Shown: positions 1-64,000 of the stretch, one piece after another
How positions within the stretch are numbered: the stretch's first letter is position 1
How the letters are laid out: each line of letters opens with the position of its first letter
NCBI GenBank assembly: GCA_041659805.1
Contig: JBAZXP010000001.1
Location: 589-64,588, forward strand
Length of the DNA stretch: 64,000 bases
Source of the DNA: Microgenomates group bacterium
GTDB taxonomy: Bacteria; Patescibacteriota; Microgenomatia; Daviesbacterales; UBA10151
Direction of reading: 5' to 3'
Program-made: the position numbers and the translations under genes
Notes under the pieces: model-generated
Told to the model about the DNA's origin: nothing
What the model saw: the letters and a program-made list of their open reading frames with translations, nothing else
Databases searched by the model: none

Positions 1-2
1 TG

Positions 3-3000
3 ACTAATGCTTCTGCTAATGGGTATACCTGGGGATCATCTAGTACATCAGCTGTTGATGCTTCTGGTAATGTTTCTGCTTCTTTAATTCCTACAGTTAC
101 TGATACTTATGATTTAGGTAGTGCTTCTAAAGAATGGAATAACATTTATGTTAAATCCTTAACAGGTACTGGCACCTTAAATGTAGGGAGCATATCTACA
201 TCTGGTAATCTAACCTTTACCACTCCTAATTCCAGAATTCAGGCTGCTGATTCTTCTTCCACTAACCTTTTGGGTGCTAATAGATATGCTTATTCTAAAC
301 CTGTAACTATTACTAATTCCTCTGCTTCTACCCTAACCACTAATACCACCTATACTTTGGTTATTACTGGTTCTGATGCTGCTGCTATATATTCCAGCTC
401 ACAGGCTGATTTTGATGATGTGAGGATTGGTTATAATGGTAATAATGAAATAACCAGAATCATTGATAAATTTACATCAAGTGAAATATATATTAGATTT
501 GCCATTCAGGCAGATATAGCTGCTTCTGGTGGAACAAATAGCCTTTATGCAATTTACTGGGGTAATATAGCCGTTAGTGCCCCCACTGACTATACCGGAT
601 CCACCTTGCTTGATAGTGCTAATACCGCATCTGATTGGACTACTTCTGATGGTACAAAAATAGCTGTGACTGGAGACACCACTAACTTTACTCAAACAAC
701 AAGTAGTACCCAGCTATTTGCTTCAGGATCAAATATGACTGCTTTTTCCACAACCTCTCAAGGACAATTACCACAAACTATAATGGATCACAGTTCAGCT
801 GTAGCCGCTATTGGAGGAGCAAATTATTTATACATTATAGGGGGTGCTACAAAATCCACTGTTTATAAAGCAACTATTGATGCTTCTGGTAATATAGGAA
901 CTTTTGCCACCACCGGTCAGGGACAGTTACCATCAAATGCCTATAGAACAGGCTCTCATATACTTGCCCTAAATGGCACTAATTATATTTATACCTTAGG
1001 AGGACATAATGGAAGTATCCGTTTATCCACTGTTTATAAAGCAACTATTGATGCTTCTGGTAATATAGGAACTTTTGCTACCACCAGTCAGGGACAGTTA
1101 CCACAAGTCCTTGAAATACCTCATGAATCCAATATGGTTACTATTGGCAGCACAACTTATGTTTATGTAATAGGCGGTTATGGTTCTAGTGCTGTATCCA
1201 CTGTTTATAAAGCAACTATTGATGCTTCTGGTAATATAGGAACTTTTGCCACCACCAGTCAGGGACAGTTACCTGCTACACGTTATTTTCATAGCTCAGA
1301 AACTGTTACTATTGGCGGCACAACTTATGTTTATGTAATAGGCGGCGGCGGACCTTTATCCACTGTTTATAAAGCAACTATTGATGCTTCTGGTAATATA
1401 GGAACTTTTGCCACCACCTCCCAAAAGCAGTTGCCACAAAGTCTTCAAAATCACTCTTCAGTTGTTACTAGCGTTGCTGGAACTAATTACTTATTTGTAA
1501 TAGGTGGTGCGGGTGGTACTGGTTTATCCACTGTTTATAAAGCAACTATTGATGCTTCTGGTAATATAGGAACTTTTGCCACCACCAGTCAGGGACAGTT
1601 ACCAATACAATTGGCTTATCAAACCTCTAATTTAGTTTCAGTTGGAGGAATAAATTATATTTATACTCTGGGGGGTCAAGATCAACAAACGTATGCTACA
1701 AAATCCACAGTCTACAGATCTCAAATAGGCGGAGCTGGTGGAACTGGAGTAACAGTTAGTAGGGATTTAGGAGCTGGTACCACAATAGATCTAACTGGCA
1801 AAAATATGATTACTTTTTGGAGCAGATCTCCAGTTACAGGTGATGCTGCTAATACTGTTGTAGAATTTTCTGAGGATAATGCTACTTGGCAAACAAGTAG
1901 TGCTTTATCTTTAACAACAGCTAATACCTGGGAACAACAATACTGGGATATATCCGGGATTGCTAATGCTGCCAAAGATGCTATTAGATATATTAGATTT
2001 AGATTAACAGGAGATATTCTCCAACTTAACTTTGATTTAATGAGAGGTGAATCTAATTTCTTTGGTGGAACTACCTCTTCTTCTTTAGATTCTACTACTA
2101 CTTTTGGTAATAATTTATACCTTAATACAGAAGGGGGTGGAATTTTAGGATTAAATTATAATTCAGGATCAAATGGTGACTTTAATATTTATAATGGTGC
2201 TACCACTTCCCTATTTACAGTCAAACAAAATGGTAATGTAGGAATTGGTACTACTAATCCTCAATATCTCTTGGATGTTAATGGGACTTTAGGTATAACT
2301 GGAGCTTCCTCATTCACAGGAGCAGCTACTTTTAACTCCACTATAAATTTAACTAATTCTAATACTTTAACAGGGGTAACTAACTATATTCAGGCTAATA
2401 AGGGGTTATCTGTAGGAGCAGGTACTACTTACTACCTGGATCAATCTGGTAATTTATCTGCTAATACTGGTACTTTTGCTTCTACTTTAGGAGTTACAGG
2501 TTTAATTACAGCTTCAGGTGGGTTAACTCTACCAACTAATCAAAACCTGGCTCTTTCTTCTGGTGCTGGTACTTATTCACAAACATTTACAGGTACTACT
2601 ACAGATGCTATGACTGTTACTGCTTCATCATTATCTACTGGTACAGCCTTAACATTAACAGGGCCGACTTCAACTGGAGTTACTGATCATTTTGTAAAAA
2701 TTTCTTCTGATATTGGGGCTGCTTCTTCTTTACTTAATTTAAATCCAGACTTTTCAGGTTCAGCTGTAACTGGATATGGAATCTATAATTTAGCCACAGA
2801 TGCTACAGCTAATGGGAATACTAATTATGGGTATTATGGATCTTTAACCTTAACTGGTAATGCTGCTAAAACTGGGGTTGGTTTATATTCTACCCTTTCT
2901 ACTTCATCCACCACAGCTGATACTTTAATTGCTGCTGATTTAGCTACAAGTGTAAGTGGGATTGTGACAACAGGCACCAGAAATATCTATGGACTCCGTT

Positions 3001-4298
3001 CTCAACCAGCCTCAACTGGAGCTTCCACTGGTGGAACTACCAATGTTTATGGTGAATATGTTAAATCAGGAGGAACAGTTGGAGTAGGTGGAACCATAAA
3101 TTCTTATGGACTATACGTGGCTAATGGAACCATGAATACCACAGGTTTATCTACTAATACAGGTTTGTATGTAGAAACTCCAAGTGGGGCTGATACCAAT
3201 TATGCAGCCATTTTTGCAGGAGGAAATGTAGGTATTGGAACCACTGCCCCTGCTCATACTATTGATGTTGTTGGTGATGCAGGGTTATCTACAGGAACAT
3301 TATGGACTAATACTTCTGATTCACGAGTAAAACAAAATATAGAAACTATTCCTGATGCCCTGGGACTGATTGCCAGATTAAAGCCATCACAATATATGTA
3401 TACTCCTGAGTATTTGGCAAAACATCCTGAGATAAAAGATATAGAACATTATGGATTTATAGCCCAGGACTTCCAGGAAGTGTTCCCTGAAAGTATTTCT
3501 ACAGGAGCTGATGGATTCCTACAGGTTAATGCTTCCAATGTGATTCCTTACATGACCAAGGCTATTCAGGAGTTGTTGGCTAAATTTGAAAATCATGATA
3601 CAAGAATCAAGGATTTGGAGGATAGAATAGCTAGTGGTTCAGCGAATCAGCAGGTCAGCACATCAGCAGGTCAGCTATCCAGCACTTCTGCCGACATTGC
3701 TGATACTCTGAGTATTTCTGACACTCTGAACTTAACCCCACCATCAATTTTGCTCTCTACAATCAGTGCCCAGTTAGTTGATTTAGCAGTTACCTCTGAA
3801 GCTACTTTCTCAGGAAAATTAACAGCATATGAGGCTACTATTTCAGATACCTTTAAATCCTTGGGAGAAACTTTCCTGGGAAATACAACTGTGGCAGGTA
3901 ATTTTAATATTGATGGAACAATGAATATTTCCGGTAATTCCTTAAGCACCTTAGGTGATTTTTATATTCAAAATGGACCTCTGGCAGGAATTATAGATAT
4001 CTTTAATGGCAAAATAATTATTGATGGCTATGGAAATATCACAACTTCCGGACAAGTGACCACTCAAAAGGTAAATATCAGTGAATCTGCAGGACAAGCT
4101 ACCCTGCTTGCTGGTCAGAATTGGCTCACAATCATGAATACTCTGGTTACTGAAAATTCCCTAATCTTTATTACTCCAACTACTGTGACAGACAAAGTTA
4201 TATCTGTAACTCAAAAAAATTCAGGTTCAGATTTCACAGTTCAAATTCAAACTCCATCCACAACAGATATTAAATTTAACTGGTGGATCATTAATTAA
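3..4298 (+). CDS. Giant surface protein paralog, 5'-truncated by the window edge. The reading frame is open from nt 3; the listed M at 270 is internal. It carries a DUF2341-like domain, at least five Kelch-type propeller repeats, a second propeller/lectin-like region and a Peptidase_S74 intramolecular-chaperone (tail-fibre autoprocessing) domain, followed by a ~250-aa tail.
   Basis: The frame starting at nt 3 has no stop and reads TNASANGYTWGSS... The N-terminus aligns with an internal region of the 3056-aa ORF: '...IYSKPVTVNNTSAGT...DYDDVRISYNG...FTSSEINIRFAIQANI' versus 'YSKPVTITNSSAST...DFDDVRIGYNG...FTSSEIYIRFAIQADI'. The unit 'STVYKATIDASGNIGTFATTSQGQLP' repeats. The C-terminus 'SDSRVKQNIETIPDALGLIARLKPSQYMYTPEY...HYGFIAQDFQEVFPESI' matches the S74 IMC consensus SDxRxKxNI...GfIAQEvqeV.P. 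Confidence 0.8.
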   Translation, partial: TNASANGYTWGSSSTSAVDASGNVSASLIPTVTDTYDLGSASKEWNNIYVKSLTGTGTLNVGSISTSGNLTFTTPNSRIQAADSSSTNLLGANRYAYSKPVTITNSSASTLTTNTTYTLVITGSDAAAIYSSSQADFDDVRIGYNGNNEITRIIDKFTSSEIYIRFAIQADIAASGGTNSLYAIYWGNIAVSAPTDYTGSTLLDSANTASDWTTSDGTKIAVTGDTTNFTQTTSSTQLFASGSNMTAFSTTSQGQLPQTIMDHSSAVAAIGGANYLYIIGGATKSTVYKATIDASGNIGTFATTGQGQLPSNAYRTGSHILALNGTNYIYTLGGHNGSIRLSTVYKATIDASGNIGTFATTSQGQLPQVLEIPHESNMVTIGSTTYVYVIGGYGSSAVSTVYKATIDASGNIGTFATTSQGQLPATRYFHSSETVTIGGTTYVYVIGGGGPLSTVYKATIDASGNIGTFATTSQKQLPQSLQNHSSVVTSVAGTNYLFVIGGAGGTGLSTVYKATIDASGNIGTFATTSQGQLPIQLAYQTSNLVSVGGINYIYTLGGQDQQTYATKSTVYRSQIGGAGGTGVTVSRDLGAGTTIDLTGKNMITFWSRSPVTGDAANTVVEFSEDNATWQTSSALSLTTANTWEQQYWDISGIANAAKDAIRYIRFRLTGDILQLNFDLMRGESNFFGGTTSSSLDSTTTFGNNLYLNTEGGGILGLNYNSGSNGDFNIYNGATTSLFTVKQNGNVGIGTTNPQYLLDVNGTLGITGASSFTGAATFNSTINLTNSNTLTGVTNYIQANKGLSVGAGTTYYLDQSGNLSANTGTFASTLGVTGLITASGGLTLPTNQNLALSSGAGTYSQTFTGTTTDAMTVTASSLSTGTALTLTGPTSTGVTDHFVKISSDIGAASSLLNLNPDFSGSAVTGYGIYNLATDATANGNTNYGYYGSLTLTGNAAKTGVGLYSTLSTSSTTADTLIAADLATSVSGIVTTGTRNIYGLRSQPASTGASTGGTTNVYGEYVKSGGTVGVGGTINSYGLYVANGTMNTTGLSTNTGLYVETPSGADTNYAAIFAGGNVGIGTTAPAHTIDVVGDAGLSTGTLWTNTSDSRVKQNIETIPDALGLIARLKPSQYMYTPEYLAKHPEIKDIEHYGFIAQDFQEVFPESISTGADGFLQVNASNVIPYMTKAIQELLAKFENHDTRIKDLEDRIASGSANQQVSTSAGQLSSTSADIADTLSISDTLNLTPPSILLSTISAQLVDLAVTSEATFSGKLTAYEATISDTFKSLGETFLGNTTVAGNFNIDGTMNISGNSLSTLGDFYIQNGPLAGIIDIFNGKIIIDGYGNITTSGQVTTQKVNISESAGQATLLAGQNWLTIMNTLVTENSLIFITPTTVTDKVISVTQKNSGSDFTVQIQTPSTTDIKFNWWIIN
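845..1610 (+). repeat. Intragenic tandem repeats: five near-identical ~171-nt (57-aa) units encoding propeller blades.
   Basis: The string 'tccactgtttataaagcaactattgatgcttctggtaatataggaacttttgccaccac(c/t)(a/g)gtcagggacagttacc' recurs at about 855, 1026, 1197, 1359 and 1527. Periods are 171, 171, 162 and 168 nt. A sixth unit near 1700 is degenerate. Confidence 0.85.
3225..3625 (+). repeat. Long dispersed repeat, copy A, pairing with 59280..59680. It is the S74-domain coding block shared by the two giant paralogs and includes a ~105-nt stretch of 100% nucleotide identity.
   Basis: 'ggtattggaaccactgcccctgctcatactattgatgttgttggtgatgcagggttatctacaggaacattatggactaatacttctgattcacgagtaaa' is identical at 3236-3340 and 59289-59393. 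The flanks are about 90% identical. Confidence 0.85.
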
Positions 4299-4302
4299 AT
4301 TT

Positions 4303-4572
4303 ATGTATAATACATTTATGAAAAGAGATTTTTATTTAGGCTTGGCTTTTCTACTGCTAATAGGTCTTACTGTTATTCCTGCTACTCTACCAAAATCTGA
4401 AGCTAAAAATTCAACCCAAATTGCTCCTGCTGAAAATAAAGCTGAAAATAAAGCTGAAAATCAAAATACAGTTTTGTGCCAAAATCAGGGAACAGATGAA
4501 ATCTCCGCTTTAACAAACCAAAATTCTGATTCCAGTTCCTGTTTATTTTTGGGCTGCAACGGCTTCTTTTAA
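4303..4572 (+). CDS. Small secreted protein. It has a signal peptide, an AENK x3 repeat and a Cys-containing C-terminus.
   Basis: The hydrophobic N-terminus is 'LGLAFLLLIGLTVIPA'. The repeat is 'AENKAENKAENQN'. The C-terminus is 'SSCLFLGCNGFF'. There is no homology signal, and the ORF lies immediately 3' of the giant paralog. Confidence 0.3.
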   Translation: MYNTFMKRDFYLGLAFLLLIGLTVIPATLPKSEAKNSTQIAPAENKAENKAENQNTVLCQNQGTDEISALTNQNSDSSSCLFLGCNGFF

Positions 4573-4590
4573 AACAGCTCACACAAGTTC

Positions 4591-6258
4591 TTAAATGCTG
4601 GCGTCAGGGCTACTTTCTTTAACAGAATTAATTTCTTTTTTTAATAACTCCAGCTGGCTAAGATTCCACTTAGCAATTTCTTCCTGAGTATAATCTTTCA
4701 ATGCCTGTTGGTAGGTCATATAAAAACCTCTACTATCAGGAGAAATTTCTACCTTTTTTTTATCTAAATATGCCAAATGTTCGGGAAGCCTATAAAATGA
4801 AGGAGAGAAAGTTAAATAAAATAAACCATAAAAGTTTCTGAAACCATAAATAAAAGTGGATTCATTCTGATTCTTGGCAATAACCATCTTTTGCCTCAAC
4901 CGGTGCATATCTAGAACAATATTGGTCATCAAAAGGTTAATTTTACCTATTTTTCTTTGATATTCTAAGCTCCTGGTTAAAAATTCTTCCCTCATTTTTT
5001 TGACTTCATCAGTCTGCACATCCCCCAATATTTTGTAAAAATAAGCATAGTACTGAGTTAAATTATCAGCACTCACCTCCGAAGGAAATTCTTCTTTAAA
5101 AAAAGCTTTTTCCAAGGTATCCCCTTTTTGGGCTGCCTGTTTTACTTCTTCTGGTAAAGTATCTTGCTGAAGAATTTTTGCAAAAAGTGGCAAATTTTTA
5201 TAGGAGCGGTAAAATTTATCTATAGCCACTAAAGTTGCTTCATAAGACGGATCATTACACATATAAAGATTTGTTTCTGTTTGGAGTATCCAGGCACTAT
5301 TAGATTTGGTAAGAAAATTTCCAATGCCGCTAGGATTGGCTACTAATTTGATATAAAAATTAGTGGAAGCTAGTTTAAGATTAGCCTTATCAAGGTTGCT
5401 AAGCTCACGGGCAAAAAAAATGTCACTTACATAAAAAGGATAAAAGATTGGTTTTAAATCTTGACTCCACCCATAACAGGCTGTTGAAACTACATAAGGG
5501 CCAAAAAATGGTCTTTTTTGTTCATCTTTTCTAAATAAAACATTATTTGGCAAAATGTCTTTTTGAGAAAATTTGGTATTTTCCGCCTTGATTTGTGGTT
5601 CTACCAGAGAACTGGTAGGAATTTGACATCCAACTCCTGTTTGTAAGCAATGTTCACGGTTATCAATTTCCCTACCTAATTCATTGGCGTTTTCTACTAA
5701 TTTTGCCAAATCGCTCCTAATTACCTGATAACTTACACTGGTATTTATGCCTATATAAGAGCTACTATCTGGAAACTGGTTGCCTTGTAAAACCTTGTTC
5801 AAACTAGTTATTGAAGTTTGATAATCCTGCTGAGTTTTTCGATAAACAGATACCATCAGTAAAGCTGAAGAGGTGGAAGGTTTGCTAATAAATTCTTTGT
5901 GCTGTTTATCTACTTCAACTATGTCTTTTAAAAAAGCAACCGGATAAAGTGGATCACTTGTTTTTAAGTAGGTCTGTATTAATTTTTCTTCTGTTTCCAA
6001 AGCTAAAACATCTTCTAAAAACTTTGGAGAATCAAAATCAGGACTAGTAAATAGTGGATCTTCTTTAATCCACTGATAAAACTGATTTAAATCTTTAGCT
6101 TGAATGGGTGGCTTATCTGCGCTGGAACGAGAAAAAAATAACGATTTCTTAATCTGATTAAATATATCATTATGAGTAAAAATTATACCCAAAATTAATG
6201 TTAATAAAATAGTAAAGATTACAAAATTATTTTTTTTCTTCATTTGTCCCAGAATCAT
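4591..6258 (-). CDS. Hypothetical membrane-anchored protein: an N-terminal TM helix followed by a large soluble domain.
   Basis: It is a 555-aa ORF with the N-terminus 'NFVIFTILLTLILGIIFTH'. No recognisable catalytic motifs. Confidence 0.45.
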   Translation of the reverse strand: MILGQMKKKNNFVIFTILLTLILGIIFTHNDIFNQIKKSLFFSRSSADKPPIQAKDLNQFYQWIKEDPLFTSPDFDSPKFLEDVLALETEEKLIQTYLKTSDPLYPVAFLKDIVEVDKQHKEFISKPSTSSALLMVSVYRKTQQDYQTSITSLNKVLQGNQFPDSSSYIGINTSVSYQVIRSDLAKLVENANELGREIDNREHCLQTGVGCQIPTSSLVEPQIKAENTKFSQKDILPNNVLFRKDEQKRPFFGPYVVSTACYGWSQDLKPIFYPFYVSDIFFARELSNLDKANLKLASTNFYIKLVANPSGIGNFLTKSNSAWILQTETNLYMCNDPSYEATLVAIDKFYRSYKNLPLFAKILQQDTLPEEVKQAAQKGDTLEKAFFKEEFPSEVSADNLTQYYAYFYKILGDVQTDEVKKMREEFLTRSLEYQRKIGKINLLMTNIVLDMHRLRQKMVIAKNQNESTFIYGFRNFYGLFYLTFSPSFYRLPEHLAYLDKKKVEISPDSRGFYMTYQQALKDYTQEEIAKWNLSQLELLKKEINSVKESSPDASI

Positions 6259-6328
6259 AATATAAAATAACTTAAAAAGAAATTACGTTTGTTTTTCTTC
6301 CCTGTCTCTGCTAAACTCAAAAAATCTT

Positions 6329-7087
6329 ATGGCTAAACAGAATGGTGCTTATATCTCTTTTGAGAATATGTCCCTAACCTATTTTAACCCTATTAAAAAC
6401 CTTTCTACTGAAGCTTTAAGGAACATCTCCCTTAAGGTATATCAGGGCGAATTTGTAACCATTGTAGGACCTTCTGGTTGTGGAAAAACAAGTCTGCTTT
6501 ATTGTCTGGGAGGATTGATCAATCCCACCAAAGGAAACCTTACTGTTAAAGGCAAAACAGCTGTTGTTTTTCAGGATTCTCTGCTTTTGCCATGGAGAAC
6601 AGTTTTGGGAAATGTTGTATATGGTTTGGAAATCCAAAAAATAAAAAAATCTGAGGTGCAAAGCAAAGCCAGACAAGTTATTAAACTGGTCGGTCTTTCG
6701 GATTTTGAAAATTACCATCCTTACGAACTATCCGGTGGCATGAAACAAAGAGTAAATCTAGCCCGTGCTTTGTGCACAGAACCTGAAGTGTTACTTTTAG
6801 ATGAACCTTTTGCTCACTTAGATGCCCAAACCAGAGAATTAATGCAGCAGGAACTAATAAATATCTCACAAAAAAATAAGAAAACTTTTATCTTTGTCAC
6901 TCATCAAATTGATGAGGCAATTTTTTTAGCAGATAAAATTATTGTTTTGAGTAAAAAACCAGGCACTATTAAAGAAATAATTAAAGTTAATCTCCCTAAA
7001 CCCAGAACTTTGAATTTAAAAAATACTGCAAAGTTTGCCAAGATCAAAAAACATGTCTGGAGGTTAATTAGTAATGAAGTTAATTAA
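6329..7087 (+). CDS. ABC transporter ATP-binding protein of the NitT/TauT (SsuB/TauB-like) family.
   Basis: Walker A is 'GPSGCGKTSLL'. The ABC signature is 'LSGGMKQRVNLARAL'. Walker B is 'LLLDEPFAHLD'. The H-loop is 'FVTHQIDEA'. Confidence 0.9.
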   Translation: MAKQNGAYISFENMSLTYFNPIKNLSTEALRNISLKVYQGEFVTIVGPSGCGKTSLLYCLGGLINPTKGNLTVKGKTAVVFQDSLLLPWRTVLGNVVYGLEIQKIKKSEVQSKARQVIKLVGLSDFENYHPYELSGGMKQRVNLARALCTEPEVLLLDEPFAHLDAQTRELMQQELINISQKNKKTFIFVTHQIDEAIFLADKIIVLSKKPGTIKEIIKVNLPKPRTLNLKNTAKFAKIKKHVWRLISNEVN

Positions 7088-7856
7088 TAAATTCATTAAA
7101 TCTAAAGAAGATTTGATTCTGGGTTTATTCGGCCTGTCGCTTTTTCTGATTCTCTGGGCAGAAGCAGCACAATTGAAATGGATTGCACCGATTTTTATCA
7201 GCTCTCCTGGTGAAGTTACTAAAGAAGTTATTATAATGTTTCAAAACCGCACTATTTTTCCCCATCTTGCAATTAGCTTAACAGAGTTCTTATTAGGTTT
7301 CTCAGCAGCAGCATTTTTAGGTATAATTTTCGGGATATTAATAGGTTGGTACAAGAAATTAAGAGGTCTAACCAGCCTATTAATTTTTGCTTTATATTCT
7401 ACTCCTACAATTGCCATTTTGCCCCTGATTGTAATCTGGTTAGGATTTGACATCTGGACAAAGGTTTTGATTGTATTCTTATCAGCTTTTTTTCCAATCC
7501 TGATAAACACCATGAGCGGAGTAGAAAATCTCAACTCAGATTTAATCAGGCTAGGCAGATCATTTGGAGCAAATGATTTGGCTATTTTCCGAACCATTGC
7601 CTTGCCTGGCTCACTGCCTTTTATCGTTACCGGACTTAGGCTGGCAGTTACCAGAGGCATGATAGGCATGTTAATTGGAGAATTTTATGTTTCCAATAAA
7701 GGATTAGGCTATTTAATCACTTCTTATGGTTCCTCTTTTCAAACAAGCAAGTTCCTGGCTGTAGTTTTACTGGTAGTCCTTATCGGTATAACGCTGACCC
7801 AAACAATAGGCTTACTTGAAAACAAACTCAAAAGCTGGAAAATCAGTAGAGATTAA
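7074..7856 (+). CDS. ABC transporter permease (BPD_transp_1, SsuC/TauC-like).
   Basis: It has six predicted TM segments and overlaps the ATPase gene by 14 nt. The EAA-like loop is '...LGANDLAIFRTIALPGSLPFIVTGLRLAVTRG'. Confidence 0.8.
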   Translation: MKLINKFIKSKEDLILGLFGLSLFLILWAEAAQLKWIAPIFISSPGEVTKEVIIMFQNRTIFPHLAISLTEFLLGFSAAAFLGIIFGILIGWYKKLRGLTSLLIFALYSTPTIAILPLIVIWLGFDIWTKVLIVFLSAFFPILINTMSGVENLNSDLIRLGRSFGANDLAIFRTIALPGSLPFIVTGLRLAVTRGMIGMLIGEFYVSNKGLGYLITSYGSSFQTSKFLAVVLLVVLIGITLTQTIGLLENKLKSWKISRD

Positions 7857-9157
7857 TCTAAATGGGAAACTATATATCTATGCTTACCTATAGACTGAAA
7901 AGAGTCTACAAATTCTATTTCCAATGGCAAAAACACTTTTTCTGCGACTAAATCTACCAAAGTTTTTTTAGCTGATAAAAATAATTTTTCACTGATCCCC
8001 TTTTCCAAAGTAGCCTTAATAAATCTTTGTTTTGCTTTATTTTTTTCTTTTACAACAACTTGCAATTTTAATCTGGGCATGATTTTATCTTGAACCATAT
8101 CTTCAAAAACATGTAACTGCCATAGTGGCTCATCCAGGTGTACATAAAATGACAACAAAGCGTTTTCTATTATATGGGCATAGATAGAAGTTCCATGAAT
8201 TCTAATAACATCATGATTTATCCTGCCTAAAACCTTGAATCTTTTTAACTGACCGCACTTACACTTAAAATCCTCCATTTCTACCGCATCTCCTGTTTTA
8301 TAACGAATAAGCGGAAAGCCGTTTTTATGTAAATGAGTCACAACTAACTCACTCCCTTCCATGAAATCTATTGTTTCAAGATAATACTTAGGTGAAGGAT
8401 GAAAATAACCTGTCATCAGCGTGTTTAAATATTTACAGTAAAGACCAACAGATTCCCCTTGCCCTTCTGATAAACCATATCTGCGCACAATTAAAGCCCT
8501 ACTAAATAACTTTCTAAAAAGGGAAGCTTTTTGCTTAGAACAATATTCTCCCATTAAAGAAATTCGCTTAATTTTTTTTAAGTCATACTCTTTCTTTAGA
8601 AAAGGAATAAAAAAATATAAAATTGTAGGCGAAGTAAATAATACGTCTACCTTAAGCTTGGCAGCTATTTTAGCTGATAAAGACAAATCATTAATATCTC
8701 CCATAACATCTATGAAATTTTTTCCGGTTTTCTGCCTTGTAACATAGCCTTCAATTATGTCTTTAGCAGCCTGTATCTGAGGCATAAGACGCATGATTGC
8801 TGTTGGCTTAAAGCTAGAATCAGGATTCACATTAACGTTAACTTTTCTTATACCTATTTGCCTAAAAATAATTGATAAGGAATCAGGAGTAGAAACAGTG
8901 CCGCTGGAAATACTAACAGTGCCAAATTTTTTCCAGGGCAAAAAAAACCTTTCGAAAGGATCAGACTTTACAATTTCATCTTTAGTTAAAAACGGTAACT
9001 TCTTAAAATCTTCTAAAGCATTAAAATCTTTTATTAAATTAATACCTAACTTGGAGTATTTATCCCTATAAAATGAAGAGTTAGGGTTATCCCAAACAAA
9101 ATCTAAAATTCTTTTTATTTTTTTAAATGAAACATCGGACTGAGGATTTTTTATCAT
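7853..9157 (-). CDS. PaaK/CapK-like adenylate-forming enzyme (phenylacetate-CoA ligase / coenzyme F390 synthetase family), paralog 1.
   Basis: The N-terminal 'FYRDKYSKLGINLIKDFNALEDFKKLPFLTKDEIV...VSISSGT' follows the PaaK pattern 'Y.YRrKFdaaGv.p.d...L.dLrKfPfTtK.DLR...SSGTTG'. 'LIRYKTGDAVEM' matches PaaK 'VIRYRTRDLTRL'. The A3 P-loop is degenerate. Confidence 0.55.
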   Translation of the reverse strand: MIKNPQSDVSFKKIKRILDFVWDNPNSSFYRDKYSKLGINLIKDFNALEDFKKLPFLTKDEIVKSDPFERFFLPWKKFGTVSISSGTVSTPDSLSIIFRQIGIRKVNVNVNPDSSFKPTAIMRLMPQIQAAKDIIEGYVTRQKTGKNFIDVMGDINDLSLSAKIAAKLKVDVLFTSPTILYFFIPFLKKEYDLKKIKRISLMGEYCSKQKASLFRKLFSRALIVRRYGLSEGQGESVGLYCKYLNTLMTGYFHPSPKYYLETIDFMEGSELVVTHLHKNGFPLIRYKTGDAVEMEDFKCKCGQLKRFKVLGRINHDVIRIHGTSIYAHIIENALLSFYVHLDEPLWQLHVFEDMVQDKIMPRLKLQVVVKEKNKAKQRFIKATLEKGISEKLFLSAKKTLVDLVAEKVFLPLEIEFVDSFQSIGKHRYIVSHLD

Positions 9158-9200
9158 TTTCGAGAAATTATACTATAGTTATTGACAAAATATTCAAACA

Positions 9201-10262
9201 ATGTTTAAAATGCTTCACGACATGATGAACAAAAAACCCTGGATCCTTATACCATTATTTCTTACGCTAGCTGCTGGGATTATCTGGGTTTTAAACGTTC
9301 AGTTTCAGCCTAAACCTTCTGCCTCATTATTAAAATCTGCAGAGGATACCCCTCAAAAACTAATATTAACTTACTCTTTTGCCAAAGCTAATCAACTGCC
9401 CGTTATTGTTGCTCAGGGAAAAGGATTATTTAATAAATACAATATTGCTGTAGATATCCAACAAGTACCTAAAAACGTAACATCTATGCTTGTTTCCGGA
9501 AAAGCAGATATAATGTTGGGGACTCCAAATATTGCTTTATCAGCAGTGGTTGAGGGATCCAAGCTTTCCTGGATTGGTTCAGTTAATAACGACCAGGCCC
9601 TGGTAGTTATTGCTACCAAAAATCTGAAAGACATTAAAACCGCAGGTATCATTGCTGGTCCAGGTCGAGCCCAAGCAATTGGACTACTTAATAATTTAGG
9701 ATTAGACATAAACAAAATTAGCTATCAAGAACTTGCCGGTAACCCAGAACGATTACTGGCCTTGCAACAAAAACAAGTAGATGTAACCAACGTACCTAAA
9801 CCAGACTGGCTAAATTTTAAGAAGAAGGCTAATCTGGGTGAAGAGTATAAAATTCTGTTGGATTCCTCTTTTGAACCAGAAGCCCAGATACCAATTGGAA
9901 TCATTGTCAGAAATGAATATTTAGAACAAAATAAATCATCTGTAGAGAGCTTTGTTAAAGCTTTATTGGAAGCAGACTACTGGATGAAAGATCTAAACAA
10001 CAAAAAAGAGCTCGCTGAAATTCTCCAGAAACACTACCCTGATATGTCTCCCGAGGAGATAACAGTTGAGATTGACTCTTACCTTCCAACACTTACAAAC
10101 CTGCAATTTACCCCAACAAAAGAAAAAGGAGAAGCATCACTAAAAATAATAGCAGCTTCTAATCCTAAAGCTAAAGACTATAATTTAAATGACTTTATTA
10201 ATACAAAAATCGCAGATTCACTAAAAGCTGCTGGTTTCTTAACAAAACTTGGCTTTAACTAA
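9201..10262 (+). CDS. ABC transporter substrate-binding protein (NMT1/SsuA/TauA-like), anchored by an N-terminal TM helix.
   Basis: It has an N-terminal TM ('WILIPLFLTLAAGIIWVL') and no lipobox. The periplasmic-binding-fold pattern runs through 'LTYSFAKANQLPVIVAQGKGLF...ADIMLGTPNIAL'. It sits inside the ABC cluster. Confidence 0.7.
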   Translation: MFKMLHDMMNKKPWILIPLFLTLAAGIIWVLNVQFQPKPSASLLKSAEDTPQKLILTYSFAKANQLPVIVAQGKGLFNKYNIAVDIQQVPKNVTSMLVSGKADIMLGTPNIALSAVVEGSKLSWIGSVNNDQALVVIATKNLKDIKTAGIIAGPGRAQAIGLLNNLGLDINKISYQELAGNPERLLALQQKQVDVTNVPKPDWLNFKKKANLGEEYKILLDSSFEPEAQIPIGIIVRNEYLEQNKSSVESFVKALLEADYWMKDLNNKKELAEILQKHYPDMSPEEITVEIDSYLPTLTNLQFTPTKEKGEASLKIIAASNPKAKDYNLNDFINTKIADSLKAAGFLTKLGFN

Positions 10263-11542
10263 ACATCAAGATAATAAGTAAAAGGCTTGTGCTTAAGATT
10301 CGCTCCAAGAGAATCTATAAATTCTATTTCTAGAGGCGAGAAAATTTTATTTTTAACTAAATCAGCTAGTGTATCATCCCGAGAAATACAGAAATTATTA
10401 CTTACCTCTTTAGTAACTTGAGATTTTATTTGGACTGAGAGATTCTTTTTTGACACAAGCTGAAGCTTTAATCTGGGTAAACGCTTGCAATTTGAGTAAT
10501 CATATATATATAGCTTCCAAAAATAAGAATCGCAATACTTATAAAAAGGCGAAACTGCCTTTTCTAATTCTTCGGAAGAGAAGAGATAACCACGAACATC
10601 CAAAACATTAAGTCCGAATCTACCTAAAGTCTTTAATTTTAACTTTGCCCCACAAGGACAATCTTCTTCAATCAGCTTCGCCACATCGCTTGTTCGATAT
10701 CTAATCATAGGTAATTCCATCTTGGTGTGTACATGTGTTACCGCTAAAATACTTTCTTTTTCGGGATTAACAACTTCCAAATAACAATTGGCAGTCAGGG
10801 GATGATAAATGTTAAGATTTTCTTCATTAACAAGATGCTCACAGGTATAACCTAAAACATGTGCTTCAGCACAAGCATAAACAAAGGTAAAACAGGCATT
10901 CTTGAAATTCTTTTTAAAATACCTAAATTGCCTCAGAGAACAATTTTCTCCTCCAAGAGCTATATATCTTATTTGATCTTCTAACTTTTGCTTTTTTAAA
11001 TAAGGTACAAAATGTTCTAATATTGTGGGCGAAGCTTGAATAGCTTCAACCTTTAGCTCTTCAACAATTTTGGCTGCCTTTTCTAAATCGTAGACACTGC
11101 CTAAACAGCGCAGAATACTCGGATGTCTGAAAACCGGTCTGGTTTGAACAGCCCAAAAAGCAGTTTCACTCAAAATAACCATGGCACACTTGATATTTAA
11201 ATCCAATGCTTTTTTCACCATAAATCCCGTGGCAGGATTCTTTAAACCTGCTCTTAGTATGGTAACAAATTTAGCTCCTGAAGTATTACCACTAAAATTA
11301 ACTCCTTTCACTTTTTCTTTAGGAAAATAAAACCTATCATAAGGATCAACATTAACCAATTCTTCTCTGGTTAAAAATGGCAGTTTTTTAAAATCCTCCA
11401 TAGAGTTGATATCTTTAAGAAGATTAATACCTGCTTTGGTATATTTATCTCTGTAAAAGCTAGAGTAAGGGCTGTTCCAAACAAATTCCAAAACTTTTTT
11501 GATTTTTTTAAACTGAGGATCAATTTTAGTTTTTTTCATCAA
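10259..11542 (-). CDS. PaaK/CapK-like adenylate-forming enzyme, paralog 2.
   Basis: 'FYRDKYTKAGINLLKDINSMEDFKKLPFLTREELV' is near-identical in pattern to the 7853..9157 product. 'MIRYRTSDVAKL' is present. Conserved CPCG / CKCG motifs occur in both paralogs. Confidence 0.55.
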   Translation of the reverse strand: MMKKTKIDPQFKKIKKVLEFVWNSPYSSFYRDKYTKAGINLLKDINSMEDFKKLPFLTREELVNVDPYDRFYFPKEKVKGVNFSGNTSGAKFVTILRAGLKNPATGFMVKKALDLNIKCAMVILSETAFWAVQTRPVFRHPSILRCLGSVYDLEKAAKIVEELKVEAIQASPTILEHFVPYLKKQKLEDQIRYIALGGENCSLRQFRYFKKNFKNACFTFVYACAEAHVLGYTCEHLVNEENLNIYHPLTANCYLEVVNPEKESILAVTHVHTKMELPMIRYRTSDVAKLIEEDCPCGAKLKLKTLGRFGLNVLDVRGYLFSSEELEKAVSPFYKYCDSYFWKLYIYDYSNCKRLPRLKLQLVSKKNLSVQIKSQVTKEVSNNFCISRDDTLADLVKNKIFSPLEIEFIDSLGANLKHKPFTYYLDV

Positions 11543-11637
11543 TAAAATTGTTTATACCATATTTCTATTCTTAAATAAAGGAAAAATTAAATTCCACAAT
11601 ATGGTTTATGGGGCAAGTTTGATACTACACTAGAGGA

Positions 11638-12834
11638 CTATTTCAGATTTATCCCAAAAAGATTTGGGATAGAAGCTGTGGGAGTATTGAAAGATGTGAG
11701 TACCATCAGCCTACTGGAATCAGACCAGGGATAAACATCAGAGCCTTCAAATTTACCTGCAAATATATCAGAAATATTTGAACCATCATATTCACAGATA
11801 CTGATTTTATCAGCCATGACTAAAATAACATGTCTGGAATCCGGCAGCCAAATATATGCTTTTGCTTCAGGTAAACTATAGTCTTTATTAGTCAGTAAAT
11901 CATAGACTTTATAGCCCTTCAAAATAATCCCCGGTGCCTGAGTAATAGTTGGTTTAGCAGATACCACCTGTTGCTTAATGCCTCCGGTAATAATTTTAGA
12001 TTCATCAGGAGACCATATTAGAGAAGCTGAGTCTGAGGCAATCTGACGTATTTTTAGATTTGAAATAATAGCAAGTTTGATATCATCTTTTGTTTTTTGA
12101 TCTTCTTCCCAAGTCTTTAAGGTATTAACAACAAGTGGTGTGATATCTTTTAAATCTCCAAGAGAAGTAAAAGTTTCAAAGTTAACCAGATAATTTCTTA
12201 AACCAGTTTCTCCTGTAGTTCCACCTTGTTGTAAGGTTATAAGTAGCTGTTTTGAATCAGGAGACCATTTAAAAGTAGCTTTAGAAAAATCTAATTCTGA
12301 ATTTGATGCTACAATCTGATGAGGCTCTGCACTTCTATTTAAAGATAGTGGTTGCGCACTCATTGTCCAAACCCAAATACCACCTTTTTGACGGGTGCGT
12401 GCATCAGACACCATTGGCACAGCAAAAGCCAGTTTCTGGCTATCAGGAGAAAGAATTGGATTAATTGCCCCATTAAAAGTTAAAGGGTAAATTGTAGGCA
12501 AAGCCGGGAATAATGTGGCCTTTACCTCTGAAACTAATCCTTCTTTCACTTCAATGTTCTTTTCCCAAGCTATAAATCCTTCCTTAACAAGCTTAATATT
12601 ATATGTTTTAGGGCTAAGCTGTGAGAGTGTTGCGTTGGTGGCTGTGGTTAAATGCCCATCGATATAAACTGAAGCACCATCAGGCAAAGATGTAACAGTA
12701 ATAATCCCTGTTCCTTTTAACTTTTTTTCTGAAGTGGAAAATGTGTAACCTTTGCTTAAGTAGATTGCAGCTATTGCAACAATTGCGATGATTACCACAG
12801 TTGCAACAGTAATCAAAAATCTTTTTGAAACCAT
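11638..12834 (-). CDS. PEGA-domain plus TolB-like beta-propeller protein, N-terminally membrane anchored.
   Basis: The TM is 'FLITVATVVIIAIVAIAAIYL'. The PEGA-like segment is 'ITVTSLPDGASVYIDGHLTTATNATL...YNIKLVKEGFIAWEKNIEV'. TolB-type blades are 'SPDSQKLAFAV', 'WSPDSKQLLIT' and 'WSPDESKIITGG'. Confidence 0.55.
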   Translation of the reverse strand: MVSKRFLITVATVVIIAIVAIAAIYLSKGYTFSTSEKKLKGTGIITVTSLPDGASVYIDGHLTTATNATLSQLSPKTYNIKLVKEGFIAWEKNIEVKEGLVSEVKATLFPALPTIYPLTFNGAINPILSPDSQKLAFAVPMVSDARTRQKGGIWVWTMSAQPLSLNRSAEPHQIVASNSELDFSKATFKWSPDSKQLLITLQQGGTTGETGLRNYLVNFETFTSLGDLKDITPLVVNTLKTWEEDQKTKDDIKLAIISNLKIRQIASDSASLIWSPDESKIITGGIKQQVVSAKPTITQAPGIILKGYKVYDLLTNKDYSLPEAKAYIWLPDSRHVILVMADKISICEYDGSNISDIFAGKFEGSDVYPWSDSSRLMVLTSFNTPTASIPNLFGINLK

Positions 12835-12852
12835 ATTTAATAGTATAACAAA

Positions 12853-13584
12853 TTAATTAGCAAAAGGCTTGTCTCCTTCAAGTCTTGCTCTAACGATTAG
12901 TCGGTTTATGGTTGTTCCCGGAGGATCACAGGTTTGCATTGTTAAAACAGGAGTATCATAATTTTGGATCAGGAAGTTTGTATCCCTGGCTGAAACTACA
13001 CTCTTATCAAAAACTATATAGTCGAAGCGCTTACCTTTATAAAAAATAATCACTCTATCCCCAATATTAAGTTTACCCAATAAGTAAAAAACAGCATTGT
13101 ATCTGACCACATCCCAGGGTGCATTCACTGAATGGGAAAAAAGATACATATTCCCAGGCTCACCAGGGAAAGAAGTTCCCCTTGCCTGAGCTATTCCTCC
13201 TGATAAAGCCTTCATATATTCTTTCTCATTATTTGGATCAACATCAGCCACGATTTTTGCATTAGCATCTATTTTTTCAATTACAATCCCAAAATCAGTT
13301 GATTTAGGAGTAATTGTTTTTACTTCAGAACTAAAAATATCTCCGAACCCAGATTGTACCGGTTCAGGTGTGATTGTTGGAGTTTCAACCCCCTGGGAAG
13401 TAATAACTTTTGGCAGAACTGCTTTTCTACCTGATATTTCTCCCAGATTAAATTTAATTTCTTCTATGCTTACCGGTTCCACAATTAAAATCACAGTTAA
13501 AATACCAATCAGAATAAATAAGTAGCTGAAGAAACGGAGTAAAAAAACTTGATGATAATGTGGCAGACCAAATTTTAATTTCAT
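12853..13584 (-). CDS. Sortase-family transpeptidase.
   Basis: It has an N-terminal TM. The catalytic His context is 'MYLFSHS'. The TLxTC motif is 'LTMQTCDPPG'. The conserved Arg is 'RLIVRARL'. Spacing follows the SrtA pattern G.H...GD.I...Y.Y.V....LTLxTC...R.IV.A. Confidence 0.65.
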   Translation of the reverse strand: MKLKFGLPHYHQVFLLRFFSYLFILIGILTVILIVEPVSIEEIKFNLGEISGRKAVLPKVITSQGVETPTITPEPVQSGFGDIFSSEVKTITPKSTDFGIVIEKIDANAKIVADVDPNNEKEYMKALSGGIAQARGTSFPGEPGNMYLFSHSVNAPWDVVRYNAVFYLLGKLNIGDRVIIFYKGKRFDYIVFDKSVVSARDTNFLIQNYDTPVLTMQTCDPPGTTINRLIVRARLEGDKPFAN

Positions 13585-13590
13585 GGTTAG

Positions 13591-13663
13591 TGACCCAGGC
13601 GAGAGTCGAACTCACAACCTTTCCCTTAGGACGGGACTGCTCTATCCATTGAGCTACTGGGCC
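13591..13663 (-). tRNA. tRNA-Arg (anticodon CCT).
   Basis: The reverse complement is GGCCCAG-TA-GCTC-AATGGATA-GAGC-A-GTCCC-GTCCTAA-GGGAA-AGGTT-GTGAG-TTCGACT-CTCGC-CTGGGTC-A. The acceptor has 7 bp with one G-U pair. A T-loop TTCGA is present. CCA is not encoded. The anticodon stem has one mismatch. Confidence 0.75.
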
Positions 13664-13709
13664 TGGATGGTTTTATTTTATCATTCAAGAGATTAAAATA
13701 CGAATATCA

Positions 13710-13781
13710 CGGGGACTAGTTCATCGGTAGAACGCTGCGTTCGGGACGCAGAGGCAGAGGGTTCAATTCCCTCGTCCCCGA
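13710..13781 (+). tRNA. tRNA-Pro (anticodon CGG).
   Basis: The fold is CGGGGAC-TA-GTTC-ATCGGTA-GAAC-G-CTGCG-TTCGGGA-CGCAG-AGGCA-GAGGG-TTCAATT-CCCTC-GTCCCCG-A. All four stems are Watson-Crick. CCA is not encoded. Confidence 0.8.
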
Positions 13782-13799
13782 CAAAAAAGGGATTAAGAC

Positions 13800-14636
13800 T
13801 TAAGAAGCTTTGGAAAGTTGCTTTTCAGGAGATCTTCTTTGAATCAGATCATCTCTGTAAATAACTCCGACAAAACTGGGTAATTTCTTGCGGGGAGCAC
13901 AAGTTTTTTCAATTGCCAAAAGCCTTTCACCGGGATTTAATACAAACTCACTTTCTGAAGGAAAAGAGTCTCTGACCTTAATAGATTTTTCTTCCATTTC
14001 AGCAGTGATATCTCTAAATATTCCCAGCTCCCTCTTAACAGCTTCTTTCGAATCACTTCCATGAACTAAATTATTAGGAAGCTCTTCTTCAATTGCGTAC
14101 TTTCCACGAATAGATTCAGGATCAGCTTCATTAGCGTGAGTCTTTCCCATTTCTTTTCTCCACCGATTAACTGCATCGCCATCTTCATGATAGATTAGAA
14201 GAAAGGTCAGCGGTCCTGATTGAGAAAAGTCATAGATTGATTTCCAAATATGTTCCGGATACTTTTCCTTGGCATCAGCATAAAACTTCTCAACATCTTT
14301 AGGTAATAATTTCAAAGATAAAGAAAAAACAATATTATCTTTAATCTCTTCTGCAATCAAATCGGCAGCAACTTGGTCATCAGTAGAAAGCCGTCTACTA
14401 TTATTAGCCTGTGGTTTAATTATTCCTAAAGTAATATTTCCTTCATCAATCAACCTCTCAAGTTCAGGGTGATTTAAAACCTGATTTATTTTATGGAGTT
14501 TTTCTAGTTCAAGCTCAGATAGACTCATTTTTTCAGCTCTGAGAGCAACTGAAGTTAGCTCTGCCAAACCGCGGGAACTAAATACGCCCGGAGTCTCTAT
14601 ATTCATAAAATCTATTTCATTATTTTCTTTAGTCAT
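13800..14636 (-). CDS. ndk: Nucleoside diphosphate kinase with N- and C-terminal extensions (278 aa against a canonical ~140).
   Basis: The core is 'ITLGIIKPQA...SGPLTFLLIYHEDGDAV...HANEADPESIRGKYA...NLVHGSD'. Against the canonical NDK 'FIMIKPDG...SGPVVAMVWEG...NPADS.PGTIRGDF...N.IHGSD' the catalytic His in NxxHGSD is conserved. Confidence 0.75.
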   Translation of the reverse strand: MTKENNEIDFMNIETPGVFSSRGLAELTSVALRAEKMSLSELELEKLHKINQVLNHPELERLIDEGNITLGIIKPQANNSRRLSTDDQVAADLIAEEIKDNIVFSLSLKLLPKDVEKFYADAKEKYPEHIWKSIYDFSQSGPLTFLLIYHEDGDAVNRWRKEMGKTHANEADPESIRGKYAIEEELPNNLVHGSDSKEAVKRELGIFRDITAEMEEKSIKVRDSFPSESEFVLNPGERLLAIEKTCAPRKKLPSFVGVIYRDDLIQRRSPEKQLSKAS

Positions 14637-14905
14637 TCTTCTTGTCTTCTCTTTCCTGTTTTTTCTTATCCAAAAAATTTAAAAAGCTATCCAAAGTCTG
14701 GATTTCTTTTATTATTTTTTTCTTTTCATCTTTTTGCTTGTTCATCTTTTAAGCGCGCCAAAAAATAAATTGAGCTTGTTTGGCGGATAACAGACAAATT
14801 ATAACACCAAAAAACCCATAGTGCAAATGATTAGCCCACAAAAAAACTCTGTGAATCCACAGATAAATAGATCTAAGCCTAAAAATAACTAGGTTTAAGA
14901 AGAAA

Positions 14906-15979
14906 CTATTCCTCTTTCAGCACTTCAGACATTTGTTTAAGTAATCCCACCACAACCGGTGCAGGCATCAAGCTGTAAGATTTGACACCTTTATTGTCCT
15001 CCACAGTCCAAGGGCTTTCAATGACCTTAACAGCTTTATTTTCTTTATCATATTCAAAACTAAAACCTGGAGTCAGCTCATAATTATCAAAATTCTCATC
15101 TGCTACATCAGTCGGTACTGAATTTCGAAGACGAATAATTGGAATTCCGGATAATTCATTGGCTTTATCAATAATTTGCTGATCTTTGGCCAGTCTTTCT
15201 TTAATTGGTTCTATCCCCAAATCATCCCCTTCTTTACCAACCATCACTGCTTTGTCACAAGACGGATTATCACATTTCAAATAAAACTCATCATTCTTTT
15301 CATCATATTCGACCAAAGTAGTTGGAAGTAATCTAATGTTTCTTGGAGCCTGACATTTAGGACAAATCCTTCTGAATTTAATTCTTTCATTAATAACAGA
15401 ATCTGGAATATCAATTAAAACATACATGTCTTTATCATTGCCTCTTCCTATTACCTCTTTGAAATACAACGAAGCTGAAATTTGATCAATCTCTCTGGGG
15501 AAACCATCTAAGAAAACACTTTTCCCATCCAGTTCTTCAAATTTAACCCTAAGCATAGCTATAATAAACTCAGACGGCAAAAGAGCGCTGGCAGATCTGC
15601 CTAAAAATCTTTCAACTGCTTCATCAAATTCCAAAGGGCCTCTATAAAATTCTTTTAGTTTTTTTCCTTTTGGTCCTTTTATATAATTATCCCAATCAGC
15701 GTGGATTTCTCTAACTAAATCTCCTACAGAAAGATGGACAATTTTATCTTTACCAATAAGGTTGGAGAAAATCTTGGAGTAAGTTCCTTTACCAGCATTT
15801 TTCTTACCCACAAAGTAAGCAATAAAATTCCCTTTCTCAAGGGCTTTTTTGATAATTTCTATTTCTTTGCCTGTTTTAGCTTCAAAATATTTACTTACAG
15901 AATCTGGGTTGGTTAAATCAAATGTTTCTGTAACACTTTTTACTTTAGCTCCAATAATAGGAAAATCTGCTTTAGACAT
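14906..15979 (-). CDS. Adenylate-kinase-family protein, extended to 357 aa, with a Cys4 LID-like insert.
   Basis: The P-loop-like motif is 'GKKNAGKGTYSK'. The adenylate-kinase hallmark NMP-binding motif is 'VFLDGFPREIDQI'. The zinc-ribbon-like insert is 'CPKCQAPRN...CDNPSCDKA'. Confidence 0.5.
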   Translation of the reverse strand: MSKADFPIIGAKVKSVTETFDLTNPDSVSKYFEAKTGKEIEIIKKALEKGNFIAYFVGKKNAGKGTYSKIFSNLIGKDKIVHLSVGDLVREIHADWDNYIKGPKGKKLKEFYRGPLEFDEAVERFLGRSASALLPSEFIIAMLRVKFEELDGKSVFLDGFPREIDQISASLYFKEVIGRGNDKDMYVLIDIPDSVINERIKFRRICPKCQAPRNIRLLPTTLVEYDEKNDEFYLKCDNPSCDKAVMVGKEGDDLGIEPIKERLAKDQQIIDKANELSGIPIIRLRNSVPTDVADENFDNYELTPGFSFEYDKENKAVKVIESPWTVEDNKGVKSYSLMPAPVVVGLLKQMSEVLKEE

Positions 15980-15982
15980 AAT

Positions 15983-17068
15983 TTATTTTACCTCTATATC
16001 CGAAATATTGTAACTGCCATCATCATAAACGTCAACTATGGCAAATCTGGGGGCCTGAGTATTTCTTTCTTTGGAAAGCGCCCCAACAGTTACCATATTA
16101 ATGTTTGTTTCCATATCAGTGTAGGTAGTGTAAGCATGAATGTCGCCTGCAAAAACTCCTCCAACTTTTGCCCCTTTCATTAAACCCAATAATTCTTTAG
16201 CCTGGTTTTGTAATTTGGTGTTGGCAGGAACACCGGGATCTGATTTTCGGGCACTGCCCATCACCTGATCAGAACTTGGATGAGTCAAAGGTTCATGTAG
16301 AAATATATAGATTGATTTAGTTTGATCATCTTTTCCCTTACTTAATTCTGTTTCTAACCAAGACTGTTGTGTATTGTCTACCCCGCTGTAATTATCTGAG
16401 TTATAAAGCAGCACAAACCTAATTCCTGAATCAGAAAAAGCCTGATATGGAGTTCTAAATACCTCACTAAAGTTTGTAACAGCTGATTTTCCCTTGTCTC
16501 GGGAATCCCATAAATCATGATCCCCTGGAATTGCATAGTAAGGTAAACCGGAATCCGCAAAAGCTTGTTTTGCAGATTTCAGCTCATCAACAGTACCAAC
16601 ATCAGAGTAATCACCTAACCCGATCACAAACTTAACATTATCTGCTTTGGCCTGAGCAAAAGCTGCTTTTAACGTATCTACATCTTTATGAGAGTCTGCA
16701 ACAAGCGCAAATTTCAAAACCACACTACCACTTTTTTTTGTATTTGTTGAAGCGCTTTTATTAGATGACATTTGAGTGGCTAAAGGTAATTTAAAATCTT
16801 TATTGGGACTGAAACTTAAGATACTAGTGATAATTTTGACTGTATCTTCAGAAGTAACAAACCCCATTACAGCAGCCTTTGGGTTGGAGGGAAACTCATT
16901 AATAGCTTTGGTAAAAGGATCATTTTCCAAAGATGTGCCTGAAAAATACTTAAAAGCCTGAATTAAAGCAATTCCCAGTAATAAAAATAGTACCAAAGAT
17001 AAAAACAACCTAAAGATTGTAAATGGCAACGGAGTTCTTCTTCTTTTGCTTTCCGAGTGTCTAAACAT
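15983..17068 (-). CDS. Calcineurin-like metallophosphoesterase, membrane anchored.
   Basis: It has an N-terminal TM. The metallophosphoesterase motifs are 'VIGLGDYSD', 'GDHD', 'FLHEPL' and 'GDIHAY'. Confidence 0.7.
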   Translation of the reverse strand: MFRHSESKRRRTPLPFTIFRLFLSLVLFLLLGIALIQAFKYFSGTSLENDPFTKAINEFPSNPKAAVMGFVTSEDTVKIITSILSFSPNKDFKLPLATQMSSNKSASTNTKKSGSVVLKFALVADSHKDVDTLKAAFAQAKADNVKFVIGLGDYSDVGTVDELKSAKQAFADSGLPYYAIPGDHDLWDSRDKGKSAVTNFSEVFRTPYQAFSDSGIRFVLLYNSDNYSGVDNTQQSWLETELSKGKDDQTKSIYIFLHEPLTHPSSDQVMGSARKSDPGVPANTKLQNQAKELLGLMKGAKVGGVFAGDIHAYTTYTDMETNINMVTVGALSKERNTQAPRFAIVDVYDDGSYNISDIEVK

Positions 17069-17098
17069 AGTATATCTATCTTATCTTACTATATATTC

Positions 17099-18739
17099 TT
17101 ACATTCGCTCAGGAGCTTCAATGCCCATGATGTTCAGTGAATTACCCAAGACAATCTTACAGGCTTTAACTAAAGCCAGTCTGGCAACTTTTAAGTCTTC
17201 AGTTTCAGCATTTAACACCCTACAAGACTCATAAAATTTGTGGAATAGATCTGCCAATCTTGCGCTATAAGTTGTTAATTTATGTACGCTGTAGCTATCA
17301 CCTATTTCTAAAATCAATTCAGGAAAACCGGTGAGATATTTAATCAATTCCAACTCTGCTGTTGTAGTCAATAAATCTAAATTCGGCTTATCAAATTTAG
17401 TCTCAGCCTTAGTTAAAATGTTAGCCATTCTGACATGAGCATATTGAACATAAAAAACAGGATTTTTATTTGACTGTTCTTTTGCTAAATCCAAATTAAA
17501 ATCAATATGGGTATCAGGCGAATACATCAGAAAGAAAAATCTGGCTACATCTTTGCTTACTTGTTCCAGCAATTCATCCAACGTCACAAAAGTTCCTGCT
17601 CTTTTTGACATCCTTACTTCTGTTCCACCCTTAAACAACCTTACAAACTGCATAAAAATTATATCTACTTTACCCTTAAACCCTAAAGCATCAGCAGCAC
17701 CCTTAATTCTGTCTGCATAACCAAAATGGTCTGCCCCTAAAATATTGATCTTTTTAAAGTAACCCCTACTCAAAACCTCCTCATGATGGGCAATATCAGC
17801 CATAAAATAGGTTGGCTCCTCTTTCCCTCTGCCACCCTGTATAGATGTAATTAAAGCCCGGTCTTTTTCATCTCCAAATTCAGTGGATTTAAACCATAAA
17901 GCCCCGTCTTTTTCATAAGCCACACCTTTTTTCTTTAAAATATCAGCTGTTTTCTCAATTAGTCCTCTTTCATAGACTGATCTTTCGGAATAATATTCAT
18001 CAAAACTAATTCCTAAACGTGATATGGCCGGTTTAATTTCATTGTCTAATAAATGATCTGCTAACAGATGGCCCAGTTGTTGCGGATCTAAATCAAGTTT
18101 ATCAGAGAATTTTTTAGCCAAATCCTTTATATACTCGCCCTTATAATGCTCCTCTTTTGATTCAACTTTCCCGGCAGCAGCAAGCGTTGCTTCCCCTAAA
18201 AGCCGGACCTGATTGCCCGTATCATTGACATAATATTCTCTGTGCACCTGATAGCCCAAAAAAGATAGGACATTAGCCAAAGTATCTCCGATAGCCCCAC
18301 CCCTGCCGTTGGCAAGTGTCAGAGGACCTGTTGGGTTAGCGGAAATAAATTCTACATCAATAATCTTATTGTCTTTTTTACCGCCTTTTCCAAAACCTTC
18401 TCCTTTTTCTAAAATTTCAGAAACTTGTTTTGCCAAGCTTTCTCCTTTTATAAAGAAATTTATAAAACCGGGACCAGCAACCTCTGTCTTATCTAAATAG
18501 TCCAATTTTCCCAGTTTTTCTATAATTTCCTTGGCAATCACTTGTGGCGTCTGCTTGCCATTTTCTGATTTTAGTTTAGACAGTTGTAGTGCGATATTCG
18601 AGGTATAATCTCCGAAGGAAGAATTTTGTGGAATATCACAAACTATATCATCTATTTTATATCCAAGGTCTAAAACTGCCTTTTTCAAATCACTCTCTAA
18701 TTGTTGTTTTACCATGAAACAATCATACCATATTCGCAC
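17099..18739 (-). CDS. argS: Arginine--tRNA ligase.
   Basis: The class-I motif is 'SANPTGPLTLANGRGGAIGDTL'. The KMSKS-equivalent is 'MSKRAGTFVTL'. The N-terminal Arg_tRNA_synt_N region and a C-terminal DALR-type anticodon-binding helical domain are present. The true start is probably the second Met, at 'MVKQQLESDL'. Confidence 0.9.
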   Translation of the reverse strand: MRIWYDCFMVKQQLESDLKKAVLDLGYKIDDIVCDIPQNSSFGDYTSNIALQLSKLKSENGKQTPQVIAKEIIEKLGKLDYLDKTEVAGPGFINFFIKGESLAKQVSEILEKGEGFGKGGKKDNKIIDVEFISANPTGPLTLANGRGGAIGDTLANVLSFLGYQVHREYYVNDTGNQVRLLGEATLAAAGKVESKEEHYKGEYIKDLAKKFSDKLDLDPQQLGHLLADHLLDNEIKPAISRLGISFDEYYSERSVYERGLIEKTADILKKKGVAYEKDGALWFKSTEFGDEKDRALITSIQGGRGKEEPTYFMADIAHHEEVLSRGYFKKINILGADHFGYADRIKGAADALGFKGKVDIIFMQFVRLFKGGTEVRMSKRAGTFVTLDELLEQVSKDVARFFFLMYSPDTHIDFNLDLAKEQSNKNPVFYVQYAHVRMANILTKAETKFDKPNLDLLTTTAELELIKYLTGFPELILEIGDSYSVHKLTTYSARLADLFHKFYESCRVLNAETEDLKVARLALVKACKIVLGNSLNIMGIEAPERM

Positions 18740-19724
18740 TTTTCCGTCTGGAAAAACGAAAAATAATAACCGCTAAAATTAAATAATACCCGGTCCACAT
18801 TACTACGTTAGTCTGACCGATTACAAAACTTGCTCCCGGTATTTTGGAAAAAAATTGGACAATATAAATAAAATAAGTCAGTAATATTCCCGATACGAGT
18901 CCTACTATTTCCCCCAAAAAATTATTAAAAATTCCAACAATCATTGCCAAAAATCCGGAAATCATAACAATCGGTATACTCCATAAAACTAAACTATTGG
19001 CAATAAGTCCTGCAAGAGAAATTTGATTAAAGTTATAAGCAATGATTGGCAAAACCATTAGTTGAGCAGATAACGTTACTGCAAAATCTTCCCTGATTAA
19101 TTTTGGAATTTTCCTCAAAATATTGGAAAAAATCGGGGCAACAACTATAACTCCAAAAGTTGCTAAAAAACTCAGTTGAAAAGAGATATTTAACAACCAA
19201 TTTGGTTGATAAAGCAACATTAATCCTCCTGTTACAAATAAAATCCACCAACCAGTACCTTCTTTACCCATTAGTTTACCTGTATAAACAAGACCTGCCA
19301 TAATGGCTGCCCGAACTACAGGAACCCCAAAACCTGTGATCAAACTATAAATTACTATTACAAACAAGGTCAGAATTATAGTTTTTCTTCTGCCAAATAT
19401 ACTCACTAAACTCATCACAAACCCAGCCAAAATAGTCAGGTTTTGACCTGAAACAACCACAATATGAATGGTAGACGTAGTCTGCAGTTGCTTTCTAAAA
19501 TAAAAAGGCAGACTGGATTGATTGCCCAAGATTATGCCTGAAAGTAGCGCTGATTGTGGGTAAGGCAAAATATTATCAATGGTTTCGGATAAAGAAGTTC
19601 TCAGAGGCTCAAAAAGCTGAATTCCCTCTTCTTTATATGTCGGATCAATACCGCCAATTTGCATTACTCTAAAGGCAAAAAATAAGATCCAAAATGAAAT
19701 CAAGAAAAATATTAGCCTCAACAT
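18723..19724 (-). CDS. comEC: ComEC/Rec2-family competence membrane channel. It is a short form with no metallo-beta-lactamase domain.
   Basis: It is 333 aa with about 8 TM helices and the 'competence' domain pattern. It lies directly downstream of comEA on the same strand. Confidence 0.5.
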   Translation of the reverse strand: MLRLIFFLISFWILFFAFRVMQIGGIDPTYKEEGIQLFEPLRTSLSETIDNILPYPQSALLSGIILGNQSSLPFYFRKQLQTTSTIHIVVVSGQNLTILAGFVMSLVSIFGRRKTIILTLFVIVIYSLITGFGVPVVRAAIMAGLVYTGKLMGKEGTGWWILFVTGGLMLLYQPNWLLNISFQLSFLATFGVIVVAPIFSNILRKIPKLIREDFAVTLSAQLMVLPIIAYNFNQISLAGLIANSLVLWSIPIVMISGFLAMIVGIFNNFLGEIVGLVSGILLTYFIYIVQFFSKIPGASFVIGQTNVVMWTGYYLILAVIIFRFSRRKSANMV

Positions 19725-19736
19725 AGGTGTTTAGAA

Positions 19737-19826
19737 ACGGGTGGCGCGAGTCGGGGCGCCCCATCGAGCACCCGCAACGAAGTGAGGATGTCGGATGGGG
19801 CTGACGAGCGACAGGACCCGTAGGCA
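19737..19826. other. GC-rich structured or palindromic intergenic island between comEA and comEC. It is a candidate small ncRNA or a protein-binding palindrome.
   Basis: About 90 nt at roughly 65% GC sit in an otherwise AT-rich sequence. The element contains the perfect 10-bp palindrome GGGGCGCCCC, flanked by GGGTG...CACCC. Confidence 0.3.
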
Positions 19827-19833
19827 TAAAAAG

Positions 19834-20478
19834 CTACCATGTTGATATTTGAGCTTTAATCTTCTCGTAAACTGATCTGGAAACTGCTTTTTTGGTAACT
19901 AAATCCTCTATTCCTGAATACGGTCTGTTATCAATAATTTTCTGGGCAGTTACTGCTCCCACGCCTGGCAATTTATCCAGATCAGCAAGAGCTGCTTCAT
20001 TAATATTGATTAATCCAATCGCAGAGACTGAATTTCCTTGAGAAGAAGCATCTGTTCCTATATTCTCAGAAACTTTTGGCACATAAATCTTCATGCCATC
20101 TGCTACTTTTTGAGCTAGATTTATAGTTTTTGATACATAAACAGGATCTGCTTCTTCTGTTACGCCTCCGGCCATTTTTAATGCGTCCTCCACTCTGGAG
20201 TCAAGTGATAATGAATAAACACCTGGTGAAACGATGGCACCACTTACATCAACTTTAACTTCTATTGTTTTTTTAATACCATTTACTTCTCCATTTGAAC
20301 TTGGATATGCTTGCTTGGAGGATTTAAGAAAGGTTTTAGGAATAATGCCGGAAGAAATAATTCCTCCCACCAGTAGAACCGTGCCTACCACCCCAACTAT
20401 AATTAATATTTTGTATCTACTCAACAAATCCTCAAGATTGTTTTCCGAGTTCATATTAAAGATTACACAAATCTCCAC
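19834..20478 (-). CDS. comEA: ComEA-family DNA-binding competence protein (SLBB plus tandem helix-hairpin-helix).
   Basis: It has an N-terminal TM. The C-terminal HhH region is 'ININEAALADLDKLPGVGAVTAQKIIDNRPYSGIEDLV'. Confidence 0.8.
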   Translation of the reverse strand: MEICVIFNMNSENNLEDLLSRYKILIIVGVVGTVLLVGGIISSGIIPKTFLKSSKQAYPSSNGEVNGIKKTIEVKVDVSGAIVSPGVYSLSLDSRVEDALKMAGGVTEEADPVYVSKTINLAQKVADGMKIYVPKVSENIGTDASSQGNSVSAIGLININEAALADLDKLPGVGAVTAQKIIDNRPYSGIEDLVTKKAVSRSVYEKIKAQISTW

Positions 20479-20906
20479 ACAAACTTTTTAGCCTTAATCT
20501 TCTTTTCGTATTGCTGCTTCAACTCAATCCGGTATGTTTTTATCCATTCCCTGTAACCTTCAAATAAGTGTATCAAACCTCTACTTTCCATCTCTTTCTT
20601 GATTATGCCACCTTCATGCGGAAATTTATGTAACCTTCTGTGTGGTGAAGAAAAACCATGCACATAATGACAAAGTTCGTGCGCAATTGTATGATCAACC
20701 ACTACTTGTGGAATAGTCAAATCCTTAAACATTCCTGTAATAGTAATATATGTCTTCTTTGAAGCTGGTTCCATCTTAATTGAACCTAATCGAAGTCTGG
20801 AAAATCTCCCAAATTGAATGAACACAGGATTAATTTGAGGCACATCAGCGAAATGCTCTGACCAAAGAAAATCTAACCTGGAAAGCAACCATTTATCATC
20901 TCTCAT
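20463..20906 (-). CDS. YgjP/DUF45-like zinc metallohydrolase (M48-like HExxH).
   Basis: The motif 'HTIAHELCHYVHGFSSPH' matches the DUF45 'HELCH' signature. Confidence 0.55.
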   Translation of the reverse strand: MRDDKWLLSRLDFLWSEHFADVPQINPVFIQFGRFSRLRLGSIKMEPASKKTYITITGMFKDLTIPQVVVDHTIAHELCHYVHGFSSPHRRLHKFPHEGGIIKKEMESRGLIHLFEGYREWIKTYRIELKQQYEKKIKAKKFVWRFV

Positions 20907-21090
20907 TACCTAACTTTAGCCTCATTTTGAACCTTCGTCAAGTCACTTTTGTAAGTCAAAGGTGACAGGCGACAGGTCCCCAAAAAACTGAAAAATTGAT
21001 TTTTCGATTTTGTTGATACAACAATCTAAACATGCTATAAAAATTGTTAGCAAATGAGCTAAAATGTTGCTAAATTTGGGGCAAAAAGTT

Positions 21091-23565
21091 CTATTTTCTG
21101 TCAGTTACAAAATTAATAATTTTACCAGGGACATAAAATACTTTTACTATAGCCACAGAATCTATGCACTTTTGTACTCTAGGACTATTTTTAGCCATGG
21201 ATTCAATCTCAGATTGATTATCTGCCAATTCTCTATCTATAATTAAGTTATCTCTTAGCTTCCCATCAACCTGAATTACAATCGTAACCTTCTCATCTTT
21301 TAAATGCTCCTCCTCTATTTGTGGCCAAGGCTGGTTATGTATCGACCAATGTTCGTTCGTTCTAATGTTCGTTCGTTCTAATATCTCCCATAATTCCTCT
21401 GTAATAAATGGAGCTAGAGGTGACAACATAATTAACATGCTCTTGATTGTTTCTTTTGAGGCTGTTTTTTGTCTGGAAAGAAAATTTAGAAGCTCCATTA
21501 AACCTGAAACAACAGTATTATAATGCAGCTTTTCAAAATCTTTACTGGCTTTTTGAATAGTTTTATTTAAAATTCTTTTTTCTTCCTGAGTAGCCTCAGC
21601 TTCTTCATAATTTTGAGCTAAACTCCAGATCCTGGTTAAAAAACGATATACTCCATTTAATCCATCATCCTGAAAATCTCCTCCACCAGTAAAAGGCCCC
21701 ATAAACATTAAATAGGTTCGAAAAACATCTGCTCCCCAATCTTTAATATATTTATCAGGTATAATTACGTTTCCTTTGGATTTGCTCATCTTGGCTCCGT
21801 CTTTAATAATCAAACCGTGAGCACGAAACTTAGTAAAAGGTTCTTCAAAATCAATAAAACCCATATCTTTAAATGCCATAGTAATGAATCTGGAATAAAG
21901 CAAATGAAGCACAGAATGCTCTGCACCTCCAATATACATATCAACAGGCAGCCATTTTTTTGATCTGGTATCGTCAAACAACTTATCATCCATATCCGTG
22001 GTTAAATACCTGAAAAAATATAAAGAAGAATCAAAAAAGTTATCTGAAACATCAGTTTCTCGCCTGGCTTTACCATGACATTTAGGGCAGGTAGTATTTA
22101 CAAAATCAGAATCTGAAGCTAAAGGTCCTACTCCTGTACCAGTAGGCTTAAAATCTTTAATATAAGGCAGCTCAACTGGTAAATCTTCTTCTGGCACAGG
22201 CACAATTCCACACTTATCACAATAAATCGTTGGAATTGGTGGTCCCCAATATCTTTGCCTGGAAATCAACCAATCACGCAAATGATAAGAGGTCACTCTT
22301 TTCCCCCAACCTTTCTCTTCCAAATAATCCATAATCTTAACCGTAGCTTCATGGATATCTAAACCATTCAAAAATTCTGAATTGACCATTAATCCTTCTT
22401 CTTCCTGCACCTGCTCTGCTTTTGTAATAGGAGTTTTATCATCATCCTTGCCTACAACTACTCTTACTATTGGTAAATCAAACTCTTTAGCAAATTCAAA
22501 ATCACGAATGTCATGGCCAGGCACACCCACAACTGCTCCCGTTCCCACCTTACCTAGCACAAAATCACTTACCCAAACAGGCAATTTTTGACCATTAAGC
22601 CTATTTACAGCAAATACACCAGTAAATACTCCAGTTTTCTTCCTTCCTTCAGCTATTCTTTCCATATCTGATTTTGCTAAAGCGGTAGAAACATACTTTT
22701 TAACTGCATCTAAATATTGCTTTTGGGCTATTTTGTATATCAAAGGATGTTCTGGCCCAATAACAATAAAGGTAGCTCCAAAATTAGTATCTGGACGTGT
22801 AGTAAAACAAACAATCTTCTCATCCAAACCCTCCAGCTCATACTCGATATTAATACCATCTTTTCTGCCTATCCAGTTTCTTTGGGCAGTTTTTACGATC
22901 TCTGACCAATCCAAAGATTCAATATTGGAAAGCAGCCTATCAGCATAATCTGTAATTTTAAAGAACCACTGTTCTAATTCTTTTTTACCAACCTGAGAGG
23001 AACACCTTTCACATTCTCCAGAAATTACCTGCTCATCAGCCAACACAGTTAGGCATGATGGACACCAGTTTACTTCTGCTTTTTTCCGGTAAGCTAAGCC
23101 TTGTTTGTACAGTTGAAGAAAAGCCCATTGAGTCCATTTGTAATAGTTTGACTTATATGTATCCACTGTTCTTTGCCAGTCAAAAGCATTCCCAACCATT
23201 AAAAATTGCTCATAAAAATGCTTCTCTGTTCTCTTACTCACCTCCATCGGATGCTCGTTGATTTTCATCGCATAATTTTCACCATGAATCCCGAATCCAT
23301 CCAAACCAATGGGCTCAAACACATCAAAGCCTTGTAGTCTTTTAAACCTGGAGTAAACATCCGAACCGGTAAAAGCATACATGTTCCCAACATGCATTCC
23401 CTCTGCTGATGGATAAGGAAACATCATTAAAGAATAAAATGGTTTTTTAGCCTTGTCCAAATCAGGACTAAATAATCCTGTATCTTTCCACTTCTTAGCC
23501 CATTTAGGTTCAATCTTTGCGGGAAAATATTTAATCATTTTTATACTCCATTCCCTCAAAGTCAA
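21091..23565 (-). CDS. leuS: Leucine--tRNA ligase.
   Basis: The N-terminal region is 'FPYPSAEGMHVGNMYAFTGSDVYSRFKRLQG'. The KMSKS motif is 'KMSKSKGN'. Zinc-knuckle Cys clusters and the editing (CP1) domain are present. The true start is likely 'MIKYFPAK'. Confidence 0.95.
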   Translation of the reverse strand: MTLREWSIKMIKYFPAKIEPKWAKKWKDTGLFSPDLDKAKKPFYSLMMFPYPSAEGMHVGNMYAFTGSDVYSRFKRLQGFDVFEPIGLDGFGIHGENYAMKINEHPMEVSKRTEKHFYEQFLMVGNAFDWQRTVDTYKSNYYKWTQWAFLQLYKQGLAYRKKAEVNWCPSCLTVLADEQVISGECERCSSQVGKKELEQWFFKITDYADRLLSNIESLDWSEIVKTAQRNWIGRKDGINIEYELEGLDEKIVCFTTRPDTNFGATFIVIGPEHPLIYKIAQKQYLDAVKKYVSTALAKSDMERIAEGRKKTGVFTGVFAVNRLNGQKLPVWVSDFVLGKVGTGAVVGVPGHDIRDFEFAKEFDLPIVRVVVGKDDDKTPITKAEQVQEEEGLMVNSEFLNGLDIHEATVKIMDYLEEKGWGKRVTSYHLRDWLISRQRYWGPPIPTIYCDKCGIVPVPEEDLPVELPYIKDFKPTGTGVGPLASDSDFVNTTCPKCHGKARRETDVSDNFFDSSLYFFRYLTTDMDDKLFDDTRSKKWLPVDMYIGGAEHSVLHLLYSRFITMAFKDMGFIDFEEPFTKFRAHGLIIKDGAKMSKSKGNVIIPDKYIKDWGADVFRTYLMFMGPFTGGGDFQDDGLNGVYRFLTRIWSLAQNYEEAEATQEEKRILNKTIQKASKDFEKLHYNTVVSGLMELLNFLSRQKTASKETIKSMLIMLSPLAPFITEELWEILERTNIRTNEHWSIHNQPWPQIEEEHLKDEKVTIVIQVDGKLRDNLIIDRELADNQSEIESMAKNSPRVQKCIDSVAIVKVFYVPGKIINFVTDRK

Positions 23566-23807
23566 GCTTCTGCGAGCACAGTGAGCAGGTACTTATTTGA
23601 TTGGGTAAATATTTTTTCATCTGAACCTAATATTATCATAAATAATAAGTCAACTCAAACAAACCAAAGTGACAAAACAATAACAATTATAAAATCATTT
23701 TCCACAGACGTTTTCACAAATGTGACGCAGGAATTAATTATATTGTTTGATATATTTAGATTAGGTACATTTATTGACTTTCAACAACATTTAACACCAT
23801 TTTTATA

Positions 23808-23836
23808 TTGACACCAGCATACTGTTTAACTATAAT
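23808..23836 (+). promoter_or_regulatory. Perfect sigma70-consensus promoter: TTGACA, a 17-nt spacer, then TATAAT.
   Basis: The sequence is 'TTGACAccagcatactgtttaacTATAAT'. The -35 box is 23808-23813, the spacer is exactly 17 nt and the -10 box is 23831-23836. Confidence 0.6.
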
Positions 23837-23848
23837 TTAGATACCTAG

Positions 23849-23898
23849 TACCCAGGTAGGAGTAAATGCAGACGGTTACTCCTGCTTGGGTATTTTTT
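23849..23898 (+). terminator. Intrinsic-terminator-like hairpin: a 17-bp stem, a 10-nt loop and a U-run, starting about 12 nt downstream of the -10 box.
   Basis: 'TACCCAGGTAGGAGTAA-atgcagacgg-TTACTCCTGCTTGGGTA-TTTTTTAT'. The stem has two G-U or mismatch positions. Confidence 0.55.
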
Positions 23899-23993
23899 AT
23901 CCTCTAAACCCAGATTGATTGATCATGTTGTATATAAAATGTTGTATAAAATCCTAGTTGCCAAACATAGGGCTGACAGACTAGTCTAATTAC

Positions 23994-26306
23994 ATGGTTC
24001 AAAAAATTAATCTCTGGTTAAGTTTAATATTCAAAATCTTAGTACTGGCTTTAGCTTTTTTAGCTCCCCTGTTTTTCTGGGGATATACGACTGAATTTTA
24101 TGAAACACCCAAATTTATCCTGGTATTAATAATTACTACATTATTTATAGTGCTGTGGATTACCAAGTGGATTATAAGCGGCAGGATTACTTTGACTGTT
24201 TCGAAACTTGACTTGCCCTTTCTATTGCTTTTAGTAGCTTTTGTTATCTCAATGTTTTTTGCTCCTTCCCGGTCAATTGCTATTTTTGGAAATCTACCAA
24301 GACTGCATGGTGGACTAATCAGCTTTGCCCTTTATGCAACATTTTATTTTGTACTGGCAGCAAATTTTAAAAAAATCTCAACCATTAAAGATGTTGTCTA
24401 CGCGCTTCTTGCTTCATCAATCATCCTTTCTATTATTAGTTTACTTTCTTACGCAGGAATAAATATTTTTTCTCTCTCCTGGACGTCTGGCGCTGCTTTT
24501 ACACCAACAGGCTCCAGTTTCTCAACAGTAGCAATATTACTTCTATTACTTCCTTTTCCGATTACTGCAATTTTATATGGTTCAAAAATAACTGACTTCG
24601 AAACAGATTCCCAAAGTGAAGAATTAGGATTGCCTATCAGCTCTTTAGTCGGAGACAATGCTTCCCTAAACCAATTAACCATTAAAATCATCTGGTCAGT
24701 CGTACTGGGATTATTCGCCATTACAATCGTTTTAATTGGTAATGTCCCTATGTACATTGCAGCAGTCATAGTACTGGCTTTAGTTCTATTTGTAACACCT
24801 CCAAATTCAATTGGTAAAAATGCAGCTTTCTTGTTTACCCCAATTTTGATTGCCCTGATTATTGCCTTCATGTCTTTCATACCTGTAGGAGGATCTAAGA
24901 ATATTCTTTATAATAAAGCCCAGAACTTCCCCCGTGAGCTACAACTTCCTTTTACAACTTCCTGGAAGATATCTATCTCTTCTTTCAGAGATTCACCTAT
25001 TTACGGATCAGGTCCTGCCTCCTACTTAAATGATTTTACTCTTTATAAACCGGTTGAGTTTAACAACACGAAATTATGGAGTGGAAAATTCGATCAAGCC
25101 TTCAATGAATATTTGCAAGTACTGGCAACTCTTGGAGTAATCGGTCTGATTGCACTTTTGCTTTTAACCCTAACTGCCTTAACCATCGCTTTCAAAAGCC
25201 TCTCTACCCCTAAAACAGGTAGTATCCGCGTACCTTTGGCAATTACATCAATAACATTCTTTATTATATTAGCTTTACATACTTCAACTTTAACTCTCTG
25301 GATTGTGGGTATTATTCTAATAATCTCCTTCCTGGCATTGACCAGACAAGAAAATAGCGAAATTGTACTAAGCGATACAAACGGTATCTCATCTAAAATA
25401 AAAGTTAATCCATTGCCTGTCATAATGGCAATTATTGTCATTGGATTGCTTTGTCTTGTCTATAAAGAGGCTGTACCGGCACTAATTGCTGATTATCATC
25501 ATCGCCAAGCCTTAAAAGCAGTAACATTAGGACAGGGCTTGGTTGCCTACAATGAATTAGTTCTGGCTGAAAAATTCAACCCAAATGTAGATTTATACAG
25601 AACTGATCTGGCTCAAACCAATTTTGCGTTGGCAAATGCAATAGCATCAAGCAAAGGCCCTACAGAAACCAGTCCTTCCGGATCACTTACAGATACCGAC
25701 AAACAGAATATTCAGGTTCTTCTATCCCAATCAATCAATGAAGCCAGAGCAGCTACATCTTTAAATCAAAATAATTCCGGAAATTGGGAGATACTTGGAT
25801 CAATTTATCAGCAAATTTCAGGAGTAGCTAAAGATGCTCTTCAATTCGCGCTTGATTCTTACGGCAGAGCCATTCAAAAAGATCCGCTAAACCCTAACTT
25901 AAGGCTTACGGTAGGTGGAATTTACTATTCAGCTAAAAATTATGATATGGCGATCCGTTTCTTCTCTGATGCAGCCAATCTAAAACCTGACTATGCAAAC
26001 TCCTACTACAACTTAGCAATCGCATACAGAGAAAAAGGTGATTTCAATAGTGCTATAACATTCATACAACAAGCTCTAACCCTTATAGATAGCAAAAGTC
26101 CTGACTACAAAACAGCAACAGACTTACTGGAACAATTAAAATCCAAGTCTACAACTAACACTTCTCCAATTATTCAGGCAGAAAGTTCTCCTTCAGCATT
26201 ACAAGATGAAAAACTACCAAAAGTACTAAAGCTTCCAAAACCTGAGAATATTACAACCCCATCTGCTATCAAGAAAACCACTCCTACCCCAACCCCTGCA
26301 GAATAA
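23994..26306 (+). CDS. Polytopic membrane protein with an O-antigen-ligase-like (Wzy_C-type) core and C-terminal TPR repeats.
   Basis: It has about 12 TM helices. The Gly-rich loop 'YGSGPASY' resembles the ligase G.G.G.F/Y motif. The C-terminal TPR repeats include 'YYNLAIAYREKGDFNSAITFIQQAL'. The Pro/Thr tail is 'TPTPTPAE'. Confidence 0.45.
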   Translation: MVQKINLWLSLIFKILVLALAFLAPLFFWGYTTEFYETPKFILVLIITTLFIVLWITKWIISGRITLTVSKLDLPFLLLLVAFVISMFFAPSRSIAIFGNLPRLHGGLISFALYATFYFVLAANFKKISTIKDVVYALLASSIILSIISLLSYAGINIFSLSWTSGAAFTPTGSSFSTVAILLLLLPFPITAILYGSKITDFETDSQSEELGLPISSLVGDNASLNQLTIKIIWSVVLGLFAITIVLIGNVPMYIAAVIVLALVLFVTPPNSIGKNAAFLFTPILIALIIAFMSFIPVGGSKNILYNKAQNFPRELQLPFTTSWKISISSFRDSPIYGSGPASYLNDFTLYKPVEFNNTKLWSGKFDQAFNEYLQVLATLGVIGLIALLLLTLTALTIAFKSLSTPKTGSIRVPLAITSITFFIILALHTSTLTLWIVGIILIISFLALTRQENSEIVLSDTNGISSKIKVNPLPVIMAIIVIGLLCLVYKEAVPALIADYHHRQALKAVTLGQGLVAYNELVLAEKFNPNVDLYRTDLAQTNFALANAIASSKGPTETSPSGSLTDTDKQNIQVLLSQSINEARAATSLNQNNSGNWEILGSIYQQISGVAKDALQFALDSYGRAIQKDPLNPNLRLTVGGIYYSAKNYDMAIRFFSDAANLKPDYANSYYNLAIAYREKGDFNSAITFIQQALTLIDSKSPDYKTATDLLEQLKSKSTTNTSPIIQAESSPSALQDEKLPKVLKLPKPENITTPSAIKKTTPTPTPAE

Positions 26307-26447
26307 TCTTGTGGACCTGAGCAGAATAAGCAAAGCTTGCGACCTACGGTCTTCGAATCGCATTTTTGTGGACTCACTGAGAATAAGAACCTTTGCTTCG
26401 CAAAAGAACCTTGCAACGCTTCGCGTCTTCGAACCCAGAATATAATG
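26307..26447 (-). repeat. Two decayed tRNA-3'-half-like units downstream (minus sense) of tRNA-Ala(CGC).
   Basis: Units begin (plus strand) 'gtggacctgagcagaataag' and 'gtggactcactgagaataag', compared with the intact 'gtggacttgccgggaattgaaccc'. On the minus strand they read '..GGTTCTTATTCTCAGTGAGTCCAC', a degenerate T-arm plus acceptor. Confidence 0.6.
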
Positions 26448-26518
26448 TGGACTTGCCGGGAATTGAACCCGGATCCCAGCAATGCGAATGCTATGTTCTG
26501 CCGTTGAACTACAAGCCC
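26448..26518 (-). tRNA. tRNA-Ala (anticodon CGC).
   Basis: The reverse complement folds as GGGCTTG-TA-GTTC-AACGGCA-GAAC-A-TAGCA-TTCGCAT-TGCTG-GGAT-CCGGG-TTCAATT-CCCGG-CAAGTCC-A. The G3-U70 alanine identity pair is present. CCA is not encoded. Confidence 0.75.
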
Positions 26519-26698
26519 CTACCGATCTGCTGATCCTCTGATATTCTGAAGTGTGGACCCGAGGGGAATAAGACATCTTCGCTTCGCTCAGAGATCTTGA
26601 TCCCCTCTCTTTTTGTCCACTGCGCTTCGCTTGTGGACCCGAGGGGAATGAGTCTTCGAGGACTCGCCTCTTCCCCTCCTATTCCACCTCACTTCGTT
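26519..26698 (-). repeat. Two further decayed tRNA-like units between the two tRNA-Ala genes.
   Basis: 'gtggacccgaggggaataag...' and 'gtggacccgaggggaatgag...' share the intact tRNA 3' end 'gtggacccgaggggaattgaacccc'. Both carry GAGGGGA..(23-33 nt)..TTCCCCTC inverted repeats instead of a canonical T arm. Confidence 0.6.
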
Positions 26699-26770
26699 CG
26701 GTGGACCCGAGGGGAATTGAACCCCTTATCTTCTCTATGCCATAGAGACGTCGTACCGGTGGACCACGGG
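26699..26770 (-). tRNA. tRNA-Ala (anticodon GGC) with a slightly non-canonical D-arm.
   Basis: The reverse complement folds as GGGCCCG-TG-GTCC-ACCGGTA-CGAC-G-TCTCT-ATGGCAT-AGAGA-AGATA-AGGGG-TTCAATT-CCCCT-CGGGTCC-A. G3-U70 is present. The D-stem has 3 bp plus one mismatch, and position 32 is A. Confidence 0.55.
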
Positions 26771-26832
26771 CCCTCATGGGTAGTATAAAGTATAGAGTAG
26801 AAAGTATAAAGGGGGTTTTAGCTGCTTTATAC

Positions 26833-27960
26833 CTACTTGAAGACAGAACGTGGATTTAGAGCTATACCCTTGTAACGAATTTCAAAGTGAAGATGAATAC
26901 CGGTAGATCTACCTGTTGTCCCCATTCTTCCTATTGTTTGACCTCTTGATACCCTTTCACCATTTGATACATAGACATTGGCAAAATGTGCATACAAAGT
27001 TGTATAGCCATTGCCATGATCAATCACTACCCTATTTCCATAACCAGAATTATCAGGCCAACCTGCCACAATCACTGTTCCTCCGTCTGCAGCAACAACA
27101 GCAGGACCAGACCGATCAGCAATATCAAGCGCCGGATGATACCAGGCAAAATACTGAGTAACAATACCTTTTGTCGGATAAATAAAATTTGCGCCTCCCG
27201 GAGCCTGGAAGGTTGATGAAGCAACCCCGGTATAGAATTGACCGACAGTAGGGGCTGACCTCTGAATAACAGGTGCAGCAGCAGGCTGAACACCATTAGG
27301 CACAACTAATACCTGACCAACTTTTAGCTTAAAATCATCAGGAACATCATTAAAAGGAAAGTCCAAGATACCCTGCGCCTCAGCTTCATATTTTTTAGCC
27401 ACAGATTCCAAAGTATCGCCTGATTTCACTGTGTGCACAACACCGGCCACAGGCAGGATCTTGATTTTTTGACCCGGCTTAATTGAATTTACGCCTTCCA
27501 AATTATTAGCCCATTTGATGGTATCTGTAGAAATGCCAAAATGCTCAGCAATGGTTGACAGGGTATCCCCTGATTTAACTTCATATTCAATAGTTTCTGA
27601 TCTGGGTTTTTGAGAAATATTGGTTCTGGTGTCATATAAAGAGTTTAAGACAGGATCATCAATTGAACTTTGATCATATATATTTACAAAACGAGGATCT
27701 TCCGGACCTACCCCCGGAAATGAAGCAGACAAAATTGTCTGTCCTCCAAAGGCTCCTGATGTAATGATTCCAAAAGCAGATAACCCTACCATACTGCCAT
27801 GCCAGATCTTCTTTTGCAAAATCCCCCGTTTGAACATCAGGACATCAACTGTAAGATTTTTAAAAGCTTCAAAGAGTGAGGCAAGATAAACCACTTTTTG
27901 GTTCAAGTAGATAAGTAGAAAACTGATAAAAAGACGAAAATCCTTAAAGAGAGAATTCAC
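26833..27960 (-). CDS. LysM-domain M23 family peptidoglycan endopeptidase.
   Basis: There are two LysM repeats, 'YEVKSGDTLSTIAEHFGISTDTIKWANNL' and 'HTVKSGDTLESVAKKYE...'. The M23 core is 'VIDHGNGYTTLYAHF...RGQTIGRMGTTGRSTGIHLHFEI'. The true start is probably the internal Met, 'MFKRGILQKK', just before a TM helix. Confidence 0.85.
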   Translation of the reverse strand: MNSLFKDFRLFISFLLIYLNQKVVYLASLFEAFKNLTVDVLMFKRGILQKKIWHGSMVGLSAFGIITSGAFGGQTILSASFPGVGPEDPRFVNIYDQSSIDDPVLNSLYDTRTNISQKPRSETIEYEVKSGDTLSTIAEHFGISTDTIKWANNLEGVNSIKPGQKIKILPVAGVVHTVKSGDTLESVAKKYEAEAQGILDFPFNDVPDDFKLKVGQVLVVPNGVQPAAAPVIQRSAPTVGQFYTGVASSTFQAPGGANFIYPTKGIVTQYFAWYHPALDIADRSGPAVVAADGGTVIVAGWPDNSGYGNRVVIDHGNGYTTLYAHFANVYVSNGERVSRGQTIGRMGTTGRSTGIHLHFEIRYKGIALNPRSVFK

Positions 27961-28017
27961 CTGTGAGAGTTATTCTAACAGATCTTGTCAAACAAAAAAA
28001 GTTCATATAGATACTAA

Positions 28018-28455
28018 TTATTCTGAATCTGTCAATGAAGAAGGTTGAGACAGAAGCGCTTGTCTTCTTTTAAATCTATCTTCGATAATTATCATTAAAT
28101 CAGTTTCTCGAGCAGATCTGCTTTGTTCCAAAGGACTGATTTGATCATTTCGCCATCCCGTTTCTAATTCAGAATCAAGATCTTCTCCTGCCTGTATAGC
28201 ATATTTTCTAAAATTTTCATTTGTATAATGAGCCATTTTTATCCAATGATAAGGTTCAATCACACCATCTACCACCTCAGGATAAAGGACTTCCTGAAGT
28301 CTAACTGATTCAGCAAGAGACAAAATTTCGTATGATACCTGATGCCTTAGTGTTGGGGGTACTGCTCTCCATAATTTTCTAATCAACTCCTGGGTAGAAT
28401 GATCCGGTAGCTCTAAATTCAACCCCTCCTCCATAAATTCAATACTTTTTGGCAT
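28018..28455 (-). CDS. Hypothetical protein.
   Basis: It is a 145-aa ORF with no recognisable motifs. Codon usage is typical of the window. Confidence 0.4.
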   Translation of the reverse strand: MPKSIEFMEEGLNLELPDHSTQELIRKLWRAVPPTLRHQVSYEILSLAESVRLQEVLYPEVVDGVIEPYHWIKMAHYTNENFRKYAIQAGEDLDSELETGWRNDQISPLEQSRSARETDLMIIIEDRFKRRQALLSQPSSLTDSE

Positions 28456-28519
28456 TCTAATTGAAAATTATATATATAATAAGACCTAAGTCAATAGTGC
28501 TATTAAAATTTGAATATTA

Positions 28520-28849
28520 TTGGAATTAATACAGTTTGATATTTATTCAATTATTGAAAAGAATAAACTAACTAATATATACTTTAAATCTATGGATGAT
28601 ACTCAAAAAATGCTTCAGGTCATTATTAATGGTCAAAGTTCCCTTAAGCAGGAGCTTACAACTAGAATTGATAAATTAGATGAAAAATTAAGCGGGAGAA
28701 TAGACAAATTGGACCAAAAATTAACTAATAGAATAGACAAATTAGGCAAACAGCTTGCCTATTTAGAAGATGATGCTCCAACCAGAGAAGAACATGATGT
28801 CCTAAAAAAGAGAGTAGATAAAATAGAAAAAACAATCGTTGCAGCCTAA
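28520..28849 (+). CDS. Coiled-coil protein with 11-residue tandem repeats.
   Basis: The repeats are 'RIDKLDEKLSG / RIDKLDQKLTN / RIDKLGKQLAY'. Confidence 0.4.
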   Translation: MELIQFDIYSIIEKNKLTNIYFKSMDDTQKMLQVIINGQSSLKQELTTRIDKLDEKLSGRIDKLDQKLTNRIDKLGKQLAYLEDDAPTREEHDVLKKRVDKIEKTIVAA

Positions 28850-28914
28850 AAAATTACCCTACTCCACTCCAAATAATAGTTGATTCTTAATCTTACTTAT
28901 GCTACTTTACTCTT

Positions 28915-29313
28915 ATGGAATTTGAAGTACCATTAGAAAAAGCTACTGAAATTAGAAGATGGGCAGAAAAAGAAGGAGCTGAATTATTGCGTCCAGAAGC
29001 ACCAGGAGCATTTATCTCTTTACATAGAACCATTCAGGTTATAAACACAGAACCCTTAGTTGTTAGTTTCAGTAGATACGAAGATCTTGATATAGGTGCC
29101 ACCCCAAATAACTCCATAATGAGAATTACTACCAGTGATAAAATAGCACAACAAGAAGGATTTCAGAAAATTATTTCACCTGACTCTCAATCAAAACCAG
29201 AAAGACCTCGTTTTAACCTTAACCCTGTACCGCTTGACCGTTCAAAATTGCCATCTCGAGAGGAAGTTGAGAAAAGCTTCGAAAAGGTGAGACGAGACTC
29301 AAAAAAGAATTAG
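28915..29313 (+). CDS. Hypothetical protein.
   Basis: It is a 132-aa ORF with no recognisable motifs. Confidence 0.35.
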   Translation: MEFEVPLEKATEIRRWAEKEGAELLRPEAPGAFISLHRTIQVINTEPLVVSFSRYEDLDIGATPNNSIMRITTSDKIAQQEGFQKIISPDSQSKPERPRFNLNPVPLDRSKLPSREEVEKSFEKVRRDSKKN

Positions 29314-29456
29314 ACAGAAGAAGAAAACTTCTTTATTCCAATGATCCGGATTTGAATAATATTATAATTAGATAATACATATTCCCTATTCCGATATTTA
29401 TTCAATTATATAAAATTCTAATCTCTGCCTGACTTGAAAATAAATGAATATAATGT

Positions 29457-29627
29457 GCCCGCTTGGAACCAAGGGCGTTAAACGAGGAAGTTTTTGACAG
29501 TAGGGGGAGGTCCGAACACTTTCGGAGGGGGAAAACTTTCCCCCGCTAAGCAAAAACTGACGAGTAGCCCGGCTTCCGCGGGCAGAGTTTTACCACGCTT
29601 TTGCGGTCAAAAGCGTGAAAGAAAAAA
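29457..29627 (+). ncRNA. Copy 1 of a ~172-nt repeated structured element: a closing helix, two conserved hairpins and a 10-bp terminal hairpin. It is a candidate novel ncRNA or recombination element.
   Basis: The three blocks 'gcccgcttggaa', 'gggggaggtccgaacactttcggagggggaaaactttcccccg' and 'cttccgcgggcagagttttaccacgcttttgcggtcaaaagcgtgaaagaaaaaa' are 100% identical to those at 61374-61546. GCCCGCttGGAA pairs with TTCCGCGGGC. The inner hairpins are TCCGAA-CACT-TTCGGA, GGGGGAAA-ac-TTTCCCCC and CACGCTTTTG-CGGT-CAAAAGCGTG. A TATAAT box lies at 29449-29454. Confidence 0.45.
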
Positions 29628-29633
29628 CGGAAT

Positions 29634-31040
29634 TTATCTGACGTCTTTGAGGGAATCTAAGAACTCCTTGTTAGAATCTGTTTTGGAGATTCTTTCCAAC
29701 ACAGCTTCTGTTCTCTGATCTGGGGGAAGCAGAGAAACCATTCTTCTGGTAACCACAATTTTCTTATATTCTTCTTCTACAAACAGTAGTTGTTCCTGTC
29801 TGGTTCCGGAAGCTTCAATATTAATAGCAGGGAAAATTCTTCTTTCAGCCAGACTTCTGTCCAAGTGGAGCTCCATGTTACCTGTTCCTTTGAATTCCTC
29901 ATAAATCAAGTCATCCATTCTGGAACCTGTATCAACCAAAGCTGTACCAATAATAGTTAAAGATCCACCTTCTTCACAGTTTCTGGCAGCACCAAAGAAT
30001 CTTTTTGGAGGATACAATGCTGCAGGATCAAAACCTCCGGTTAAAGTTCTTCCTGAAGGAGGTACAGACAGGTTATAAGCACGCCCCAATCTGGTAATGG
30101 AATCCAAGAGTATAACCACATCTTTGCCTTCTTCTACCAGCCTTTTAGCCCGTTCCAGGGCAATCTCTGCAGCAGTTGTTTGATCTTCAGCTGCTTCATC
30201 AAAGTTGGATGAAATAACATCACCTTTAATAGACCTTGAAAGATCAGTTACTTCTTCCGGTCTCTCACCTACTAATACTGCCATTAAGATAACTTCAGGA
30301 TGGTTTTTGGTAATTCCGGCAGCAATATCTTTTAAGATGGTTGTTTTACCAGCTTTCGGAGGAGATACAATTAATCCTCTTTGTCCGAATCCGATCGGAG
30401 ACATCAAATCAATCACTCTTTGGGATAATGGGAATTTGCCTGTTTCCAGCTTTAATAATTTGTTTGGGTAAATTGCTGTTAAGTCTTCAAATTTTGTTCT
30501 TTTGGGAGCATTTCTTCCGCCATCTACATTAACAAATTTTTCTGCGTCTACCCCATTGATGGTTGAAACCTGCAATAAACCAAAATATCTTTCATTTTCC
30601 TTTGGTTGTCTGGCAGCTCCGGTGACTAAATCACCCATTCTGAGGTTAAATCTGCGGATTTGAGAAGCAGAAATATAAACATCTCTGTCTGAAGGAGTAT
30701 ATTTTGGTCGCAAGAATCCATGTCCTTCAGACATGATATCCAAAATTCCTGAAACATCTTCTGTGGGAACGTCTCTGTTGTCTCGCTCTGAGTATCCATT
30801 ATTACCTCCGTTATATCTTGGTCTATAACCACTTTGCTGATATCCTGATCCACCATTATTCTGCTCTTCTGGTTTCCGATCTTCTGATGTTCCGATATTC
30901 CGGTCTTCCGCAATTGGAGCCCCCACCACTTCATCCACATCAACTTTGGCCTCGTCAGAGGTCTTGTCAGTTAAATCTTTTGGTTTAAAAGAACGAGTAT
31001 TTGGCATATCTAATGAAATAAAATTCTTTTTGGGAATCAA
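29634..31040 (-). CDS. rho: Transcription termination factor Rho, with a low-complexity N-terminal insertion.
   Basis: The Rho RNA-binding (cold-shock-like) domain is '[15 protein letters not shown]...[22 protein letters not shown]'. Walker A is '[19 protein letters not shown]'. The Q- and R-loop region is present. The insertion is '[26 protein letters not shown]'. Confidence 0.9.
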
Positions 31041-31097
31041 AAGCTAGGAGCCTAGCTTAATAAGTATTATCCCATATCTGCTCAAGGCTGTCAACAA

Positions 31098-32447
31098 TTA
31101 ACGTTGCAGACTGGCTGGTAAATCTGCAGCTCCTTTGATCACTCCATTTTGAATCAAAATTTGAAGCAATAATGAATAATCAAAAGTATTGACTACTCCG
31201 TCAAGGTTAATATCTGCTTTTCCTGCCTCTGCACCTGTTTTTGCCCATCTTGATAATAAGGCACTCATATCAACCAGAGTAATCTTCCCATCTCCATTAA
31301 CATCACCTTTCATACCAGCTGGGGTTGGAGTTGGTGTTGGTGTTGATGGAACAACGCCAATAGTTGAATCAGCAAAAGGAACACTTCCGAATGTTTGTCC
31401 TGTTTTTCGGTTAATTTGATCTGCGAAATTTCCATCATAATGCCATAAGGCCAGTGTATTTGCGTCTTCAACAAACGGTGTAGCCGGTGGAGTAAAATCA
31501 CCTGCATATCTTGCATTATTGCTAAATCTAATCTCATCAATATCCCCGTTAAACCCTTTATATGCGGTACCAAGACCGGAAATATTATCAGGCGTTCCTC
31601 CAATATAAAGAGTTCCTTGACTAGAATTATCTAATAGTGCTCCTGCTATAGGACCTTGTGTTGCAGTCAATTTTCCATTTATAAATGTTCTAAAAGTGCC
31701 CTGATCAAATACCATAGCTACATGATACCAACCACTACCTTTATAAGAAGCACCCAGTTCAGGTGCCCCTCCTGCACACATTATACGTGCAGTAGATGTC
31801 ACGCTGACACAAAAGACTACATTACCTGGTTTTTGTAATGAGATAAAATATTGATATTCCCCTGGATTATTACCACTACCCTTAAGCTTCATTAAAATGA
31901 CTCCGTCAGTATTAACCACTGGTTTTATCCAAGCCTCAGCTGTAATCTTGTTCAACTGATTTAGACCTATAACATCCTGGTTAAGAAGTTCAATTCTGTT
32001 GCTTCCTTTGCCATCAGGATTCTTGAATGTTATTGCCTTACCAAAGGCTGATACAGGTGCACCAGTTGGAGTCGGAGTTGCTGGATTTTCTATTTTAACT
32101 GAAAAATCTCTTCTCAAAAACAGTATATTTGTACTGTCCGAATTTCTGTAAATTGAAGCGTCGGGAGTAAAAGTAATATTCGCTACACCGGCTTTTTTAG
32201 CAGTAAAATCAATTTCCATCATTTGTCCTGGAAGTTGGTTAGGAATTGTTTGATATCCTGGAGATGGCACTCCACCCACTACAGAAATAACACCCGCAGT
32301 ATTATCAAAAGTATTTTCAATCCAATTTTTAATAAAATTTGTGGCTGTTGTACTAGTATTAATGCTCTTCACTTGTAGAAGATCTGCTGGAAATTTAAGT
32401 TTAGCAGCAAAAAGATTTGAGGCTTCTACATCTGATCTAACAATCAC
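31098..32447 (-). CDS. Surface protein with a cohesin-like N-domain, a LamG/concanavalin-A-like domain, a PT linker and a dockerin-type double Ca-binding repeat. It has a GTG start and lacks its own signal peptide.
   Basis: The LamG-like block is 'GEYQYFISLQKPGNVVFCVSVTS...WYHVAMVFDQGTFRTFINGKL'. The linker is 'STPTPTPTPA'. The dockerin repeats are 'DVNGDGKITLVD' and 'DINLDGVVNTFD'. Confidence 0.6.
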   Translation of the reverse strand: MIVRSDVEASNLFAAKLKFPADLLQVKSINTSTTATNFIKNWIENTFDNTAGVISVVGGVPSPGYQTIPNQLPGQMMEIDFTAKKAGVANITFTPDASIYRNSDSTNILFLRRDFSVKIENPATPTPTGAPVSAFGKAITFKNPDGKGSNRIELLNQDVIGLNQLNKITAEAWIKPVVNTDGVILMKLKGSGNNPGEYQYFISLQKPGNVVFCVSVTSTARIMCAGGAPELGASYKGSGWYHVAMVFDQGTFRTFINGKLTATQGPIAGALLDNSSQGTLYIGGTPDNISGLGTAYKGFNGDIDEIRFSNNARYAGDFTPPATPFVEDANTLALWHYDGNFADQINRKTGQTFGSVPFADSTIGVVPSTPTPTPTPAGMKGDVNGDGKITLVDMSALLSRWAKTGAEAGKADINLDGVVNTFDYSLLLQILIQNGVIKGAADLPASLQR

Positions 32448-32491
32448 AAAAAGCCTAAAATCAGACCCAGGAGCAACAGAGGTTGGACCTT

Positions 32492-32683
32492 TTAAGGTGA
32501 AACTTGTTCAGGACCAGAAATGAGCATAGCACCAGTGGAAGCTTTAGGTTTGAAGATTTGAGTTTGTTGGACTAAATAAACACCTATGGGAATGGCAATA
32601 ACCAGCAAAATCAGGACACCCAAGCCAATTGCTGTTTTTTTGTTGAACTTAAAACCGGAACCTGATACAACTTGCTCTTCCAT
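32492..32683 (-). CDS. Signal-anchor fragment. It is probably the displaced N-terminus of the 31098..32447 protein, consistent with a frameshift or a split gene.
   Basis: 'MEEQVVSGSGFKFNKKTAIGLGVLILLVIAIPIGVYLVQQ' is a TM or signal anchor. It ends 44 nt upstream of the GTG start at 32447 and is in a different frame. Confidence 0.3.
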   Translation of the reverse strand: MEEQVVSGSGFKFNKKTAIGLGVLILLVIAIPIGVYLVQQTQIFKPKASTGAMLISGPEQVSP

Positions 32684-32753
32684 TTGTTATTTCATAATCA
32701 CTTAAAATTAAACCCTTTGTCAAGACCTTAGTAATTGTTTATGCTAAACAAAG

Positions 32754-33857
32754 ATGATTATTCAACCACTACTCTATTTTTTACTGTTTGGGCTGATGCT
32801 TTTTATCATTCCTTTCAGCATCAGCCCTTATGAAGTGCCCAAAGTTATAACAGCTATATTATTCATCATAATTATTGGGTCTATAACTATTTTCCAAAAT
32901 TTTCATAATCTTATTAATTTTAAAAACAAATATTTTTTGATTTTTTTATACTTGATACTTTCTACTTTATACTTTCTACTTATCGACCCCTCTCTTATCT
33001 GGGGTAATGAAACCCGCCCACAAGGCACACTCATTTATTTAAGCCTGTTTTTATTATTCTTAGCAGCTAAAAAATTGCCTTTTGACCTGAAGTTAGTTTC
33101 AAAAATTACCTCTTTTACCCTGCCTGTTTTGTTGCTGTTTACTCTAATTATTGGGCCCAGGGCATCTTTTCGTTTCATCGGCCCTCTGGGTGAAGCAAAT
33201 GCCTTAGGAACAGCTGTGCTGTTTTTATTTCCTTTTACCAGCCTCATCAAGAATCAAAAACTAAAATACCTGGGTATTTTTTGTGCTGCTATTTTAATCT
33301 TAATGTGCGGTTCCAGAATCGCCCTATTAGCTTTTGTACTAGAGACTTTAATTATTTATTTTAGAAAATTCAGACTGATATTTATTCCGGGAATAATAGT
33401 TACAGCTTTAATTTTTATTTTTGCTTTAATTTTTCCTTTTCTACCCCGCCAAATTCCTGATAATTTAAGCTTAAGGTTTGAGAGCAGAACAGATATCTGG
33501 ACAGTTTCCTATCAGGCTGGATTTGACTCACCTATTTTGGGTCAGGGATTTGGTTCAATGGAAGATTCAATAAATAAAAAGGCCTGGGAAACAAAGAATT
33601 TTATCAGATTCCAGGCTGTTGATAGTGCTCATAATTTATTCCTAAATTGGTGGATTATGGGAGGGTTGGTGGGAGTGTTAATCATAACCAGTTTAATCAC
33701 AATAGCTTTAAGAAATTTTTACCTTCAAAAAAACTGGATATTTTTATCAATTTTGATAGGATTGCTAACGGTTCAGCTTTTTAATCCTGTCAGCATTGTT
33801 TCCCTGGTCCAATTCTGGTGGATTTTAGGCATGGGTTTTCAAAACAAGACCACATAA
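32754..33857 (+). CDS. O-antigen ligase (Wzy_C) family membrane protein.
   Basis: It has about 10 TM helices. 'GSRIALLAF' and the periplasmic loop 'ILGQGFGSMEDS' fit the ligase G.G.G.F pattern. Confidence 0.5.
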   Translation: MIIQPLLYFLLFGLMLFIIPFSISPYEVPKVITAILFIIIIGSITIFQNFHNLINFKNKYFLIFLYLILSTLYFLLIDPSLIWGNETRPQGTLIYLSLFLLFLAAKKLPFDLKLVSKITSFTLPVLLLFTLIIGPRASFRFIGPLGEANALGTAVLFLFPFTSLIKNQKLKYLGIFCAAILILMCGSRIALLAFVLETLIIYFRKFRLIFIPGIIVTALIFIFALIFPFLPRQIPDNLSLRFESRTDIWTVSYQAGFDSPILGQGFGSMEDSINKKAWETKNFIRFQAVDSAHNLFLNWWIMGGLVGVLIITSLITIALRNFYLQKNWIFLSILIGLLTVQLFNPVSIVSLVQFWWILGMGFQNKTT

Positions 33858-33860
33858 TGA

Positions 33861-34307
33861 TTATTGGCTTTGTTTACCAATAACAGGCAGATAGGATTGA
33901 TTTAATACAGCTCTTCCAAATGAACCATTAGGCTGAACTTCCCACCGAACAGACTGATCCCATAATTCATGAGTAATTGGGGTAAATTTAGACCAATTTC
34001 TTGCTTCCGGTATCAGATAATGACAATTATCTCCATATTCATCAGGTTCAGTATTGCAAATAGGATAATAAGGGACTTCATCGCTTCCAAGTTCTATCAC
34101 AAAAGATGGTTCAGATCCCGGGAAATGCCTGTAATAACTAATCCTGATCCCTTCCTCAAAATCGCGTAAAGTATAAGCTGATTCGATAGTATTAGACGTG
34201 TTCGCGCTGACTTCCGAACTTCTGTCGGAATTTAATGCTAACCCAACTCCTGCAATTGCTCCGACAAGTGCTAGTCTTAAAAATTTATCCTTTATTCTTT
34301 CCATTGA
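33861..34307 (-). CDS. Hypothetical secreted protein. The start is set at the internal Met that precedes a signal or TM segment; the longer 33861..34463 ORF overlaps the upstream gene.
   Basis: 'MERIKDKFLRLALVGAIAGVGLALNS' is signal-peptide-like. The upstream extension would overlap 34396..36300 by 68 nt. Confidence 0.35.
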   Translation of the reverse strand, partial: SMERIKDKFLRLALVGAIAGVGLALNSDRSSEVSANTSNTIESAYTLRDFEEGIRISYYRHFPGSEPSFVIELGSDEVPYYPICNTEPDEYGDNCHYLIPEARNWSKFTPITHELWDQSVRWEVQPNGSFGRAVLNQSYLPVIGKQSQ

Positions 34308-34395
34308 TTGATATTCTACAACAGGTTCACTATCTTTAGTAGGTTTTAGGTTTGAGTTCGGCGTTTTTGGAAACAAAGAGTAACAAAAGTACCCA

Positions 34396-36300
34396 TTAAG
34401 ATAATCTTGCTTTTTCCCTTTTATTCTGGCACATTCTGGCTGCATATCCTGCTGTTGCCTCAAATGAGCGCATCCAGCTGTTGTGGGGTAAAGTTACAAT
34501 CTCAGTATATACTCCCCAATCAGTCGCTTTTTTCATAAAGGTAGTAACTAATGTATCATCCTCTAACTCGTAATCATGCACACCGGCATAACTTTGCACG
34601 ATAGGATCTGTTATCAAATGTTTAAAATAGCGGAGAAAGGTTTTAAAATCCTTTTGTGGACTGGCAGATTGAACCTGGTTATATACATGTTCGATAAACT
34701 TCGTCATACCATGAAGGTTTTGTGATTGAGAAAGGTATGGTAGCGCAGCCGGATTTACAGGACGTTTACCTGATAACAAAAACGTAGAAGACATCTCCCG
34801 ATTACCATTGGCAAGAAAAACATCATAAGCCAAATCATTTGGACTATCATATGTAATTTTTGTTGCATTCGTTTTATGCGTAAAGTTATGTGCTCCGCGC
34901 AAAAGCATTCTTGCAAAAGCTGTACCTGTTATTAATTGAAATAAAACATTTTTTTCAGTTTTACTGTTAACTAATGTTGACGCCAGTTTACTATCTGTTG
35001 CAATAATCTTTTCTCCAGCCTCACCTAATTCCTGACTCATTAAAAGCAATTGTTGTGCAGTTTGATTTCCTTTGTCTGCATCTTTTTTTAACTCTGCGAT
35101 CATCTTGGGATTAAGTATTTGATCAAGGAAAAAAGAGTTTGGTGATCCGGAATTTAAGTACCCATTAATAGTCACATCCAAGGCGTATTTTTCTAAATCT
35201 TGTTGATTCTTAACAAACATGCTCATATTATCTTTCAGATTCATATCCAAAATATTAGCCCAAAAGAGTGTAGTTCTTTTAAATTGATAAGAGTCAACAC
35301 TGCCATCCTCTGCCAAAAGAATATTTTTTAATTTCTCTTCTTCAAAAAATTTACCCAAATACGCTCTAACTTCAGGAGACTCTTGAACAGTCGTCGCCAC
35401 CTGATCCATTTGTGTTTCAAAATCAGTATATTGATCTAAATATGCTCCGTACTGGGCAAAAAATTCAGATGACTGTTCTTTTAATTGCACAGCTATCTCT
35501 GGCCATTTTTGAGGTAACGATTTTTCTAAATCCTTTAAAGCCTGGGCAATAACAACTGTTTCCATATCATGAATACCCATTGTTACCATACCTTCTAATC
35601 GTGCGAGTCCATATAATTGCGTAGAATTATCTTGCATTCCAGATTGTCTTAATACGCCTATCATCTTATCTGTAATAGAAGGGCCTACAATACGAACCCC
35701 CATACGGATTTGTTCATCTGTGATATCTCTTAAATAATCATTTTTTGTAGCTGTGGCATCACCAGAAATTGTGAACATTAGGAGTGCGGCGGGAAAATCA
35801 ATCTCCATTAAGTCTGCCCATTTCTTCATACCTCCGAAGAACTTTTCACAATGAGCTGTAAAGTCTTTTTCCTGTTCTCCTTTTGATTTAGTCTGATCAG
35901 GAACAAAATACCAATTGGCGAGTCTTGCAGGCCGCTGAATAACAGTATAAAAGGCGTCCGGATTTATTGTATGCGGGTACTGCTCTTCTAGTTTCAACGC
36001 CTTAAAAAGCTCGTTTGAAGATTGTTGTGATAGCATCTCCCGGGGGTTAGACGGTTTATATAAATAGGGCTCAGCATCAGGCAATCTATGTGCTATAAAA
36101 CCCAATTCATCTGAATGTTTTTCCACTTGATTCCTTGCTATCTTTACACCAAACAATGTTGCCGCAGCTGCTGCTAAACCAGCCCCTCCAAATTGTAAAA
36201 AACTTCTTTTGGTAATTTTTCTGCTTAATATGTTTCCCTCTTTTGGAACTACTCCAACAGCAGCTTCAGATAATTGAATTGCGTCGTTACTTTCTTCCAT
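34396..36300 (-). CDS. Hypothetical exported protein with a Tat-like (KR) signal.
   Basis: The N-terminus is 'TKRSFLQFGGAGLAAAAATLFG'. The rest of the 634-aa protein has no recognisable catalytic motif. Confidence 0.4.
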   Translation of the reverse strand: MEESNDAIQLSEAAVGVVPKEGNILSRKITKRSFLQFGGAGLAAAAATLFGVKIARNQVEKHSDELGFIAHRLPDAEPYLYKPSNPREMLSQQSSNELFKALKLEEQYPHTINPDAFYTVIQRPARLANWYFVPDQTKSKGEQEKDFTAHCEKFFGGMKKWADLMEIDFPAALLMFTISGDATATKNDYLRDITDEQIRMGVRIVGPSITDKMIGVLRQSGMQDNSTQLYGLARLEGMVTMGIHDMETVVIAQALKDLEKSLPQKWPEIAVQLKEQSSEFFAQYGAYLDQYTDFETQMDQVATTVQESPEVRAYLGKFFEEEKLKNILLAEDGSVDSYQFKRTTLFWANILDMNLKDNMSMFVKNQQDLEKYALDVTINGYLNSGSPNSFFLDQILNPKMIAELKKDADKGNQTAQQLLLMSQELGEAGEKIIATDSKLASTLVNSKTEKNVLFQLITGTAFARMLLRGAHNFTHKTNATKITYDSPNDLAYDVFLANGNREMSSTFLLSGKRPVNPAALPYLSQSQNLHGMTKFIEHVYNQVQSASPQKDFKTFLRYFKHLITDPIVQSYAGVHDYELEDDTLVTTFMKKATDWGVYTEIVTLPHNSWMRSFEATAGYAARMCQNKREKARLS

Positions 36301-39265
36301 GTTTATATATTAACACTCCAAAAGTTCCTAACATTAATCCAAGTCCACTCCATAGGAGTAATTGTGGCCAATAAAAAATTATTACTGTACCAGTTTTGTA
36401 TGGTCCAATCTCCCACCCGTTTGCCCAATTATCAACCTTTATATGGTTTTCTATAAGACTTAATGGAAATTGTCCTGGGTAAAGCCAGGCTACCCAACCA
36501 TCATCATATGACTGAAACAAACTTAAGGTTTTATTTTGATTATCAGCCTCAATTTTAACTGTATAAAAGAAAGGCTCCTGGTGAGTGACAGTTTGAAGCG
36601 GAATTTGTTTGGAATTTGCCTGGAAATTAGGTTTGACAAAAGCAATATTGCTTAAGAAATCCCATTGCACAGGGTAAATGGCAACGCGCCCCAAATCATT
36701 TACAGTTTCGTCATTGTTAAAAGACCAGTTGTCAAAATGAATAGTATAGCCTGCTCCAAACTCATCCATTGGAGGTACAAAGAAGTAAGTTGTTTGCATA
36801 ACCTTGGATTTAGGCAAATAAGTTTCCAGATCTGCTTTTCTGGCATTTTGATTTTCCAGCCAAAACAACAGGCTGTTGCCTGAAATATTTTTTGAGGTTG
36901 AACTAATCAGATAACCTAGATGATGTGGCAGTTGAGGTAAAATAAATCTGGCACTACAATTACTGGCATGTCTTGATTTTAGCCTCAATACCCCATCTGA
37001 TTCTATAACCTGATTTTCAACAGTTCCAATATATTTACTTTCGCTAAAAGCCAGATAGTCACAGTTAATATTCTCAGTACTTGGTAACTTGGTTGAATCA
37101 ATTTCACTGCTAAATAAACTTTTAACTTTAGGAATTTTAACTAACAACATAGAACCATTAAAACTTACCTTGGGGATGGTAAAACCAGCCTCTTCCAGCT
37201 TAGAAGCATCAAACCAAGGCACCAGCTTATTAGTTTGTTGAGGTAAATAGATCTGGTAATCAGCTATGTAATTTGGCACCACACTGCTTAAAATAAACTC
37301 ACTATCAGTTTCAGAAATAGAATAATTGGGTTTTTGTGATAATTGGTTGGAAAACAGCTCTCTGAAAGGATAAAAAACATCTGGTTGAGTGGCTGCTTTA
37401 TATTCCCCCAAAGTTAAATACCCCTGATCACTGTCTGCAAATTTATATGCAGGACCAGACGAAGGCAGGTTAGCTTCAAGAGTCATAAATTTTTCTATAG
37501 CAACTGGATTTTGAACCCTGAACACCAGTACATGATTAAACTTCTGAGCCAGGCTGATTTTATTAGAATCCTTGATTAAACCTAAAAATTCATCCTGATA
37601 AGTAGACTTAGAGGAAGAAACATCGACTACTTCTTCATCCATAATCAACCAGTTCACTTTATATTTGGCTAAAACAGATTCCAAAAGTGGCAAATCCTGA
37701 GAATAAATGGCATGAGAAGCTTCCCAATAAAAACCTTCATTTCCAGATGTCCAGCGGTCAAATTCCCTGTTTAAAATTGGCTGGCGGAGCCCAAACCACA
37801 TAAATCCAGCCCCCTCATAACCCCAATTATAATAGGTCCAACCCCAGAAAGTATTCATAGGTAAATAGGCAATTCTGGAGGCAGGATCCTGTGTTCTAAA
37901 GTAATCAAACATCTCAAAATATTCACCCGGAATATTAACTTTCATCTTGTAATTAATGAGGCTACCGGTAAAAAATGGCCAGGCAAAATAAATTAAGCTT
38001 AAACTTAACAAAACCAAAACCAGTGCACTAAAAAAAGCCTTAAATTTCCTGCCTAATTTAGAAATCTGATCAAAAAGCAAACTCATGGTGAAAGACAAAT
38101 AAATAGCATAAGCAAAGCTCAACATGATAGAAAACTTGGTGAATGGGAATCTTAAGCTCTCTTTAAAAACAGAACTTTTGGAAAGGATATTGTCATAAAA
38201 GAAACGAAACAAAGGATTATCATTACAAATAAAGAAAAACGGAATCAGAAAAACTACCCCAAAAGAAATACCGACAGGATTTTTCTTTATGATTGATAAA
38301 ATTATGCCCGAAACCGACAGAATAAAAAGGAAATAGCCGATTGCAGTCACTCCCGGCTGTTTCAGGTGGGTGCTCCACTCCCCCAAAATATAGCTGAATT
38401 GTCCCTGTTTATTATTATATTCTCCCCATTCAAATAGGAAGTTTTTGAGTAAGGCTGTGTCAGCTATATTTCCGTAGTTTTCCCCTACCTGAAATGCCCT
38501 GTCAGAAAACTGAGTGCTAATTTTTGATTCAACTACAGTATTCCCAAAATTCAAAACATAATAGATATTTGGCAAAAGCCAGAAAGAGTTAATAAGCAGT
38601 ATCAAAGCAATTAAGGTAATCCCCTTTTTTATTTTTTTCTTTAAAGCAGAAAGAATAATTAGAAAAAGAGCAAAAACTCCAAAGAATACATAAAACAAAG
38701 TTGGGGTATGGGCAATTGCAGTTGAAAGTAAAGCCACAAAGGCAAAAATTAATAGATTCTTCTTTTTACCCTCAAGAATATATTTGGTGGAAAAAAGGAA
38801 GAGCCAGCCCAAGGAGGCAAAATGAGTGGCAAACATTTCCAAAGGTAAAACATAGGTTTGGAGGGTGGATAAATTAAGCAGATAAAATAGAGCAGACACA
38901 AAAGCCACACCAGCATGTTTGCTTATTTCTTTCACAAAATAATAAACTCCCAGAACTCCTATTATTAAAGTCATGAAAAAATAACCATATCTTAAAAATG
39001 AGGCTGGTAAAATTAAAGAACTCAGATAATAGATTATTAGCCGGGGGATTTCTGAGGCATGAGCCTGAGCTGCAGGAGCCCCCAAACCCTGATGTTCCTG
39101 CCAGACACTAAATACCCTTTTAAAGTACTCTAAAAAGTCAAATTCAGGGTGGATTGTGTCCCAACCAGAAAGATATGTTCCAGGTATGTAATTTTGATAA
39201 CTAATTATCAAAACGATAATAATAAGCAGAATCGGGAAAAGCAGACTTGATTTAAGGTATTTCAT
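36287..39265 (-). CDS. Very large polytopic membrane protein, YfhO-like, a putative GT-C-type glycosyltransferase with a C-terminal extracytoplasmic domain.
   Basis: It is 992 aa, with at least 14 TM helices in the first ~430 aa and a ~500-aa soluble C-terminal domain. The architecture matches YfhO/GT-C families. The call rests on architecture only. Confidence 0.35.
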   Translation of the reverse strand: MKYLKSSLLFPILLIIIVLIISYQNYIPGTYLSGWDTIHPEFDFLEYFKRVFSVWQEHQGLGAPAAQAHASEIPRLIIYYLSSLILPASFLRYGYFFMTLIIGVLGVYYFVKEISKHAGVAFVSALFYLLNLSTLQTYVLPLEMFATHFASLGWLFLFSTKYILEGKKKNLLIFAFVALLSTAIAHTPTLFYVFFGVFALFLIILSALKKKIKKGITLIALILLINSFWLLPNIYYVLNFGNTVVESKISTQFSDRAFQVGENYGNIADTALLKNFLFEWGEYNNKQGQFSYILGEWSTHLKQPGVTAIGYFLFILSVSGIILSIIKKNPVGISFGVVFLIPFFFICNDNPLFRFFYDNILSKSSVFKESLRFPFTKFSIMLSFAYAIYLSFTMSLLFDQISKLGRKFKAFFSALVLVLLSLSLIYFAWPFFTGSLINYKMKVNIPGEYFEMFDYFRTQDPASRIAYLPMNTFWGWTYYNWGYEGAGFMWFGLRQPILNREFDRWTSGNEGFYWEASHAIYSQDLPLLESVLAKYKVNWLIMDEEVVDVSSSKSTYQDEFLGLIKDSNKISLAQKFNHVLVFRVQNPVAIEKFMTLEANLPSSGPAYKFADSDQGYLTLGEYKAATQPDVFYPFRELFSNQLSQKPNYSISETDSEFILSSVVPNYIADYQIYLPQQTNKLVPWFDASKLEEAGFTIPKVSFNGSMLLVKIPKVKSLFSSEIDSTKLPSTENINCDYLAFSESKYIGTVENQVIESDGVLRLKSRHASNCSARFILPQLPHHLGYLISSTSKNISGNSLLFWLENQNARKADLETYLPKSKVMQTTYFFVPPMDEFGAGYTIHFDNWSFNNDETVNDLGRVAIYPVQWDFLSNIAFVKPNFQANSKQIPLQTVTHQEPFFYTVKIEADNQNKTLSLFQSYDDGWVAWLYPGQFPLSLIENHIKVDNWANGWEIGPYKTGTVIIFYWPQLLLWSGLGLMLGTFGVLIYKHGRK

Positions 39266-40866
39266 ATTGGGTCAACTTTTGGCTTAAAAACATCCAGTCT
39301 GTCTCCATCAGGCAGGAAATAATTATTAATTTTAATTAAGTTTGTTGATTTGTTTGCTTCCAAAAACATGGAAATTTGCTTTAAAACTGCAAAATACCTG
39401 ATTCCTCCCTCAGGTCCCAAATCCTTACTGGCAACTAAAGTTACATCAAAACCAACCAGATATTTTTCCAGTGATATTTCATCAGAAAAAGGAGGTAAAT
39501 CGTAGGGAGCCATAAATTGAATCTGATTTAGATTCAATTGACGTCTGGTCAATTCCATATTGACCTGATTAAGATTTGGTTTCTCACAAAGCACCAAGAT
39601 CTTGATATCCTTTCCGGGGTTGTGTTTGGAAAGTTCAGACGCAATTGTTGAGTTTGGCCAAACAGTTTGATCATACAAAGGAGCCAGGTATAAATTAGTA
39701 TCCTTGCCTAAATTAATCAAGTCTATCCAGCCAAATCCAGGGATTTCCTGTGAGCGGCGAAAGTCTACTTTCTTAGGGTTAACAGGCACACCAAATGAAA
39801 GAACAAAATAATAAAAAACAAGATATAAAACTAGAACAGTAGTAAGTATTTTAGCCACAATTTTATATTTTTGGAAAACCAAAAAATAAGCAATTATCAT
39901 AGTGGCAAGTGGCGCTAAAAAGATCACATACCTTAAATCCTTATTCCCTATCAAAGTAGCTACCAAATAAACAAAAACATAGGTAGGTAAAAGATAGCTT
40001 CTCCTTCTTTTGATGAAATAAATAGCTGATATCAAAAAGGCCAACATTCCTACCCAGGTCAGCTGAAAATTGGTAATCATAAAGGGATAAAACTTAAAAT
40101 TTTCCCAGGAAAAAATCGTTTGTGGATCAGCTGACTCTGCAGTAGAGGTAATACTTAAGGCGTGCAAAATTACAGGGTAATTATGAATATACCAGGGTAA
40201 ATTGATCACCAAAACTACTACTGCTACTAAAAGTAGATTTTTCCAGGCAAGAGACGGAAAGTTCTTAACAAGCTTAACTATTACAGGCACAAAAAGGAAT
40301 ATTAAAACATTCCACTTTATAGCCAGAGCCAAGCTTAAAAAGAGGCCGAAAAGAACTGTATTTTTACGGTTTTGAAAATAATCAGACTTCTCCAAAAAGA
40401 AAAGCGTTCCCAAAGCCATGGCTAATATGGGAATTTCCAGTAAAAATTCCCTGGACAAAGCATACATATTTGGCAATAGAGAAAATAACAGTGCAGCTAA
40501 AAACCCTGCCCTTTTATCTTTAAATAATTCAGACGTATATAGATACAAAAATATAATGCTCAGGATAAAAAAACTAGTTACCACCATTGGTCCTATCAGG
40601 ATATTTTTCCCAAAAATGAGCATCAGGAACGAAACTAAAAGATGTATAAAAGGAGGGTAATAATCAGAAATCGAAAGAAAATTTTCAGAAGTACTAAATT
40701 TAAAAAAGTCTGTAAAACGGAAAGCAATAATAGTATGCCCTGCCGGATCCCAGGCAAATGGTATTTTATTTAGATTAATCCAGATAAAATTACCAACTAA
40801 ATGAAACAAACAAAGAAATATAAGTAAAAAAGGATAGATATTGAGCTTAAAAACATTAGGCACCAA
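39262..40866 (-). CDS. GT-C fold glycosyltransferase-like membrane protein (PMT_2/ArnT-like, GT39/GT83 type).
   Basis: It is 534 aa, with about 11 TM helices and a C-terminal soluble domain. It overlaps the downstream 992-aa gene by 4 nt, consistent with an operon. The first extracytoplasmic loop is 'AWDPAGH'. Confidence 0.4.
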   Translation of the reverse strand: MVPNVFKLNIYPFLLIFLCLFHLVGNFIWINLNKIPFAWDPAGHTIIAFRFTDFFKFSTSENFLSISDYYPPFIHLLVSFLMLIFGKNILIGPMVVTSFFILSIIFLYLYTSELFKDKRAGFLAALLFSLLPNMYALSREFLLEIPILAMALGTLFFLEKSDYFQNRKNTVLFGLFLSLALAIKWNVLIFLFVPVIVKLVKNFPSLAWKNLLLVAVVVLVINLPWYIHNYPVILHALSITSTAESADPQTIFSWENFKFYPFMITNFQLTWVGMLAFLISAIYFIKRRRSYLLPTYVFVYLVATLIGNKDLRYVIFLAPLATMIIAYFLVFQKYKIVAKILTTVLVLYLVFYYFVLSFGVPVNPKKVDFRRSQEIPGFGWIDLINLGKDTNLYLAPLYDQTVWPNSTIASELSKHNPGKDIKILVLCEKPNLNQVNMELTRRQLNLNQIQFMAPYDLPPFSDEISLEKYLVGFDVTLVASKDLGPEGGIRYFAVLKQISMFLEANKSTNLIKINNYFLPDGDRLDVFKPKVDPI

Positions 40867-40933
40867 ATTATTATAACAAAAAAGCCACCATTGCTGGTGG
40901 CTTTTTCAAAAAGACTATCTCGTTACTTAAAAA

Positions 40934-42145
40934 TTATTTATTATTTTTTAAATAATTTGATACAAGTCCTTTAAAAGATACATTAGGTTTTGGGCTTTCA
41001 GCTGAACCGAATGAATAATCATTCATATTTAGTGTATGAACAAAATATCTTGGATAATCCGGTCTTGCTTGTTTTACCTCTACCCCTTGTAAAAATGCCT
41101 TTATGCTTGCAAAAGCAGTGGCAGATTTAACTTCCTGTCCAAAAATCTGAACCTGCGTTCCGGGAACAGTTGGATTTTTAAGTATCATTGTTACTTCATC
41201 TTCATATGAAGTTCTGATAAAGACAGTCTGATGTCCAAAATCAACTCCTCTGTTAGCTCCTGACTGACATAAAATCATTCTGATATTTCTTTCCTTACTT
41301 TTAAGAGAAATATCAGCTTCTTCAGCATCAATTCTTACTAATACATGTTTAGGGAGAACTAATCTGAATTCTACGTCACCAGTTTCTTTATTTAAAGTTA
41401 ATCTGGGATCATCTTTGCTTTGAAAATCATAAAAGTTTACTTTATGACCACCTTTAGTGTCCCCCCAAATGTATTCAGCCTTTCCATCTGCTACTCTTTG
41501 ATCCCAATCTTTTAAAGCTTCTTCTGATTCTGTTTTTTTAATCAAATCTCTGTCAATTAACATAGAACCAGGATCAGCTAAAACATTTTGTAAAGGATTA
41601 ATATCCTGTCCTAGATCTTTTAAGCTGCTGGTAAAAGGTTCATGATTGGCTAAATCAACTCCACCGGTAACTCTAGTTGGTACTCCAAAAAGTCCCAAAA
41701 TAGGTTTTCCGTTTAAATCAATAACCTTCCACTCGCCTTGTGGGCAAGCTTCTTGTGTTGCTGTAGGAGTTGGTGTTGAATCTGCTTTCTTAACAGTTGC
41801 AATAGCTGTAGCAGTTGCTACAGGTTCAGTTGGTCTTGGTGTAACTGTAAATTTTTCATTTCCAATCACAGCAGTAAAACTTCTTCTTGCTTCAGTAAGA
41901 GCATCTGCATCTGCTTTGCTCACACCTGCAACGGGTGTTTCACAAGGACAAGGTGTTCCACCATCAATTCTAAGATTATTAGAATTAACATTGGTGGTTC
42001 TAATAGAATTGTCATTGTTAATTTCAGCAGAAAAATTGCTTGTATTAAAGCTATCTGTAACCTGAACACAACCAGAAGCTAAGGTTGCAATTCCAAGTCC
42101 GACTCCTCCTGCTATTAAAATACCTTTTCGTTTATTTATTTCCAT
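40934..42145 (-). CDS. Putative lipoprotein or secreted protein with a Thr/Pro linker.
   Basis: The N-terminus 'ILIAGGVGLGIATLASGCVQ' has a lipobox-like LASGC. The linker is 'TPRPTEPVATATAIATVKKADSTPTPTAT'. Confidence 0.4.
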   Translation of the reverse strand: MEINKRKGILIAGGVGLGIATLASGCVQVTDSFNTSNFSAEINNDNSIRTTNVNSNNLRIDGGTPCPCETPVAGVSKADADALTEARRSFTAVIGNEKFTVTPRPTEPVATATAIATVKKADSTPTPTATQEACPQGEWKVIDLNGKPILGLFGVPTRVTGGVDLANHEPFTSSLKDLGQDINPLQNVLADPGSMLIDRDLIKKTESEEALKDWDQRVADGKAEYIWGDTKGGHKVNFYDFQSKDDPRLTLNKETGDVEFRLVLPKHVLVRIDAEEADISLKSKERNIRMILCQSGANRGVDFGHQTVFIRTSYEDEVTMILKNPTVPGTQVQIFGQEVKSATAFASIKAFLQGVEVKQARPDYPRYFVHTLNMNDYSFGSAESPKPNVSFKGLVSNYLKNNK

Positions 42146-42163
42146 ATATTCACCTCCTTAATA

Positions 42164-42889
42164 TTAAGATTCCTTCTCAAATTCACGTTTTTGCCAAATA
42201 TGTAAAGGTCTATCTAAATTGTCTTTATTAGTTCTAGAAAATCTTTTTAATCCAAATCCTGCAGGTAAAAAACCTACTAAAGACCAGGCAGCTAAAGGCA
42301 AACCTGTTTTAGGAAGTTCTTCCACAGGAGCTACTTTTTTATTAATGTTTCTGGTAATACAAAAAGCACTGGTATCCTGATCCAGGAGACTGCCTGTTCT
42401 GGCTTCTGCTAAGTTAACCGGACAAACAACTCCTGTTTCATCGGTCACTTTAACTTTAGCCTTTAAAAGAAAACTTTGGGTTTGTCCAGGTGTTAATCTG
42501 TCAATAAAGAAATGTATTTGTCCACCTTTATTAATTGATCCTCCACTAACATATATAAGTTGTGCAGGCAATTGATCAGTAATATCAACTGAATTTAAAT
42601 CAATATCACCTGTATTTTTAACTTCAATCTTAAAATCAACTGTTTGATCAGGAATATATAAATATTGATCTCTGTTCAAATTATCAACATATTGTTCTGT
42701 TGAAGGGTTGAAGATTTTTTTATCAATAAAGAATTTATATGCAGGAGTTGGTTGTGGAGGTGTGTATTGAGCTAAAGCTGAAGGAACAGCAATAAAGCTG
42801 AATAAAGATAAAATAATTGCGGATGCGCCAAACAAGTGGGTTTTCATAAGTTCTGTGCAGATAATACTATAAGATATTTGATTTGTCAA
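42164..42889 (-). CDS. LPXTG-anchored surface protein with a DUF11 (conserved repeat) domain. It is a sortase substrate.
   Basis: The signal peptide is 'MKTHLFGASAIILSLFSFIAVPSALA'. The DUF11-like block is 'VKNTGDIDLNSVDITDQLPAQLIYVSGGSI'. The sorting signal is 'LPKTG' followed by the hydrophobic 'LPLAAWSLVGFLPAGFGL' and then 'KRFSRTNKD'. Confidence 0.7.
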   Translation of the reverse strand: MTNQISYSIICTELMKTHLFGASAIILSLFSFIAVPSALAQYTPPQPTPAYKFFIDKKIFNPSTEQYVDNLNRDQYLYIPDQTVDFKIEVKNTGDIDLNSVDITDQLPAQLIYVSGGSINKGGQIHFFIDRLTPGQTQSFLLKAKVKVTDETGVVCPVNLAEARTGSLLDQDTSAFCITRNINKKVAPVEELPKTGLPLAAWSLVGFLPAGFGLKRFSRTNKDNLDRPLHIWQKREFEKES

Positions 42890-42939
42890 GGGGTAGATTA
42901 TATTTTGAGCTTATTATGATCTCTATAAGAACCTGAAAA

Positions 42940-43020
42940 CTTCGTTTTCAGAACCTTGCGACCGAGTCTTAAGAACCTCTCTCTTTGTTCGAGAACCTTG
43001 CGACCTTCGGTCTTTGGAAA
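42940..43020. repeat. Two copies of a ~30-nt dispersed hairpin repeat with consensus GAACCTTGCGACC-UNCG-GGTCTTCGAAC. Related copies lie at about 26328-26356 and 26404-26436.
   Basis: The copies are 'gaaccttgcgaccgagtcttaagaacc' and 'gaaccttgcgaccttcggtctttggaaac'. They compare with 'cttgcgacctacggtcttcgaatc' and 'gaaccttgcaacgcttcgcgtcttcgaaccc'. The stems GACC/GGTC and ACGC/GCGT covary around a UUCG or UACG loop. Confidence 0.55.
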
Positions 43021-43751
43021 CTTGATTTATAATTTCTAGCTATATTGGAAACTAGTCCCTGCCCAAGACTAGTTCCCAAGACAGCCAGCAATCCATGTTC
43101 CCAAGACAGAACACAATAATTACCCATTTTGTCAAACCGTGCCATAAAATGGTCTCTTGACAAGACCGGACATTTATGGAAATGTAGAAGATGAAATATG
43201 ATTTCTACTGCTTAGAAATTATATTCTCGAAATTAATAAAGGGCATTGCTATTCGAGTCCGTCTGCGGTAGTAATGCTCTTTTTATTGGCTGCAAAGCCA
43301 TCAAGCTCTGCTTATATGGAGCTGAGACAATTGCCTCACCCCTACCTCTTCTACATTTTCAATTATTAAAGTTCTTTTCAACCCCTAACCATTAAAATCA
43401 AACTCTGATCTCTATTACCCATCATCTGCTTAACTTGATCTGCCAAAGGATTTAACCTTAGTCTGTTTATCTTCCTTGGACTGATTTTCTTTGATTTAAA
43501 ACTTAGCATTACGGCAATCATAGTACAGTAAAAATTATTTGTCAAGAATACTAAATCCCATAGCTTTATTTGTTCTAATTTCCCATAGGCTTGTAGTAAT
43601 ATTAATAGGCTTTGTGCCTTATATTAGGTTGTTGTATCAATCTAATCCGAAGCCTACTTTTTTTCTTTCCACCAAAAATTTAGGATGTGGATAAGTCTTT
43701 ACAGCTAACTTGCCTTCAATCCAGCCTGGGGTTACAATGTGAAGTAGCAAT

Positions 43752-44702
43752 ATGGAAAAAACGCGTTTCTGGTCAGCTGTTATTATTGCAACAATCTTTG
43801 CCCTTATCGGCATCTATTTAGCAAGTATTTTTGATCTACCTGAACCTTTTACTCTTAATACTACCCGCTTGGTTTATGGTGTGATTGGAATTTTGCTTTC
43901 AATCCTCTTCTTTTCTCAAATTACTTCCTGGGTAGTAAAAACTACAGCCCGACTGGCCATGTTGGCAGTTGAAACCCTAGCTTTAGAGATAAGTAAACAA
44001 TTTACCACCCACAATCCTTTTGCCCCACAAACCTTAAGTGATGGATTAATCTCACACGAAGGACTGGCTAAATTAAAACAAGAACTATCCGGGGTTACTA
44101 TAATAGATACCTCAAGCTTAATTGATGGCAGATTACTGGAAGTTGCCAAAAGTGGTTTTTTATCCGGATTAATCTTAATTCCTGATTTTGTATTAAGAGA
44201 ATTGCAACAAGTAGCTGATTCTGGGGACAATGTTAAAAGAGCCAGAGGCAGAAGAGGTTTTGACATAATCAATCAATTAAAAAGGGTTAAAAATATTAAA
44301 GTTGAGGTTTGGGATAAAACTTTAGCTAAATTAGCTCAAACCAAGCAAGATTTGGCTGTAGATGATAGATTAATCAGCTTAGCTAAAACTTTGGATGGAA
44401 AGTTATTAACCTGTGATTACAATTTAAATCAGGTAGCAAAACTACGGGGTGTGAATGTTTTAAACATCAATGATTTAACCAATGCTTTAAAAACTTTGCC
44501 TATTCCAGGAGAAATACTACATGTTAAAGTAGCTCATCCAGGCAAGGAAAAAGACCAGATGGTTGGCTATTTGGCGGATGGCACCATGGTGGTAGCAAAA
44601 GGGCTGCAAAAACCAGTAGAAACAGAATTAGAAGTTAAAATAAACAAGGTAATTCAGGGTTCAGCAGGCAGAATCTTATTCGGCCATGTGGCTAATGGCT
44701 AA
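43752..44702 (+). CDS. PIN-domain plus TRAM-domain membrane protein (YacL-like).
   Basis: There are 2-3 N-terminal TM helices. The PIN-like block is 'VTIIDTSSLIDGRLLEVAKSGFLSGLILIPDFVLRELQ'. The C-terminal TRAM-like block is 'ILHVKVAHPGKEKDQMVGYLADGTMVVAKG...KVIQGSAGRILFG'. Confidence 0.55.
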   Translation: MEKTRFWSAVIIATIFALIGIYLASIFDLPEPFTLNTTRLVYGVIGILLSILFFSQITSWVVKTTARLAMLAVETLALEISKQFTTHNPFAPQTLSDGLISHEGLAKLKQELSGVTIIDTSSLIDGRLLEVAKSGFLSGLILIPDFVLRELQQVADSGDNVKRARGRRGFDIINQLKRVKNIKVEVWDKTLAKLAQTKQDLAVDDRLISLAKTLDGKLLTCDYNLNQVAKLRGVNVLNINDLTNALKTLPIPGEILHVKVAHPGKEKDQMVGYLADGTMVVAKGLQKPVETELEVKINKVIQGSAGRILFGHVANG

Positions 44703-44719
44703 AAATATACCATTTACCC

Positions 44720-46375
44720 TTATTTTAAAGGTAGAGTGAAAGCAAAGGTTGATCCTTTACCTAAGCCAGTTGAACTGCCCCATATTTTACCGTTGTGAGC
44801 CTCTACAATCCCCTTTGCAACCACCAACCCGAGTCCCGTACCCTTGCGCTCACCACTCTTCCCTTTTCCGAATTGTTCGAACTTGGAAAAGAGTTTAGCA
44901 ATGTCTTCTGATTTCATGCCGTCACCTGTATCAACTACTGAAATCATAACGTGATCATCTGTAATTTCTGCCTTAATAGTAACGGATCCTTTATCTGTAT
45001 ATTTAATCGCATTTGAGAGCAAATTATCTAAAGTCTGCCCGATTCTTCTTCTGTCAAAAGGTAATTTGGCCAGAGTTGGTGTAACTTCTGACACTAACTT
45101 TAGTCCTTTTTGATCTGTTGTAGGCTTAAACATGGTAATTTTTTCATTTATAAGAGAGACTAAATCATCTTCTTTTTTGGTAATTTCAAACTTGCCTGAT
45201 TCTATTTTAGCTGCATCCAGCAAATCATTAACTAAATCCAACATTTCTCCTGTGGTTGATTGAATAACCCCGATTGTTTTAGCAATATCAGCAGTGGAAA
45301 GCTTTTCCAAACCAGTCATCAAATCAGCAGTACCATAAGTAATTGTGGTTAAAGGAGTTCTGAGTTCATGAACCATCATGGCTGTAAATTCATCCCGCAT
45401 CTTATCCAGCTCGCGTGCTGCAGTCACATCGCGGAAAACAACAGCTGCACCCAACAAATAGCCGTATTGATCAATCACCGGTTCCACATCAATCTGAACA
45501 TACTTTTGATTCAACTGAACCTCTTTTAAAGCCACAATATTTTTAGATATTAATGCCTGTTTGATTGCATGTTCCAAATCTACTTTTACCCCCACACCGG
45601 CTACAATTTCCATTAAACTTTCAACTTTTTTAATTCCCAACATTGAGGCTAAAGCTGAGTTGGAAACAGTCATCCTGAAAGATGAATCAATCATGGCAAT
45701 ACCGTCTGTTAAGGACATGACCATGGCAGATAACCTTCTTTTTTCATTCTCCACCACTAAAGAAAGCTTGCTGGCAGAAGCTGAAACTTGACTTAAGATT
45801 GTATAAAGAATTTTAGTATCAGCTTCTTTATATACACCAGGGGCAATTGAGGATACGTTAATTAATGCCGCTAAATCAGAACCTATCATCATCGGCAGAT
45901 TAAAAGTTGATCCGATCTCAGAAGGCCCCTCCAAAGACAACCCACCGGAAACAGTTTCGTCAATCAAGCCAGGAGTCACCTTCTTGCCTGACATTGTTGA
46001 ATATGATGCGGTTAGATCTTTTTTAACATTGTCTATAAACTCTTGTGAAACTCCTTCTGCAGCATGAATTTTTAAGATAGTTCTGCCTTCTAACCCCATC
46101 ATAATATAGCTGACTGTGGCATATTGAACTAAGCCGGACAAAGAATCAGTAATAACTTCCAAAATTTGACGAAGATCCAAAGAATAACCTGCCCGTTCTG
46201 ATAATGACCTTAAAACCGCCAGTTCAAAAACCTGATGTTTTAGTTGCTTCTCCCGCTCCTCCATCTCTGTTTCATGTAATCTAGTATGTTTTTTAAACCG
46301 TGATAAATAAACAAAGAAAAGGGAAATAAAAATAGAATTTCCAAAAAGGAATAATCCTAGGGCAATTGGATCCAT
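44720..46375 (-). CDS. Sensor histidine kinase (TM, GAF/PAS-like, HisKA, HATPase_c).
   Basis: The H-box is 'MMVHELRTPLTTI'. The N-box is 'LSNAIKYTDKG'. G1 is 'DTGDGM'. G2 is 'GTGLGLVVAKGIVEAHNGKIW'. Confidence 0.85.
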   Translation of the reverse strand: MDPIALGLFLFGNSIFISLFFVYLSRFKKHTRLHETEMEEREKQLKHQVFELAVLRSLSERAGYSLDLRQILEVITDSLSGLVQYATVSYIMMGLEGRTILKIHAAEGVSQEFIDNVKKDLTASYSTMSGKKVTPGLIDETVSGGLSLEGPSEIGSTFNLPMMIGSDLAALINVSSIAPGVYKEADTKILYTILSQVSASASKLSLVVENEKRRLSAMVMSLTDGIAMIDSSFRMTVSNSALASMLGIKKVESLMEIVAGVGVKVDLEHAIKQALISKNIVALKEVQLNQKYVQIDVEPVIDQYGYLLGAAVVFRDVTAARELDKMRDEFTAMMVHELRTPLTTITYGTADLMTGLEKLSTADIAKTIGVIQSTTGEMLDLVNDLLDAAKIESGKFEITKKEDDLVSLINEKITMFKPTTDQKGLKLVSEVTPTLAKLPFDRRRIGQTLDNLLSNAIKYTDKGSVTIKAEITDDHVMISVVDTGDGMKSEDIAKLFSKFEQFGKGKSGERKGTGLGLVVAKGIVEAHNGKIWGSSTGLGKGSTFAFTLPLK

Positions 46376-46393
46376 AAAAATAGTTTACACCTT

Positions 46394-46768
46394 TTAAGGA
46401 ATTTTTAGAATCTGTTTAATCCGGGCTACCATTTGGGCCGGAACAACCTGATATTTGATTAAAATATCCAAAACTCCTAAAGATTTCAGCTGGTCATTAT
46501 TCAAATCCTCAACATAATTGGTCATTATCACAACAGGTAAATCTTTTAAGGTTGGGTCAGCCCGCAGAGAAGTCAAAAAATCAGTTAAACTACCATCAGG
46601 CAAGAGGTAATCCGTCAGAATTACATCATATTTAGATCCTGCTATGAGTTTCTGTTTTGCTTCTGCTAGAGTAAAAGCCTGTTCAGTTTCAAACCCCTCC
46701 ACTTTAAATCTGATGGTGACCAAATCAGACATTGCCTTTTCATCTTCAATTATTAAAATATGTGCCAT
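46394..46768 (-). CDS. Stand-alone response-regulator receiver domain (CheY-like).
   Basis: The sequence is 'ILIIEDEKAMSDL...DVILTDYLLPDGSLTDF...PVVIMTN' and has no output domain. Confidence 0.8.
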   Translation of the reverse strand: MAHILIIEDEKAMSDLVTIRFKVEGFETEQAFTLAEAKQKLIAGSKYDVILTDYLLPDGSLTDFLTSLRADPTLKDLPVVIMTNYVEDLNNDQLKSLGVLDILIKYQVVPAQMVARIKQILKIP

Positions 46769-46774
46769 ATTTAC

Positions 46775-48178
46775 TTATTTTTTACCGATGACAAATTCCA
46801 AATCTGCCTTATCAGATGGAGTTAGTATAGCAGCTGAAATAGAGGCTTCATAGTCAGTAACATCATCCATTAAAAGCTTCATAGCTTCATCATCCCCTAC
46901 TTTACCTCTAATTGTGCTTTGAGCAATAGCTGAACTCATTGCATTTCCTGTTTTATCGATTGTCCAACCTGCCGCTTTTAACTTATCAGCCAAAACTCCT
47001 GCTGCTCCTGTTTTTGGGGTTCCGTTCAATACTCTGACTTTATATTTTGATCTTTCAACAGTAATGATTGGCGTTGGTGTTGGAGTTGGTGTGGGAGTTG
47101 GAGTAACGGCAATTTCCTGTTTGGGGGGATTAATGATCGATAATACTTTATCTCTGTAGAAAATCACCACAACACCAATTGCTACCAATAATACAACAGG
47201 AATCAAAACAGCCAGTTTAGAGCGATCATTTTTGGGAGGCAAAATTGGTTGTTCAGCTGCAACTGAACTCTGGTGATAAATTGAGGCTGGTTGTAAATCT
47301 GCCGAATCAGTGCCTGCACCTCTTCCTGCTTCTTCTTCATTTTCAGAATCCCCATTTTCGGCATCCTCCAAATCATCCAACCTTTTTTCAACTTCCGGAG
47401 AAACATTACTGGTAGAGATAAAATGTTCAACTACAACACCATAATTCATCTTGGCTGAATCTATTAAAGATGTGATATTTGCTTCCAGATTGTCCAAATT
47501 GGATTCAGTTTTAGCTAAGGCGTGACCATTCTTGGTTAAAATCAATTCCAAACAGCAACCGGGAGTAAGATGATCTTTTACCTGATCAATAATAATAACC
47601 GGATTATCAGATTTGTGTTTTATAGCAACTACCTCAGCGTTGGGAACTGAATCCTCTGTTTTTCCTAAACCTTTTGGATAAGCCCAATATTGGATCAAAC
47701 CATCATCAATGGGCTTACTGAATACATCCAAATCTTCTTTAGGTTGTTGCCATTCAGGCTGTTCCCCTGCTTTCACTGTTTGTAAATAATATTCATTGGG
47801 ATCAGAATCAGCTTTAGGGGCAACATTAACGGGATCTTCATCTGCTGAATTTACAGTAAAATTAGATTTTGGAAAATCTTTTTCTTCAGTATCTTCTGAT
47901 TCCTGTTCTTCATCATCTAAAGGATCCTGGTCATCCTCTTCTTCATGTTTCACAGGAGTCTCATCATCAAGCGGATCATTTTCCTCATTCTCTACCTCAT
48001 CAGATTCTTCTGACTCTGCCGATTCGCTGACATGCTGATTTACCGATTCTGGTTCCTCTAATACCGGTGCTTTATGATAAGCAATTTTCACAGGACCATC
48101 ATCTTCTGTGGTGTCAGCATCATCAGGCAGATCTTTAATCATATTTCCACTATACCATAGTGTTTTTTTATTTTTCAA
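46775..48178 (-). CDS. Membrane protein with a highly acidic N-terminal region, a PT linker and a C-terminal LytR_C (LytR/CpsA/Psr C-terminal) domain.
   Basis: The TM is 'LAVLIPVVLLVAIGVVVIFY'. The linker is 'TPTPTPTPTPTP'. The LytR_C-like block is 'YKVRVLNGTPKTGAAGVLADKLKAAGWTI...'. The N-terminus has long D/E-rich runs. Confidence 0.45.
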   Translation of the reverse strand: MKNKKTLWYSGNMIKDLPDDADTTEDDGPVKIAYHKAPVLEEPESVNQHVSESAESEESDEVENEENDPLDDETPVKHEEEDDQDPLDDEEQESEDTEEKDFPKSNFTVNSADEDPVNVAPKADSDPNEYYLQTVKAGEQPEWQQPKEDLDVFSKPIDDGLIQYWAYPKGLGKTEDSVPNAEVVAIKHKSDNPVIIIDQVKDHLTPGCCLELILTKNGHALAKTESNLDNLEANITSLIDSAKMNYGVVVEHFISTSNVSPEVEKRLDDLEDAENGDSENEEEAGRGAGTDSADLQPASIYHQSSVAAEQPILPPKNDRSKLAVLIPVVLLVAIGVVVIFYRDKVLSIINPPKQEIAVTPTPTPTPTPTPIITVERSKYKVRVLNGTPKTGAAGVLADKLKAAGWTIDKTGNAMSSAIAQSTIRGKVGDDEAMKLLMDDVTDYEASISAAILTPSDKADLEFVIGKK

Positions 48179-48351
48179 ATACCCTAAACACCCAAAGCAA
48201 AACCCGAAGATTATTCCTAATCGCGCAATTTAGGTGAGTTTTCCACCAGTTATCCACAGAGGTAGGGTTTAGGGTATAGTCAGACACAAATAAAATTATT
48301 TATAAAAAGAAATATGAAAAATACTGAAGAATTTGAACTAAACCCTACACC

Positions 48352-48723
48352 CTAATATTTTGCTTCTTGAGCTTCTTCTTTAGTTTCATGAATAGTTTCT
48401 GGAGGATGATGAGGAGGTGAATACATAGTAATAATTTTCATTGGTTCAGACCCAGTGGTAATAAAATTGTGTTCTGTGCCTGCATGAACCAAAACTACAT
48501 CTCCAACCTTAAAAGGAGCCTCTTCTTTATTAAGTACAACTTTACCCTCACCTTTTACCAAATATAATACCTGGTCAGTGTCTGCATGAATTTCTGAGCC
48601 TATATCCTCGCCTGGATTAATGCTCATAATAACAACCTGAGTAAACTCACCTGTGTCTAAAACACGCCTAAAATCAGTACTTTGTATTGCCTGGGAATTA
48701 ACATCAATCAGATGACCAATCAT
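48352..48723 (-). CDS. Cupin-domain protein.
   Basis: The cupin_2 motifs are 'GEDIGSEIHADTDQVLYLVKGEG' and 'VLVHAGTEHNFITTG'. Confidence 0.7.
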   Translation of the reverse strand: MIGHLIDVNSQAIQSTDFRRVLDTGEFTQVVIMSINPGEDIGSEIHADTDQVLYLVKGEGKVVLNKEEAPFKVGDVVLVHAGTEHNFITTGSEPMKIITMYSPPHHPPETIHETKEEAQEAKY

Positions 48724-48815
48724 AATTATTTATAGGTTAGCATCAAAGATTTTATTTGGCAACCATGCTAGTTTCAAAAAAATTTCTTTAGCTTCACAAA
48801 ACCACATACTGAAGC

Positions 48816-49817
48816 CTAATGTTTAACTGTAGAAAACATTTGACCTGATTCACCTGGCTGTTGAACACAAAAAGCTACTGGGTATTGCCCTAAAAACTCA
48901 TTCATTGAATCTTTTACTAAACTTTGAGCAAAATCCTTTTGATCAATCTTATCAGGCACAGCAAACATTAAAATTTCTCCTGTTTCCGGATTTATCCTGG
49001 TAAACCTTAGCCTTCCCTGCCTCCTAGCCCCCCAGTTGTAAGACGAGCGGGAAATTGCCCCTAAATAACCAGTACCCTCAATAGGTGTCATCTTTTGATT
49101 ATTAATAGCAGTAACTCTCATAAGCCATTGCAAATCATTGTTTTCTTCATTTTTAAACGTCTGGGAACCAATTTTTGCTCCCAATAAATATTCCCACTGG
49201 AAATAGGTGGTAGGATAAGATTCACGGTTACCATGTCGCTCTTTTCTCCTGTCAACCCGACCCTCTAAAACATCTTGAAATTCTGAGCAAGGGAACTCTG
49301 CATTAAGCTGAATGCTACTCGACCAATCATATCTAATTTGAGCTACAGGGATCTTCGACTCTGGACACTGATTTGATATTACTGAAATCCCTGCTGCAAA
49401 CTGATTCGGATCTCTCAAAAAATCTTCTATAATCATGAGGTTTTGTTTTAAACCGGTTCCCAAAGCGATATGTAGCTTCCCAAAATCATATTCTACCTGT
49501 CCATCTATTAGTAATTCTTCTCCTTGTTCAAGCTTAGTCACCTGAATTATTTTTTTAGCTTTTAATCCGTAATATTTATCATAAATAACCCTGACTAAAG
49601 AAGATGAACTCTCAATATAAGAAAATCCTGGTAACCTATCAGTTTCTAAAATACCAATTTCATCCCAGGCTCTTTTTATATGCCTACAGGTAATAAAGGG
49701 GGCAAAAGATTCTTCCTCGGTCATTGAATACAACTTACAGGGAGTGGTTAATTCTGTAGCTTCACCAAAGATGGTGGCAAATTCTTCTTTACTGATTAAT
49801 CTTTCTTTTTGTGCCAT
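48816..49817 (-). CDS. Hypothetical protein.
   Basis: It is a 333-aa ORF. I could not assign a family from its motifs. Confidence 0.4.
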   Translation of the reverse strand: MAQKERLISKEEFATIFGEATELTTPCKLYSMTEEESFAPFITCRHIKRAWDEIGILETDRLPGFSYIESSSSLVRVIYDKYYGLKAKKIIQVTKLEQGEELLIDGQVEYDFGKLHIALGTGLKQNLMIIEDFLRDPNQFAAGISVISNQCPESKIPVAQIRYDWSSSIQLNAEFPCSEFQDVLEGRVDRRKERHGNRESYPTTYFQWEYLLGAKIGSQTFKNEENNDLQWLMRVTAINNQKMTPIEGTGYLGAISRSSYNWGARRQGRLRFTRINPETGEILMFAVPDKIDQKDFAQSLVKDSMNEFLGQYPVAFCVQQPGESGQMFSTVKH

Positions 49818-49864
49818 CTTGACTTTGACAGATGGCGTTATCCTATCTTAAATATATCTCATAG

Positions 49865-51202
49865 TCAAGATTTGGTTTGAGGCAAAAGCAGCTTTACTAC
49901 TTCTGATAAAGATTTAACATTCTCAGGAGATACTATTTTAGTAAAACCAAGCTTTTTGCCCTCGTTTTTTCTTTTTTCAAGAAGCCTGACAGACCTAAGC
50001 TCTCCTAATAACCCAACTTCCCCCACCAAAGCAACTTTAGGATCAATCAAAGTATCTTTAAAAGAAGAAACAATACTCATACAGATGGCTAAATCTGCTG
50101 CCGGTTCAACAACTTTCATTCCTCCGGTGACATTTACAAAAATATCCTGATCATAAAGCGGCAGACCTAATCTTTTGGATAGAACAGCCACCAAAAGCTG
50201 TAATCTATTATTGTCTATTCCTGAACCTGTTCTTCTGGGATTAGGCAGGAAACTTTTGGTAACAAGCGCCTGAATTTCAACCAATAAAGGACGGATTCCA
50301 CCCATGGTTGCCACAACAGCCGAACCCGGGGCAAGCACACGTTGTTCCAAAAAAATCTTAGAAGGATTGGTAACTTCAACCATCCCAGCTTCCAGCATCT
50401 CAAAAATCCCAACTTCATCCACGGAACCGAATCTGTTTTTTGAGGCTCTGATGATCCTAAAATTGGAAGTCGGATCACCTTCAAGGGATAAAACCACATC
50501 AACCAAATGCTCTAAAGTCTTTGGTCCGGCAATATTACCTTCTTTGGTCACATGTCCCACCAGAAGAATGGGAATATGAAGCTGTTTGGCCAGTTTTTGT
50601 AAACGATGAGCACATTCCCTGACCTGACCGACTGATCCCGCAGCAGAAGTCAAATCAGACGTTTCCAGAGTCTGAATTGAATCAATAATGACCAGCTCCG
50701 GTTTGTGGGTTTTTATCGCGTCAATAATTGAGTCCACATCAGTTTCATTTAAAATCGCCAAGTCACAGTCTTTTTTGATACGGTCTGTGCGTAATTTGAT
50801 CTGGTGGGCAGATTCTTCACCTGCAATATAGAGCACATTATTAGCAGAAGACAATTCTTTTTGCCAGACATTTAAGGCTAACTGCGTTAACAATGTACTT
50901 TTGCCAATTCCCGGGTCGCCTGAGACTAAAATTACAGATCCTTGCACGATTCCTCCTCCCAAGACCCTATCAAACTCAATCAGTCCAGTCCCAATTCGTG
51001 CGTATTTTTGCTTTTCCACATCTTTTAAATTTATTATCTTTGCAGCGGAAATCTGCCGACCTGCCGATACTCCGATCTTCCGATCCTCCGATATAGTCTC
51101 CACCAACGAATTCCAGGTTCCACATTCAGGACATCTGCCTAAAAATGAAGGTGAATGATAGCCACATTGTTGGCAAATAAAAGAGGTATTTGTCTTAGCC
51201 AT
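49865..51202 (-). CDS. radA: DNA repair protein RadA/Sms.
   Basis: The N-terminal zinc ribbon is 'CQQCGYHSPSFLGRCPECGTWNS'. Walker A is 'GDPGIGKSTLL'. The RadA KNRFG motif is 'ASKNRFGSVDEVG'. The C-terminal Lon-protease-like domain is present. Confidence 0.9.
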   Translation of the reverse strand: MAKTNTSFICQQCGYHSPSFLGRCPECGTWNSLVETISEDRKIGVSAGRQISAAKIINLKDVEKQKYARIGTGLIEFDRVLGGGIVQGSVILVSGDPGIGKSTLLTQLALNVWQKELSSANNVLYIAGEESAHQIKLRTDRIKKDCDLAILNETDVDSIIDAIKTHKPELVIIDSIQTLETSDLTSAAGSVGQVRECAHRLQKLAKQLHIPILLVGHVTKEGNIAGPKTLEHLVDVVLSLEGDPTSNFRIIRASKNRFGSVDEVGIFEMLEAGMVEVTNPSKIFLEQRVLAPGSAVVATMGGIRPLLVEIQALVTKSFLPNPRRTGSGIDNNRLQLLVAVLSKRLGLPLYDQDIFVNVTGGMKVVEPAADLAICMSIVSSFKDTLIDPKVALVGEVGLLGELRSVRLLEKRKNEGKKLGFTKIVSPENVKSLSEVVKLLLPQTKS

Positions 51203-51315
51203 AAGTCGACTATATCATATATCATCAATTGCTTATTGACTACTATTATAATAAGCCGTAATGTTTATATAGATCTATGCAAAGTATGTTCTACGCCTAG
51301 GCAAACTATATCAAT

Positions 51316-54300
51316 ATGTCTCTGCCCCAAAACCAATCTCAACAGTTAGTGCCCGTAGGTCAGGCTGCCAAGATATTAGATGTTTCTGTTGATACTATCC
51401 GCAGATGGGAGAAAAAAGGAATACTTCAATCCACCAGGCCAAATGGTAAAGACCGTTATTTTTCCCTGGAAGATTTACATAAAGTTAAAGCCTCCAAGCC
51501 AATCTTAATCTCTGATGCTGCTAAAACTTTGGGTGTTTCCCCTGCCATTTTAAGAAAAATGGAAAAGGAAGGAAAGATTCAACCACAAAGAGATGAAAAA
51601 GGTACTAGGATCTATGATCAAAACATCTTGAAAACTGTTAATTCAAATATTACTACTGTAGAAGAATTACTTGATCTAAGTAGATCAGAAGGTAACTCTC
51701 AGTATCATATCCCTTTAACAGAAAGCAAGTTACATGAGTATGCAAATAGCTATGAGCAAGTGGCAAGTAGCCAGAAATTTCTAGCTCTCAGCCACAAGCT
51801 ACAAGCTACAAGCATTGTTTCAGGTGTATTAGCCTCATTAGTTTTGGCCGTCTTAGTTCTAGCCAGAGTTTCTAATTTTGATTTAGCCAATTTAGCTATG
51901 AGCTATGGGCAAGTGGCAAGTGGCCAGAAGCAATTAGCCACTAGCTATAAGCCCCTTGCACTTAGCAATTCTAACGTCCTTGCTGCTACGACCTCAAACC
52001 ATTACCTGAATTTTGCTACAGACTTAATAGTAGAGGGAGATTTAGCAGTAGGGGGATTACTTAATAATATAAAACTAATCCCAGGAGGAGATAATGTTAA
52101 TAGGACTTTAACAGTTTCTGCTCCTGTTACTTTAGACCAAGATTTATCTACTGCTAGTTCCCCTACTTTTGCAGGTTTAACAGTACTTTCCCCAATTAAT
52201 GCGCCTTCTGCTTCTACCTCAACTTTAAGTTTAACAGGTACTAAAGATCAAATTACTTTTGATGTATCAGGTGTTAAAAGCACATTAACCTGGACTCCTA
52301 CCTCTGCTCAAACTTTAACCTTACCCAATGCTACAGATACCCTGGTTGGTAGAGCTACTACAGATACTTTAACCAATAAAACAATTTCAGGATCTGATAA
52401 CACCATCTCCAATATCCAGTCCTCTGCTCTGTCTGGAAGCTATACTGGTATCACAGGATTAGGAACAATTACCACAGGCACCTGGAACGGGACAAAAATA
52501 GGGACAACCTATGGGGGAACAGGGCTCACAACATATACAACAGGTGATTTACTATATAGTAGCGCATCAAATACTTTAGCTAATTTAGCAGTAGGAACTG
52601 CTGGGCAGGTATTAACAGTCTCAGGAGGCCTACCTGCCTGGACTGCCTCTTCCTCTATTGTTGATTTAACTTCTGTTGCTTCAAATATACTGCCTTCAGT
52701 CAATAACACATATGATTTAGGATCTTTAACTAATCAATGGCAAGATGCCTGGTTTGCAGGAACTTTAACTGTGGCAGGAAATATAGTTGGAGCTACCACA
52801 GGAACTTCTGGTTATTGGACCAGAAATGATGCTACCGGAGATCTATATTCAGCCACACTCACAGATCAAATAGGTATAGGCACTACTGCTCCTGCTTCCC
52901 AGTTAGAAATTAAAGCCACAACTAATCCTGCTTTAAGTTTATATGCAGGAAGTGGCACAGACAATATCTTTCAGGTCTTCAATAATGCTGGGGATACTAC
53001 CTACTTTGCTGTTGATTCAACAGGTAAAATGTCTTCCTCTGCTTTTCAATTAACTGATGCTGCTAATGCTGTAGTGGGTACTGCTATTGCTGGAGGCTGG
53101 ACTTTAAATGGTAATACCTTTACCTACAGAAGAATTATTACTATCACCAACTCATCAGGATCAACTATGCCTAAGTATTATGAAATATCCTTACCTCTTT
53201 CTTCTTCTGATTCTAATCATGTATATACTAATTCTCAACAAGCTTCTCCTTACAAGGATTTTAGGATAGCATATGATTCTGGTACCCCTACAGAGATAGC
53301 CAGGAATGTTTCATCTTTTACTTCATCAAATGTTACTACCACTTTCCAACTTCAAGCCAGTATAGCCAACTCAGGAACTGCTACCTATTATATTTATTAC
53401 TCAAATTCAACTTTGGCTACTACCCCTGATACTTATACAGGTACTACTGTTTTGGATAATGGGGATGCAGCTATTGATTGGACTTCTGGTTCTAGCGATT
53501 TTGCTTTATCTCAAGAAACTACAATAAAACATGAAGGTACAGGAAGTTTAAAAACAGTTTCTTCATTGGGCACAATGGGAGCTTTTGCTACAACATCTCA
53601 AGGACAGCTATCAACAATACTTAATTCCCCAACTTCCTTTTCTACCTCTTTAGGCGGAACAAATTATGTTTATGTATTGGGCGGAAATAATGGATCCGCC
53701 GATGTATCGACTGTTTACAAAGCTGATTTAAATACTACAACTGGAAATATTTCTACCTTTACTACCACTTCTCAAGGGCAGCTGCCGCAAGTATTATCCG
53801 GAGCTGCTTCTGTAGCTGCTGTCCCGTCTATTGATGGAGGGACTGGGGCTGATGGGACACTGGATTTATCCTTAGGTAGTGGCGCTGGTGGATGTAATGG
53901 TACTGGTCTTTCCTGGGCTGGATCTACTTGTACTATAGATACTGATACTAAATCCACTTTTAATTTTACTACTATTAATGTTTCAGCTGGTACCACCTTA
54001 ACTACTTCTGGCACTACTTTTCCTACCCTTAAAGCTACAGGATCTGTAACAATAGCGGGAGCTATCGACTTAGCAGGTAAAGGCTATGCAGGAGGATTAA
54101 CAAGTGGCAATGCAGGATGCAACGGTTACGGACCAGGTTTTGGTCGGGCTTTTAATGGCAATGCAACCCAAGGCAATTGTGCTTTTGCAACATCAATAAA
54201 TGCTGGTGGTGGAGGTGGCTATGGCGGTGCAGGAGGCACTGGAGCAGTGGGTTCTGTTGCAGGAACAACTTATGACACAGCAGCAGTCGGTAGTGGTGGT

Positions 54301-57300
54301 GGTGGAGGTGGAAATGGTGGTAATGGCTATGGCGGTGCAGGAGGAGGAGGAATACAAATTCAAAGCGGAAGCACGATTTCTATAACCGGCACAATTTCAG
54401 CAAATGGCGCAAATGGAATTACTACTGCAGCTTATGCTGGCGGTGGCGGAGGTGGTAGCGGCGGAAGAATAACCTTGCAAGCTGCAAGCGCAATTACCAA
54501 CTCAGGCACCATCAGCGCCAATGGAGGTAATGGTGGAGGCAGTGATGCTGGTGGAAGAGGTGGAGGTGGCGGAGGCGGCGGAAGAATAACCATTCAGGAT
54601 AGCAGTGGAGCTGCAGGGGGAACTATCACTGCTACTTATGGAACTGGTGCTATTGCTACTCAAGGAAATGGTGCCAATGGAACAGCTGGTGTAATAACAC
54701 AAACAGCTAATCCTACCTTAATTTATCTTTTAGGCGGTATTAATGGATCTACCAGACAATCCACTGTCTATAAATCAAGTATTACAGGATCAGATTTAGG
54801 AGCTTTTGATACCACCTCCCAAGCTCAACTACTTGTAGCGCTCTCTTACCCAACTTCTCAAACTATAACTATTAGCAATACCAGCTATGTATATGTCCTG
54901 GGTGGAAACAGTGCTTCCGGTGATGTTTCTACTGTGTATAGATCAACCGTAACTTCCGGTAATTTAGAAACTTTTGCCACAACAAACCAAGGTCAACTTC
55001 CACAAGTTTTATCCAAGCACTCCTCCTCTACTGTTAGTATCAGTGGAACCAATTATGTCTATGTTATAGGAGGCATTAACGGGTCAACCGCCCAATCAAC
55101 CGTATATAAATCAACCGTAGATGGTTCTGGTAATTTATCCAGTTTTGATACAACAAATCAAGGACAATTACCAGCTGCTTTGTATTCCACTTCCTCAAAT
55201 ATAGCTACTGTTGGAGGAACAAGTTACCTTTATGTACTTGGGGGAATAAATAGTGGTGGGAGTAAGGTTAGTACAGTGTATAAAGCTCAGATTGGGGCTA
55301 CTGGTGACATAGGAGCATTTTCTACCACAGGTCAAAATCAGCTCCCTGCTGCTTTAGGTTCCCTTTCTTCTGTTACAGCAACAGTAGGTACTTCACAATA
55401 TATTTATACTTTGGGTGGAGCTGGTACTTCTGCCTCAGTCAGCACTGTGTATAAAGCCAAGATTAATGATATGAGCAGCTCATATGCTACCAAAACCTTA
55501 ACTTCCACTGATTTAACCAATAAAAATGATTTAACTTTCTGGGTTTACTCAGATACTACAGGAGCATATATGCACTTTGATATCTATGATTCAACAGCTG
55601 GTTGGACTAATTGTGCTGATTTTACTATTTCCTCTGCTTCTACCTGGGAACAAAAGAGTTGTGATATATCAGCTGTAGCTGCTGCTTCCAAAGATGGGAT
55701 CACATCTTTAAGGATTTCTACTGATTCAACAGTTAATATTACTTCCTCCTTTACCACTTACTTTGATGATATCCAAGCTACACCTAATTTTGCTTCCTTT
55801 TCTAACACTACCTCCTATGCCAGAGCTATCCTTGGAGCTGCTAATTTAGCTGTTAATGCCCAGGGTACAGGTTTGGTCCAAATTAACTACTCTGCCTCCC
55901 CTAATGCTGCAGCAGGATCTGGAGGCTTTGCTCTGTATGATGGCACTACTAATGCTTTGTTTGTAGTTGATGGAACTGGGACAGTTACCACAGGTATCTG
56001 GAATGGGACTGATATAGCTGTTACTGCTGGAGGTACAGGAGCCTCTACTGCTGCTGATGCCAGAACTAATTTAGGACTGGCTATAGGAACCAATGTTCAA
56101 GCCTATGATGCTGATTTAACTACTTATGCAGGTATTACTCCTTCTGCTAATGTTCAAACACTCTTGGGTTCTGCTGATTATGCTACAGCTAGAACCAATT
56201 TAGGCTTAGGAACTATGGCTACTCAAAACATAGCAGGAATATCTGCAGCTATTTTACCTGATACTAATAATAGTTATGATTTAGGATCTGTTACCAATCA
56301 ATGGCAGGATGCCTGGTTTGCTGGTAATTTAACTGTAGCTGGGAATTTAATAGGAGCATCATCTGGCACTGCTGGGTATTTCTCAAGATCAGGCACTACC
56401 CTTTCTACTGCTACTGCTGGAGATAATATTACTACCACTGGATCTGTAGGAGTTGGTACTACCTCCCCTACTTCTACTGCTAAACTTGATGTAGCTGGAA
56501 ATATAGCTTTGTCTACTAATGGTTCTTCTATTAAAGCTTTGGATTCCTCTACCTCAAATACTGTTGGAGGAAATAGCTTTATTTATTCCAAACCAGTCAC
56601 AGTAAATAACACTTCTGCAGGTACAATGTCCCAAAATACCACCTACACTTTAATGCTGACAGGCACAGATGCTTCTGATGTTTATTCCAATTCCCAGGCT
56701 GATTATGATGATGTGAGAATTTCGTATAACGGAACAGAAATAGCAAGGGTGGTTGATAAATTTACATCATCTGAGATTAATATCAGGTTTGCCATCCAGG
56801 CTAATATCCTAACTTCTGCCTCTGATGCAAATTATAGAATTCATTATGGAAATGCCGGTCTTTCTGCTCCTACTGCTTATTCTGGATCTACTGTTTTAGA
56901 TCAGTCTGATGCTGCTTCAGATTGGACTTCTTCTGATACTGCCCAAATTGTCATGTCTGATGATACAACCTACTATGTAGAAACTACCGGCAGCGTCAAA
57001 GGAACAGGACAATCCAGCAACTTACAGGCCTTTGCCACCACCAGTCAAGGACAGCTACCTGATACAGTTGCTAACAATTCAGTAACCTCAGCCACCATAG
57101 GTGGAACTACTTATGTTTACTCACTTGGAACAAATGGTGGTTCAGGTACTAATTCTGCTGTTTATAAAGCTGTTCTTGACGGGTCAAATAATCTTGGATC
57201 ATTTAGCACTACCAACCAGGCCCAGTTCCCACAAAACTTTAGTTATACCGCTCCCTTTACTGCTACTTTCAGTGGTACAACCTACTTATATGCTATAGGA

Positions 57301-60300
57301 GGCTTTTCTAGTGCTGCAACATCAGTTGTATATAAAGCTACTCTTGGAGCAACAGGTGATATTGGACCGTTTAGTACCACCAATCAGGCTCAACTACCTG
57401 CAACAGTATATTCTCATAAGGGGGTAGTGATAAATATGGGTGGAACTAATTATATTTATATAATCGGAGGACTTGGTTCTTCAGCTGTATACAAAGCTAC
57501 TATTAATTCAACTACCGGTGATATTGGGGCATTTGATACCACCAGCCAGGGACAATTATTGGCAACTTCTGCTGGTCTGACTGCCACTGCTGCCTCAATT
57601 GGAGGGACTAATTATATTTATGTGATCGGTGGAGGCAGCACAGGCAATACTGTTGTTTATAAAGTCCTTGTTGATGGTTCTGGTAATCTTGGACCATTTA
57701 GCACCACCAATCAAGCTCAATTACCAGCCAAACAAAAAGACCATACCACACAAATAGCCACCATTGGCGGAACCAGTTACATTTACTCTATGGGGGGTAT
57801 CTCCCTTGCTACAAGTCAGTCAGTTGTTTATAAAGCCCAGATTGATCCTGCCACTGGTAATGTGGGAACTTTTGATACCACCAGCCAGGCTCAATTACCA
57901 GACACCCTAAAAAATGCCTCTTCCTTTGTTTTTGCCAATGGAGGGATCAACTACATTTATACAATTGGGGGCGCTCTTGGTGGTGCCAGCTGGTCTTCTG
58001 TTGTATATAAAGCCCAGATTGGAGGAGCTATTGGTAACGGTGTAACTATTACAAAAACAATAAGCAGCACTGATTTAACTGGTAAGAATATGGTTACTTA
58101 CTGGTTAAGAGCAGCTGAAACAGCTACAGCTGCTAATTTAGTATTGGAATTTAGTAATGATGGTGGGACTAATTGGAGTACTTCAGCTGCCCCATCCTTA
58201 ACTTCTGCTGATACCTGGCAGCAGCAGTATTGGGATATTTCTGGAATTGCTAATGGATCTAAAAATACTACCACCAAGCTCAGATTTAGGTTAACTGGGG
58301 ATGTTAATGGTTCTTTCCAATTTGATCAGGTTAGGGCAGAAGGAACACTTTTTTCTGGTACTTCTACCTCCACAGTTGGTTCTACCAATTCTCTAACCAA
58401 TAATTTATATCTTAATGCTCAGGGTCTGGGAGTTTTAGGTATTAATTATAATTCAGGCAGCTCTGGTGGATTTACTGTTTTTAATGGTGGAACAACTGCT
58501 CTGATGAATGTATTACAAAATGGTAATGTGGGAATTGGTACTACAGCTCCTGGACAAAAACTGGATCTTTCATCTGGTTCTTCTTTTGGAATTAATGGGA
58601 CTGCAGTATTATCCGGGACTGTATTAGGCACTGGAGTAGTTACTTCATCCTTAACTACTGTAGGAGCTTTGGCTTCAGGTTCCATTGCAACTGGCTTTGG
58701 TAATATCTCAACAGCTAATACTATCACTACCTCTGGAACTATGGGCACAGCTGCCACCACTGCTTTTACAGGCTTAACAGGAGTATTTTCTACCTCTGTC
58801 ACTTCCCCACTAATCATAGGATCAACTTCTGCCAATGGTACTTTAACCTTAGAAGGAAATAATACAACAGGAAATACTGCCACCAATCCTAATTTATTCT
58901 TTAAGGTTGGAGATTCTGCAGGCACAACTGCCATAACTATTCTAAATAATGGAAATATAGGAATTGGAACCACTTCCCCTGGAGCTAAACTGGATATTGG
59001 TACTGGTAATATTAAATTTAAAGGTGATGACGCCAATAATGGTGGAGGTCAAAATGCTCTAATTGCATATGGAAGTGATAATTTTGCCTGGACTGATGGT
59101 TGGGGAAACCTAAAATTTGGAACAAAAACCAATCAAACCTTAGGACTGGAAACAAGTGGTTATGGTGACTTTTATCTAAAAGATAACAGTGCCAGCAGAA
59201 ATGTAATTCAATATTGTAATTCTTCCTGCGGTACAAATGGAGGGTTATTGCGTCTTCAACCAGCAGGTGGAAATATCGGTATTGGAAGCAGTGTGGGTAT
59301 TGGAACCACTGCCCCTGCTCATACTATTGATGTTGTTGGTGATGCAGGGTTATCTACAGGAACATTATGGACTAATACTTCTGATTCACGAGTAAAGCAG
59401 AATATAGAAACAATTCCTGATGCTTTGGGACTGATTTCAAGATTAAAACCTTCACAGTATCTATATACCCCAGAATATTTAGCCAAGCATCCTGAGATAA
59501 AAGATATAGAACATTATGGATTTATAGCCCAGGACTTCCAGGAAGTGTTCCCTGAAAGTATAACTACAGGAGCTGATGGATTCCTGCAGGTTAATGCTTC
59601 CAATGTGATTCCTTATATGACCAAAGCTATTCAGGAACTGCTGGCTAAATTTGAAAACCATGATACAAGAATTAAAAACCTTGAAGATGTCATTGCGAGC
59701 AACTCAGCAGTTCAGCTAGTCAGCAGTTCAGCTAGTCAGCAATCAAGTCAATCAGCTGATATCGCCGATACTCTGAACATTGCCGATTCGCTGAACTTAA
59801 CCCCACCATCAATCCTGCTTTCTACTACCAGTGCTCAGTTAGTAGATTTGTCTGTTGCCTCAGAAGCTACTTTCTCAGGAAAATTAACAGCATATGAGGC
59901 TACCATCTCTGATACCTTCAAATCACTCGGTAATACTTTCCTGGGAAATACTACGATAGCAGGAGACTTTAATATAGATGGAACAATGAGCATTACTGGA
60001 AATTCTATAAGCACACTGGGTAACTTATTTATCCAAAATGGACCGTTAGCAGGAAATGTAGACTTCTTTAATGGAAAAGTAGTGATTGATAATCAGGGTA
60101 ATATTAAGGTTGGAGGAAACTTAGAAGTAGCTGGCGCAATGGTAATTGCAGCTAACGCAGGCGAAGACTTGGTGGCGGGAGAGGCTGTTTATATTTCATC
60201 AGATGGAACTGTCAGCAAATCTGATTCAACTGTTTCAGAAAAGGCCCAAATAGTGGGTTTAGTTGCTTCAGATGCTATTCAAAACAGTGAGGTAAGGGTA

Positions 60301-60486
60301 GCTATTAGTGGTAAATTAGGCGGATTTACAAACCTAATTGCAGGCAAAAAATACTACCTTGGAGAATTTGGTCAAATCACCACTACCCCACCAATAAACA
60401 TACTAAGACATATCCAAGCAGGCATCGCTTTCAGTTCAACTGAAATTATAATTCAAATCTTTGACTTTAACGGATTAATAAATTAA
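51316..60486 (+). CDS. Giant (3056-aa) membrane-tethered surface protein. From the N-terminus it has two MerR/Xis-type HTH domains, one TM helix, repeated beta-propeller/Kelch regions, a Gly-rich low-complexity block, a DUF2341-like domain, more Kelch repeats, a lectin-like region and a Peptidase_S74 IMC domain plus a ~250-aa tail.
   Basis: The HTH domains are 'VGQAAKILDVSVDTIRRWEKKGIL' and 'ISDAAKTLGVSPAILRKMEKEGKI'. The TM is 'IVSGVLASLVLAVLVLARV'. The Gly-rich block is 'GGGGGYGGAGGTGAVGS...GGGGGGNGGNGYGGAGGGG'. DUF2341 is 'YSKPVTVNN...DYDDVRISYNG...IRFAIQANI...YRIHYGN'. The S74 domain is 'SDSRVKQNIETIPDALGLISRLKPSQYLYTPEY...HYGFIAQDFQEVFPESI'. Confidence 0.8.
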   Translation: MSLPQNQSQQLVPVGQAAKILDVSVDTIRRWEKKGILQSTRPNGKDRYFSLEDLHKVKASKPILISDAAKTLGVSPAILRKMEKEGKIQPQRDEKGTRIYDQNILKTVNSNITTVEELLDLSRSEGNSQYHIPLTESKLHEYANSYEQVASSQKFLALSHKLQATSIVSGVLASLVLAVLVLARVSNFDLANLAMSYGQVASGQKQLATSYKPLALSNSNVLAATTSNHYLNFATDLIVEGDLAVGGLLNNIKLIPGGDNVNRTLTVSAPVTLDQDLSTASSPTFAGLTVLSPINAPSASTSTLSLTGTKDQITFDVSGVKSTLTWTPTSAQTLTLPNATDTLVGRATTDTLTNKTISGSDNTISNIQSSALSGSYTGITGLGTITTGTWNGTKIGTTYGGTGLTTYTTGDLLYSSASNTLANLAVGTAGQVLTVSGGLPAWTASSSIVDLTSVASNILPSVNNTYDLGSLTNQWQDAWFAGTLTVAGNIVGATTGTSGYWTRNDATGDLYSATLTDQIGIGTTAPASQLEIKATTNPALSLYAGSGTDNIFQVFNNAGDTTYFAVDSTGKMSSSAFQLTDAANAVVGTAIAGGWTLNGNTFTYRRIITITNSSGSTMPKYYEISLPLSSSDSNHVYTNSQQASPYKDFRIAYDSGTPTEIARNVSSFTSSNVTTTFQLQASIANSGTATYYIYYSNSTLATTPDTYTGTTVLDNGDAAIDWTSGSSDFALSQETTIKHEGTGSLKTVSSLGTMGAFATTSQGQLSTILNSPTSFSTSLGGTNYVYVLGGNNGSADVSTVYKADLNTTTGNISTFTTTSQGQLPQVLSGAASVAAVPSIDGGTGADGTLDLSLGSGAGGCNGTGLSWAGSTCTIDTDTKSTFNFTTINVSAGTTLTTSGTTFPTLKATGSVTIAGAIDLAGKGYAGGLTSGNAGCNGYGPGFGRAFNGNATQGNCAFATSINAGGGGGYGGAGGTGAVGSVAGTTYDTAAVGSGGGGGGNGGNGYGGAGGGGIQIQSGSTISITGTISANGANGITTAAYAGGGGGGSGGRITLQAASAITNSGTISANGGNGGGSDAGGRGGGGGGGGRITIQDSSGAAGGTITATYGTGAIATQGNGANGTAGVITQTANPTLIYLLGGINGSTRQSTVYKSSITGSDLGAFDTTSQAQLLVALSYPTSQTITISNTSYVYVLGGNSASGDVSTVYRSTVTSGNLETFATTNQGQLPQVLSKHSSSTVSISGTNYVYVIGGINGSTAQSTVYKSTVDGSGNLSSFDTTNQGQLPAALYSTSSNIATVGGTSYLYVLGGINSGGSKVSTVYKAQIGATGDIGAFSTTGQNQLPAALGSLSSVTATVGTSQYIYTLGGAGTSASVSTVYKAKINDMSSSYATKTLTSTDLTNKNDLTFWVYSDTTGAYMHFDIYDSTAGWTNCADFTISSASTWEQKSCDISAVAAASKDGITSLRISTDSTVNITSSFTTYFDDIQATPNFASFSNTTSYARAILGAANLAVNAQGTGLVQINYSASPNAAAGSGGFALYDGTTNALFVVDGTGTVTTGIWNGTDIAVTAGGTGASTAADARTNLGLAIGTNVQAYDADLTTYAGITPSANVQTLLGSADYATARTNLGLGTMATQNIAGISAAILPDTNNSYDLGSVTNQWQDAWFAGNLTVAGNLIGASSGTAGYFSRSGTTLSTATAGDNITTTGSVGVGTTSPTSTAKLDVAGNIALSTNGSSIKALDSSTSNTVGGNSFIYSKPVTVNNTSAGTMSQNTTYTLMLTGTDASDVYSNSQADYDDVRISYNGTEIARVVDKFTSSEINIRFAIQANILTSASDANYRIHYGNAGLSAPTAYSGSTVLDQSDAASDWTSSDTAQIVMSDDTTYYVETTGSVKGTGQSSNLQAFATTSQGQLPDTVANNSVTSATIGGTTYVYSLGTNGGSGTNSAVYKAVLDGSNNLGSFSTTNQAQFPQNFSYTAPFTATFSGTTYLYAIGGFSSAATSVVYKATLGATGDIGPFSTTNQAQLPATVYSHKGVVINMGGTNYIYIIGGLGSSAVYKATINSTTGDIGAFDTTSQGQLLATSAGLTATAASIGGTNYIYVIGGGSTGNTVVYKVLVDGSGNLGPFSTTNQAQLPAKQKDHTTQIATIGGTSYIYSMGGISLATSQSVVYKAQIDPATGNVGTFDTTSQAQLPDTLKNASSFVFANGGINYIYTIGGALGGASWSSVVYKAQIGGAIGNGVTITKTISSTDLTGKNMVTYWLRAAETATAANLVLEFSNDGGTNWSTSAAPSLTSADTWQQQYWDISGIANGSKNTTTKLRFRLTGDVNGSFQFDQVRAEGTLFSGTSTSTVGSTNSLTNNLYLNAQGLGVLGINYNSGSSGGFTVFNGGTTALMNVLQNGNVGIGTTAPGQKLDLSSGSSFGINGTAVLSGTVLGTGVVTSSLTTVGALASGSIATGFGNISTANTITTSGTMGTAATTAFTGLTGVFSTSVTSPLIIGSTSANGTLTLEGNNTTGNTATNPNLFFKVGDSAGTTAITILNNGNIGIGTTSPGAKLDIGTGNIKFKGDDANNGGGQNALIAYGSDNFAWTDGWGNLKFGTKTNQTLGLETSGYGDFYLKDNSASRNVIQYCNSSCGTNGGLLRLQPAGGNIGIGSSVGIGTTAPAHTIDVVGDAGLSTGTLWTNTSDSRVKQNIETIPDALGLISRLKPSQYLYTPEYLAKHPEIKDIEHYGFIAQDFQEVFPESITTGADGFLQVNASNVIPYMTKAIQELLAKFENHDTRIKNLEDVIASNSAVQLVSSSASQQSSQSADIADTLNIADSLNLTPPSILLSTTSAQLVDLSVASEATFSGKLTAYEATISDTFKSLGNTFLGNTTIAGDFNIDGTMSITGNSISTLGNLFIQNGPLAGNVDFFNGKVVIDNQGNIKVGGNLEVAGAMVIAANAGEDLVAGEAVYISSDGTVSKSDSTVSEKAQIVGLVASDAIQNSEVRVAISGKLGGFTNLIAGKKYYLGEFGQITTTPPINILRHIQAGIAFSSTEIIIQIFDFNGLIN
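59280..59680 (+). repeat. Long dispersed repeat, copy B, pairing with 3225..3625. It is the S74-domain block of the giant gene.
   Basis: See copy A. The identical stretch runs 59289-59393. Confidence 0.85.
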
Positions 60487-60496
60487 TCTTAAGATA

Positions 60497-61351
60497 ATGC
60501 CTAAGTTTTTAATAAAATCTGCTTCTATTTTTTTATCACTGATTATACTCGCCACAATCAACCTCCCACTGGTTTTAGCGCAAGAATCAGGTTCTGTAGA
60601 CTGGACATATACTTATTCTATTGCTGATAAAGATGCTGTTGATGGTGATATTATTTCCTCTTCAACAGATAAAGGACTCACCAGAGCAAACTTCCCATAT
60701 GATTCTCATATGTTTGGTGTTATGCAAAAAACCCCTTTGGTTGTCTATACCAGTTTTGAAAATACTGGTTTACCTATTGCCAGATCAGGGACAGCCACAG
60801 TCAATGTTACCACCTTAAACGGACCAATTGTCCCGGGAGATTATATTACTACCTCCGAAATACCGGGCAAAGGACAAAAAGCAACAGATTCAGGAAATGT
60901 GCTTGGTATTGCTCTGACTCCATTAGGACCCTCAGACGGAACTGAAACCAGCTATCAGCCAACATCTACAACAGGCAAACAAAATCCAGCCATAAAAGTA
61001 AGAGCTGGAAAAGTAACAGTTGCCCTAAGAGTAGAATATGCCGAAATAACTACAGCCAGGACAGCTTTAAGGCTACTTGATTCATTTAATGCAGCATTAT
61101 TTACCAATGTTCAAAATCCTGATCAATTCGTTAAAATCTTCCGTTATATCACTGCTATAGTCATAGTTTTGATTTCATTCACCATTGGTTTCTTAACATT
61201 CTCCAGAGCCATTCCTAAAGGGATTGAGGCAATTGGGAGAAACCCCTTAGCTCAAAAAACCATTATCTTTTCTATTGTGCTTAATATAATCTTCACATTG
61301 GTAACAGCTATAGCAGGTATAGCAGCTGCTATCCTCATATTAAAGTTTTGA
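60497..61351 (+). CDS. Hypothetical exported protein with a C-terminal two-helix membrane hairpin.
   Basis: The signal peptide is 'IFLSLIILATINLPLVLA'. The C-terminus 'ITAIVIVLISFTIGFLTFSRAIPKGIEAIGRNPLAQKTIIFSIVLNIIFTLVTAIAGIAAAILIL' forms a helix, a GRNP loop and a second helix. Confidence 0.45.
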   Translation: MPKFLIKSASIFLSLIILATINLPLVLAQESGSVDWTYTYSIADKDAVDGDIISSSTDKGLTRANFPYDSHMFGVMQKTPLVVYTSFENTGLPIARSGTATVNVTTLNGPIVPGDYITTSEIPGKGQKATDSGNVLGIALTPLGPSDGTETSYQPTSTTGKQNPAIKVRAGKVTVALRVEYAEITTARTALRLLDSFNAALFTNVQNPDQFVKIFRYITAIVIVLISFTIGFLTFSRAIPKGIEAIGRNPLAQKTIIFSIVLNIIFTLVTAIAGIAAAILILKF

Positions 61352-61373
61352 CATAAAAAGTACTCACAAATTT

Positions 61374-61546
61374 GCCCGCTTGGAATGAAAAGCGTAAAAA
61401 TCTCGACAAGCCAATATCAGGGGGAGGTCCGAACACTTTCGGAGGGGGAAAACTTTCCCCCGATTAATTGGCGAGGAGAGATTAGCTTTTCTTCCGCGGG
61501 CAGAGTTTTACCACGCTTTTGCGGTCAAAAGCGTGAAAGAAAAAAA
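61374..61546 (+). ncRNA. Copy 2 of the ~172-nt repeated structured element (see 29457..29627).
   Basis: The three conserved blocks are identical to copy 1. Variable segment 1 is 34 nt in both copies, and variable segment 2 is 27 and 28 nt, yet the variable sequences have diverged. Confidence 0.45.
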
Positions 61547-61780
61547 TATTATCTTTTTTTATATGCGTCTTTGGTGGCAAAGACGCCCAAAGCCACTTTG
61601 ACAGGAAGTAAGCAAAGCTTGCCTTTTGCTTTCGCAAAAGGTGTACGCTAAATTTTAACGCGATTAGCGCGGAGCGCGAGGCGCAATAGCGACTCATTCC
61701 AAGTCAAAGAAATAACTAAAGCTGCAGAAAAAGAGACTTGGTGATTGAATTTTTTTGATAATTCCCTTATTCTTTAGTTA

Positions 61781-62491
61781 ATGCCCAAAACTCTTCTTTT
61801 TGAAATAGTTGCTCTCGTAATCAGCCTTGTTGTGGCTGTTATCTCGCTTATCCTATATCTGGAAGAGTACAGACGCCGGCGTAAAGCCAAACTGGCAGAA
61901 AAAGGCTTCCAGGAAGCCAATACCACTGAACAAAAAAGCCTCAATATCCTCTATCGGGCAATGAAAAAAGCCCAGACAATTATTGGAAATGCCGAGCTTG
62001 AAGGAATCAAGGTAGGGGCTCAAAACCGCTTGGCTGAAAAAAAGGCTGAAACCTTATTTGAAAATCAGTTGTCTGTTTCACGATCTGAGTTGGAAAAAGA
62101 AATGTCTTTGCAAGTGAACAAAACATATTCTGAATATATAAAATTCCTGGACGCTTTAAAGGAACAAAATAATCAAATTCAGGCGGTCAACCAGGAAGCT
62201 ATCAAACAAAGAGCCAACACTATTTTTGATAAGTTTGAGCAAAATTTAGGCACATTTTTAACTTCTACAGAGCAGAAAAGTGTCCAGTCAATCGAGCTTG
62301 AACTGCGTTCTGCCAGACAATTAATTGAAACCTATAAAACACAACAAATTGCAATTATTGATGAAAATATTATTTCTATTTTAGAAAGAACTTTAACCTT
62401 GATTTTGGCTAAGAAAATCCCTCTAAAAGACCAAATGGATTTGGTTTATGAAGCATTAAATAAAGCTAAAGTGGAGAAATTCGTGGTTTAA
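61781..62491 (+). CDS. atpF: F-type ATP synthase subunit b-like protein.
   Basis: It has a single N-terminal TM ('LLFEIVALVISLVVAVISLILYL') and a long charged coiled coil. It sits immediately upstream of the delta and alpha subunit genes. Confidence 0.55.
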   Translation: MPKTLLFEIVALVISLVVAVISLILYLEEYRRRRKAKLAEKGFQEANTTEQKSLNILYRAMKKAQTIIGNAELEGIKVGAQNRLAEKKAETLFENQLSVSRSELEKEMSLQVNKTYSEYIKFLDALKEQNNQIQAVNQEAIKQRANTIFDKFEQNLGTFLTSTEQKSVQSIELELRSARQLIETYKTQQIAIIDENIISILERTLTLILAKKIPLKDQMDLVYEALNKAKVEKFVV

Positions 62492-62504
62492 TAAGAAATA
62501 TGCT

Positions 62505-63005
62505 ATGGCAACTGATCTACTCACAATAATTTTATCCGATACCTATATCAAGAATCAGGCTGAAAAAAAGGTCCTGGCCTTAAAAAATTATCTGTTAAGC
62601 AGCTTATTTACTGAAGGCAAAAAAACTATGACTGCCAAAACTACAGCTGATAACCCTGAACTTGATATATGGATTAAAAGCCTGGATGAAAAAATAATTA
62701 AAGGTATTACACCACAAAATGTTTATTCAGTGTTCGATAAAACAGAAGCGGATATAAAAGCAGTCGAACCACTAGTTTTATACCTCCCGTATGATCTGCC
62801 AGGAGAAGAAATTACACAAATCGGCAGAATGTTAAGAAAAGATTACGGACCAAAATTTTTAATCGAAGTGACAATTGATCCTAACTTAATCGCCGGCTGT
62901 GCCCTATCATACAAAGGCATTTACAAAGACTATTCAGTTAAACAAAGAATATCGGATAATAAAGAGGCAATCCTGAAATCATTTAAACAATATGTTAAAC
63001 ACTAA
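62505..63005 (+). CDS. atpH: F-type ATP synthase subunit delta (OSCP)-like protein.
   Basis: It is 166 aa with the C-terminal OSCP-like pattern 'IAGCALSYKGIYKDYSVKQRI'. The call also rests on its operon position between the b and alpha subunit genes. Confidence 0.5.
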   Translation: MATDLLTIILSDTYIKNQAEKKVLALKNYLLSSLFTEGKKTMTAKTTADNPELDIWIKSLDEKIIKGITPQNVYSVFDKTEADIKAVEPLVLYLPYDLPGEEITQIGRMLRKDYGPKFLIEVTIDPNLIAGCALSYKGIYKDYSVKQRISDNKEAILKSFKQYVKH

Positions 63006-64000
63006 GCAACCAACATCAACCACCAATACTCAGGAAATAGGCTTTGTCAAACAGACCAGAGAGTTTATTGCGTCAGTCGACGGTCTTCCCAGTGCCAAGA
63101 TTAATGATTTGGTAGAAAACGAGAACGGTGTCAGAGGACTGGTTAGTGCCCTGTCTAAAAACAGCGTAGAGATCTGGTTGCTTGATGAGGGGAATGTTCA
63201 ACCTGGTCAAACTTTTAAAAGTACTAACACGCGCTTAACAGTACCCCTGGGAGACTTTTTACTGGGCAGAGCTGTTAACCCTCTGGGGGTTGCTGTCGAT
63301 GGTCGTCCTCCCTTCCCTAAAACAGTCACCACAAAGATTGCTGAACTGGATGGCCCTGCTCCCGGAATAAACGCCAGAAGGTTCATTGATCAACCACTGA
63401 TAACAGGAATTACTTTGGTTGATTCTCTTATTCCAATCGGTAAAGGACAAAGGGAATTAGTCTTGGGAGATGCCCGTTCAGGCAAGATGGATTTTTTGAT
63501 TGATATTATCATCAATCAAAAAAATACTAATGTTATTTGTATCTTTGCAGCTATCGGCAAACCCTTAAAAGAGGTCAGAAACATTATAGATACACTGAAG
63601 ACTAACAAAGCTCTGCAATACACAGTTATTGTGGCCACAGCCTCATCAGATCCTGCACCATTAATTTTTATTACCCCTCAAACAGCTTTTACCATTGGCG
63701 AATATTTTCAAAGGCAAGGCAAAGATGTGCTGATTATTTTGGATGATTTGGGAAATCATGCCAAGATCTACAGGGAAATTGCTTTATTGGGAAGCAGATC
63801 ACCCGGTAAAGAATCATATCCGGGAGATATTTTCTATCAACATTCACATCTTTTGGAACGAGCGGGATCATTCAAACCTGAAGCCGGCGGAGGCTCAATC
63901 ACTGCCCTACCTGCCATCGAACTTAACTTAAACGACTTTACTACCTTTATCCCAACCAACGTCATGTCTATGACTGATGGGCATTTGCTATTTAAATCTG
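62992..64000 (+). CDS. atpA: F-type ATP synthase subunit alpha, 3'-truncated by the window edge.
   Basis: The frame is open from the ATG at 62992 to the window end. Walker A is 'GDARSGKMDFLIDIIINQ'. Alpha/beta motifs include 'ILDDLGNHAKIYREIALL' and 'SRSPGKESYPGDIFYQHSHLLERAG'. The gene overlaps the 3' end of the delta subunit gene. Confidence 0.9.
   Translation, partial: MLNTKQPTSTTNTQEIGFVKQTREFIASVDGLPSAKINDLVENENGVRGLVSALSKNSVEIWLLDEGNVQPGQTFKSTNTRLTVPLGDFLLGRAVNPLGVAVDGRPPFPKTVTTKIAELDGPAPGINARRFIDQPLITGITLVDSLIPIGKGQRELVLGDARSGKMDFLIDIIINQKNTNVICIFAAIGKPLKEVRNIIDTLKTNKALQYTVIVATASSDPAPLIFITPQTAFTIGEYFQRQGKDVLIILDDLGNHAKIYREIALLGSRSPGKESYPGDIFYQHSHLLERAGSFKPEAGGGSITALPAIELNLNDFTTFIPTNVMSMTDGHLLFKS

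Follow-up and report, generated by a model that had tools for sequence, protein, structure and literature searches.

Two paralogous giant fibre-like proteins of a CPR bacterium carry an S74 domain with an intact Ser-Lys dyad ahead of a further shaft and tip

S74 (IMC) domains are known as the textbook C-terminal folding aids of phage fibres, cut off and discarded once their task is done. CPR bacteria live as obligate episymbionts, and little is known of the machinery by which they attach to their hosts. What, then, is the role of an S74 domain that lies well before the C-terminus of giant proteins encoded in the chromosome of a CPR bacterium, with additional domains following it? The question is raised by two genes, here denoted W1 and W2, within a stretch of 64,000 nucleotides (the window) from a Microgenomates group bacterium, probably a near relative of Daviesbacteria. 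A sequence-only reading had already placed the IMC away from the C-terminus in both, and had offered two explanations: release of a C-terminal fragment or a variant that does not cleave. The features on which the analysis relies are the following.

3-4298, + strand: W1, 3' part of a giant, putative surface-fibre gene; frame open from nt 3, at least 1566 aa.
3225-3314, + strand: last beta-helix rung and capping loop of W1 (NVGIGTTAPAHTIDVVGDAGLSTGTLWTNT), ending at the predicted scissile T-S bond.
3227-4025 (= 59292-60090), + strand: DNA block shared by W1 and W2, 84.4% identical, with a sharp 5' edge (blastn, window profiles, edge alignment).
3231-3331 (= 59296-59396), + strand: candidate gene-conversion tract 1, 101 nt exact, adjoining the 5' end of the block and stopping in the Lys codon.
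3315-3644, + strand: S74 IMC autoprocessing domain of W1 (PF13884, 49.6 bits), with a C-terminal coiled coil.
3423-3496 (= 59488-59561), + strand: candidate gene-conversion tract 2, 74 nt exact.
3645-3722, + strand: Ser/Thr/Gln-rich linker of W1, predicted to be disordered (pLDDT < 50, alignment-based model); 3' limit approximate, just before LNLTPP.
3723-4085, + strand: post-IMC shaft of W1 and connector to the tip, LNLTPPSILL to IIIDGYGNITTSG, kept in 24 aligned homologues.
4086-4295, + strand: W1 tip, a C-terminal beta-sandwich of the phage tailspike type (K1-lyase_C, PF24146), last residues FNWWIIN.
51316-60486, + strand: W2, the complete giant paralog, 3056 aa (open reading frame; Pfam matches to MerR, HTH_17 and S74, weak ones to Kelch).
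59380-59709, + strand: S74 IMC of W2 (PF13884, 49.1 bits).
59710-60090, + strand: linker and shaft of W2, homologous to those of W1 (BLASTP alignment, DNA block).
60091-60483, + strand: W2 tip, 131 aa, unrelated to the W1 tip (no similarity to W1 past about nt 4025/60090).

The W1 frame extends uninterrupted as far as the window's left edge, which makes the apparent start at nt 270 artefactual; the encoded sequence is 100% identical to residues 136-1566 of a public protein (P0018, 1566 aa) that is itself partial at the N-terminus. W1 and W2 share 49% identity over 1358 aa. From the N-terminus onward, W2 consists of a pair of MerR-type HTH domains, a single TM helix, a fibre/propeller region of about 2500 aa that is predicted to be extracellular, the IMC, the linker, the shaft and the tip. 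The TM helix (aa 165-185, mean KD 2.5) is the sole hydrophobic segment of the protein, and W2 is thus predicted to be anchored by its N-terminal cytoplasmic HTH region together with this single helix. A scan of the predicted C-terminal cleavage fragments of both proteins for hydrophobic segments found none above a mean KD of 1.3, and a membrane or wall anchor within them was rejected on this basis. Taken together, W1 and W2 appear to be paralogous giant trimeric surface fibres of the adhesin or receptor-binding type, the trimeric state and the surface-adhesin role being presumed.

The identification of the IMC is firm. The PF13884 scores of both copies are more than twice the cut-off of 22 bits, with the match at aa 2689-2748 of the 3056 in W2 and at aa 1016-1075 of W1, counted from nt 270. 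Twenty PHROG tail-fibre families are matched as well (E down to 4e-21), and since the C-terminus of each of the 20 profiles falls at about residue 210-215 of a fragment starting at nt 3000, the IMC should end near nt 3644 in W1 and 59709 in W2. The proteins continue for 217 and 258 aa, respectively, past this point, so the Pfam and PHROG boundaries bear out the internal position noted earlier; the post-IMC peptide that was then quoted is found in both paralogs. The catalytic dyad, the conservation of which had been proposed as a check, is intact in both copies, within an identical SDSRVK motif (W1, Ser codon 3315-3317 and Lys codon 3330-3332; W2, Ser2689 at 59380-59382 and Lys2694 at 59395-59397), and this conservation makes a structural relic unlikely. 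The IMC cores of the two proteins are 94% identical, and the S, D and K of SDxxxK are invariant over 22 aligned IMCs (alignment A2). Profile matches include the MYRF ICA (E 5e-18), the Bdellovibrio MAT fibres and the S16 long tail fibre, and alignment equates the dyad with S587/K592 of MYRF and S911/K916 of endoNF (PMC8326128). The residues of MYRF matched in this alignment are S587, R590, K592, Y615, Y617, I637, Q639, E647, F666, L667 and V669, with the helix continuing to ...RIKDLE; mutation of these residues in MYRF blocks or perturbs cleavage (PMC8326128). K671 of MYRF, which is near the reaction centre, is replaced by Ala, and T634 by Tyr. Immediately upstream, the stalk (VGIGTTAPAHTIDV) aligns with the MYRF stalk (7dc3) and with the mature end of Bdellovibrio Bd3182 (8ojn; GINTAAPAYNIHV), the capping-loop motif being the one described for the latter fibres (PMC10769870). 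At the level of sequence, then, W1 and W2 have the family score, the Ser-Lys dyad, the cutting-hole residues with the coiled coil and the capping-loop stalk of the ICA family, and they depart from the phage type in that the IMC is not at the extreme C-terminus.

The region downstream of the IMC has the same order in both proteins, that is, a Ser-rich linker, a common shaft and then differing tips. The W1 shaft is shared with W2 as far as about nt 4025 and is modelled with pLDDT 64-84. Comparison of the two shafts gives dN of 0.06-0.13 against pS of 0.4-0.8, a difference that indicates purifying selection. The W1 tip scores 29 bits against PF24146 (cut-off 27) and has a predicted fold with pLDDT > 90, for which Foldseek retrieves the Pam1 tailspike (7eea), a depolymerase (9k4a), the R2 pyocin fibre (6cl6) and K1 lyase (7w1c); matches to K1-lyase_C proteins in BFVD reach an E-value of 8e-6. 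The structure of the tail is a monomer model derived from a 25-sequence alignment, in which the shaft is of moderate confidence; single-sequence AlphaFold prediction of nt 3150-4295 gave a pLDDT of 38. The W2 tip scores 16.9 bits against PF09956 (Phage_cement_2), below the cut-off of 24, and a 64%-identical homologue (P0020) scores 27.1 bits, which suggests that the tip probably adopts a phage-cement-like (beta-tulip) fold; a homologue search with the W2 tip as the query returned no matches. Given the ratio of dN to pS, the tail homologues present in other genomes, the confidently predicted W1 tip and its matches to tailspike and fibre folds, the post-IMC tail is a real, constrained protein segment.

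The internal position of the IMC is not peculiar to this locus. About 30-34 of the nearest 138 cluster representatives extend for at least 100 aa past the IMC, and a count over the top 140 gives 36, so that between about one in five and one in four of the nearest relatives have this layout; seven representatives contain tandem IMCs, and the W1-type tail is common to about ten relatives. The S-x4-K pair is kept in all 29 scorable relatives with an internal IMC and in 94/94 of those with a terminal one. The IMC-then-tail arrangement was traced to five genome loci, including Blackburnbacteria and Moraniibacteriota by name, and three labelled 'uncultured Gammaproteobacteria'. As the library of representatives carries no taxonomy, the description of most internal cases as cellular or CPR rests on 18 genome loci, several of them labelled 'uncultured Gammaproteobacteria'. 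Viral relatives, by comparison, have fewer than 30 aa past the IMC in 75 of 78 closed ORFs. The internal-IMC layout is thus a recurrent module of giant proteins; where their genomic source can be identified, it is a CPR bacterium, and the module is nearly missing from viral relatives. A literature search, covering open sources and few subscription journals, found no earlier account of S74 domains, whether internal or tandem, from bacteria or CPR, and the IMC-before-tip layout is apparently undescribed so far.

Four groups of characterised proteins provide a frame for comparison. The phage S74 fibres (K1F endoNF, T5 pb1 and the S16 long tail fibre) have the same PF13884 domain and SDxxxK dyad, with a beta-helical stalk before the domain and a C-terminal coiled coil. 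However, the phage IMC is the extreme C-terminus (20/20 PHROG profiles, in addition to the viral ORFs above), whereas W1 and W2 add the linker, shaft and tip; furthermore, the phage carriers are virion proteins, and W1 and W2 are chromosomal giant proteins. The mosaic adhesive trimer (MAT) fibres of Bdellovibrio bacteriovorus, e.g. Bd3182 (8ojn) and Bd2133 (8ond), possess the same capping-loop beta-helix rungs, those of W1 and W2 matching 8ond, 8ojn and 8oml. MAT fibres are cellular and trimeric, end in either S74 or an adhesive tip, never both, and swap tips among paralogs (PMC10769870). In contrast, W1 and W2, which are 1.5-3 times larger, combine S74 and tip in series on one chain, an arrangement not described for MATs. 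The N-termini differ as well: MATs begin with a signal peptide and a beta-rich, conserved domain about 130 aa long, whereas W2, on which this comparison is based because the window does not include the N-terminus of W1, starts with the two HTH domains and the TM helix.

The third comparison is with MYRF and its Dictyostelium counterpart MrfA, in which the S74/ICA domain is internal and both cleavage products persist (PMC3742443, PMC8326128), contrary to the earlier generalisation that the IMC is at the extreme C-terminus of all described S74 proteins. The MYRF ICA (7dc3) is the best sequence match among solved structures (E 1.8e-8 with a single sequence, 5e-18 with a profile), and MYRF is the only characterised internal S74/ICA with a long downstream region, sharing the dyad and most cutting-hole residues with W1 and W2. 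It is, however, a eukaryotic ER-membrane transcription factor, with the DNA-binding domain on the same side as the ICA and the TM segment after it, so that an N-terminal DNA-binding trimer is released, whereas in W2 the TM helix is N-terminal, between the HTH domains and the fibre, the ICA is predicted to be outside the cell and there is no downstream TM. A Pfam search of W2 detected no Ndt80-type domain. Since the only TM helix of W2 lies between the HTH domains and the IMC, cleavage could not release the HTH, and a MYRF-like liberation of this part was rejected. Finally, the tailspike and depolymerase beta-sandwiches (PF24146; Pam1 7eea, K64-1 S2-4 9k4a, K1 lyase 7w1c), which the W1 tip matches in sequence and predicted fold, differ in context: in these phage proteins, K1-lyase_C directly follows an enzymatic beta-helix, and its W1 counterpart follows the IMC and a short shaft.

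On the strength of these comparisons, we consider it somewhat more probable than all alternatives combined that an intact internal IMC operates in an anchored trimeric fibre and cuts it to yield a free IMC-tip fragment, in a pair of old paralogs with conversion tracts. Three chains would associate via the IMC coiled coil, as suggested by homology with endoNF, T5 pb1, Bd3182 and MYRF; the upstream triple beta-helix would be templated by the IMC; and the Ser-Lys dyad would then cut the T-S bond ahead of SDSRVK. The products would be a fibre that is anchored in the membrane and ends in ...LWTNT, and an anchorless C-fragment, separate from it and presumably trimeric, comprising IMC, shaft and tip, of 327 aa (35.3 kDa) in W1 and 368 aa (39.0 kDa) in W2. 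We infer trimerisation, the cut itself and the fate and role of the C-fragment by analogy with the characterised systems. Between the two options offered by the sequence-only reading, release of a C-terminal fragment is the more likely. Against this reading it can be said that the cut would detach the tip, the apparent receptor-binding part, from the fibre left in the membrane, which is not what one would expect of an adhesin, and that the MYRF residues K671 and T634 are replaced.

The best-surviving alternative, which we nevertheless regard as unlikely, accepts the cut and holds that the IMC-shaft-tip piece stays non-covalently on the end of the anchored fibre, so that the tip would continue as the distal domain for receptor binding, with a joint that could part under force or upon a signal, as in the SEA and GAIN autoproteolytic modules. 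The tips resemble domains that phage fibres carry distally for receptor binding or decoration, and their placement after the IMC would make the most functional sense if they were still attached; they also differ between the paralogs on a conserved shaft, as specificity determinants should, and the cleaved strand of MYRF passes through the IMC 'donut' (PMC8326128). However, the products part in all characterised cases, namely endoNF, T5 pb1, Bd3182 and MYRF (PMC10769870, PMC8326128, PMC12143355, the last reporting an S74 domain without density), and no feature of W1 or W2 points to additional affinity between the fragments.

Less probable still is that the bond is never cut and the internal IMC only nucleates trimerisation and folding, clamping two segments of the fibre together permanently in an intact chain. 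An internal IMC followed by a further shaft and tip does look like a continuous fibre, the lysine corresponding to MYRF K671 is not kept, and binding of TMEM98 downstream of the MYRF ICA can block cleavage (PMC7153906), which shows that downstream sequence can modulate cutting. Nonetheless, Ser, Asp and Lys are invariant in both copies and in the 29 internal relatives, just as in the 94 terminal ones, although an unused dyad would be expected to be lost in some lineages; the residues lining the cutting hole are conserved, and dN within the IMC is 0.01-0.02. Lastly, it is highly improbable that the layout is an artefact, the tail resulting from an assembly error, the fusion of gene calls or pseudogene decay and the identical tract from assembly collapse. 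In favour of an artefact, the source is a metagenome-assembled genome, the repeats of these genes are hard to assemble, and a public assembly of this organism is interrupted within W2. Full-length W2 is absent from the recorded gene products, with a truncated call in GCA_041665125.1 only. Against an artefact, the IMC-plus-tail layout is present in both paralogs, on an independent contig with 9.5 kb of identical sequence, in L020 (a related gene of another organism) and at the five loci of other organisms, the frames are open and under purifying selection, the copies have distinct flanks, reads or k-mers typically span more than 101 nt, and GC content is uniform.

A broader and clearly more doubtful proposal can be put forward tentatively: internal S74 domains may be 'fold-then-cut' separators in CPR giant surface proteins, whereby one exported, membrane-anchored precursor, in effect a prokaryotic fibre polyprotein, yields two trimeric products, or several if the IMCs are tandem, and the released IMC-shaft-tip would serve, independently of the anchored fibre, as a lectin-like factor in soluble form, whose tips are interchangeable and whose target is the host cell or its surroundings. 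In an equally new variant, the cut may yield a breakable non-covalent joint between fibre and tip. In a sizeable share of the closest non-viral relatives, a catalytically intact IMC is followed by another shaft and a tip, and those that can be placed are CPR giant proteins. If cleavage occurs, such genes would each encode two-piece surface or secreted fibres, the giant 'tail fiber domain-containing' proteins of CPR would need other annotation and study, and a 430-aa construct with a Ser-to-Ala control would be a simple, testable system for the role of a non-terminal IMC.

The history of the two copies is recorded in the shared DNA block. A run of about 105 identical nucleotides had been reported earlier, with nt 3236-3340 equated to 59289-59393; in that register, only 29/105 positions match, owing to a 12-nt error, but an exact run does exist, namely the 101 nt of tract 1. 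Likewise, the flanks are not about 90% identical as was thought: upstream of nt 3227 the 5' flanks of W1 and W2 are unrelated, and immediately 3' of the exact run, 91 nt (3332-3422) contain 18 mismatches (80% identity) before tract 2 begins. Third codon positions of W1 and W2 agree at 33/33 sites in tract 1 and 24/24 in tract 2, compared to 16/31 in the intervening patch, and this clustering of differences is beyond chance (permutation, p = 0.008 for the longest identical third-position run and p = 5e-4 for the two longest jointly). Between W1 and L020, third positions agree at 17/33 sites in tract 1 and 13/24 in tract 2, i.e. about 50% in all tracts. The identical tracts around a saturated patch, along with the lack of nucleotide constraint in L020, support short-tract gene conversion, and the 101- and 74-nt tracts are best explained as recently homogenised by this process, as judged from two copies and one outgroup. 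The earlier proposal of recent conversion thus holds for these short tracts and not for the rest of the block. Where dN is 0.01-0.02, pS ranges from 0.2 to 0.8; most synonymous sites of the block are saturated, and its 84% identity mainly reflects strong purifying selection on old paralogs as opposed to a single recent event.

Several other origins of this pattern were considered and rejected. A nucleotide-level constraint, such as an RNA or DNA element, does not agree with the third positions of L020, which are no more similar in the identical tract than elsewhere. Transfer of the whole 800-nt block in one recent event conflicts with synonymous divergence near saturation over most of its length. 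A third IMC copy that could have donated the divergent patch was sought in the window, and just two copies are present within the 64 kb; the GC content of 0.38-0.39, compared to 0.37-0.41 in the surroundings, speaks against a foreign cassette. The mosaic suggests that the IMC cassette is held uniform between the paralogs while the tips diverge, which is the same logic as the tip-swapping of phage receptor-binding proteins. A minor feature of the linker region is a 16-nt tandem repeat, imperfect in the W1 linker and perfect in W2, where 2.4 copies are detected by TRF at 59704-59741.

W1 (window nt 3–4298) and W2, the two giant surface-fibre genes of the window, encode proteins with 49% identity over ~1358 aa and are separated by ordinary chromosomal genes, including radA, an ABC transporter and tRNAs; their closest relatives are found in Candidatus Daviesbacteria and other Microgenomates/Patescibacteria MAGs. 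W2 is complete (51316–60486, 3056 aa). The W1 frame is open from nt 3 and runs past the left edge of the window, and a TTG start at nt 270 in the ORF list was rejected as an artefact, since the upstream frame is open to the first window base. The W1 translation corresponds at 100% identity to residues 136–1566 of a public protein (P0018, 1566 aa) that is also N-terminally partial, and a second contig (L019; GCA_041665125.1, JBAYJL010000005.1), from a public assembly of the same organism and identical to window 52926–62486, ends inside W2. As this break and the partial public W1 show, repeat-rich giant genes of this type fragment assemblies, and the lengths and copy numbers on record probably fall short of the real ones.

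Features of W1 and W2 (window coordinates, forward strand)
3315–3317 (W1) and 59380–59382 (W2): catalytic Ser codons
3330–3332 (W1) and 59395–59397 (W2): catalytic Lys codons
3227–4025 = 59292–60090: shared DNA, one block, 84.4% identity (blastn)
51355–51639: two helix-turn-helix (HTH) domains, MerR/excisionase-type, W2 N-terminus
51808–51870: single TM helix of W2 (aa 165–185), after both HTH domains

Both proteins contain the intramolecular-chaperone autoprocessing domain (IMC; Peptidase_S74, PF13884), matched at ~49 bits each against a Pfam cut-off of 22. Twenty PHROG tail-fibre/tailspike families match a W1 fragment starting at nt 3000, and all 20 alignments reach within a few residues of the profile C-terminus yet stop at fragment residue 210–215, which places the end of the IMC near nt 3644 in W1 and 59709 in W2. 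The sequence-only reading that the S74 domain is not C-terminal is therefore borne out, with 217 aa (W1) and 258 aa (W2) lying after it. Both copies carry the catalytic motif SDSRVK; across 22 aligned IMCs its Ser, Asp and Lys do not vary, and neither the serine nor the lysine is substituted in W1 or W2. The best sequence match among solved structures is the equivalent domain (ICA) of human MYRF (7dc3; E 1.8e-8 for the single sequence, 5e-18 for the profile), followed by Bdellovibrio MAT fibres and the phage S16 long tail fibre. When aligned against the published mutagenesis (PMC8326128), W1 shares MYRF S587, R590, K592, Y615, Y617, I637, Q639, E647, F666, L667 and V669, and differs at K671 (Ala) and T634 (Tyr).

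An exhaustive HMMER search of 1.84 billion cluster representatives with the IMC as query returned 63,761 relatives, and 140 of the best 150 match on the IMC core. In these 140, fewer than 30 aa follow the IMC in 88, at least 100 in 36 and at least 200 in 26; a stricter measure that leaves out both window proteins gives 29–30 internal IMCs. The S-x4-K dyad is kept in 29/29 scorable internal IMCs and in 94/94 terminal ones. The W1-type shaft and FNWW tip recur in ~10 internal-IMC relatives among the best 150, and the tails of others are Ig-like plus Thr/Pro-rich, cement-like, or other F-x-W-ending sandwiches. Two tandem IMCs are present in seven relatives (P0029, P0038, P0066, P0080, P0118, P0122 and P0127), with S-x4-K in every domain and SD-x3-K in all except the first of P0127, an arrangement that would imply one precursor processed at multiple sites. 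Species-representative genomes hold five loci in which an IMC is followed by 76–473 aa (Blackburnbacteria and Moraniibacteriota are named, and three are labelled 'uncultured Gammaproteobacteria'), and loci with only the tail are found in Daviesbacteria, Levyibacteriota and Roizmanbacteria, among others. The 1479-aa protein encoded on a metagenome contig (L020) shows the same series of IMC, shaft and FNWWI tip. In a viral control, made on the best 80 relatives from viral contigs, the IMC is followed by fewer than 30 aa in 75 of the 78 closed ORFs; one viral relative extends ~114 aa beyond it, by an uncertain extrapolation. The internal IMC is real and recurrent; any source that could be identified is cellular, in most cases CPR, and viruses essentially lack the layout.

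Past the IMC coiled coil the tail consists of a Ser/Thr/Gln-rich linker of ~30 aa that is predicted to be disordered, a conserved LNLTPP motif, a beta-rich shaft of ~100 aa common to W1 and W2, and a tip that is unrelated between the two. The W1 tip matches Pfam K1-lyase_C at 29 bits, above the cut-off of 27, and is modelled as a beta-sandwich (pLDDT >90) resembling the C-terminal domains of the Pam1 tailspike, a Klebsiella phage depolymerase, the R2 pyocin fibre, phi297 gp61 and K1 lyase; against BFVD the model retrieves phage K1-lyase_C proteins (E 8e-6). The W2 tip has a Phage_cement_2 match below threshold (16.9 bits, cut-off 24), and its homologue P0020 (64% identity) scores 27.1 bits. 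Compared between W1 and W2, the shared tail has a dN of 0.06–0.13 against a pS of 0.4–0.8, which marks it as a constrained, functional protein and no decaying remnant.

In the searchable literature we found no description of an internal IMC upstream of a tail. A Bdellovibrio MAT fibre carries S74 or a tip at its end but not the two together (PMC10769870), whereas W1 and W2 have both, and surveys of jumbo phages and eCIS report only the usual chaperone role for the domain. The one characterised internal ICA is that of MYRF/MrfA. Self-cleavage of MYRF is blocked by TMEM98, which binds the part that follows the ICA (PMC7153906); an internal ICA can thus be regulated by downstream sequence, which makes similar regulation of the W1 and W2 IMC a possibility. 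It is a genuine feature that S74/IMC is placed internally here, ahead of an exchangeable tip; the giant fibre proteins built in this way trace to CPR bacteria where their source is identifiable.

Association, templating and cutting have been shown for endoNF, Bd3182 and MYRF (PMC10769870, PMC8326128). By homology, the IMCs of three W1 or W2 chains would associate via the C-terminal coiled coil and template the upstream triple beta-helix, after which the Ser-Lys dyad would cut the bond between T and S. Cleavage would leave a fibre anchored in the membrane and, separate from it, an IMC-shaft-tip fragment with no anchor, predicted at 327 aa and 35.3 kDa for W1 and 368 aa and 39.0 kDa for W2; W2 has only one TM helix, and a search for hydrophobic segments in the C-terminal fragments of both proteins found none. 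Taken as a whole, this explanation, ending in release of the fragment, seems to us reasonably probable. Cleavage after which the fragments stay associated, consistent with tips that resemble receptor-binding ends, is possible if rather doubtful; a non-cleaving clamp is unlikely in view of the universally conserved dyad, and it is most improbable that the layout is an artefact. The processing biochemistry of the IMC is directly testable.

At the DNA level, the pairing of 3236–3340 with 59289–59393 in the sequence-only reading gives agreement at 29/105 positions. An exact run is real, but in the correct register (offset 56,065) it measures 101 nt, not ~105, and joins 3231–3331 to 59296–59396. 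Flanks taken to be ~90% identical proved more diverged, at 84.4% for the whole shared block with only short ~76% patches upstream (blastn). The 5' edge of the block is sharp, with random-level similarity up to 3226 and perfect identity from 3231. In a codon-based comparison, synonymous sites are saturated in the upstream 3 kb (pS 0.5–0.8), the IMC has a dN of 0.01–0.02 with pS of 0.22, 0.49 and 0.28 in successive 35-codon windows, and tail pS is 0.43–0.79. Most of the block identity therefore reflects purifying selection on old paralogs, and the proposed gene conversion would be confined to short tracts within the IMC. There the mismatches are far from evenly spread: two exact runs, of 101 and 74 nt, enclose a stretch of 91 nt that holds 18 mismatches, 15 at third positions. 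Permuting the third-position differences gave p = 0.008 for the longest run alone and p = 5e-4 for the longest two jointly. Third-position identity in four sub-tracts is 33/33, 16/31, 24/24 and 21/25 between W1 and W2, versus 17/33, 16/31, 13/24 and 11/25 between W1 and the related gene L020 from another organism; this ~50% throughout rules out nucleotide-level constraint on the identical tracts. Assembly collapse is unlikely, as the flanks of the two copies are distinct and the independent contig L019 is identical. Short-tract conversion between W1 and W2 is the best explanation, and such local conversion would keep the IMC cassette uniform between the paralogs.

Exactly at the start of the shared block, W2 59275–59304 encodes GNIGIGSS followed by VGIGTTAP, with GGTATTGGAA twice 17 nt apart, and in W1 GNVGIGTTAP occurs only once; the arrangement resembles a small duplication, or else the scar of a recombination junction, at the recurrent capping-loop motif. 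Just past the IMC, the Ser-rich linker contains a 16-nt tandem repeat (59704–59741 in W2, perfect, 2.4 copies; ~3639–3675 in W1, 14/16 identical), and the linker protein sequence of L020 differs from both. The period is no multiple of three, and in a simulation, adding or removing one unit in W2 leads to a stop ~20 codons past the repeat start, so that the product would be a canonical protein that ends in the IMC and lacks the tail. The repeat could be a slippage switch, or merely low-complexity coding sequence.

Elsewhere in W1, a tandem array at 854–1604 (171-nt units, 4.5 copies, 77% match) encodes near-identical blades (STVYKATIDASGNIGTFATTSQGQLP...) with weak Kelch matches, and three more diverged occurrences of similar blades are present in W2. 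W2 aa 960–1102 (54193–54621) are 41% glycine (GGGGGYGGAGGTG...GRITLQ...GRITIQ) and look like a Gly-rich beta-helix or repeat region. The order of two HTH domains and TM helix in W2 tethers a DNA-binding module to a 2800-aa extracellular fibre, and at least seven other giant relatives (P0020, P0024, P0028, P0100, P0163, L001 and L004) have the same N-terminus, which might serve as a one-component sensor of the ToxR type or as a tether to the nucleoid. Directly downstream of W2, a gene at 60497–61351 encodes a 284-aa membrane protein that may be a partner or module donor; its N-terminal domain (aa 30–173) has homologous counterparts inside the giant fibre ORFs of loci L001, L002 and L010, and in L011 a homologue adjoins the giant ORF.

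Follow-up and report, generated by a model that had tools for sequence, protein, structure and literature searches.

Two intergenic sites in the window, i.e., the entire 64,000-nt stretch of Daviesbacterales DNA that was analyzed, carry versions of one element of about 170 nt, and the question raised by this locus is whether such an element acts as an RNA, as the end of a transcript, or as mobile or recombining DNA. The initial annotation had described two plus-strand copies sharing three identical blocks, with segments of conserved length but free sequence variation in between, and had considered a paralogous family of structured non-coding RNAs (ncRNAs) and a recombination, attachment or cassette-boundary site as equally fitting; as a whole, this interpretation is partly supported by the present analysis. 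Both copies, referred to here as S, were recovered on the plus strand at the annotated sites (Table 1), copy 1 between the gene for a 132-aa hypothetical protein and the convergent rho gene, and copy 2 between the gene for a 284-aa hypothetical protein on one side and a second element, P', plus the atp operon on the other. The identical blocks comprise 12 nt (29457-29468 and 61374-61385), 43 nt (29503-29545 and 61420-61462) and, as seen in the pairwise alignment, approximately 55 nt (29573-29627 and 61491-61545). The 43-mer as well as a 45-mer from the third block occur exactly twice each in the window, with none expected on the basis of 100 shuffles. The intervening segments indeed measure 34/34 nt and 27/28 nt, and they are identical at 13 of 34 and approximately 17 of 30 positions, the latter count including the junction bases that flank the second arm.

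Table 1. Location of S, P' and X and of their parts. Positions refer to the window unless locus L006 is given; CM, score of the covariance model.
Feature	Position	Strand	Remarks
S copy 1, whole element	29456..29633	+	CM 142.3 bits; main hairpin, linker, 3' hairpin and A-rich tail reaching the convergent rho stop codon (29634)
S copy 1, main hairpin	29456-29584
S copy 1, basal helix 5' strand UGCCCGC, UU bulge, GGAA	29456..29468	+	partner 29574-29584 (UUCC GCGGGCA)
S copy 1, long covarying stem, 5' arm	29469..29502	+	holds conserved GUUAA(A) loop and G.A tandems
S copy 1, invariant apical module G5A-GG-hairpin1(UCCGAA-CACU-UUCGGA)-G5-AAAACUUU-C5-G	29503..29545	+	two competing pairings
S copy 1, long stem, 3' arm	29546..29573	+	complement of 29469-29502; holds conserved UAG
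S copy 1, UUCC and basal helix 3' strand GCGGGCA	29574..29584	+
S copy 1, U-rich linker GAGUUUUAC and 10-bp 3' hairpin CACGCUUUUG-CGGU-CAAAAGCGUG	29585..29617	+	3' module class alpha
S copy 2, whole element	61373..61552	+	CM 130.5 bits
S copy 2, main hairpin	61373-61502
S copy 2, 5' arm	61386-61419
S copy 2, apex	61420-61462
S copy 2, 3' arm	61463-61491
S copy 2, linker	61503-61511
S copy 2, 3' hairpin	61512-61535		followed by A-rich tail
P' element	61545..61715	-	convergent, tail-to-tail with S copy 2
P' 3' hairpin GCGUCUUUG-CCAC-CAAAGACGC	61565-61586	-
X element, first copy	L006 868-1027	+	AUGAYGGG...CCCRUCAU closing helix around GC-rich interior, then CUUCC-GUCAAAG
X element, second copy	L006 16505-16632	-	closing helix, GC-rich interior and CUUCC-GUCAAAG as in the first copy

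The variation of the intervening segments turned out not to be free. In each copy, the two segments are mutually complementary and form one long helix; therefore, S consists of a 129-nt irregular hairpin, a 3' hairpin and an A-rich tail. As the two strands of this helix, the segments change by compensatory substitutions, and they hold a conserved asymmetric loop (5' GUUAAA opposite 3' UAG) as well as tandem G.A pairs. Pairing of the cognate arms was calculated at -17.5 and -24.0 kcal/mol for the window copies, as compared to just -6 to -8 kcal/mol when an arm was combined with that of the other copy. When all known copies were considered, cognate 5' and 3' arms ranged from -16.5 to -24 kcal/mol and non-cognate arms from -5 to -13 kcal/mol. 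The minimum free energies of the whole elements were -68.5 kcal/mol for copy 1 and -75.0 kcal/mol for copy 2 (z = -3.9 and -6.5, respectively), and no shuffled sequence folded equally well. The closing helix, the UCCGAA-CACU-UUCGGA hairpin and the 10-bp terminal hairpin (29594-29617 and 61512-61535) described previously are all present, and the tail that follows the latter is A-rich, as had been noted, and not U-rich.

Pattern scans, nhmmer and a covariance model detected seven copies of S in three or four Daviesbacteria genomes, i.e., seven copies per approximately 275 kb sampled. Besides the two in the window, two paralogs (loci L001 and L006) reside on one shared contig of the Candidatus Daviesbacteria MAG GCA_028687915.1, which is the genome closest to the window (Rho 91% identical), two form a head-to-head pair at locus L011 (Rho 77% identical), and one was found on a JGI contig (L002) from the same sample as L011. 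The 36-nt pattern of the tip matched one GTDB representative genome, and a 19-base degenerate pattern matched one real metagenome contig and, by chance, one other sequence (L003). S was absent from the rho-region loci of seven other Daviesbacteria (~96 kb; nhmmer and covariance model) and from the phage and plasmid BLAST collections, while pattern scans of IMG/VR returned nothing or chance matches; on these grounds, a phage or plasmid origin was rejected. The lack of copies in other Daviesbacteria and in the viral, phage and plasmid sets implies that the family is narrow or diverges fast past recognition. S was not described in the full-text literature searched, and no Rfam family matched it. 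S is a previously undescribed family of hairpin-shaped, RNA-like elements of about 170 bases from a few Daviesbacteria, members of the tiny-genome CPR bacteria.

The basal helix of S comprises 7-11 bp with the sequence GCCCGC/GCGGGC in the window, GCUCAC/GUGAGC in one L011 copy and CUUUGAC/GUCAAAG in L002 and the other L011 copy. It is followed by a bulge of 1-2 nt (UU, U or CC) and by a 4-bp helix GGAA/UUCC, in which UUCU in L001 results in a G-U pair and GAAA/UUUC in L011 represents a compensatory change. Above it lie a helix of 4-7 bp, the conserved asymmetric loop with 5' GU(U/A/C)AA(A) opposite 3' (G/U)UAG, a stem with tandem G.A/A.G pairs (e.g., GUGAAC/GUGAAC in L011+), a short helix and, finally, the tip. 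On the 3' side of the main hairpin, a U-rich linker leads to a perfect hairpin of 9-10 bp and the A-rich tail. Across the copies, the basal helix is 100% paired with double changes in 7 of 11 pairs, and the stem of the 3' hairpin covaries as well (L006, L002, L011). In the alignment of the seven copies to covariance model R1, which is fitted to that model, standard pairs occupied 93% of the cells as compared to 76% in shuffles and 38-58% when the partners were slid by 1-3 columns. Both-sided changes were seen in 24 of 41 base pairs of this fitted alignment, and none of 500 shuffles reached the observed values; these counts rest on few independent events since there are just seven related copies from three or four closely related genomes.

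The kind of mispairing that is tolerated points to one strand. G-U or U-G combinations filled 15 cells of the seven-copy alignment as compared to only two for A-C or C-A, and G.A or A.G combinations filled 12. The excess of G-U over A-C indicates that the window plus strand folds as a single strand and that the complementary strand would fold worse, although the same tolerance of G-T would be expected for a hairpin folding in single-stranded DNA. Conserved arms serving as protein-recognition sites in a recombination site, as had been suggested, are not what this asymmetry indicates. Moreover, window copy 1 and the copies of L001 and L006, here termed type 1, are about 90% identical and are separated by compensatory double substitutions (G-C to A-U, C-G to U-A, AGU/GCU to UGC/GCA), which implies that the fold was maintained after these copies had separated. 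The five further copies, the strong covariation and the strand-specific pairing with its G-U and tandem G.A pairs agree with the view of S as a paralogous structured ncRNA family.

The least variable part of S is its tip. The 43-nt block is identical in four of the seven copies (window copies 1 and 2, L001 and L002) and differs by two changes in L006, and the architecture of two G5 runs and one C5 run was kept in all seven. Both L011 copies differ in the sequence of hairpin 1, and one of them carries an insertion of 19 nt, but the design is still G5A - N1-2 - hairpin 1 - (A) - G5 - loop - C3-5 - G. The single C run is able to pair with either G run, and in the window copies the two resulting folds differ by only 0-0.7 kcal/mol. 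The previously annotated hairpin of GGGGGAAA and UUUCCCCC exists as a pairing, but it is merely one of two competitors for the single C5 run. Hairpin 2, formed by the second G run and the C run, covaries in L011+ (GGGUG/CACCC), and conservation of the first G run nevertheless extends to all seven copies despite this covariation of the local hairpin. The tip may therefore be a two-state module or an exposed G-rich binding tract. We propose that the invariant tip is the working end of S, where competition of two G5 runs for one C5 run would create two near-isoenergetic conformers, each exposing one G-rich tract. Judging from the sequence alone, one common partner, a protein or else a C/U-rich RNA, could bind there, with the tip as its platform or switch; UCCCCC sites able to pair with the G runs showed no placement pattern. 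The long stem would act as a spacer or protein handle that needs merely to stay helical, which would account for the complete divergence of the paralogs in this part.

S shares its base and its 3' end with other elements. nhmmer searches with the S alignment matched the opposite strand of a second conserved element, P', adjoining S in both the window and GCA_028687915.1. P' is about 170 nt long and repeats the design of S around an interior of its own: the 5' strand of the basal helix CUUUGAC/GUCAAAG, a UU bulge and the GGAA of GGAA/UUCC precede the interior, and CUUCC-N-GUCAAAG, the U-rich linker UGGCUUUGG, a hairpin of 9-10 bp and an A-rich tail follow it. The interior adopts a distinct multi-hairpin fold with GNRA loops (GAAA, GAUA, GAAG; -56 kcal/mol, z of about -4) and also holds CGUUAAAA...UUUAG. 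Between the window and the ortholog at L001 3066-3245 (+), one hairpin of P' was completely rewritten and another one inserted. A third body, X, is present twice in GCA_028687915.1 (L006) and bears the 3' half of this chassis; the copy at L006 868-1027 also has the beta hairpin. Neither P' nor X matched an Rfam family. The 3' modules fall into three classes (alpha, beta and gamma), which are combined with different bodies, and the 38-nt 3' module GTCAAAGTGGCTTTGGGCGTCTTTGCCACCAAAGACGC is identical on P' of the window, X of L006 and S of L011. Units are arranged head-to-head in L001 (S/P'), L006 (S/X) and L011 (S/S), with 5' ends approximately 12-23 nt apart, and tail-to-tail in the case of S copy 2 and P' in the window. 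A generic scan of all loci for the chassis yielded no members beyond S and P'. The stretch from the basal helix through the 3' hairpin probably behaves as one cassette, able to duplicate or move and to swap parts with P' and X.

Comparison of orthologous sites revealed both filled and empty ones. In L006, a block of 377 nt comprising S and X is located between flanks that lie 21 nt apart in the window near 43.7 kb, and neither X copy has a counterpart at the orthologous positions of the window (near 43.7 kb and 23.65 kb). In the window, 430 nt with S copy 2 and P' lie between the 284-aa gene and the atp operon, whereas the homologous genes in locus L009 are at most 31 nt apart. Likewise, the S pair of L011 is found between tRNA genes and the stop codon of a Wzy-like gene, a site at which L015 has no S. 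Type-1 S occupies three non-homologous loci in two genomes: it adjoins rho in the window, whereas in GCA_028687915.1 it is located beside a giant-protein gene and beside a PIN-domain gene, and the rho locus is without S. Therefore, gain, loss or movement of the units took place on the time scale at which species diverge. The initial annotation had raised the possibility that the copies flank segments that vary between strains; this holds partly and in another sense, namely that orthologous sites either have or lack the elements themselves. No target-site duplication was observed at the junctions examined. The idea that insertion of S remodeled the C-terminus of Rho was rejected, as SLKDVR is conserved in all relatives, with S present or absent.

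The interval between the M23 peptidase gene and rho is variable across Daviesbacteria. The LysM/M23 peptidase gene comes immediately, or nearly so, after rho in most relatives, while in the window three small genes (145, 109 and 132 aa; 28018-29313) and S copy 1 are located between the M23 peptidase gene (26833-27960) and rho (29634-31040).

Consensus scans detected neither a sigma-70-type promoter nor a U-tract terminator at either window copy, although canonical promoters and U-tract terminators do occur elsewhere in this genome. The TATAAT pointed out previously is present at 29449-29454, but a -35 partner is missing, and the other copies have no conserved counterpart upstream. Moreover, two promoters would hardly fit into the short distance between the 5' ends of head-to-head units. 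A textbook bidirectional terminator, AAAAAGCCACCA-TTGC-TGGTGGCTTTTT, is located at 40879-40906 of the window, and thus U-tract terminators are used here, unlike the 3' hairpins of S. An intrinsic terminator, defined as a G+C-rich hairpin with a U tract within 0-2 nt, was found at neither copy: the tails of S read AAAGAAAAAA, and the U run on the reverse strand precedes the hairpin instead of following it. S resembles Rho-independent terminators in that it has a perfect, G+C-containing 3' hairpin of 9-10 bp near gene ends, but it differs in that the U-rich linker comes before the hairpin and the A-rich tail after it, no terminator site exists on either strand, and the 3' hairpin makes up just the last 24 nt of a conserved structure of about 170 nt. 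The alternative of a plain terminator in the 3' untranslated region of one gene family, with unconstrained spacers, is likewise at odds with the unrelated genes upstream of the different S copies and with the constrained variable parts.

S fails the defining tests of Rfam families, terminators, attC sites, MITEs, retrons, guide-RNA scaffolds and Y RNAs. With Rfam 15 at the gathering threshold, the window and six loci yielded tRNAs alone, and permissive searches (E up to 10 or 1) gave Twister-sister as the best hit, with 17.6 bits as compared to a gathering score of 34 and on the opposite strand; a known RNA family was thus rejected for S. The window lacks genes for a transposase, integrase, reverse transcriptase, Cas/TnpB or TROVE protein, and no REP/RAYT or IS200-IS605 Y1 HUH transposase gene was found in the ~71 kb read of the 1.13-Mb genome. 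For MITEs, the basal helix sequence should not change as it does between copies (GCCCGC, GCUCAC, CUUUGAC), the filled/empty junction shows no duplication, and similarity is block-wise. Retron msr-msd, in which a1/a2 repeats enclose msr hairpins ahead of a long msd hairpin next to a reverse transcriptase gene, was rejected given the lack of an RVT-family gene in the window and the different order of parts in S, with the long stem first and the hairpins at the tip. The same applies to TnpB/IscB omega-RNA and CRISPR tracr-type scaffolds, as no nuclease or Cas gene is nearby; such scaffolds carry the guide at one end, and the variable segments of S are internal, mutually paired and without matches of at least 14 nt elsewhere in the window. 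A coding function was rejected since six-frame translations contain stops and the frames are broken and shifted between copies, which is due to the 3' arm of 27 vs. 28 nt, and a chimeric query of all S-encoded peptides against a set of 5.8 billion protein clusters found nothing at E ≤10.

The closest likenesses are to families that differ from S in other ways. Sibling sRNA families such as Qrr1-5, LhrC1-5 and the csRNAs are lineage-restricted and comprise several paralogs per genome, sometimes adjacent, with an invariant functional segment and diverged remaining parts. S likewise has several paralogs with a common invariant segment, some of them adjacent, and is lineage-restricted, but the promoter scan was negative, the invariant part is the 43-nt structured tip of a 129-nt hairpin instead of a brief single-stranded seed, a U-tailed terminator is lacking, the copies move between loci, and base and 3' end are common to unrelated interiors. 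Y RNAs, YrlA and small SRP RNA have ends that form a long stem with conserved internal loops and a conserved apical module; SRP domain IV has a loop of several nucleotides on the 5' side and one on the 3' side together with sheared G.A pairs, and Y RNAs occur as several paralogs. S is alike in its long end-to-end stem, asymmetric loop, G.A pairs and conserved apex, and GGUCCGA and the C run show a short, tentative resemblance to Y RNA motifs. A bacterial Y RNA, which would be encoded next to rsr and have a Ro-binding stem, was nevertheless rejected, because neither Y RNA, YrlA, SRP nor 6S was matched in Rfam even at E up to 10 and no TROVE domain or Rsr gene was detected among the window proteins scanned, and the additional 3' hairpin and the mobility of S are unlike these RNAs. 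ERIC/IRU, REP/BIME, BOX, RUP and Correia elements are imperfect palindromes of approximately 100-150 nt, located in intergenic regions and often after stop codons or between convergent genes; they are polymorphic for presence and absence between relatives and are able to fold in transcripts. S shares their intergenic placement and presence/absence variation but differs by block-wise identity, by arms rewritten through compensatory change, by strand asymmetry, by the lack of conserved terminal inverted repeats or target-site duplication, and by its low copy number. By analogy, S would appear to work most like a sibling sRNA or RNP-scaffold family while genomically behaving like ERIC/REP-type repeats.

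The explanation we favor, with roughly even confidence, is that S is a lineage-restricted, duplicating or mobile family of strand-specific small ncRNAs of approximately 170-190 nt encoded on the window plus strand. Because the fold is elaborate, strand-specific and actively maintained and the tip is invariant, a functional single-stranded molecule is indicated, the simplest candidate being a small RNA. A frozen tip, a covarying base and 3' hairpin, and rewritten arms are difficult to explain by a purely selfish DNA repeat. Lacking a U tract, the 3' hairpin is more likely to define or protect the 3' end than to work as a classical terminator. The missing sigma-70-like promoter upstream of the window copies, the A's after the 3' hairpin in a genome with canonical U-tract terminators, and the lack of a partner protein encoded nearby in the window all speak against an RNA gene.

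An explanation at the DNA level is, in our view, possible but on the unlikely side: S, P' and X would be non-autonomous mobile DNA of the REP, IS200-type PATE or MITE kind, mobilized by a transposase that is encoded elsewhere and recognizes hairpins of single-stranded DNA, with the tip and the 3' hairpin as recognition sites and any RNA being incidental. What keeps such an element in play is the mobility of the units, together with modules that are identical in diverged genomes and with the lack of convincing promoters. The filled and empty orthologous sites, the same stem type at three different loci of two genomes, and the identity of the 38-nt 3' module and the 43-nt tip among genomes with Rho just 77-91% identical are all in line with it, as are the intergenic placement, often 10-16 nt past the stop codon of a convergent gene, the related hairpins (CUUUUG...CAAAAG) at unit ends and the conserved (G/U)UAG. 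However, similarity among the copies is not uniform as descent predicts, since arms were completely rewritten by compensatory changes and the tip was frozen, and both the elaborate five-helix fold with its conserved asymmetric loop and tandem G.A pairs and the low density, with no copy in the ~96 kb of other Daviesbacteria, speak against it. Terminal inverted repeats of conserved sequence, a target-site duplication at the one well-defined junction and a transposase in the window are lacking as well. Site-specific recombination, attachment or an integron-attC-like cassette boundary, the alternative put forward by the initial annotation, is highly improbable. It would fit a hairpin conserved in structure and variable in sequence that is found at synteny breakpoints, beside small variable genes between rho and the M23 peptidase gene, and GUUAAAC of copy 1 resembles the attC R' consensus GTTRRRY. 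Nonetheless, paired R'' (RYYYAAC) and R' cores are not present at the ends of S, which read GCCCGCUUGGAA and UUCCGCGGGC; the GTT motif lies within the internal loop and was not kept in copy 2 (GUAAAAA) or L006 (GUCAAAC). The invariant tip is the opposite of the variable terminal structure of attC, no cassette array was seen, and no integrase Pfam match was obtained in the window.

S might also be a cis-acting module at the end of transcripts, i.e., a large, stable structure in the 3' untranslated region of the upstream gene without function in trans, which would insulate convergent genes, block 3' exonucleases, or pause or terminate RNA polymerase; we consider this unlikely. A protein-coding gene lies upstream on the same strand in six of the seven copies (three of these have a partner element or tRNA genes in between), the stop codon of a convergent gene is located 10-48 nt from the 3' hairpin in the case of four copies (window copy 1, L001, L002 and L011+), and a short U run follows the basal helix (GUUUUAC, GGAUUUUUGC), all of which, together with the missing promoter, would suit a transcript end. 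Yet a U tract does not follow the 3' hairpin in a genome that has canonical terminators, a tip invariant across genomes and a conserved internal loop are needless in a stabilizer, and the upstream genes are unrelated. Furthermore, P' is divergent from the neighboring atp operon, and the genes that flank the site of S copy 2 and P' are adjacent in L009 and need no such module.

Returning to the small RNA reading, we also considered that S, P' and X represent different RNA "payloads" on one interchangeable mobile chassis, composed of basal helix, U-rich linker, 3' hairpin and A-rich tail, that copies itself between loci and between co-resident Daviesbacteria genomes. This extension is rather improbable. 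As the units start at the base of the fold and most end in an A-rich tail, copying via an RNA intermediate is possible; if true, the elements would correspond, in bacteria, to SINE-like retroposed small-RNA genes, or they would form a new class of RNA-gene cassette. For CPR/Patescibacteria, whose genomes are very small, no ncRNAs other than the universal ones were described in the literature searched. Here, a genome of ~1.1 Mb keeps several copies of an elaborate RNA-like fold with a frozen tip and a changeable stem, and other structured elements make use of the same base and 3' end. Should the copies be RNAs, they would represent a regulator or RNP scaffold that is new and confined to one Daviesbacteria lineage, and they would show cleanly, in nature, how compensatory evolution maintains a helix; if the cassette moves, it would offer a tractable case of small RNA genes spreading and being re-tooled in reduced genomes. 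The narrow distribution limits this impact for now.

Several further features of the window were noted. A gene-free region of 863 nt (42890-43751), at the edge of which the S+X block is inserted in the related genome, is partly conserved with L006 1028-1250 and contains a canonical TTGACA-N17-TATGAT site near 43515-43545 (-) and three GGTCGCAAGGTTCT repeats near 42950-43010; it is not claimed as oriC, as only one perfect DnaA-box 9-mer (TTATCCACA, 43686-43694, -) was found. At 26300-26740 of the window, as well as at L011 5340-5410, several partial copies of tRNA 3' ends of 17-20 nt (TGTGGAC...GGAAT / GAGAAT) are present, in the window beside or between the real tRNA genes at 26448-26518 and 26702-26773 (-); several are followed by an AAGCAAAGCTTGC-type hairpin that is found inside P' too. 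Integration at tRNA genes could have left them behind, or they could form another small repeat family. Finally, the giant genes at 270-4298 (1342 aa) and 51316-60486 (3056 aa) of the window consist of diverged tandem units of approximately 162-174 nt, with C-terminal parts that share about 75% identity, both between the two and with a 929-aa ORF whose end lies 15 nt from S in L001.

Follow-up and report, generated by a model that had tools for sequence, protein, structure and literature searches.

The gene described here encodes two DNA-binding-type domains, one membrane helix and a very large extracellular region in a single polypeptide, which raises the question of what such a protein does at the cell surface and what its DNA-binding end is for. 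Patescibacteria (CPR), most of them uncultured and with genomes of about 1 Mb, are believed to spend their lives in attachment to other cells. The analysis covered a 64-kb stretch of contig from one such, Daviesbacteria-like, organism (the window), and the features discussed below are collected in Table 1.

Table 1. Features of the giant gene, its surroundings and its product (positions in the window; residues of the giant protein).
Feature	Position	Residues	Strand	Basis or remark
Paralogous fibre gene	3..4298		+	C-terminal 1431 residues; N-terminus beyond window
Predicted sigma-70-type promoter	51236..51264		+	read from sequence; conserved in L081 and L082 upstream regions
Dyad-symmetric candidate operator, TCTATGCA-N12-CGCCTAGG	51274..51301		.	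PWM, 15.9 bits
Giant gene	51316..60486		+	3056 codons plus stop
Winged HTH unit 1, MerR/BldC type, cytoplasmic	51346..51495	11-60	+	Pfam MerR/MerR_1/HTH_17
Winged HTH unit 2	51499..51648	62-111	+	second MerR stretch
Conserved cytoplasmic linker motif TTVEELLDLSR	51652..51684	113-123	+	aligned with P0031, P0032, P0042
Predicted single TM helix, N-in/C-out	51808..51876	165-187	+	hydropathy, AF2 helix, positive-inside rule
Juxtamembrane motif NVLAATTS...DLAVGG	51973..52065	220-250	+	about 30 aa outside membrane
Extracellular module 1	52066..55785	~251-1490	+	internal duplication with module 2, blade motifs
Module 1 DUF2341-like beta-sandwich		~600-745	+	Pfam match weak
Module 1 six-blade Kelch-like propeller		750-1390	+	interrupted by Gly-rich insert
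Gly-rich insert in module 1 propeller		~841-1133	+	no Pfam match
Module 1 CBM-like domain		1390-1490	+	
Extracellular module 2	55786..58350	~1491-2345	+	38-43% identity to module 1
Module 2 six-blade propeller, uninterrupted		1893-2240	+	
Module 2 Reelin-subrepeat-B-like/CBM-like domain		2243-2345	+	Reelin_subrepeat-B E 2.9e-5, below cut-off
Distal shaft	58351..59379	2346-2688	+	capping-loop motifs
Peptidase_S74 intramolecular chaperone/autoprotease domain	59380..59715	2689-2800	+	
C-terminal module LNLTPP...FFNGK	59791..60120	2826-2935	+	probably beta-helical
End domain 'type ii', ends IQIFDFNGLIN	60121..60483	2936-3056	+	
284-aa gene	60497..61351		+	probably co-transcribed with giant gene (11-nt gap, no terminator)

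The reading frame of 3056 residues announced by the earlier note is present on the forward strand and begins at the first start codon past an in-frame stop. The orthologues open with MSLP(K/L) and have a conserved promoter upstream, which supports this start codon. Given that the order radA, giant gene, 284-aa gene and ATP synthase genes is found again in the loci L081 and L082, and that leuS, argS and rho are also encoded in the window, the giant gene is chromosomal and cellular, and not viral. The same order is kept in a Daviesbacteria MAG, and an orthologous locus was reached by way of the homologues P0031 and P0032. Apart from tRNAs, no Rfam family was found in the window.

The 284-aa protein encoded next to the giant has a signal peptide, a domain of about 100 residues and two C-terminal membrane helices. 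Its domain is a homologue of the 'SSTPGVAMKA' domain found in place of S74 in S74-less relatives, the protein matches P0040 (blastp E 5e-12) as well as further homologues, and its neighbourhood with giants and ATP synthase genes is conserved. The possibility that this protein ends as the hairpin of an F-ATPase c-subunit was dropped, with no BLASTP alignment to E. coli AtpE and no Pfam match.

The two N-terminal helix-turn-helix (HTH) units of MerR/Xis type that had been read from the sequence were borne out by Pfam, where MerR covers two stretches (E 3.5e-19) and MerR_1 and HTH_17 also exceed their cut-offs; a CueR model matches residues 65-108, within unit 2. The AlphaFold2 (AF2) model predicts a MerR-type fold for the head with pLDDT above 90 for residues 11-110, the helices of unit 2 spanning residues 65-72, 76-84 and 102-111. 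A Foldseek search with this model returned DNA complexes of MerR-family proteins, RacA and BldC (TMt about 0.8, rmsd 1.4-2.2 Å), BldC (6ama/6amk) being the top structural match for each unit. Across 19 heads, the residues A17, L21, S24, T27, R29, W31, G35 and R47 are invariant, and in the MerR signature these positions belong to the helix and the wing. The giant thus has the N-terminal MerR-type winged HTH of canonical MerR proteins, while their coiled-coil dimerisation helix and C-terminal effector-binding domain were absent from both the Pfam results and the AF2 model. Downstream of unit 2 there are only a short helix and a linker before the membrane helix.

The transmembrane (TM) helix is the single hydrophobic segment of the giant (Kyte-Doolittle 2.51). 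Charged residues make up 31% of the sequence before it, and S, T, G and N together 43% of the sequence after it. In 109 head-bearing proteins, the mean number of K and R is 3.06 in the N-terminal flank versus 1.77 in the C-terminal flank (p=1.5e-9). By the positive-inside rule, the giant is predicted to be a type II membrane protein with its N-terminus inside and about 2,870 residues outside, in line with the one membrane helix and cytoplasmic head that had been proposed for it.

The external part is built of two duplicated modules, each with a shaft, a beta-sandwich, a six-blade Kelch-like propeller and a CBM-like domain, and module 2 is 47% identical to the paralog. The Kelch-like blades that had been claimed can be seen as 6+6 regular blades of about 56 residues with the motifs VY[KR] and F.TT.Q, and Kelch matches of Pfam are recorded for the homologues P0029, P0031, P0040 and P0066, although the Kelch profiles of the giant itself remain below cut-off (Kelch_3 with 20.2 versus 22 bits, Kelch_1 with 15.2 versus 20.1 bits). 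The claimed Gly-rich block was located, inside the first propeller. The DUF2341 domain cannot be claimed, given that PF10102 scores 15.1-18.2 bits against a cut-off of 23.4 in the giant and its homologues, with no match in module 2. The shaft of module 1 contains tail-fibre-like repeats with PHROG tail-fibre matches on residues 309-462, and shaft residues 225-600 gave no tblastn match among 50,697 phage records. A regex search for the capping-loop motif (V/I)GIGTT(A/S)Pxxx(L/I) found five copies, at residues 519, 1711, 2405, 2548 and 2660.

The S74 domain claimed for the C-terminus is clearly present, with PF13884 at residues 2689-2748 scoring 49.1 bits against a cut-off of 22, but it is not terminal: it ends near residue 2800 of 3056, and 256 residues continue beyond it. 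Its landmarks are S2689 and K2694 (in SDSRVK), GFIAQ at 2735 and a coiled coil at 2761-2800, and the S and K of SDxxxK are invariant in 10 homologues. The domain matches the ICA domain of MYRF (7dc3) with E 8.6e-7 and with the residues of the Ser-Lys dyad in register, and it would be expected to cut itself at Ser2689. PHROG tail-fibre C-termini match it up to their own last residues, and S74 is the sole part of the giant that matches isolated phages by tblastn (31-35% identity). Nonetheless, S74 cannot release the head, because it is extracellular and separated from the membrane helix by 2,500 residues.

Beyond S74, the LNLTPP...FFNGK module is conserved in homologues both with and without S74, and it has a weak match to Bactofilin (E 0.0035). 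The end domain has a weak match to Phage_cement_2 that is below cut-off (E 0.0046). No phage match was obtained by tblastn with this module or any of the region after S74, and a word-indexed search with the C-terminal 242 residues gave two short matches only. The AF2 monomer model of the C-terminal 417 residues, made with a 10-sequence alignment, has a pLDDT of 41 (about 65-70 in the S74 core); it is too poor for judging the fold or a trimer and was for this reason left out of the fold search.

The paralog at the beginning of the window has the similar extracellular architecture that had been ascribed to it, with 47% identity over giant residues 1642-2434, 77% over residues 2640-2956 and an S74 domain of its own, and its end domain is of an alternative 'type i' (ends FNWWIIN). 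Together, the two fibres take up at least 13.5 kb of the window, and a related genome of 1.1 Mb encodes at least three such fibres. The head with tandem HTH and a membrane helix near residue 176 begins the proteins of hundreds of clusters, whose lengths run from 100 to over 5,000 residues; 299 representative clusters in Patescibacteria have it at E<=1e-10. One head type is joined to many different extracellular regions, and many homologues of 2,000-5,000 residues join MerR to S74. A DNA-binding head on a giant surface protein is hence not as unusual as the earlier note supposed, being a common N-terminal module in Patescibacteria. This recurrent architecture was nonetheless not found described in the literature searched, in which subscription journals were thinly covered: it held no description of proteins in CPR that combine a MerR-type HTH with a membrane helix and a giant or S74 region.

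A promoter is predicted directly upstream of the giant gene, with a -35 element TTGACT (51236-51241), a 17-nt spacer and a -10 element TAATGT (51259-51264). It does not appear in the list of the consensus scan because its -10 element has only 4 of 6 matches. What is new at this position is a 28-bp dyad that lies before the start codons of tandem-head genes in many genomes, with the consensus CCTAKGCA-N12-TGCMTAGG (written out, CCTAGGCATTGGTTAACCAATGCCTAGG). The family precedes tandem-head genes at at least 13 other loci in different genomes, ending 3-30 nt before the ATG. Within 1.1 Mb, every PWM match that reaches 20 bits lies inside a tandem-head locus, and a half-site was found upstream of 19 of the 25 tandem-head genes versus 7 of 185 other ORFs (p=2e-16). 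Several strong copies are found away from a start codon, at up to 1.8 kb on either side of the genes.

In the window, the dyad covers about +3 to +30 relative to the predicted start of transcription, leaving 14 nt between its end and the ATG. No other PWM match in the 64 kb attains 10 bits, and the arms of this copy are kept in the promoters of the orthologues. The copy is degenerate and has a centre unlike the consensus, and among shuffled windows 5.5% contain a match that scores as high. The dyad was also considered as an RNA hairpin, which was rejected: paired cells amount to 71.1%, the same value as in shuffles, with no excess covariation. The independent variation of the arms is what a protein-binding site, but not an RNA stem, would lead one to expect. 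A 9-mer, ACTATATCA, that occurs twice in the upstream region is only partly conserved in orthologues and was set aside as an operator candidate. In canonical MerR systems the operator lies within an over-long spacer (19-20 bp), which differs from the 17-bp spacer found here and from the position of the dyad downstream of the -10 element. The location of the dyad at the start of the gene itself suggests that the fibre protein may control its own gene, and a conserved dyad at the 5' ends of these genes lends weight to the regulatory role proposed previously for the head.

The reading that we favour, with moderate confidence, is that of a trimeric surface adhesin fibre with a membrane-tethered head that autoregulates its own gene. 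The external residues would make up a long and most likely trimeric surface fibre, similar in kind to the mosaic adhesive trimer (MAT) adhesins of Bdellovibrio, and would carry propeller and CBM-like domains for ligand binding. S74 would drive folding and trimerisation from the C-terminal side, and would cut itself. By analogy, a role in adhesion is likely, the fibre attaching to or recognising another cell or surface. The tandem minimal MerR/BldC-type HTHs would bind DNA sequence-specifically, probably at the dyad that overlaps the transcription start of their own gene, and the giant would act on that gene, in whichever direction, with a ToxR/CadC-like logic built on a MerR-type domain. Against autoregulation it can be argued that some other regulator, a soluble one, could be what recognises the dyad, and that the three tandem heads of a trimer map poorly onto a two-fold symmetric site. 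Also, if S74 cuts, the C-terminal module and the variable end would be shed, which is a poor fit with an adhesive tip.

The head may alternatively be non-regulatory, leaving the giant as a purely structural adhesin. The HTH of RodZ binds MreB, and the head could be an interaction or positioning module of this kind, or a general, RacA-like tether of nucleoid or membrane. The presence of RacA-DNA among the structural neighbours, the occurrence of the head on very many unrelated surface proteins and the conserved TTVEELL linker, which could serve as a partner-binding site, are consistent with this. We nonetheless regard it as fairly unlikely, given that neither the invariance of the MerR DNA-binding signature residues nor a specific dyad at the 5' ends of the tandem-head genes themselves is expected for a pure protein binder or a non-specific tether. 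The giant could also be a contact-sensing relay that works through regulated proteolysis, in the manner of Notch, RsgI or anti-sigma factors: a ligand or a pull on the fibre would lead to a cut at VLAAT and then to intramembrane proteolysis, and the head would become a soluble transcription factor. This relay, which we judge unlikely, draws on the juxtamembrane motif (V/I)L(G/A)x(S/T/E), found at a median of 29 residues past the membrane helix in 56 of 115 family proteins versus 5% of control windows (115-residue windows from other parts of the same proteins), on the single head type shared by many extracellular regions, a pattern that an output domain in signalling should show, and on the dyad that accompanies tandem-head genes. 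However, the headless relatives P0034 and P0036 carry the motif too, so that it may merely begin the folded shaft, and regulators of ToxR type function without release.

A broader version, in which a signalling system widespread among Patescibacteria has the head as its output and surface proteins, giant adhesive fibres included, report contact or mechanical load directly to the chromosome, is in our view a long shot. Engagement of the fibre would then lead to juxtamembrane and intramembrane cleavage, or to altered clustering of the heads, and operator occupancy would shift at the fibre genes and perhaps elsewhere as well. It is very improbable, finally, that the gene encodes the tail fibre of a phage or prophage, or that an assembly or annotation artefact fused a small regulator to a fibre gene. 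It is true that S74 and some of the shaft repeats match phage tail-fibre families. But the housekeeping flanks of the giant have a conserved order in three independent assemblies, S74 alone is matched among isolated phages, the fusion of head and fibre with an identical start recurs in many independent homologues, and a fibre without the membrane helix would have no export signal.

Should the fibres prove to be adhesins that bind, by their inner ends, an operator at their own genes, as in the reading of an autoregulating adhesin that we favour, they would offer concrete candidates for host-recognition proteins and a regulatory circuit with a defined DNA site. This would also explain hundreds of database entries named 'MerR family transcriptional regulator' that are giant surface proteins. 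Contact signalling, if true, would amount to a bacterial Notch-like relay from adhesion to transcription, in organisms with very few classical regulators.

The layout is shared with ToxR, CadC, TcpP and RodZ, which are bitopic proteins with an N-terminal cytoplasmic HTH, one membrane helix and an extracytoplasmic domain. ToxR, CadC and TcpP bind DNA at the membrane, where RodZ binds a partner protein. The DNA-binding domain of ToxR is of OmpR/PhoB type and that of RodZ of Xre type, and their outer domains are small sensors. There is no homology behind the shared layout, the giant having a MerR-type head and a fibre of 2,900 residues outside. With phage tail fibres and spikes, such as the K1F endosialidase and the L-shaped fibre of T5, the giant shares a homologous S74 domain and fibrous shaft repeats, but its gene is chromosomal, its product membrane-anchored, and S74 alone matches.

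A DNA-binding domain (DBD), a membrane helix and S74 also occur in one polypeptide in the myelin regulatory factor MYRF, a membrane-bound transcription factor that is freed by its S74/ICA domain; there the order is DBD-S74-TM and a cut on the cytoplasmic side frees the DBD (PMC3742443). In the giant the order is DBD-TM-fibre-S74, which places S74 outside the cell, and its DBD cannot be freed by S74 in the manner of MYRF. Each unit of the head resembles BldC of Streptomyces (PMC5859096), which is soluble, has 68 residues and, as a monomer, assembles head-to-tail into multimers on direct repeats, in being a MerR-type winged HTH of about 50 residues without coiled-coil dimerisation helix or effector domain. 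In contrast to BldC, the giant has two fused and membrane-tethered units, and its candidate site is an inverted repeat.

For the fibre itself, a close comparison is with the MAT fibres of Bdellovibrio bacteriovorus, e.g., Bd3182 and Bd2133, which have a capping-loop motif of the VG(I/V)(G/N)TxxPxxxL type and begin with a signal peptide and a conserved, beta-rich, cell-proximal domain of about 130 residues (Caulton et al. 2024, PMC10769870). Giant residues ~2655-2685 match Bd3182 (8ojn) with E 0.003. Both are cellular, non-viral, tail-fibre-like surface fibres with capping-loop motifs, both families include S74 members with SDxxxK and non-S74 members, and in both a genome encodes several paralogs between which the end domains are exchanged. 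The giant differs in its N-terminus, which is HTH-HTH-TM and not a signal peptide, in the 256 conserved residues that follow S74, which is terminal in MATs, and in its length, which is 3-4 times greater and includes propellers and a Gly-rich insert. The host-attachment appendage suggested by the earlier note is supported by this analogy, through the match to Bd3182, SDxxxK, the five capping loops and the swapped ends. With an S74 or alternative tip, the capping-loop motif and mosaic paralogs, the giant has these features of the MAT superfamily, and it would extend the recently described cellular tail-fibre-like adhesins from a diderm predator to a Patescibacteria cell, that is, to a second, unrelated lifestyle and envelope type.

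The open reading frame of the giant protein was recovered as described in the earlier note, and its N-terminal helix-turn-helix (HTH) region was confirmed by Pfam matches to MerR (E 3.5e-19, two stretches), MerR_1, and HTH_17. With NCBIfam, only MerR/HspR/excisionase-type HTH models matched the protein, none at the full-length cut-off. The AF2 model of the head (residues 1-260, alignment of 19 sequences) is confident over residues 11-110, with pLDDT above 90, and places two winged HTH units ahead of a long helix that contains the transmembrane (TM) segment. Foldseek against the PDB retrieved DNA-bound MerR-family proteins (NmlR, MtaN, and CadR) together with RacA-DNA and BldC-DNA, BldC being the top structural match of each unit (TMt about 0.8, rmsd 1.4-2.2 A), and a PDB sequence search with the head returned GlnR, MerR, CueR, SoxR, and BldC. 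The residues invariant in the 19 heads (A17, L21, S24, T27, R29, W31, G35, and R47, with R41 and G44 nearly so) are the helix and wing signature positions of MerR. Neither the coiled-coil dimerisation helix nor the effector domain of canonical MerR regulators is present in the giant's head, and for this reason its units are better described as BldC-like minimal domains.

Hydropathy gives exactly one TM-like segment, as had been proposed. Among 109 head-bearing proteins, the 15 residues flanking this segment contain on average 3.06 K+R before it versus 1.77 after it, and the N-terminal flank has more of them in 74 proteins and fewer in 19 (Wilcoxon p=1.5e-9). The part preceding the helix is 31% charged, and the part following it is 43% S/T/G/N and 13% charged. 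Headless relatives have a TM or signal anchor right at their start (residues 13-45). The predicted N-in/C-out orientation of the giant is well supported by the charge rule. In 56 of 115 family proteins, versus 5% of control windows, the motif (V/I)L(G/A)x(S/T/E) lies close to the membrane on its outer side, at a median distance of 29 aa. This juxtamembrane motif, common to giants, small HTH-TM-SH3 proteins, and headless relatives, may be where processing occurs or where a folded shaft begins. The segment coding for the TM helix is flanked by an in-frame direct repeat (75% identity, copies 153 nt apart) that is absent from P0031, the orthologue at locus L081.

Compared with itself, the giant proves to be duplicated internally in its extracellular part: residues 379-835 correspond to 1551-1983 (38% identity) and residues 1134-1450 to 1989-2307 (43% identity). 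Each copy has a shaft and a beta-sandwich, then a six-blade propeller (blades of ~56 aa) and a CBM-like domain. Regular blades, like the Kelch-like ones of the earlier note, can be seen in the sequence, but the Pfam Kelch model did not reach its cut-off in the giant, and nor did Reelin-subrepeat-B or DUF2341; the claimed DUF2341 domain, always at 15-18 bits versus a threshold of 23.4, was not upheld. The Gly-rich block is present, lacks a Pfam match, and interrupts copy 1 after blade 2. Peptidase_S74 was also found (Pfam 49.1 bits, cut-off 22), though not at the C-terminus where it had been placed, given that 256 residues follow it. The proposed paralogy with the second fibre gene holds: the products are 47% identical in module 2 and 77% in S74 and the next module, and the last domain differs between the two. 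A tandem repeat that could be a site of length variation lies in the Ser/Gln-rich linker that joins the S74 coiled coil to the C-terminal module.

Coordinates of the features (positions in the window unless residues or another locus are named)
Feature	Position	Strand	Remarks
Giant gene	51316..60486	+	3056 residues
Paralog	3..4298	+	
9-mer ACTATATCA	51209-51217; 51305-51313		both in the 113-bp radA-giant intergenic region
Predicted -35 of giant	51236		TTGACT, 17-nt spacer
Predicted -10 of giant	51259		TAATGT
Candidate operator dyad	51274-51301		TCTATGCA-N12-CGCCTAGG, PWM 15.9 bits
52-nt direct repeat	51748-51799; 51901-51952		codes for SYEQVASSQKFLALSHK and SYGQVASGQKQLATSYK
TM-like segment	residues 165-187		
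Juxtamembrane motif	51973-52065 (residues 220-250)		
Gly-rich block	residues 841-1133		
Peptidase_S74	residues 2689-2748		
16-nt tandem repeat	59704-59741		perfect, 2.4 copies
284-aa gene	60497-61351	+	
Large-ORF run	23994-26306; 34396-36300; 36287-39265; 39262-40866; 40934-42145	+; -; -; -; -	403-992 aa; no NCBIfam match at E<=1e-10
Off-start dyad copies, L002	8500; 8858; 9385		
Off-start dyad copies, L009	8257; 8741; 9950		
Off-start dyad copies, L006	6212; 7177		
Off-start dyad copy, L012	17760		

The window is ordinary chromosome, carrying four tRNAs, leuS, argS, and rho, with radA immediately upstream of the giant gene and the ATP synthase b and delta genes downstream. The gene order at L081 (Daviesbacteria MAG, JAQTZF010000001.1), namely LytR_C, cupin, radA, giant, a 283-aa gene, b, delta, and alpha, is the same as in the window, and a third assembly (L082) agrees with both. 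Neighboring genes share 63-89% identity between the window and L081, whereas the giants share only 35-53% and have their modules arranged differently, indicating that the giant gene is cellular, vertically inherited, and fast-evolving. On these grounds, both a prophage gene and an assembly chimera are rejected.

The 284-aa gene begins 11 nt past the giant's stop codon, with no terminator in the gap, and its product has a signal peptide, then a ~100-aa domain and, at the C-terminal end, two TM helices. This domain is homologous (homologue P0040, E 5e-12) to the 'SSTPGVAMKA' domain that stands in for S74 in S74-less giants. The gene also occurs at L001, L015, L016, L018-L020, L025, L029, L031, L047, L081, and L082, always immediately ahead of the b and delta genes, and no a or c subunit gene was seen between it and b. 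In many genomes, this cluster has head-bearing giant genes ahead of it, behind it, or in divergent orientation.

A whole-protein search returned fifty proteins of 1,700-5,300 aa named Daviesbacteria, Microgenomates, WWE3, or Patescibacteria. Automatic annotation calls them 'MerR family transcriptional regulator' or 'tail fiber domain-containing protein', and in about half of them Pfam matches to MerR occur, often together with S74. Their ends are conserved and their middle is variable, the layout being a head of one or two HTH units, TM helix, juxtamembrane motif, tail-fibre-like shaft repeats, variable modules, S74 or the alternative 'SSTPGVAMKA' domain, coiled coil, a conserved module LNLTPP...FNG, and either of two end domains. 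The headless homologue P0036 (2746 aa) has an intein-like insertion in its shaft (Pfam PF14890, Hint-like sequence at ~residues 470-800). With residues 1-330 of the giant as query, an exhaustive HMMER search gave 833 representative clusters at E<=1e-3, of which 299 reach E<=1e-10. The 142 new top matches span 112 to 5145 aa (at least 1000 aa in 42), and 102 of them have exactly one TM-like segment, at a median position of residue 176 (IQR 167-189). S74 occurs in only 5 of the 42 large matches, and ten mid-size members showed no Pfam domain beyond the head. The head is thus promiscuous, an N-terminal module joined to various surface proteins of Patescibacteria, the S74 fibre being one partner. 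GTDB genomes with tandem heads, many in ORFs exceeding 2,500-3,400 aa, are named as Daviesbacteria, Woesebacteria, Levyibacteria, Chisholmbacteria, Saccharibacteria, and 'Patescibacteria group', and some are labeled 'Gammaproteobacteria', one of these (OZ246414.1) being a single 0.9-Mb chromosome.

Comparison of the 200 nt ahead of tandem-head genes at 26 loci showed CTATGCA in 14 regions versus 0.35 expected. Many of these loci have a 28-bp dyad (consensus CCTAGGCATTGGTTAACCAATGCCTAGG), with a TTGACA-type promoter on one side of it and the ATG on the other. In a PWM scan of 1.1 Mb, all matches of at least 20 bits fall in tandem-head loci, and thirteen matches end 3-30 nt ahead of a start codon. 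The half-site CTA(T/G)GCA occurs within 150 nt upstream of 19 of 25 tandem-head genes versus 7 of 185 other ORFs in the same loci, which control for intergenic composition (odds ratio 80, p=2e-16). The remaining strong copies lie up to 1.8 kb upstream of head-bearing genes in ORF-poor DNA, and one directly follows the stop codon of a giant and precedes the promoter of the following gene; such off-start copies suggest operator arrays or a small regulon. A selected RNA stem was rejected, given that the arms of 23 aligned copies pair in 71.1% of cells, just as shuffling predicts (71.1 +/- 1.4), and show no excess of covariation. The arms are thus probably independently conserved half-sites of a candidate protein-binding site.

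In the window, the dyad is the sole PWM match of at least 10 bits in 64 kb; its score is reached somewhere by about 5.5% of shuffled windows, and it falls in the expected ~100-nt stretch, adjoining the predicted promoter on the downstream side. Promoter and dyad arms are kept in the L081 and L082 regions, where the spacer is 11 nt. The 9-mer has 3 copies in the whole window versus 0.7 expected, is partly conserved in the orthologous regions, and could be part of a divergent radA promoter or a second site.

The simplest reading is that the heads recognise the candidate dyad and autoregulate their own genes; that they, and not another protein, bind it is suggested by co-occurrence. On balance, we consider it probable that the giant would sit in the membrane as a trimeric surface fibre for attachment or recognition, its cytoplasmic tandem HTH binding the dyad at its own promoter while still tethered. 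A head without gene regulation, RodZ-like or RacA-like, is unlikely, disfavored by the conserved DNA-binding signature and the existence of the dyad. Autoregulation combined with shedding is somewhat less likely still: the position and frequency of the juxtamembrane motif offer a possible shedding site, but its presence in headless relatives means that it may merely mark the shaft start. Phage genomes match the giant's S74 only, at 31-35% identity, and showed no match to its shaft or post-S74 part; phage origin or artefact, contradicted by the synteny and the conserved head-fibre fusion, is highly improbable.

The S74 domain aligns to the ICA domain of MYRF with Ser and Lys in register, a domain for which a Ser-Lys catalytic dyad has been described (PMC3742443), and SDx(R/N)xK is invariant in ten homologues. 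Directly ahead of S74, VGIGTTAPAHTIDVVGDAGLSTGTLWT gave a match (E 0.003) to the tip of Bdellovibrio Bd3182, for which there is a crystal structure (8ojn), and five capping-loop motifs of the MAT kind occur in the giant. By analogy, we infer a trimeric adhesive fibre outside the membrane, with trimer formation, self-cleavage, and adhesion all predicted. A cut at S2689 would remove both the C-terminal module, which is conserved, and the end domain, which varies, and this is awkward for the model; the fragment might be a discarded extended chaperone, stay bound, or have its own function.

The ingredients, namely S74 fibres, cellular MAT adhesins, BldC-type domains, and membrane-bound transcription factors, are known, and whole-protein homologues are already in databases, unremarked; in the literature searched, we found no paper on the MerR-HTH/TM/giant-fibre combination in Patescibacteria. 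What appears to be new is the joining of these parts, how widely it recurs in Patescibacteria, and the dyad that accompanies it, a system open to experiment. The regulatory logic would resemble that of ToxR, with a BldC-like domain used by the giant; to BldC itself, the head is alike in the fold of each unit, both being minimal domains. Bd3182 is a member of the MAT superfamily, whose trimeric surface adhesins resemble tail fibres and which has S74 and non-S74 subfamilies, a capping-loop motif, swappable tips, and a role in prey recognition (PMC10769870). As with those swappable tips, the two paralogs of the window differ precisely in their end domain.
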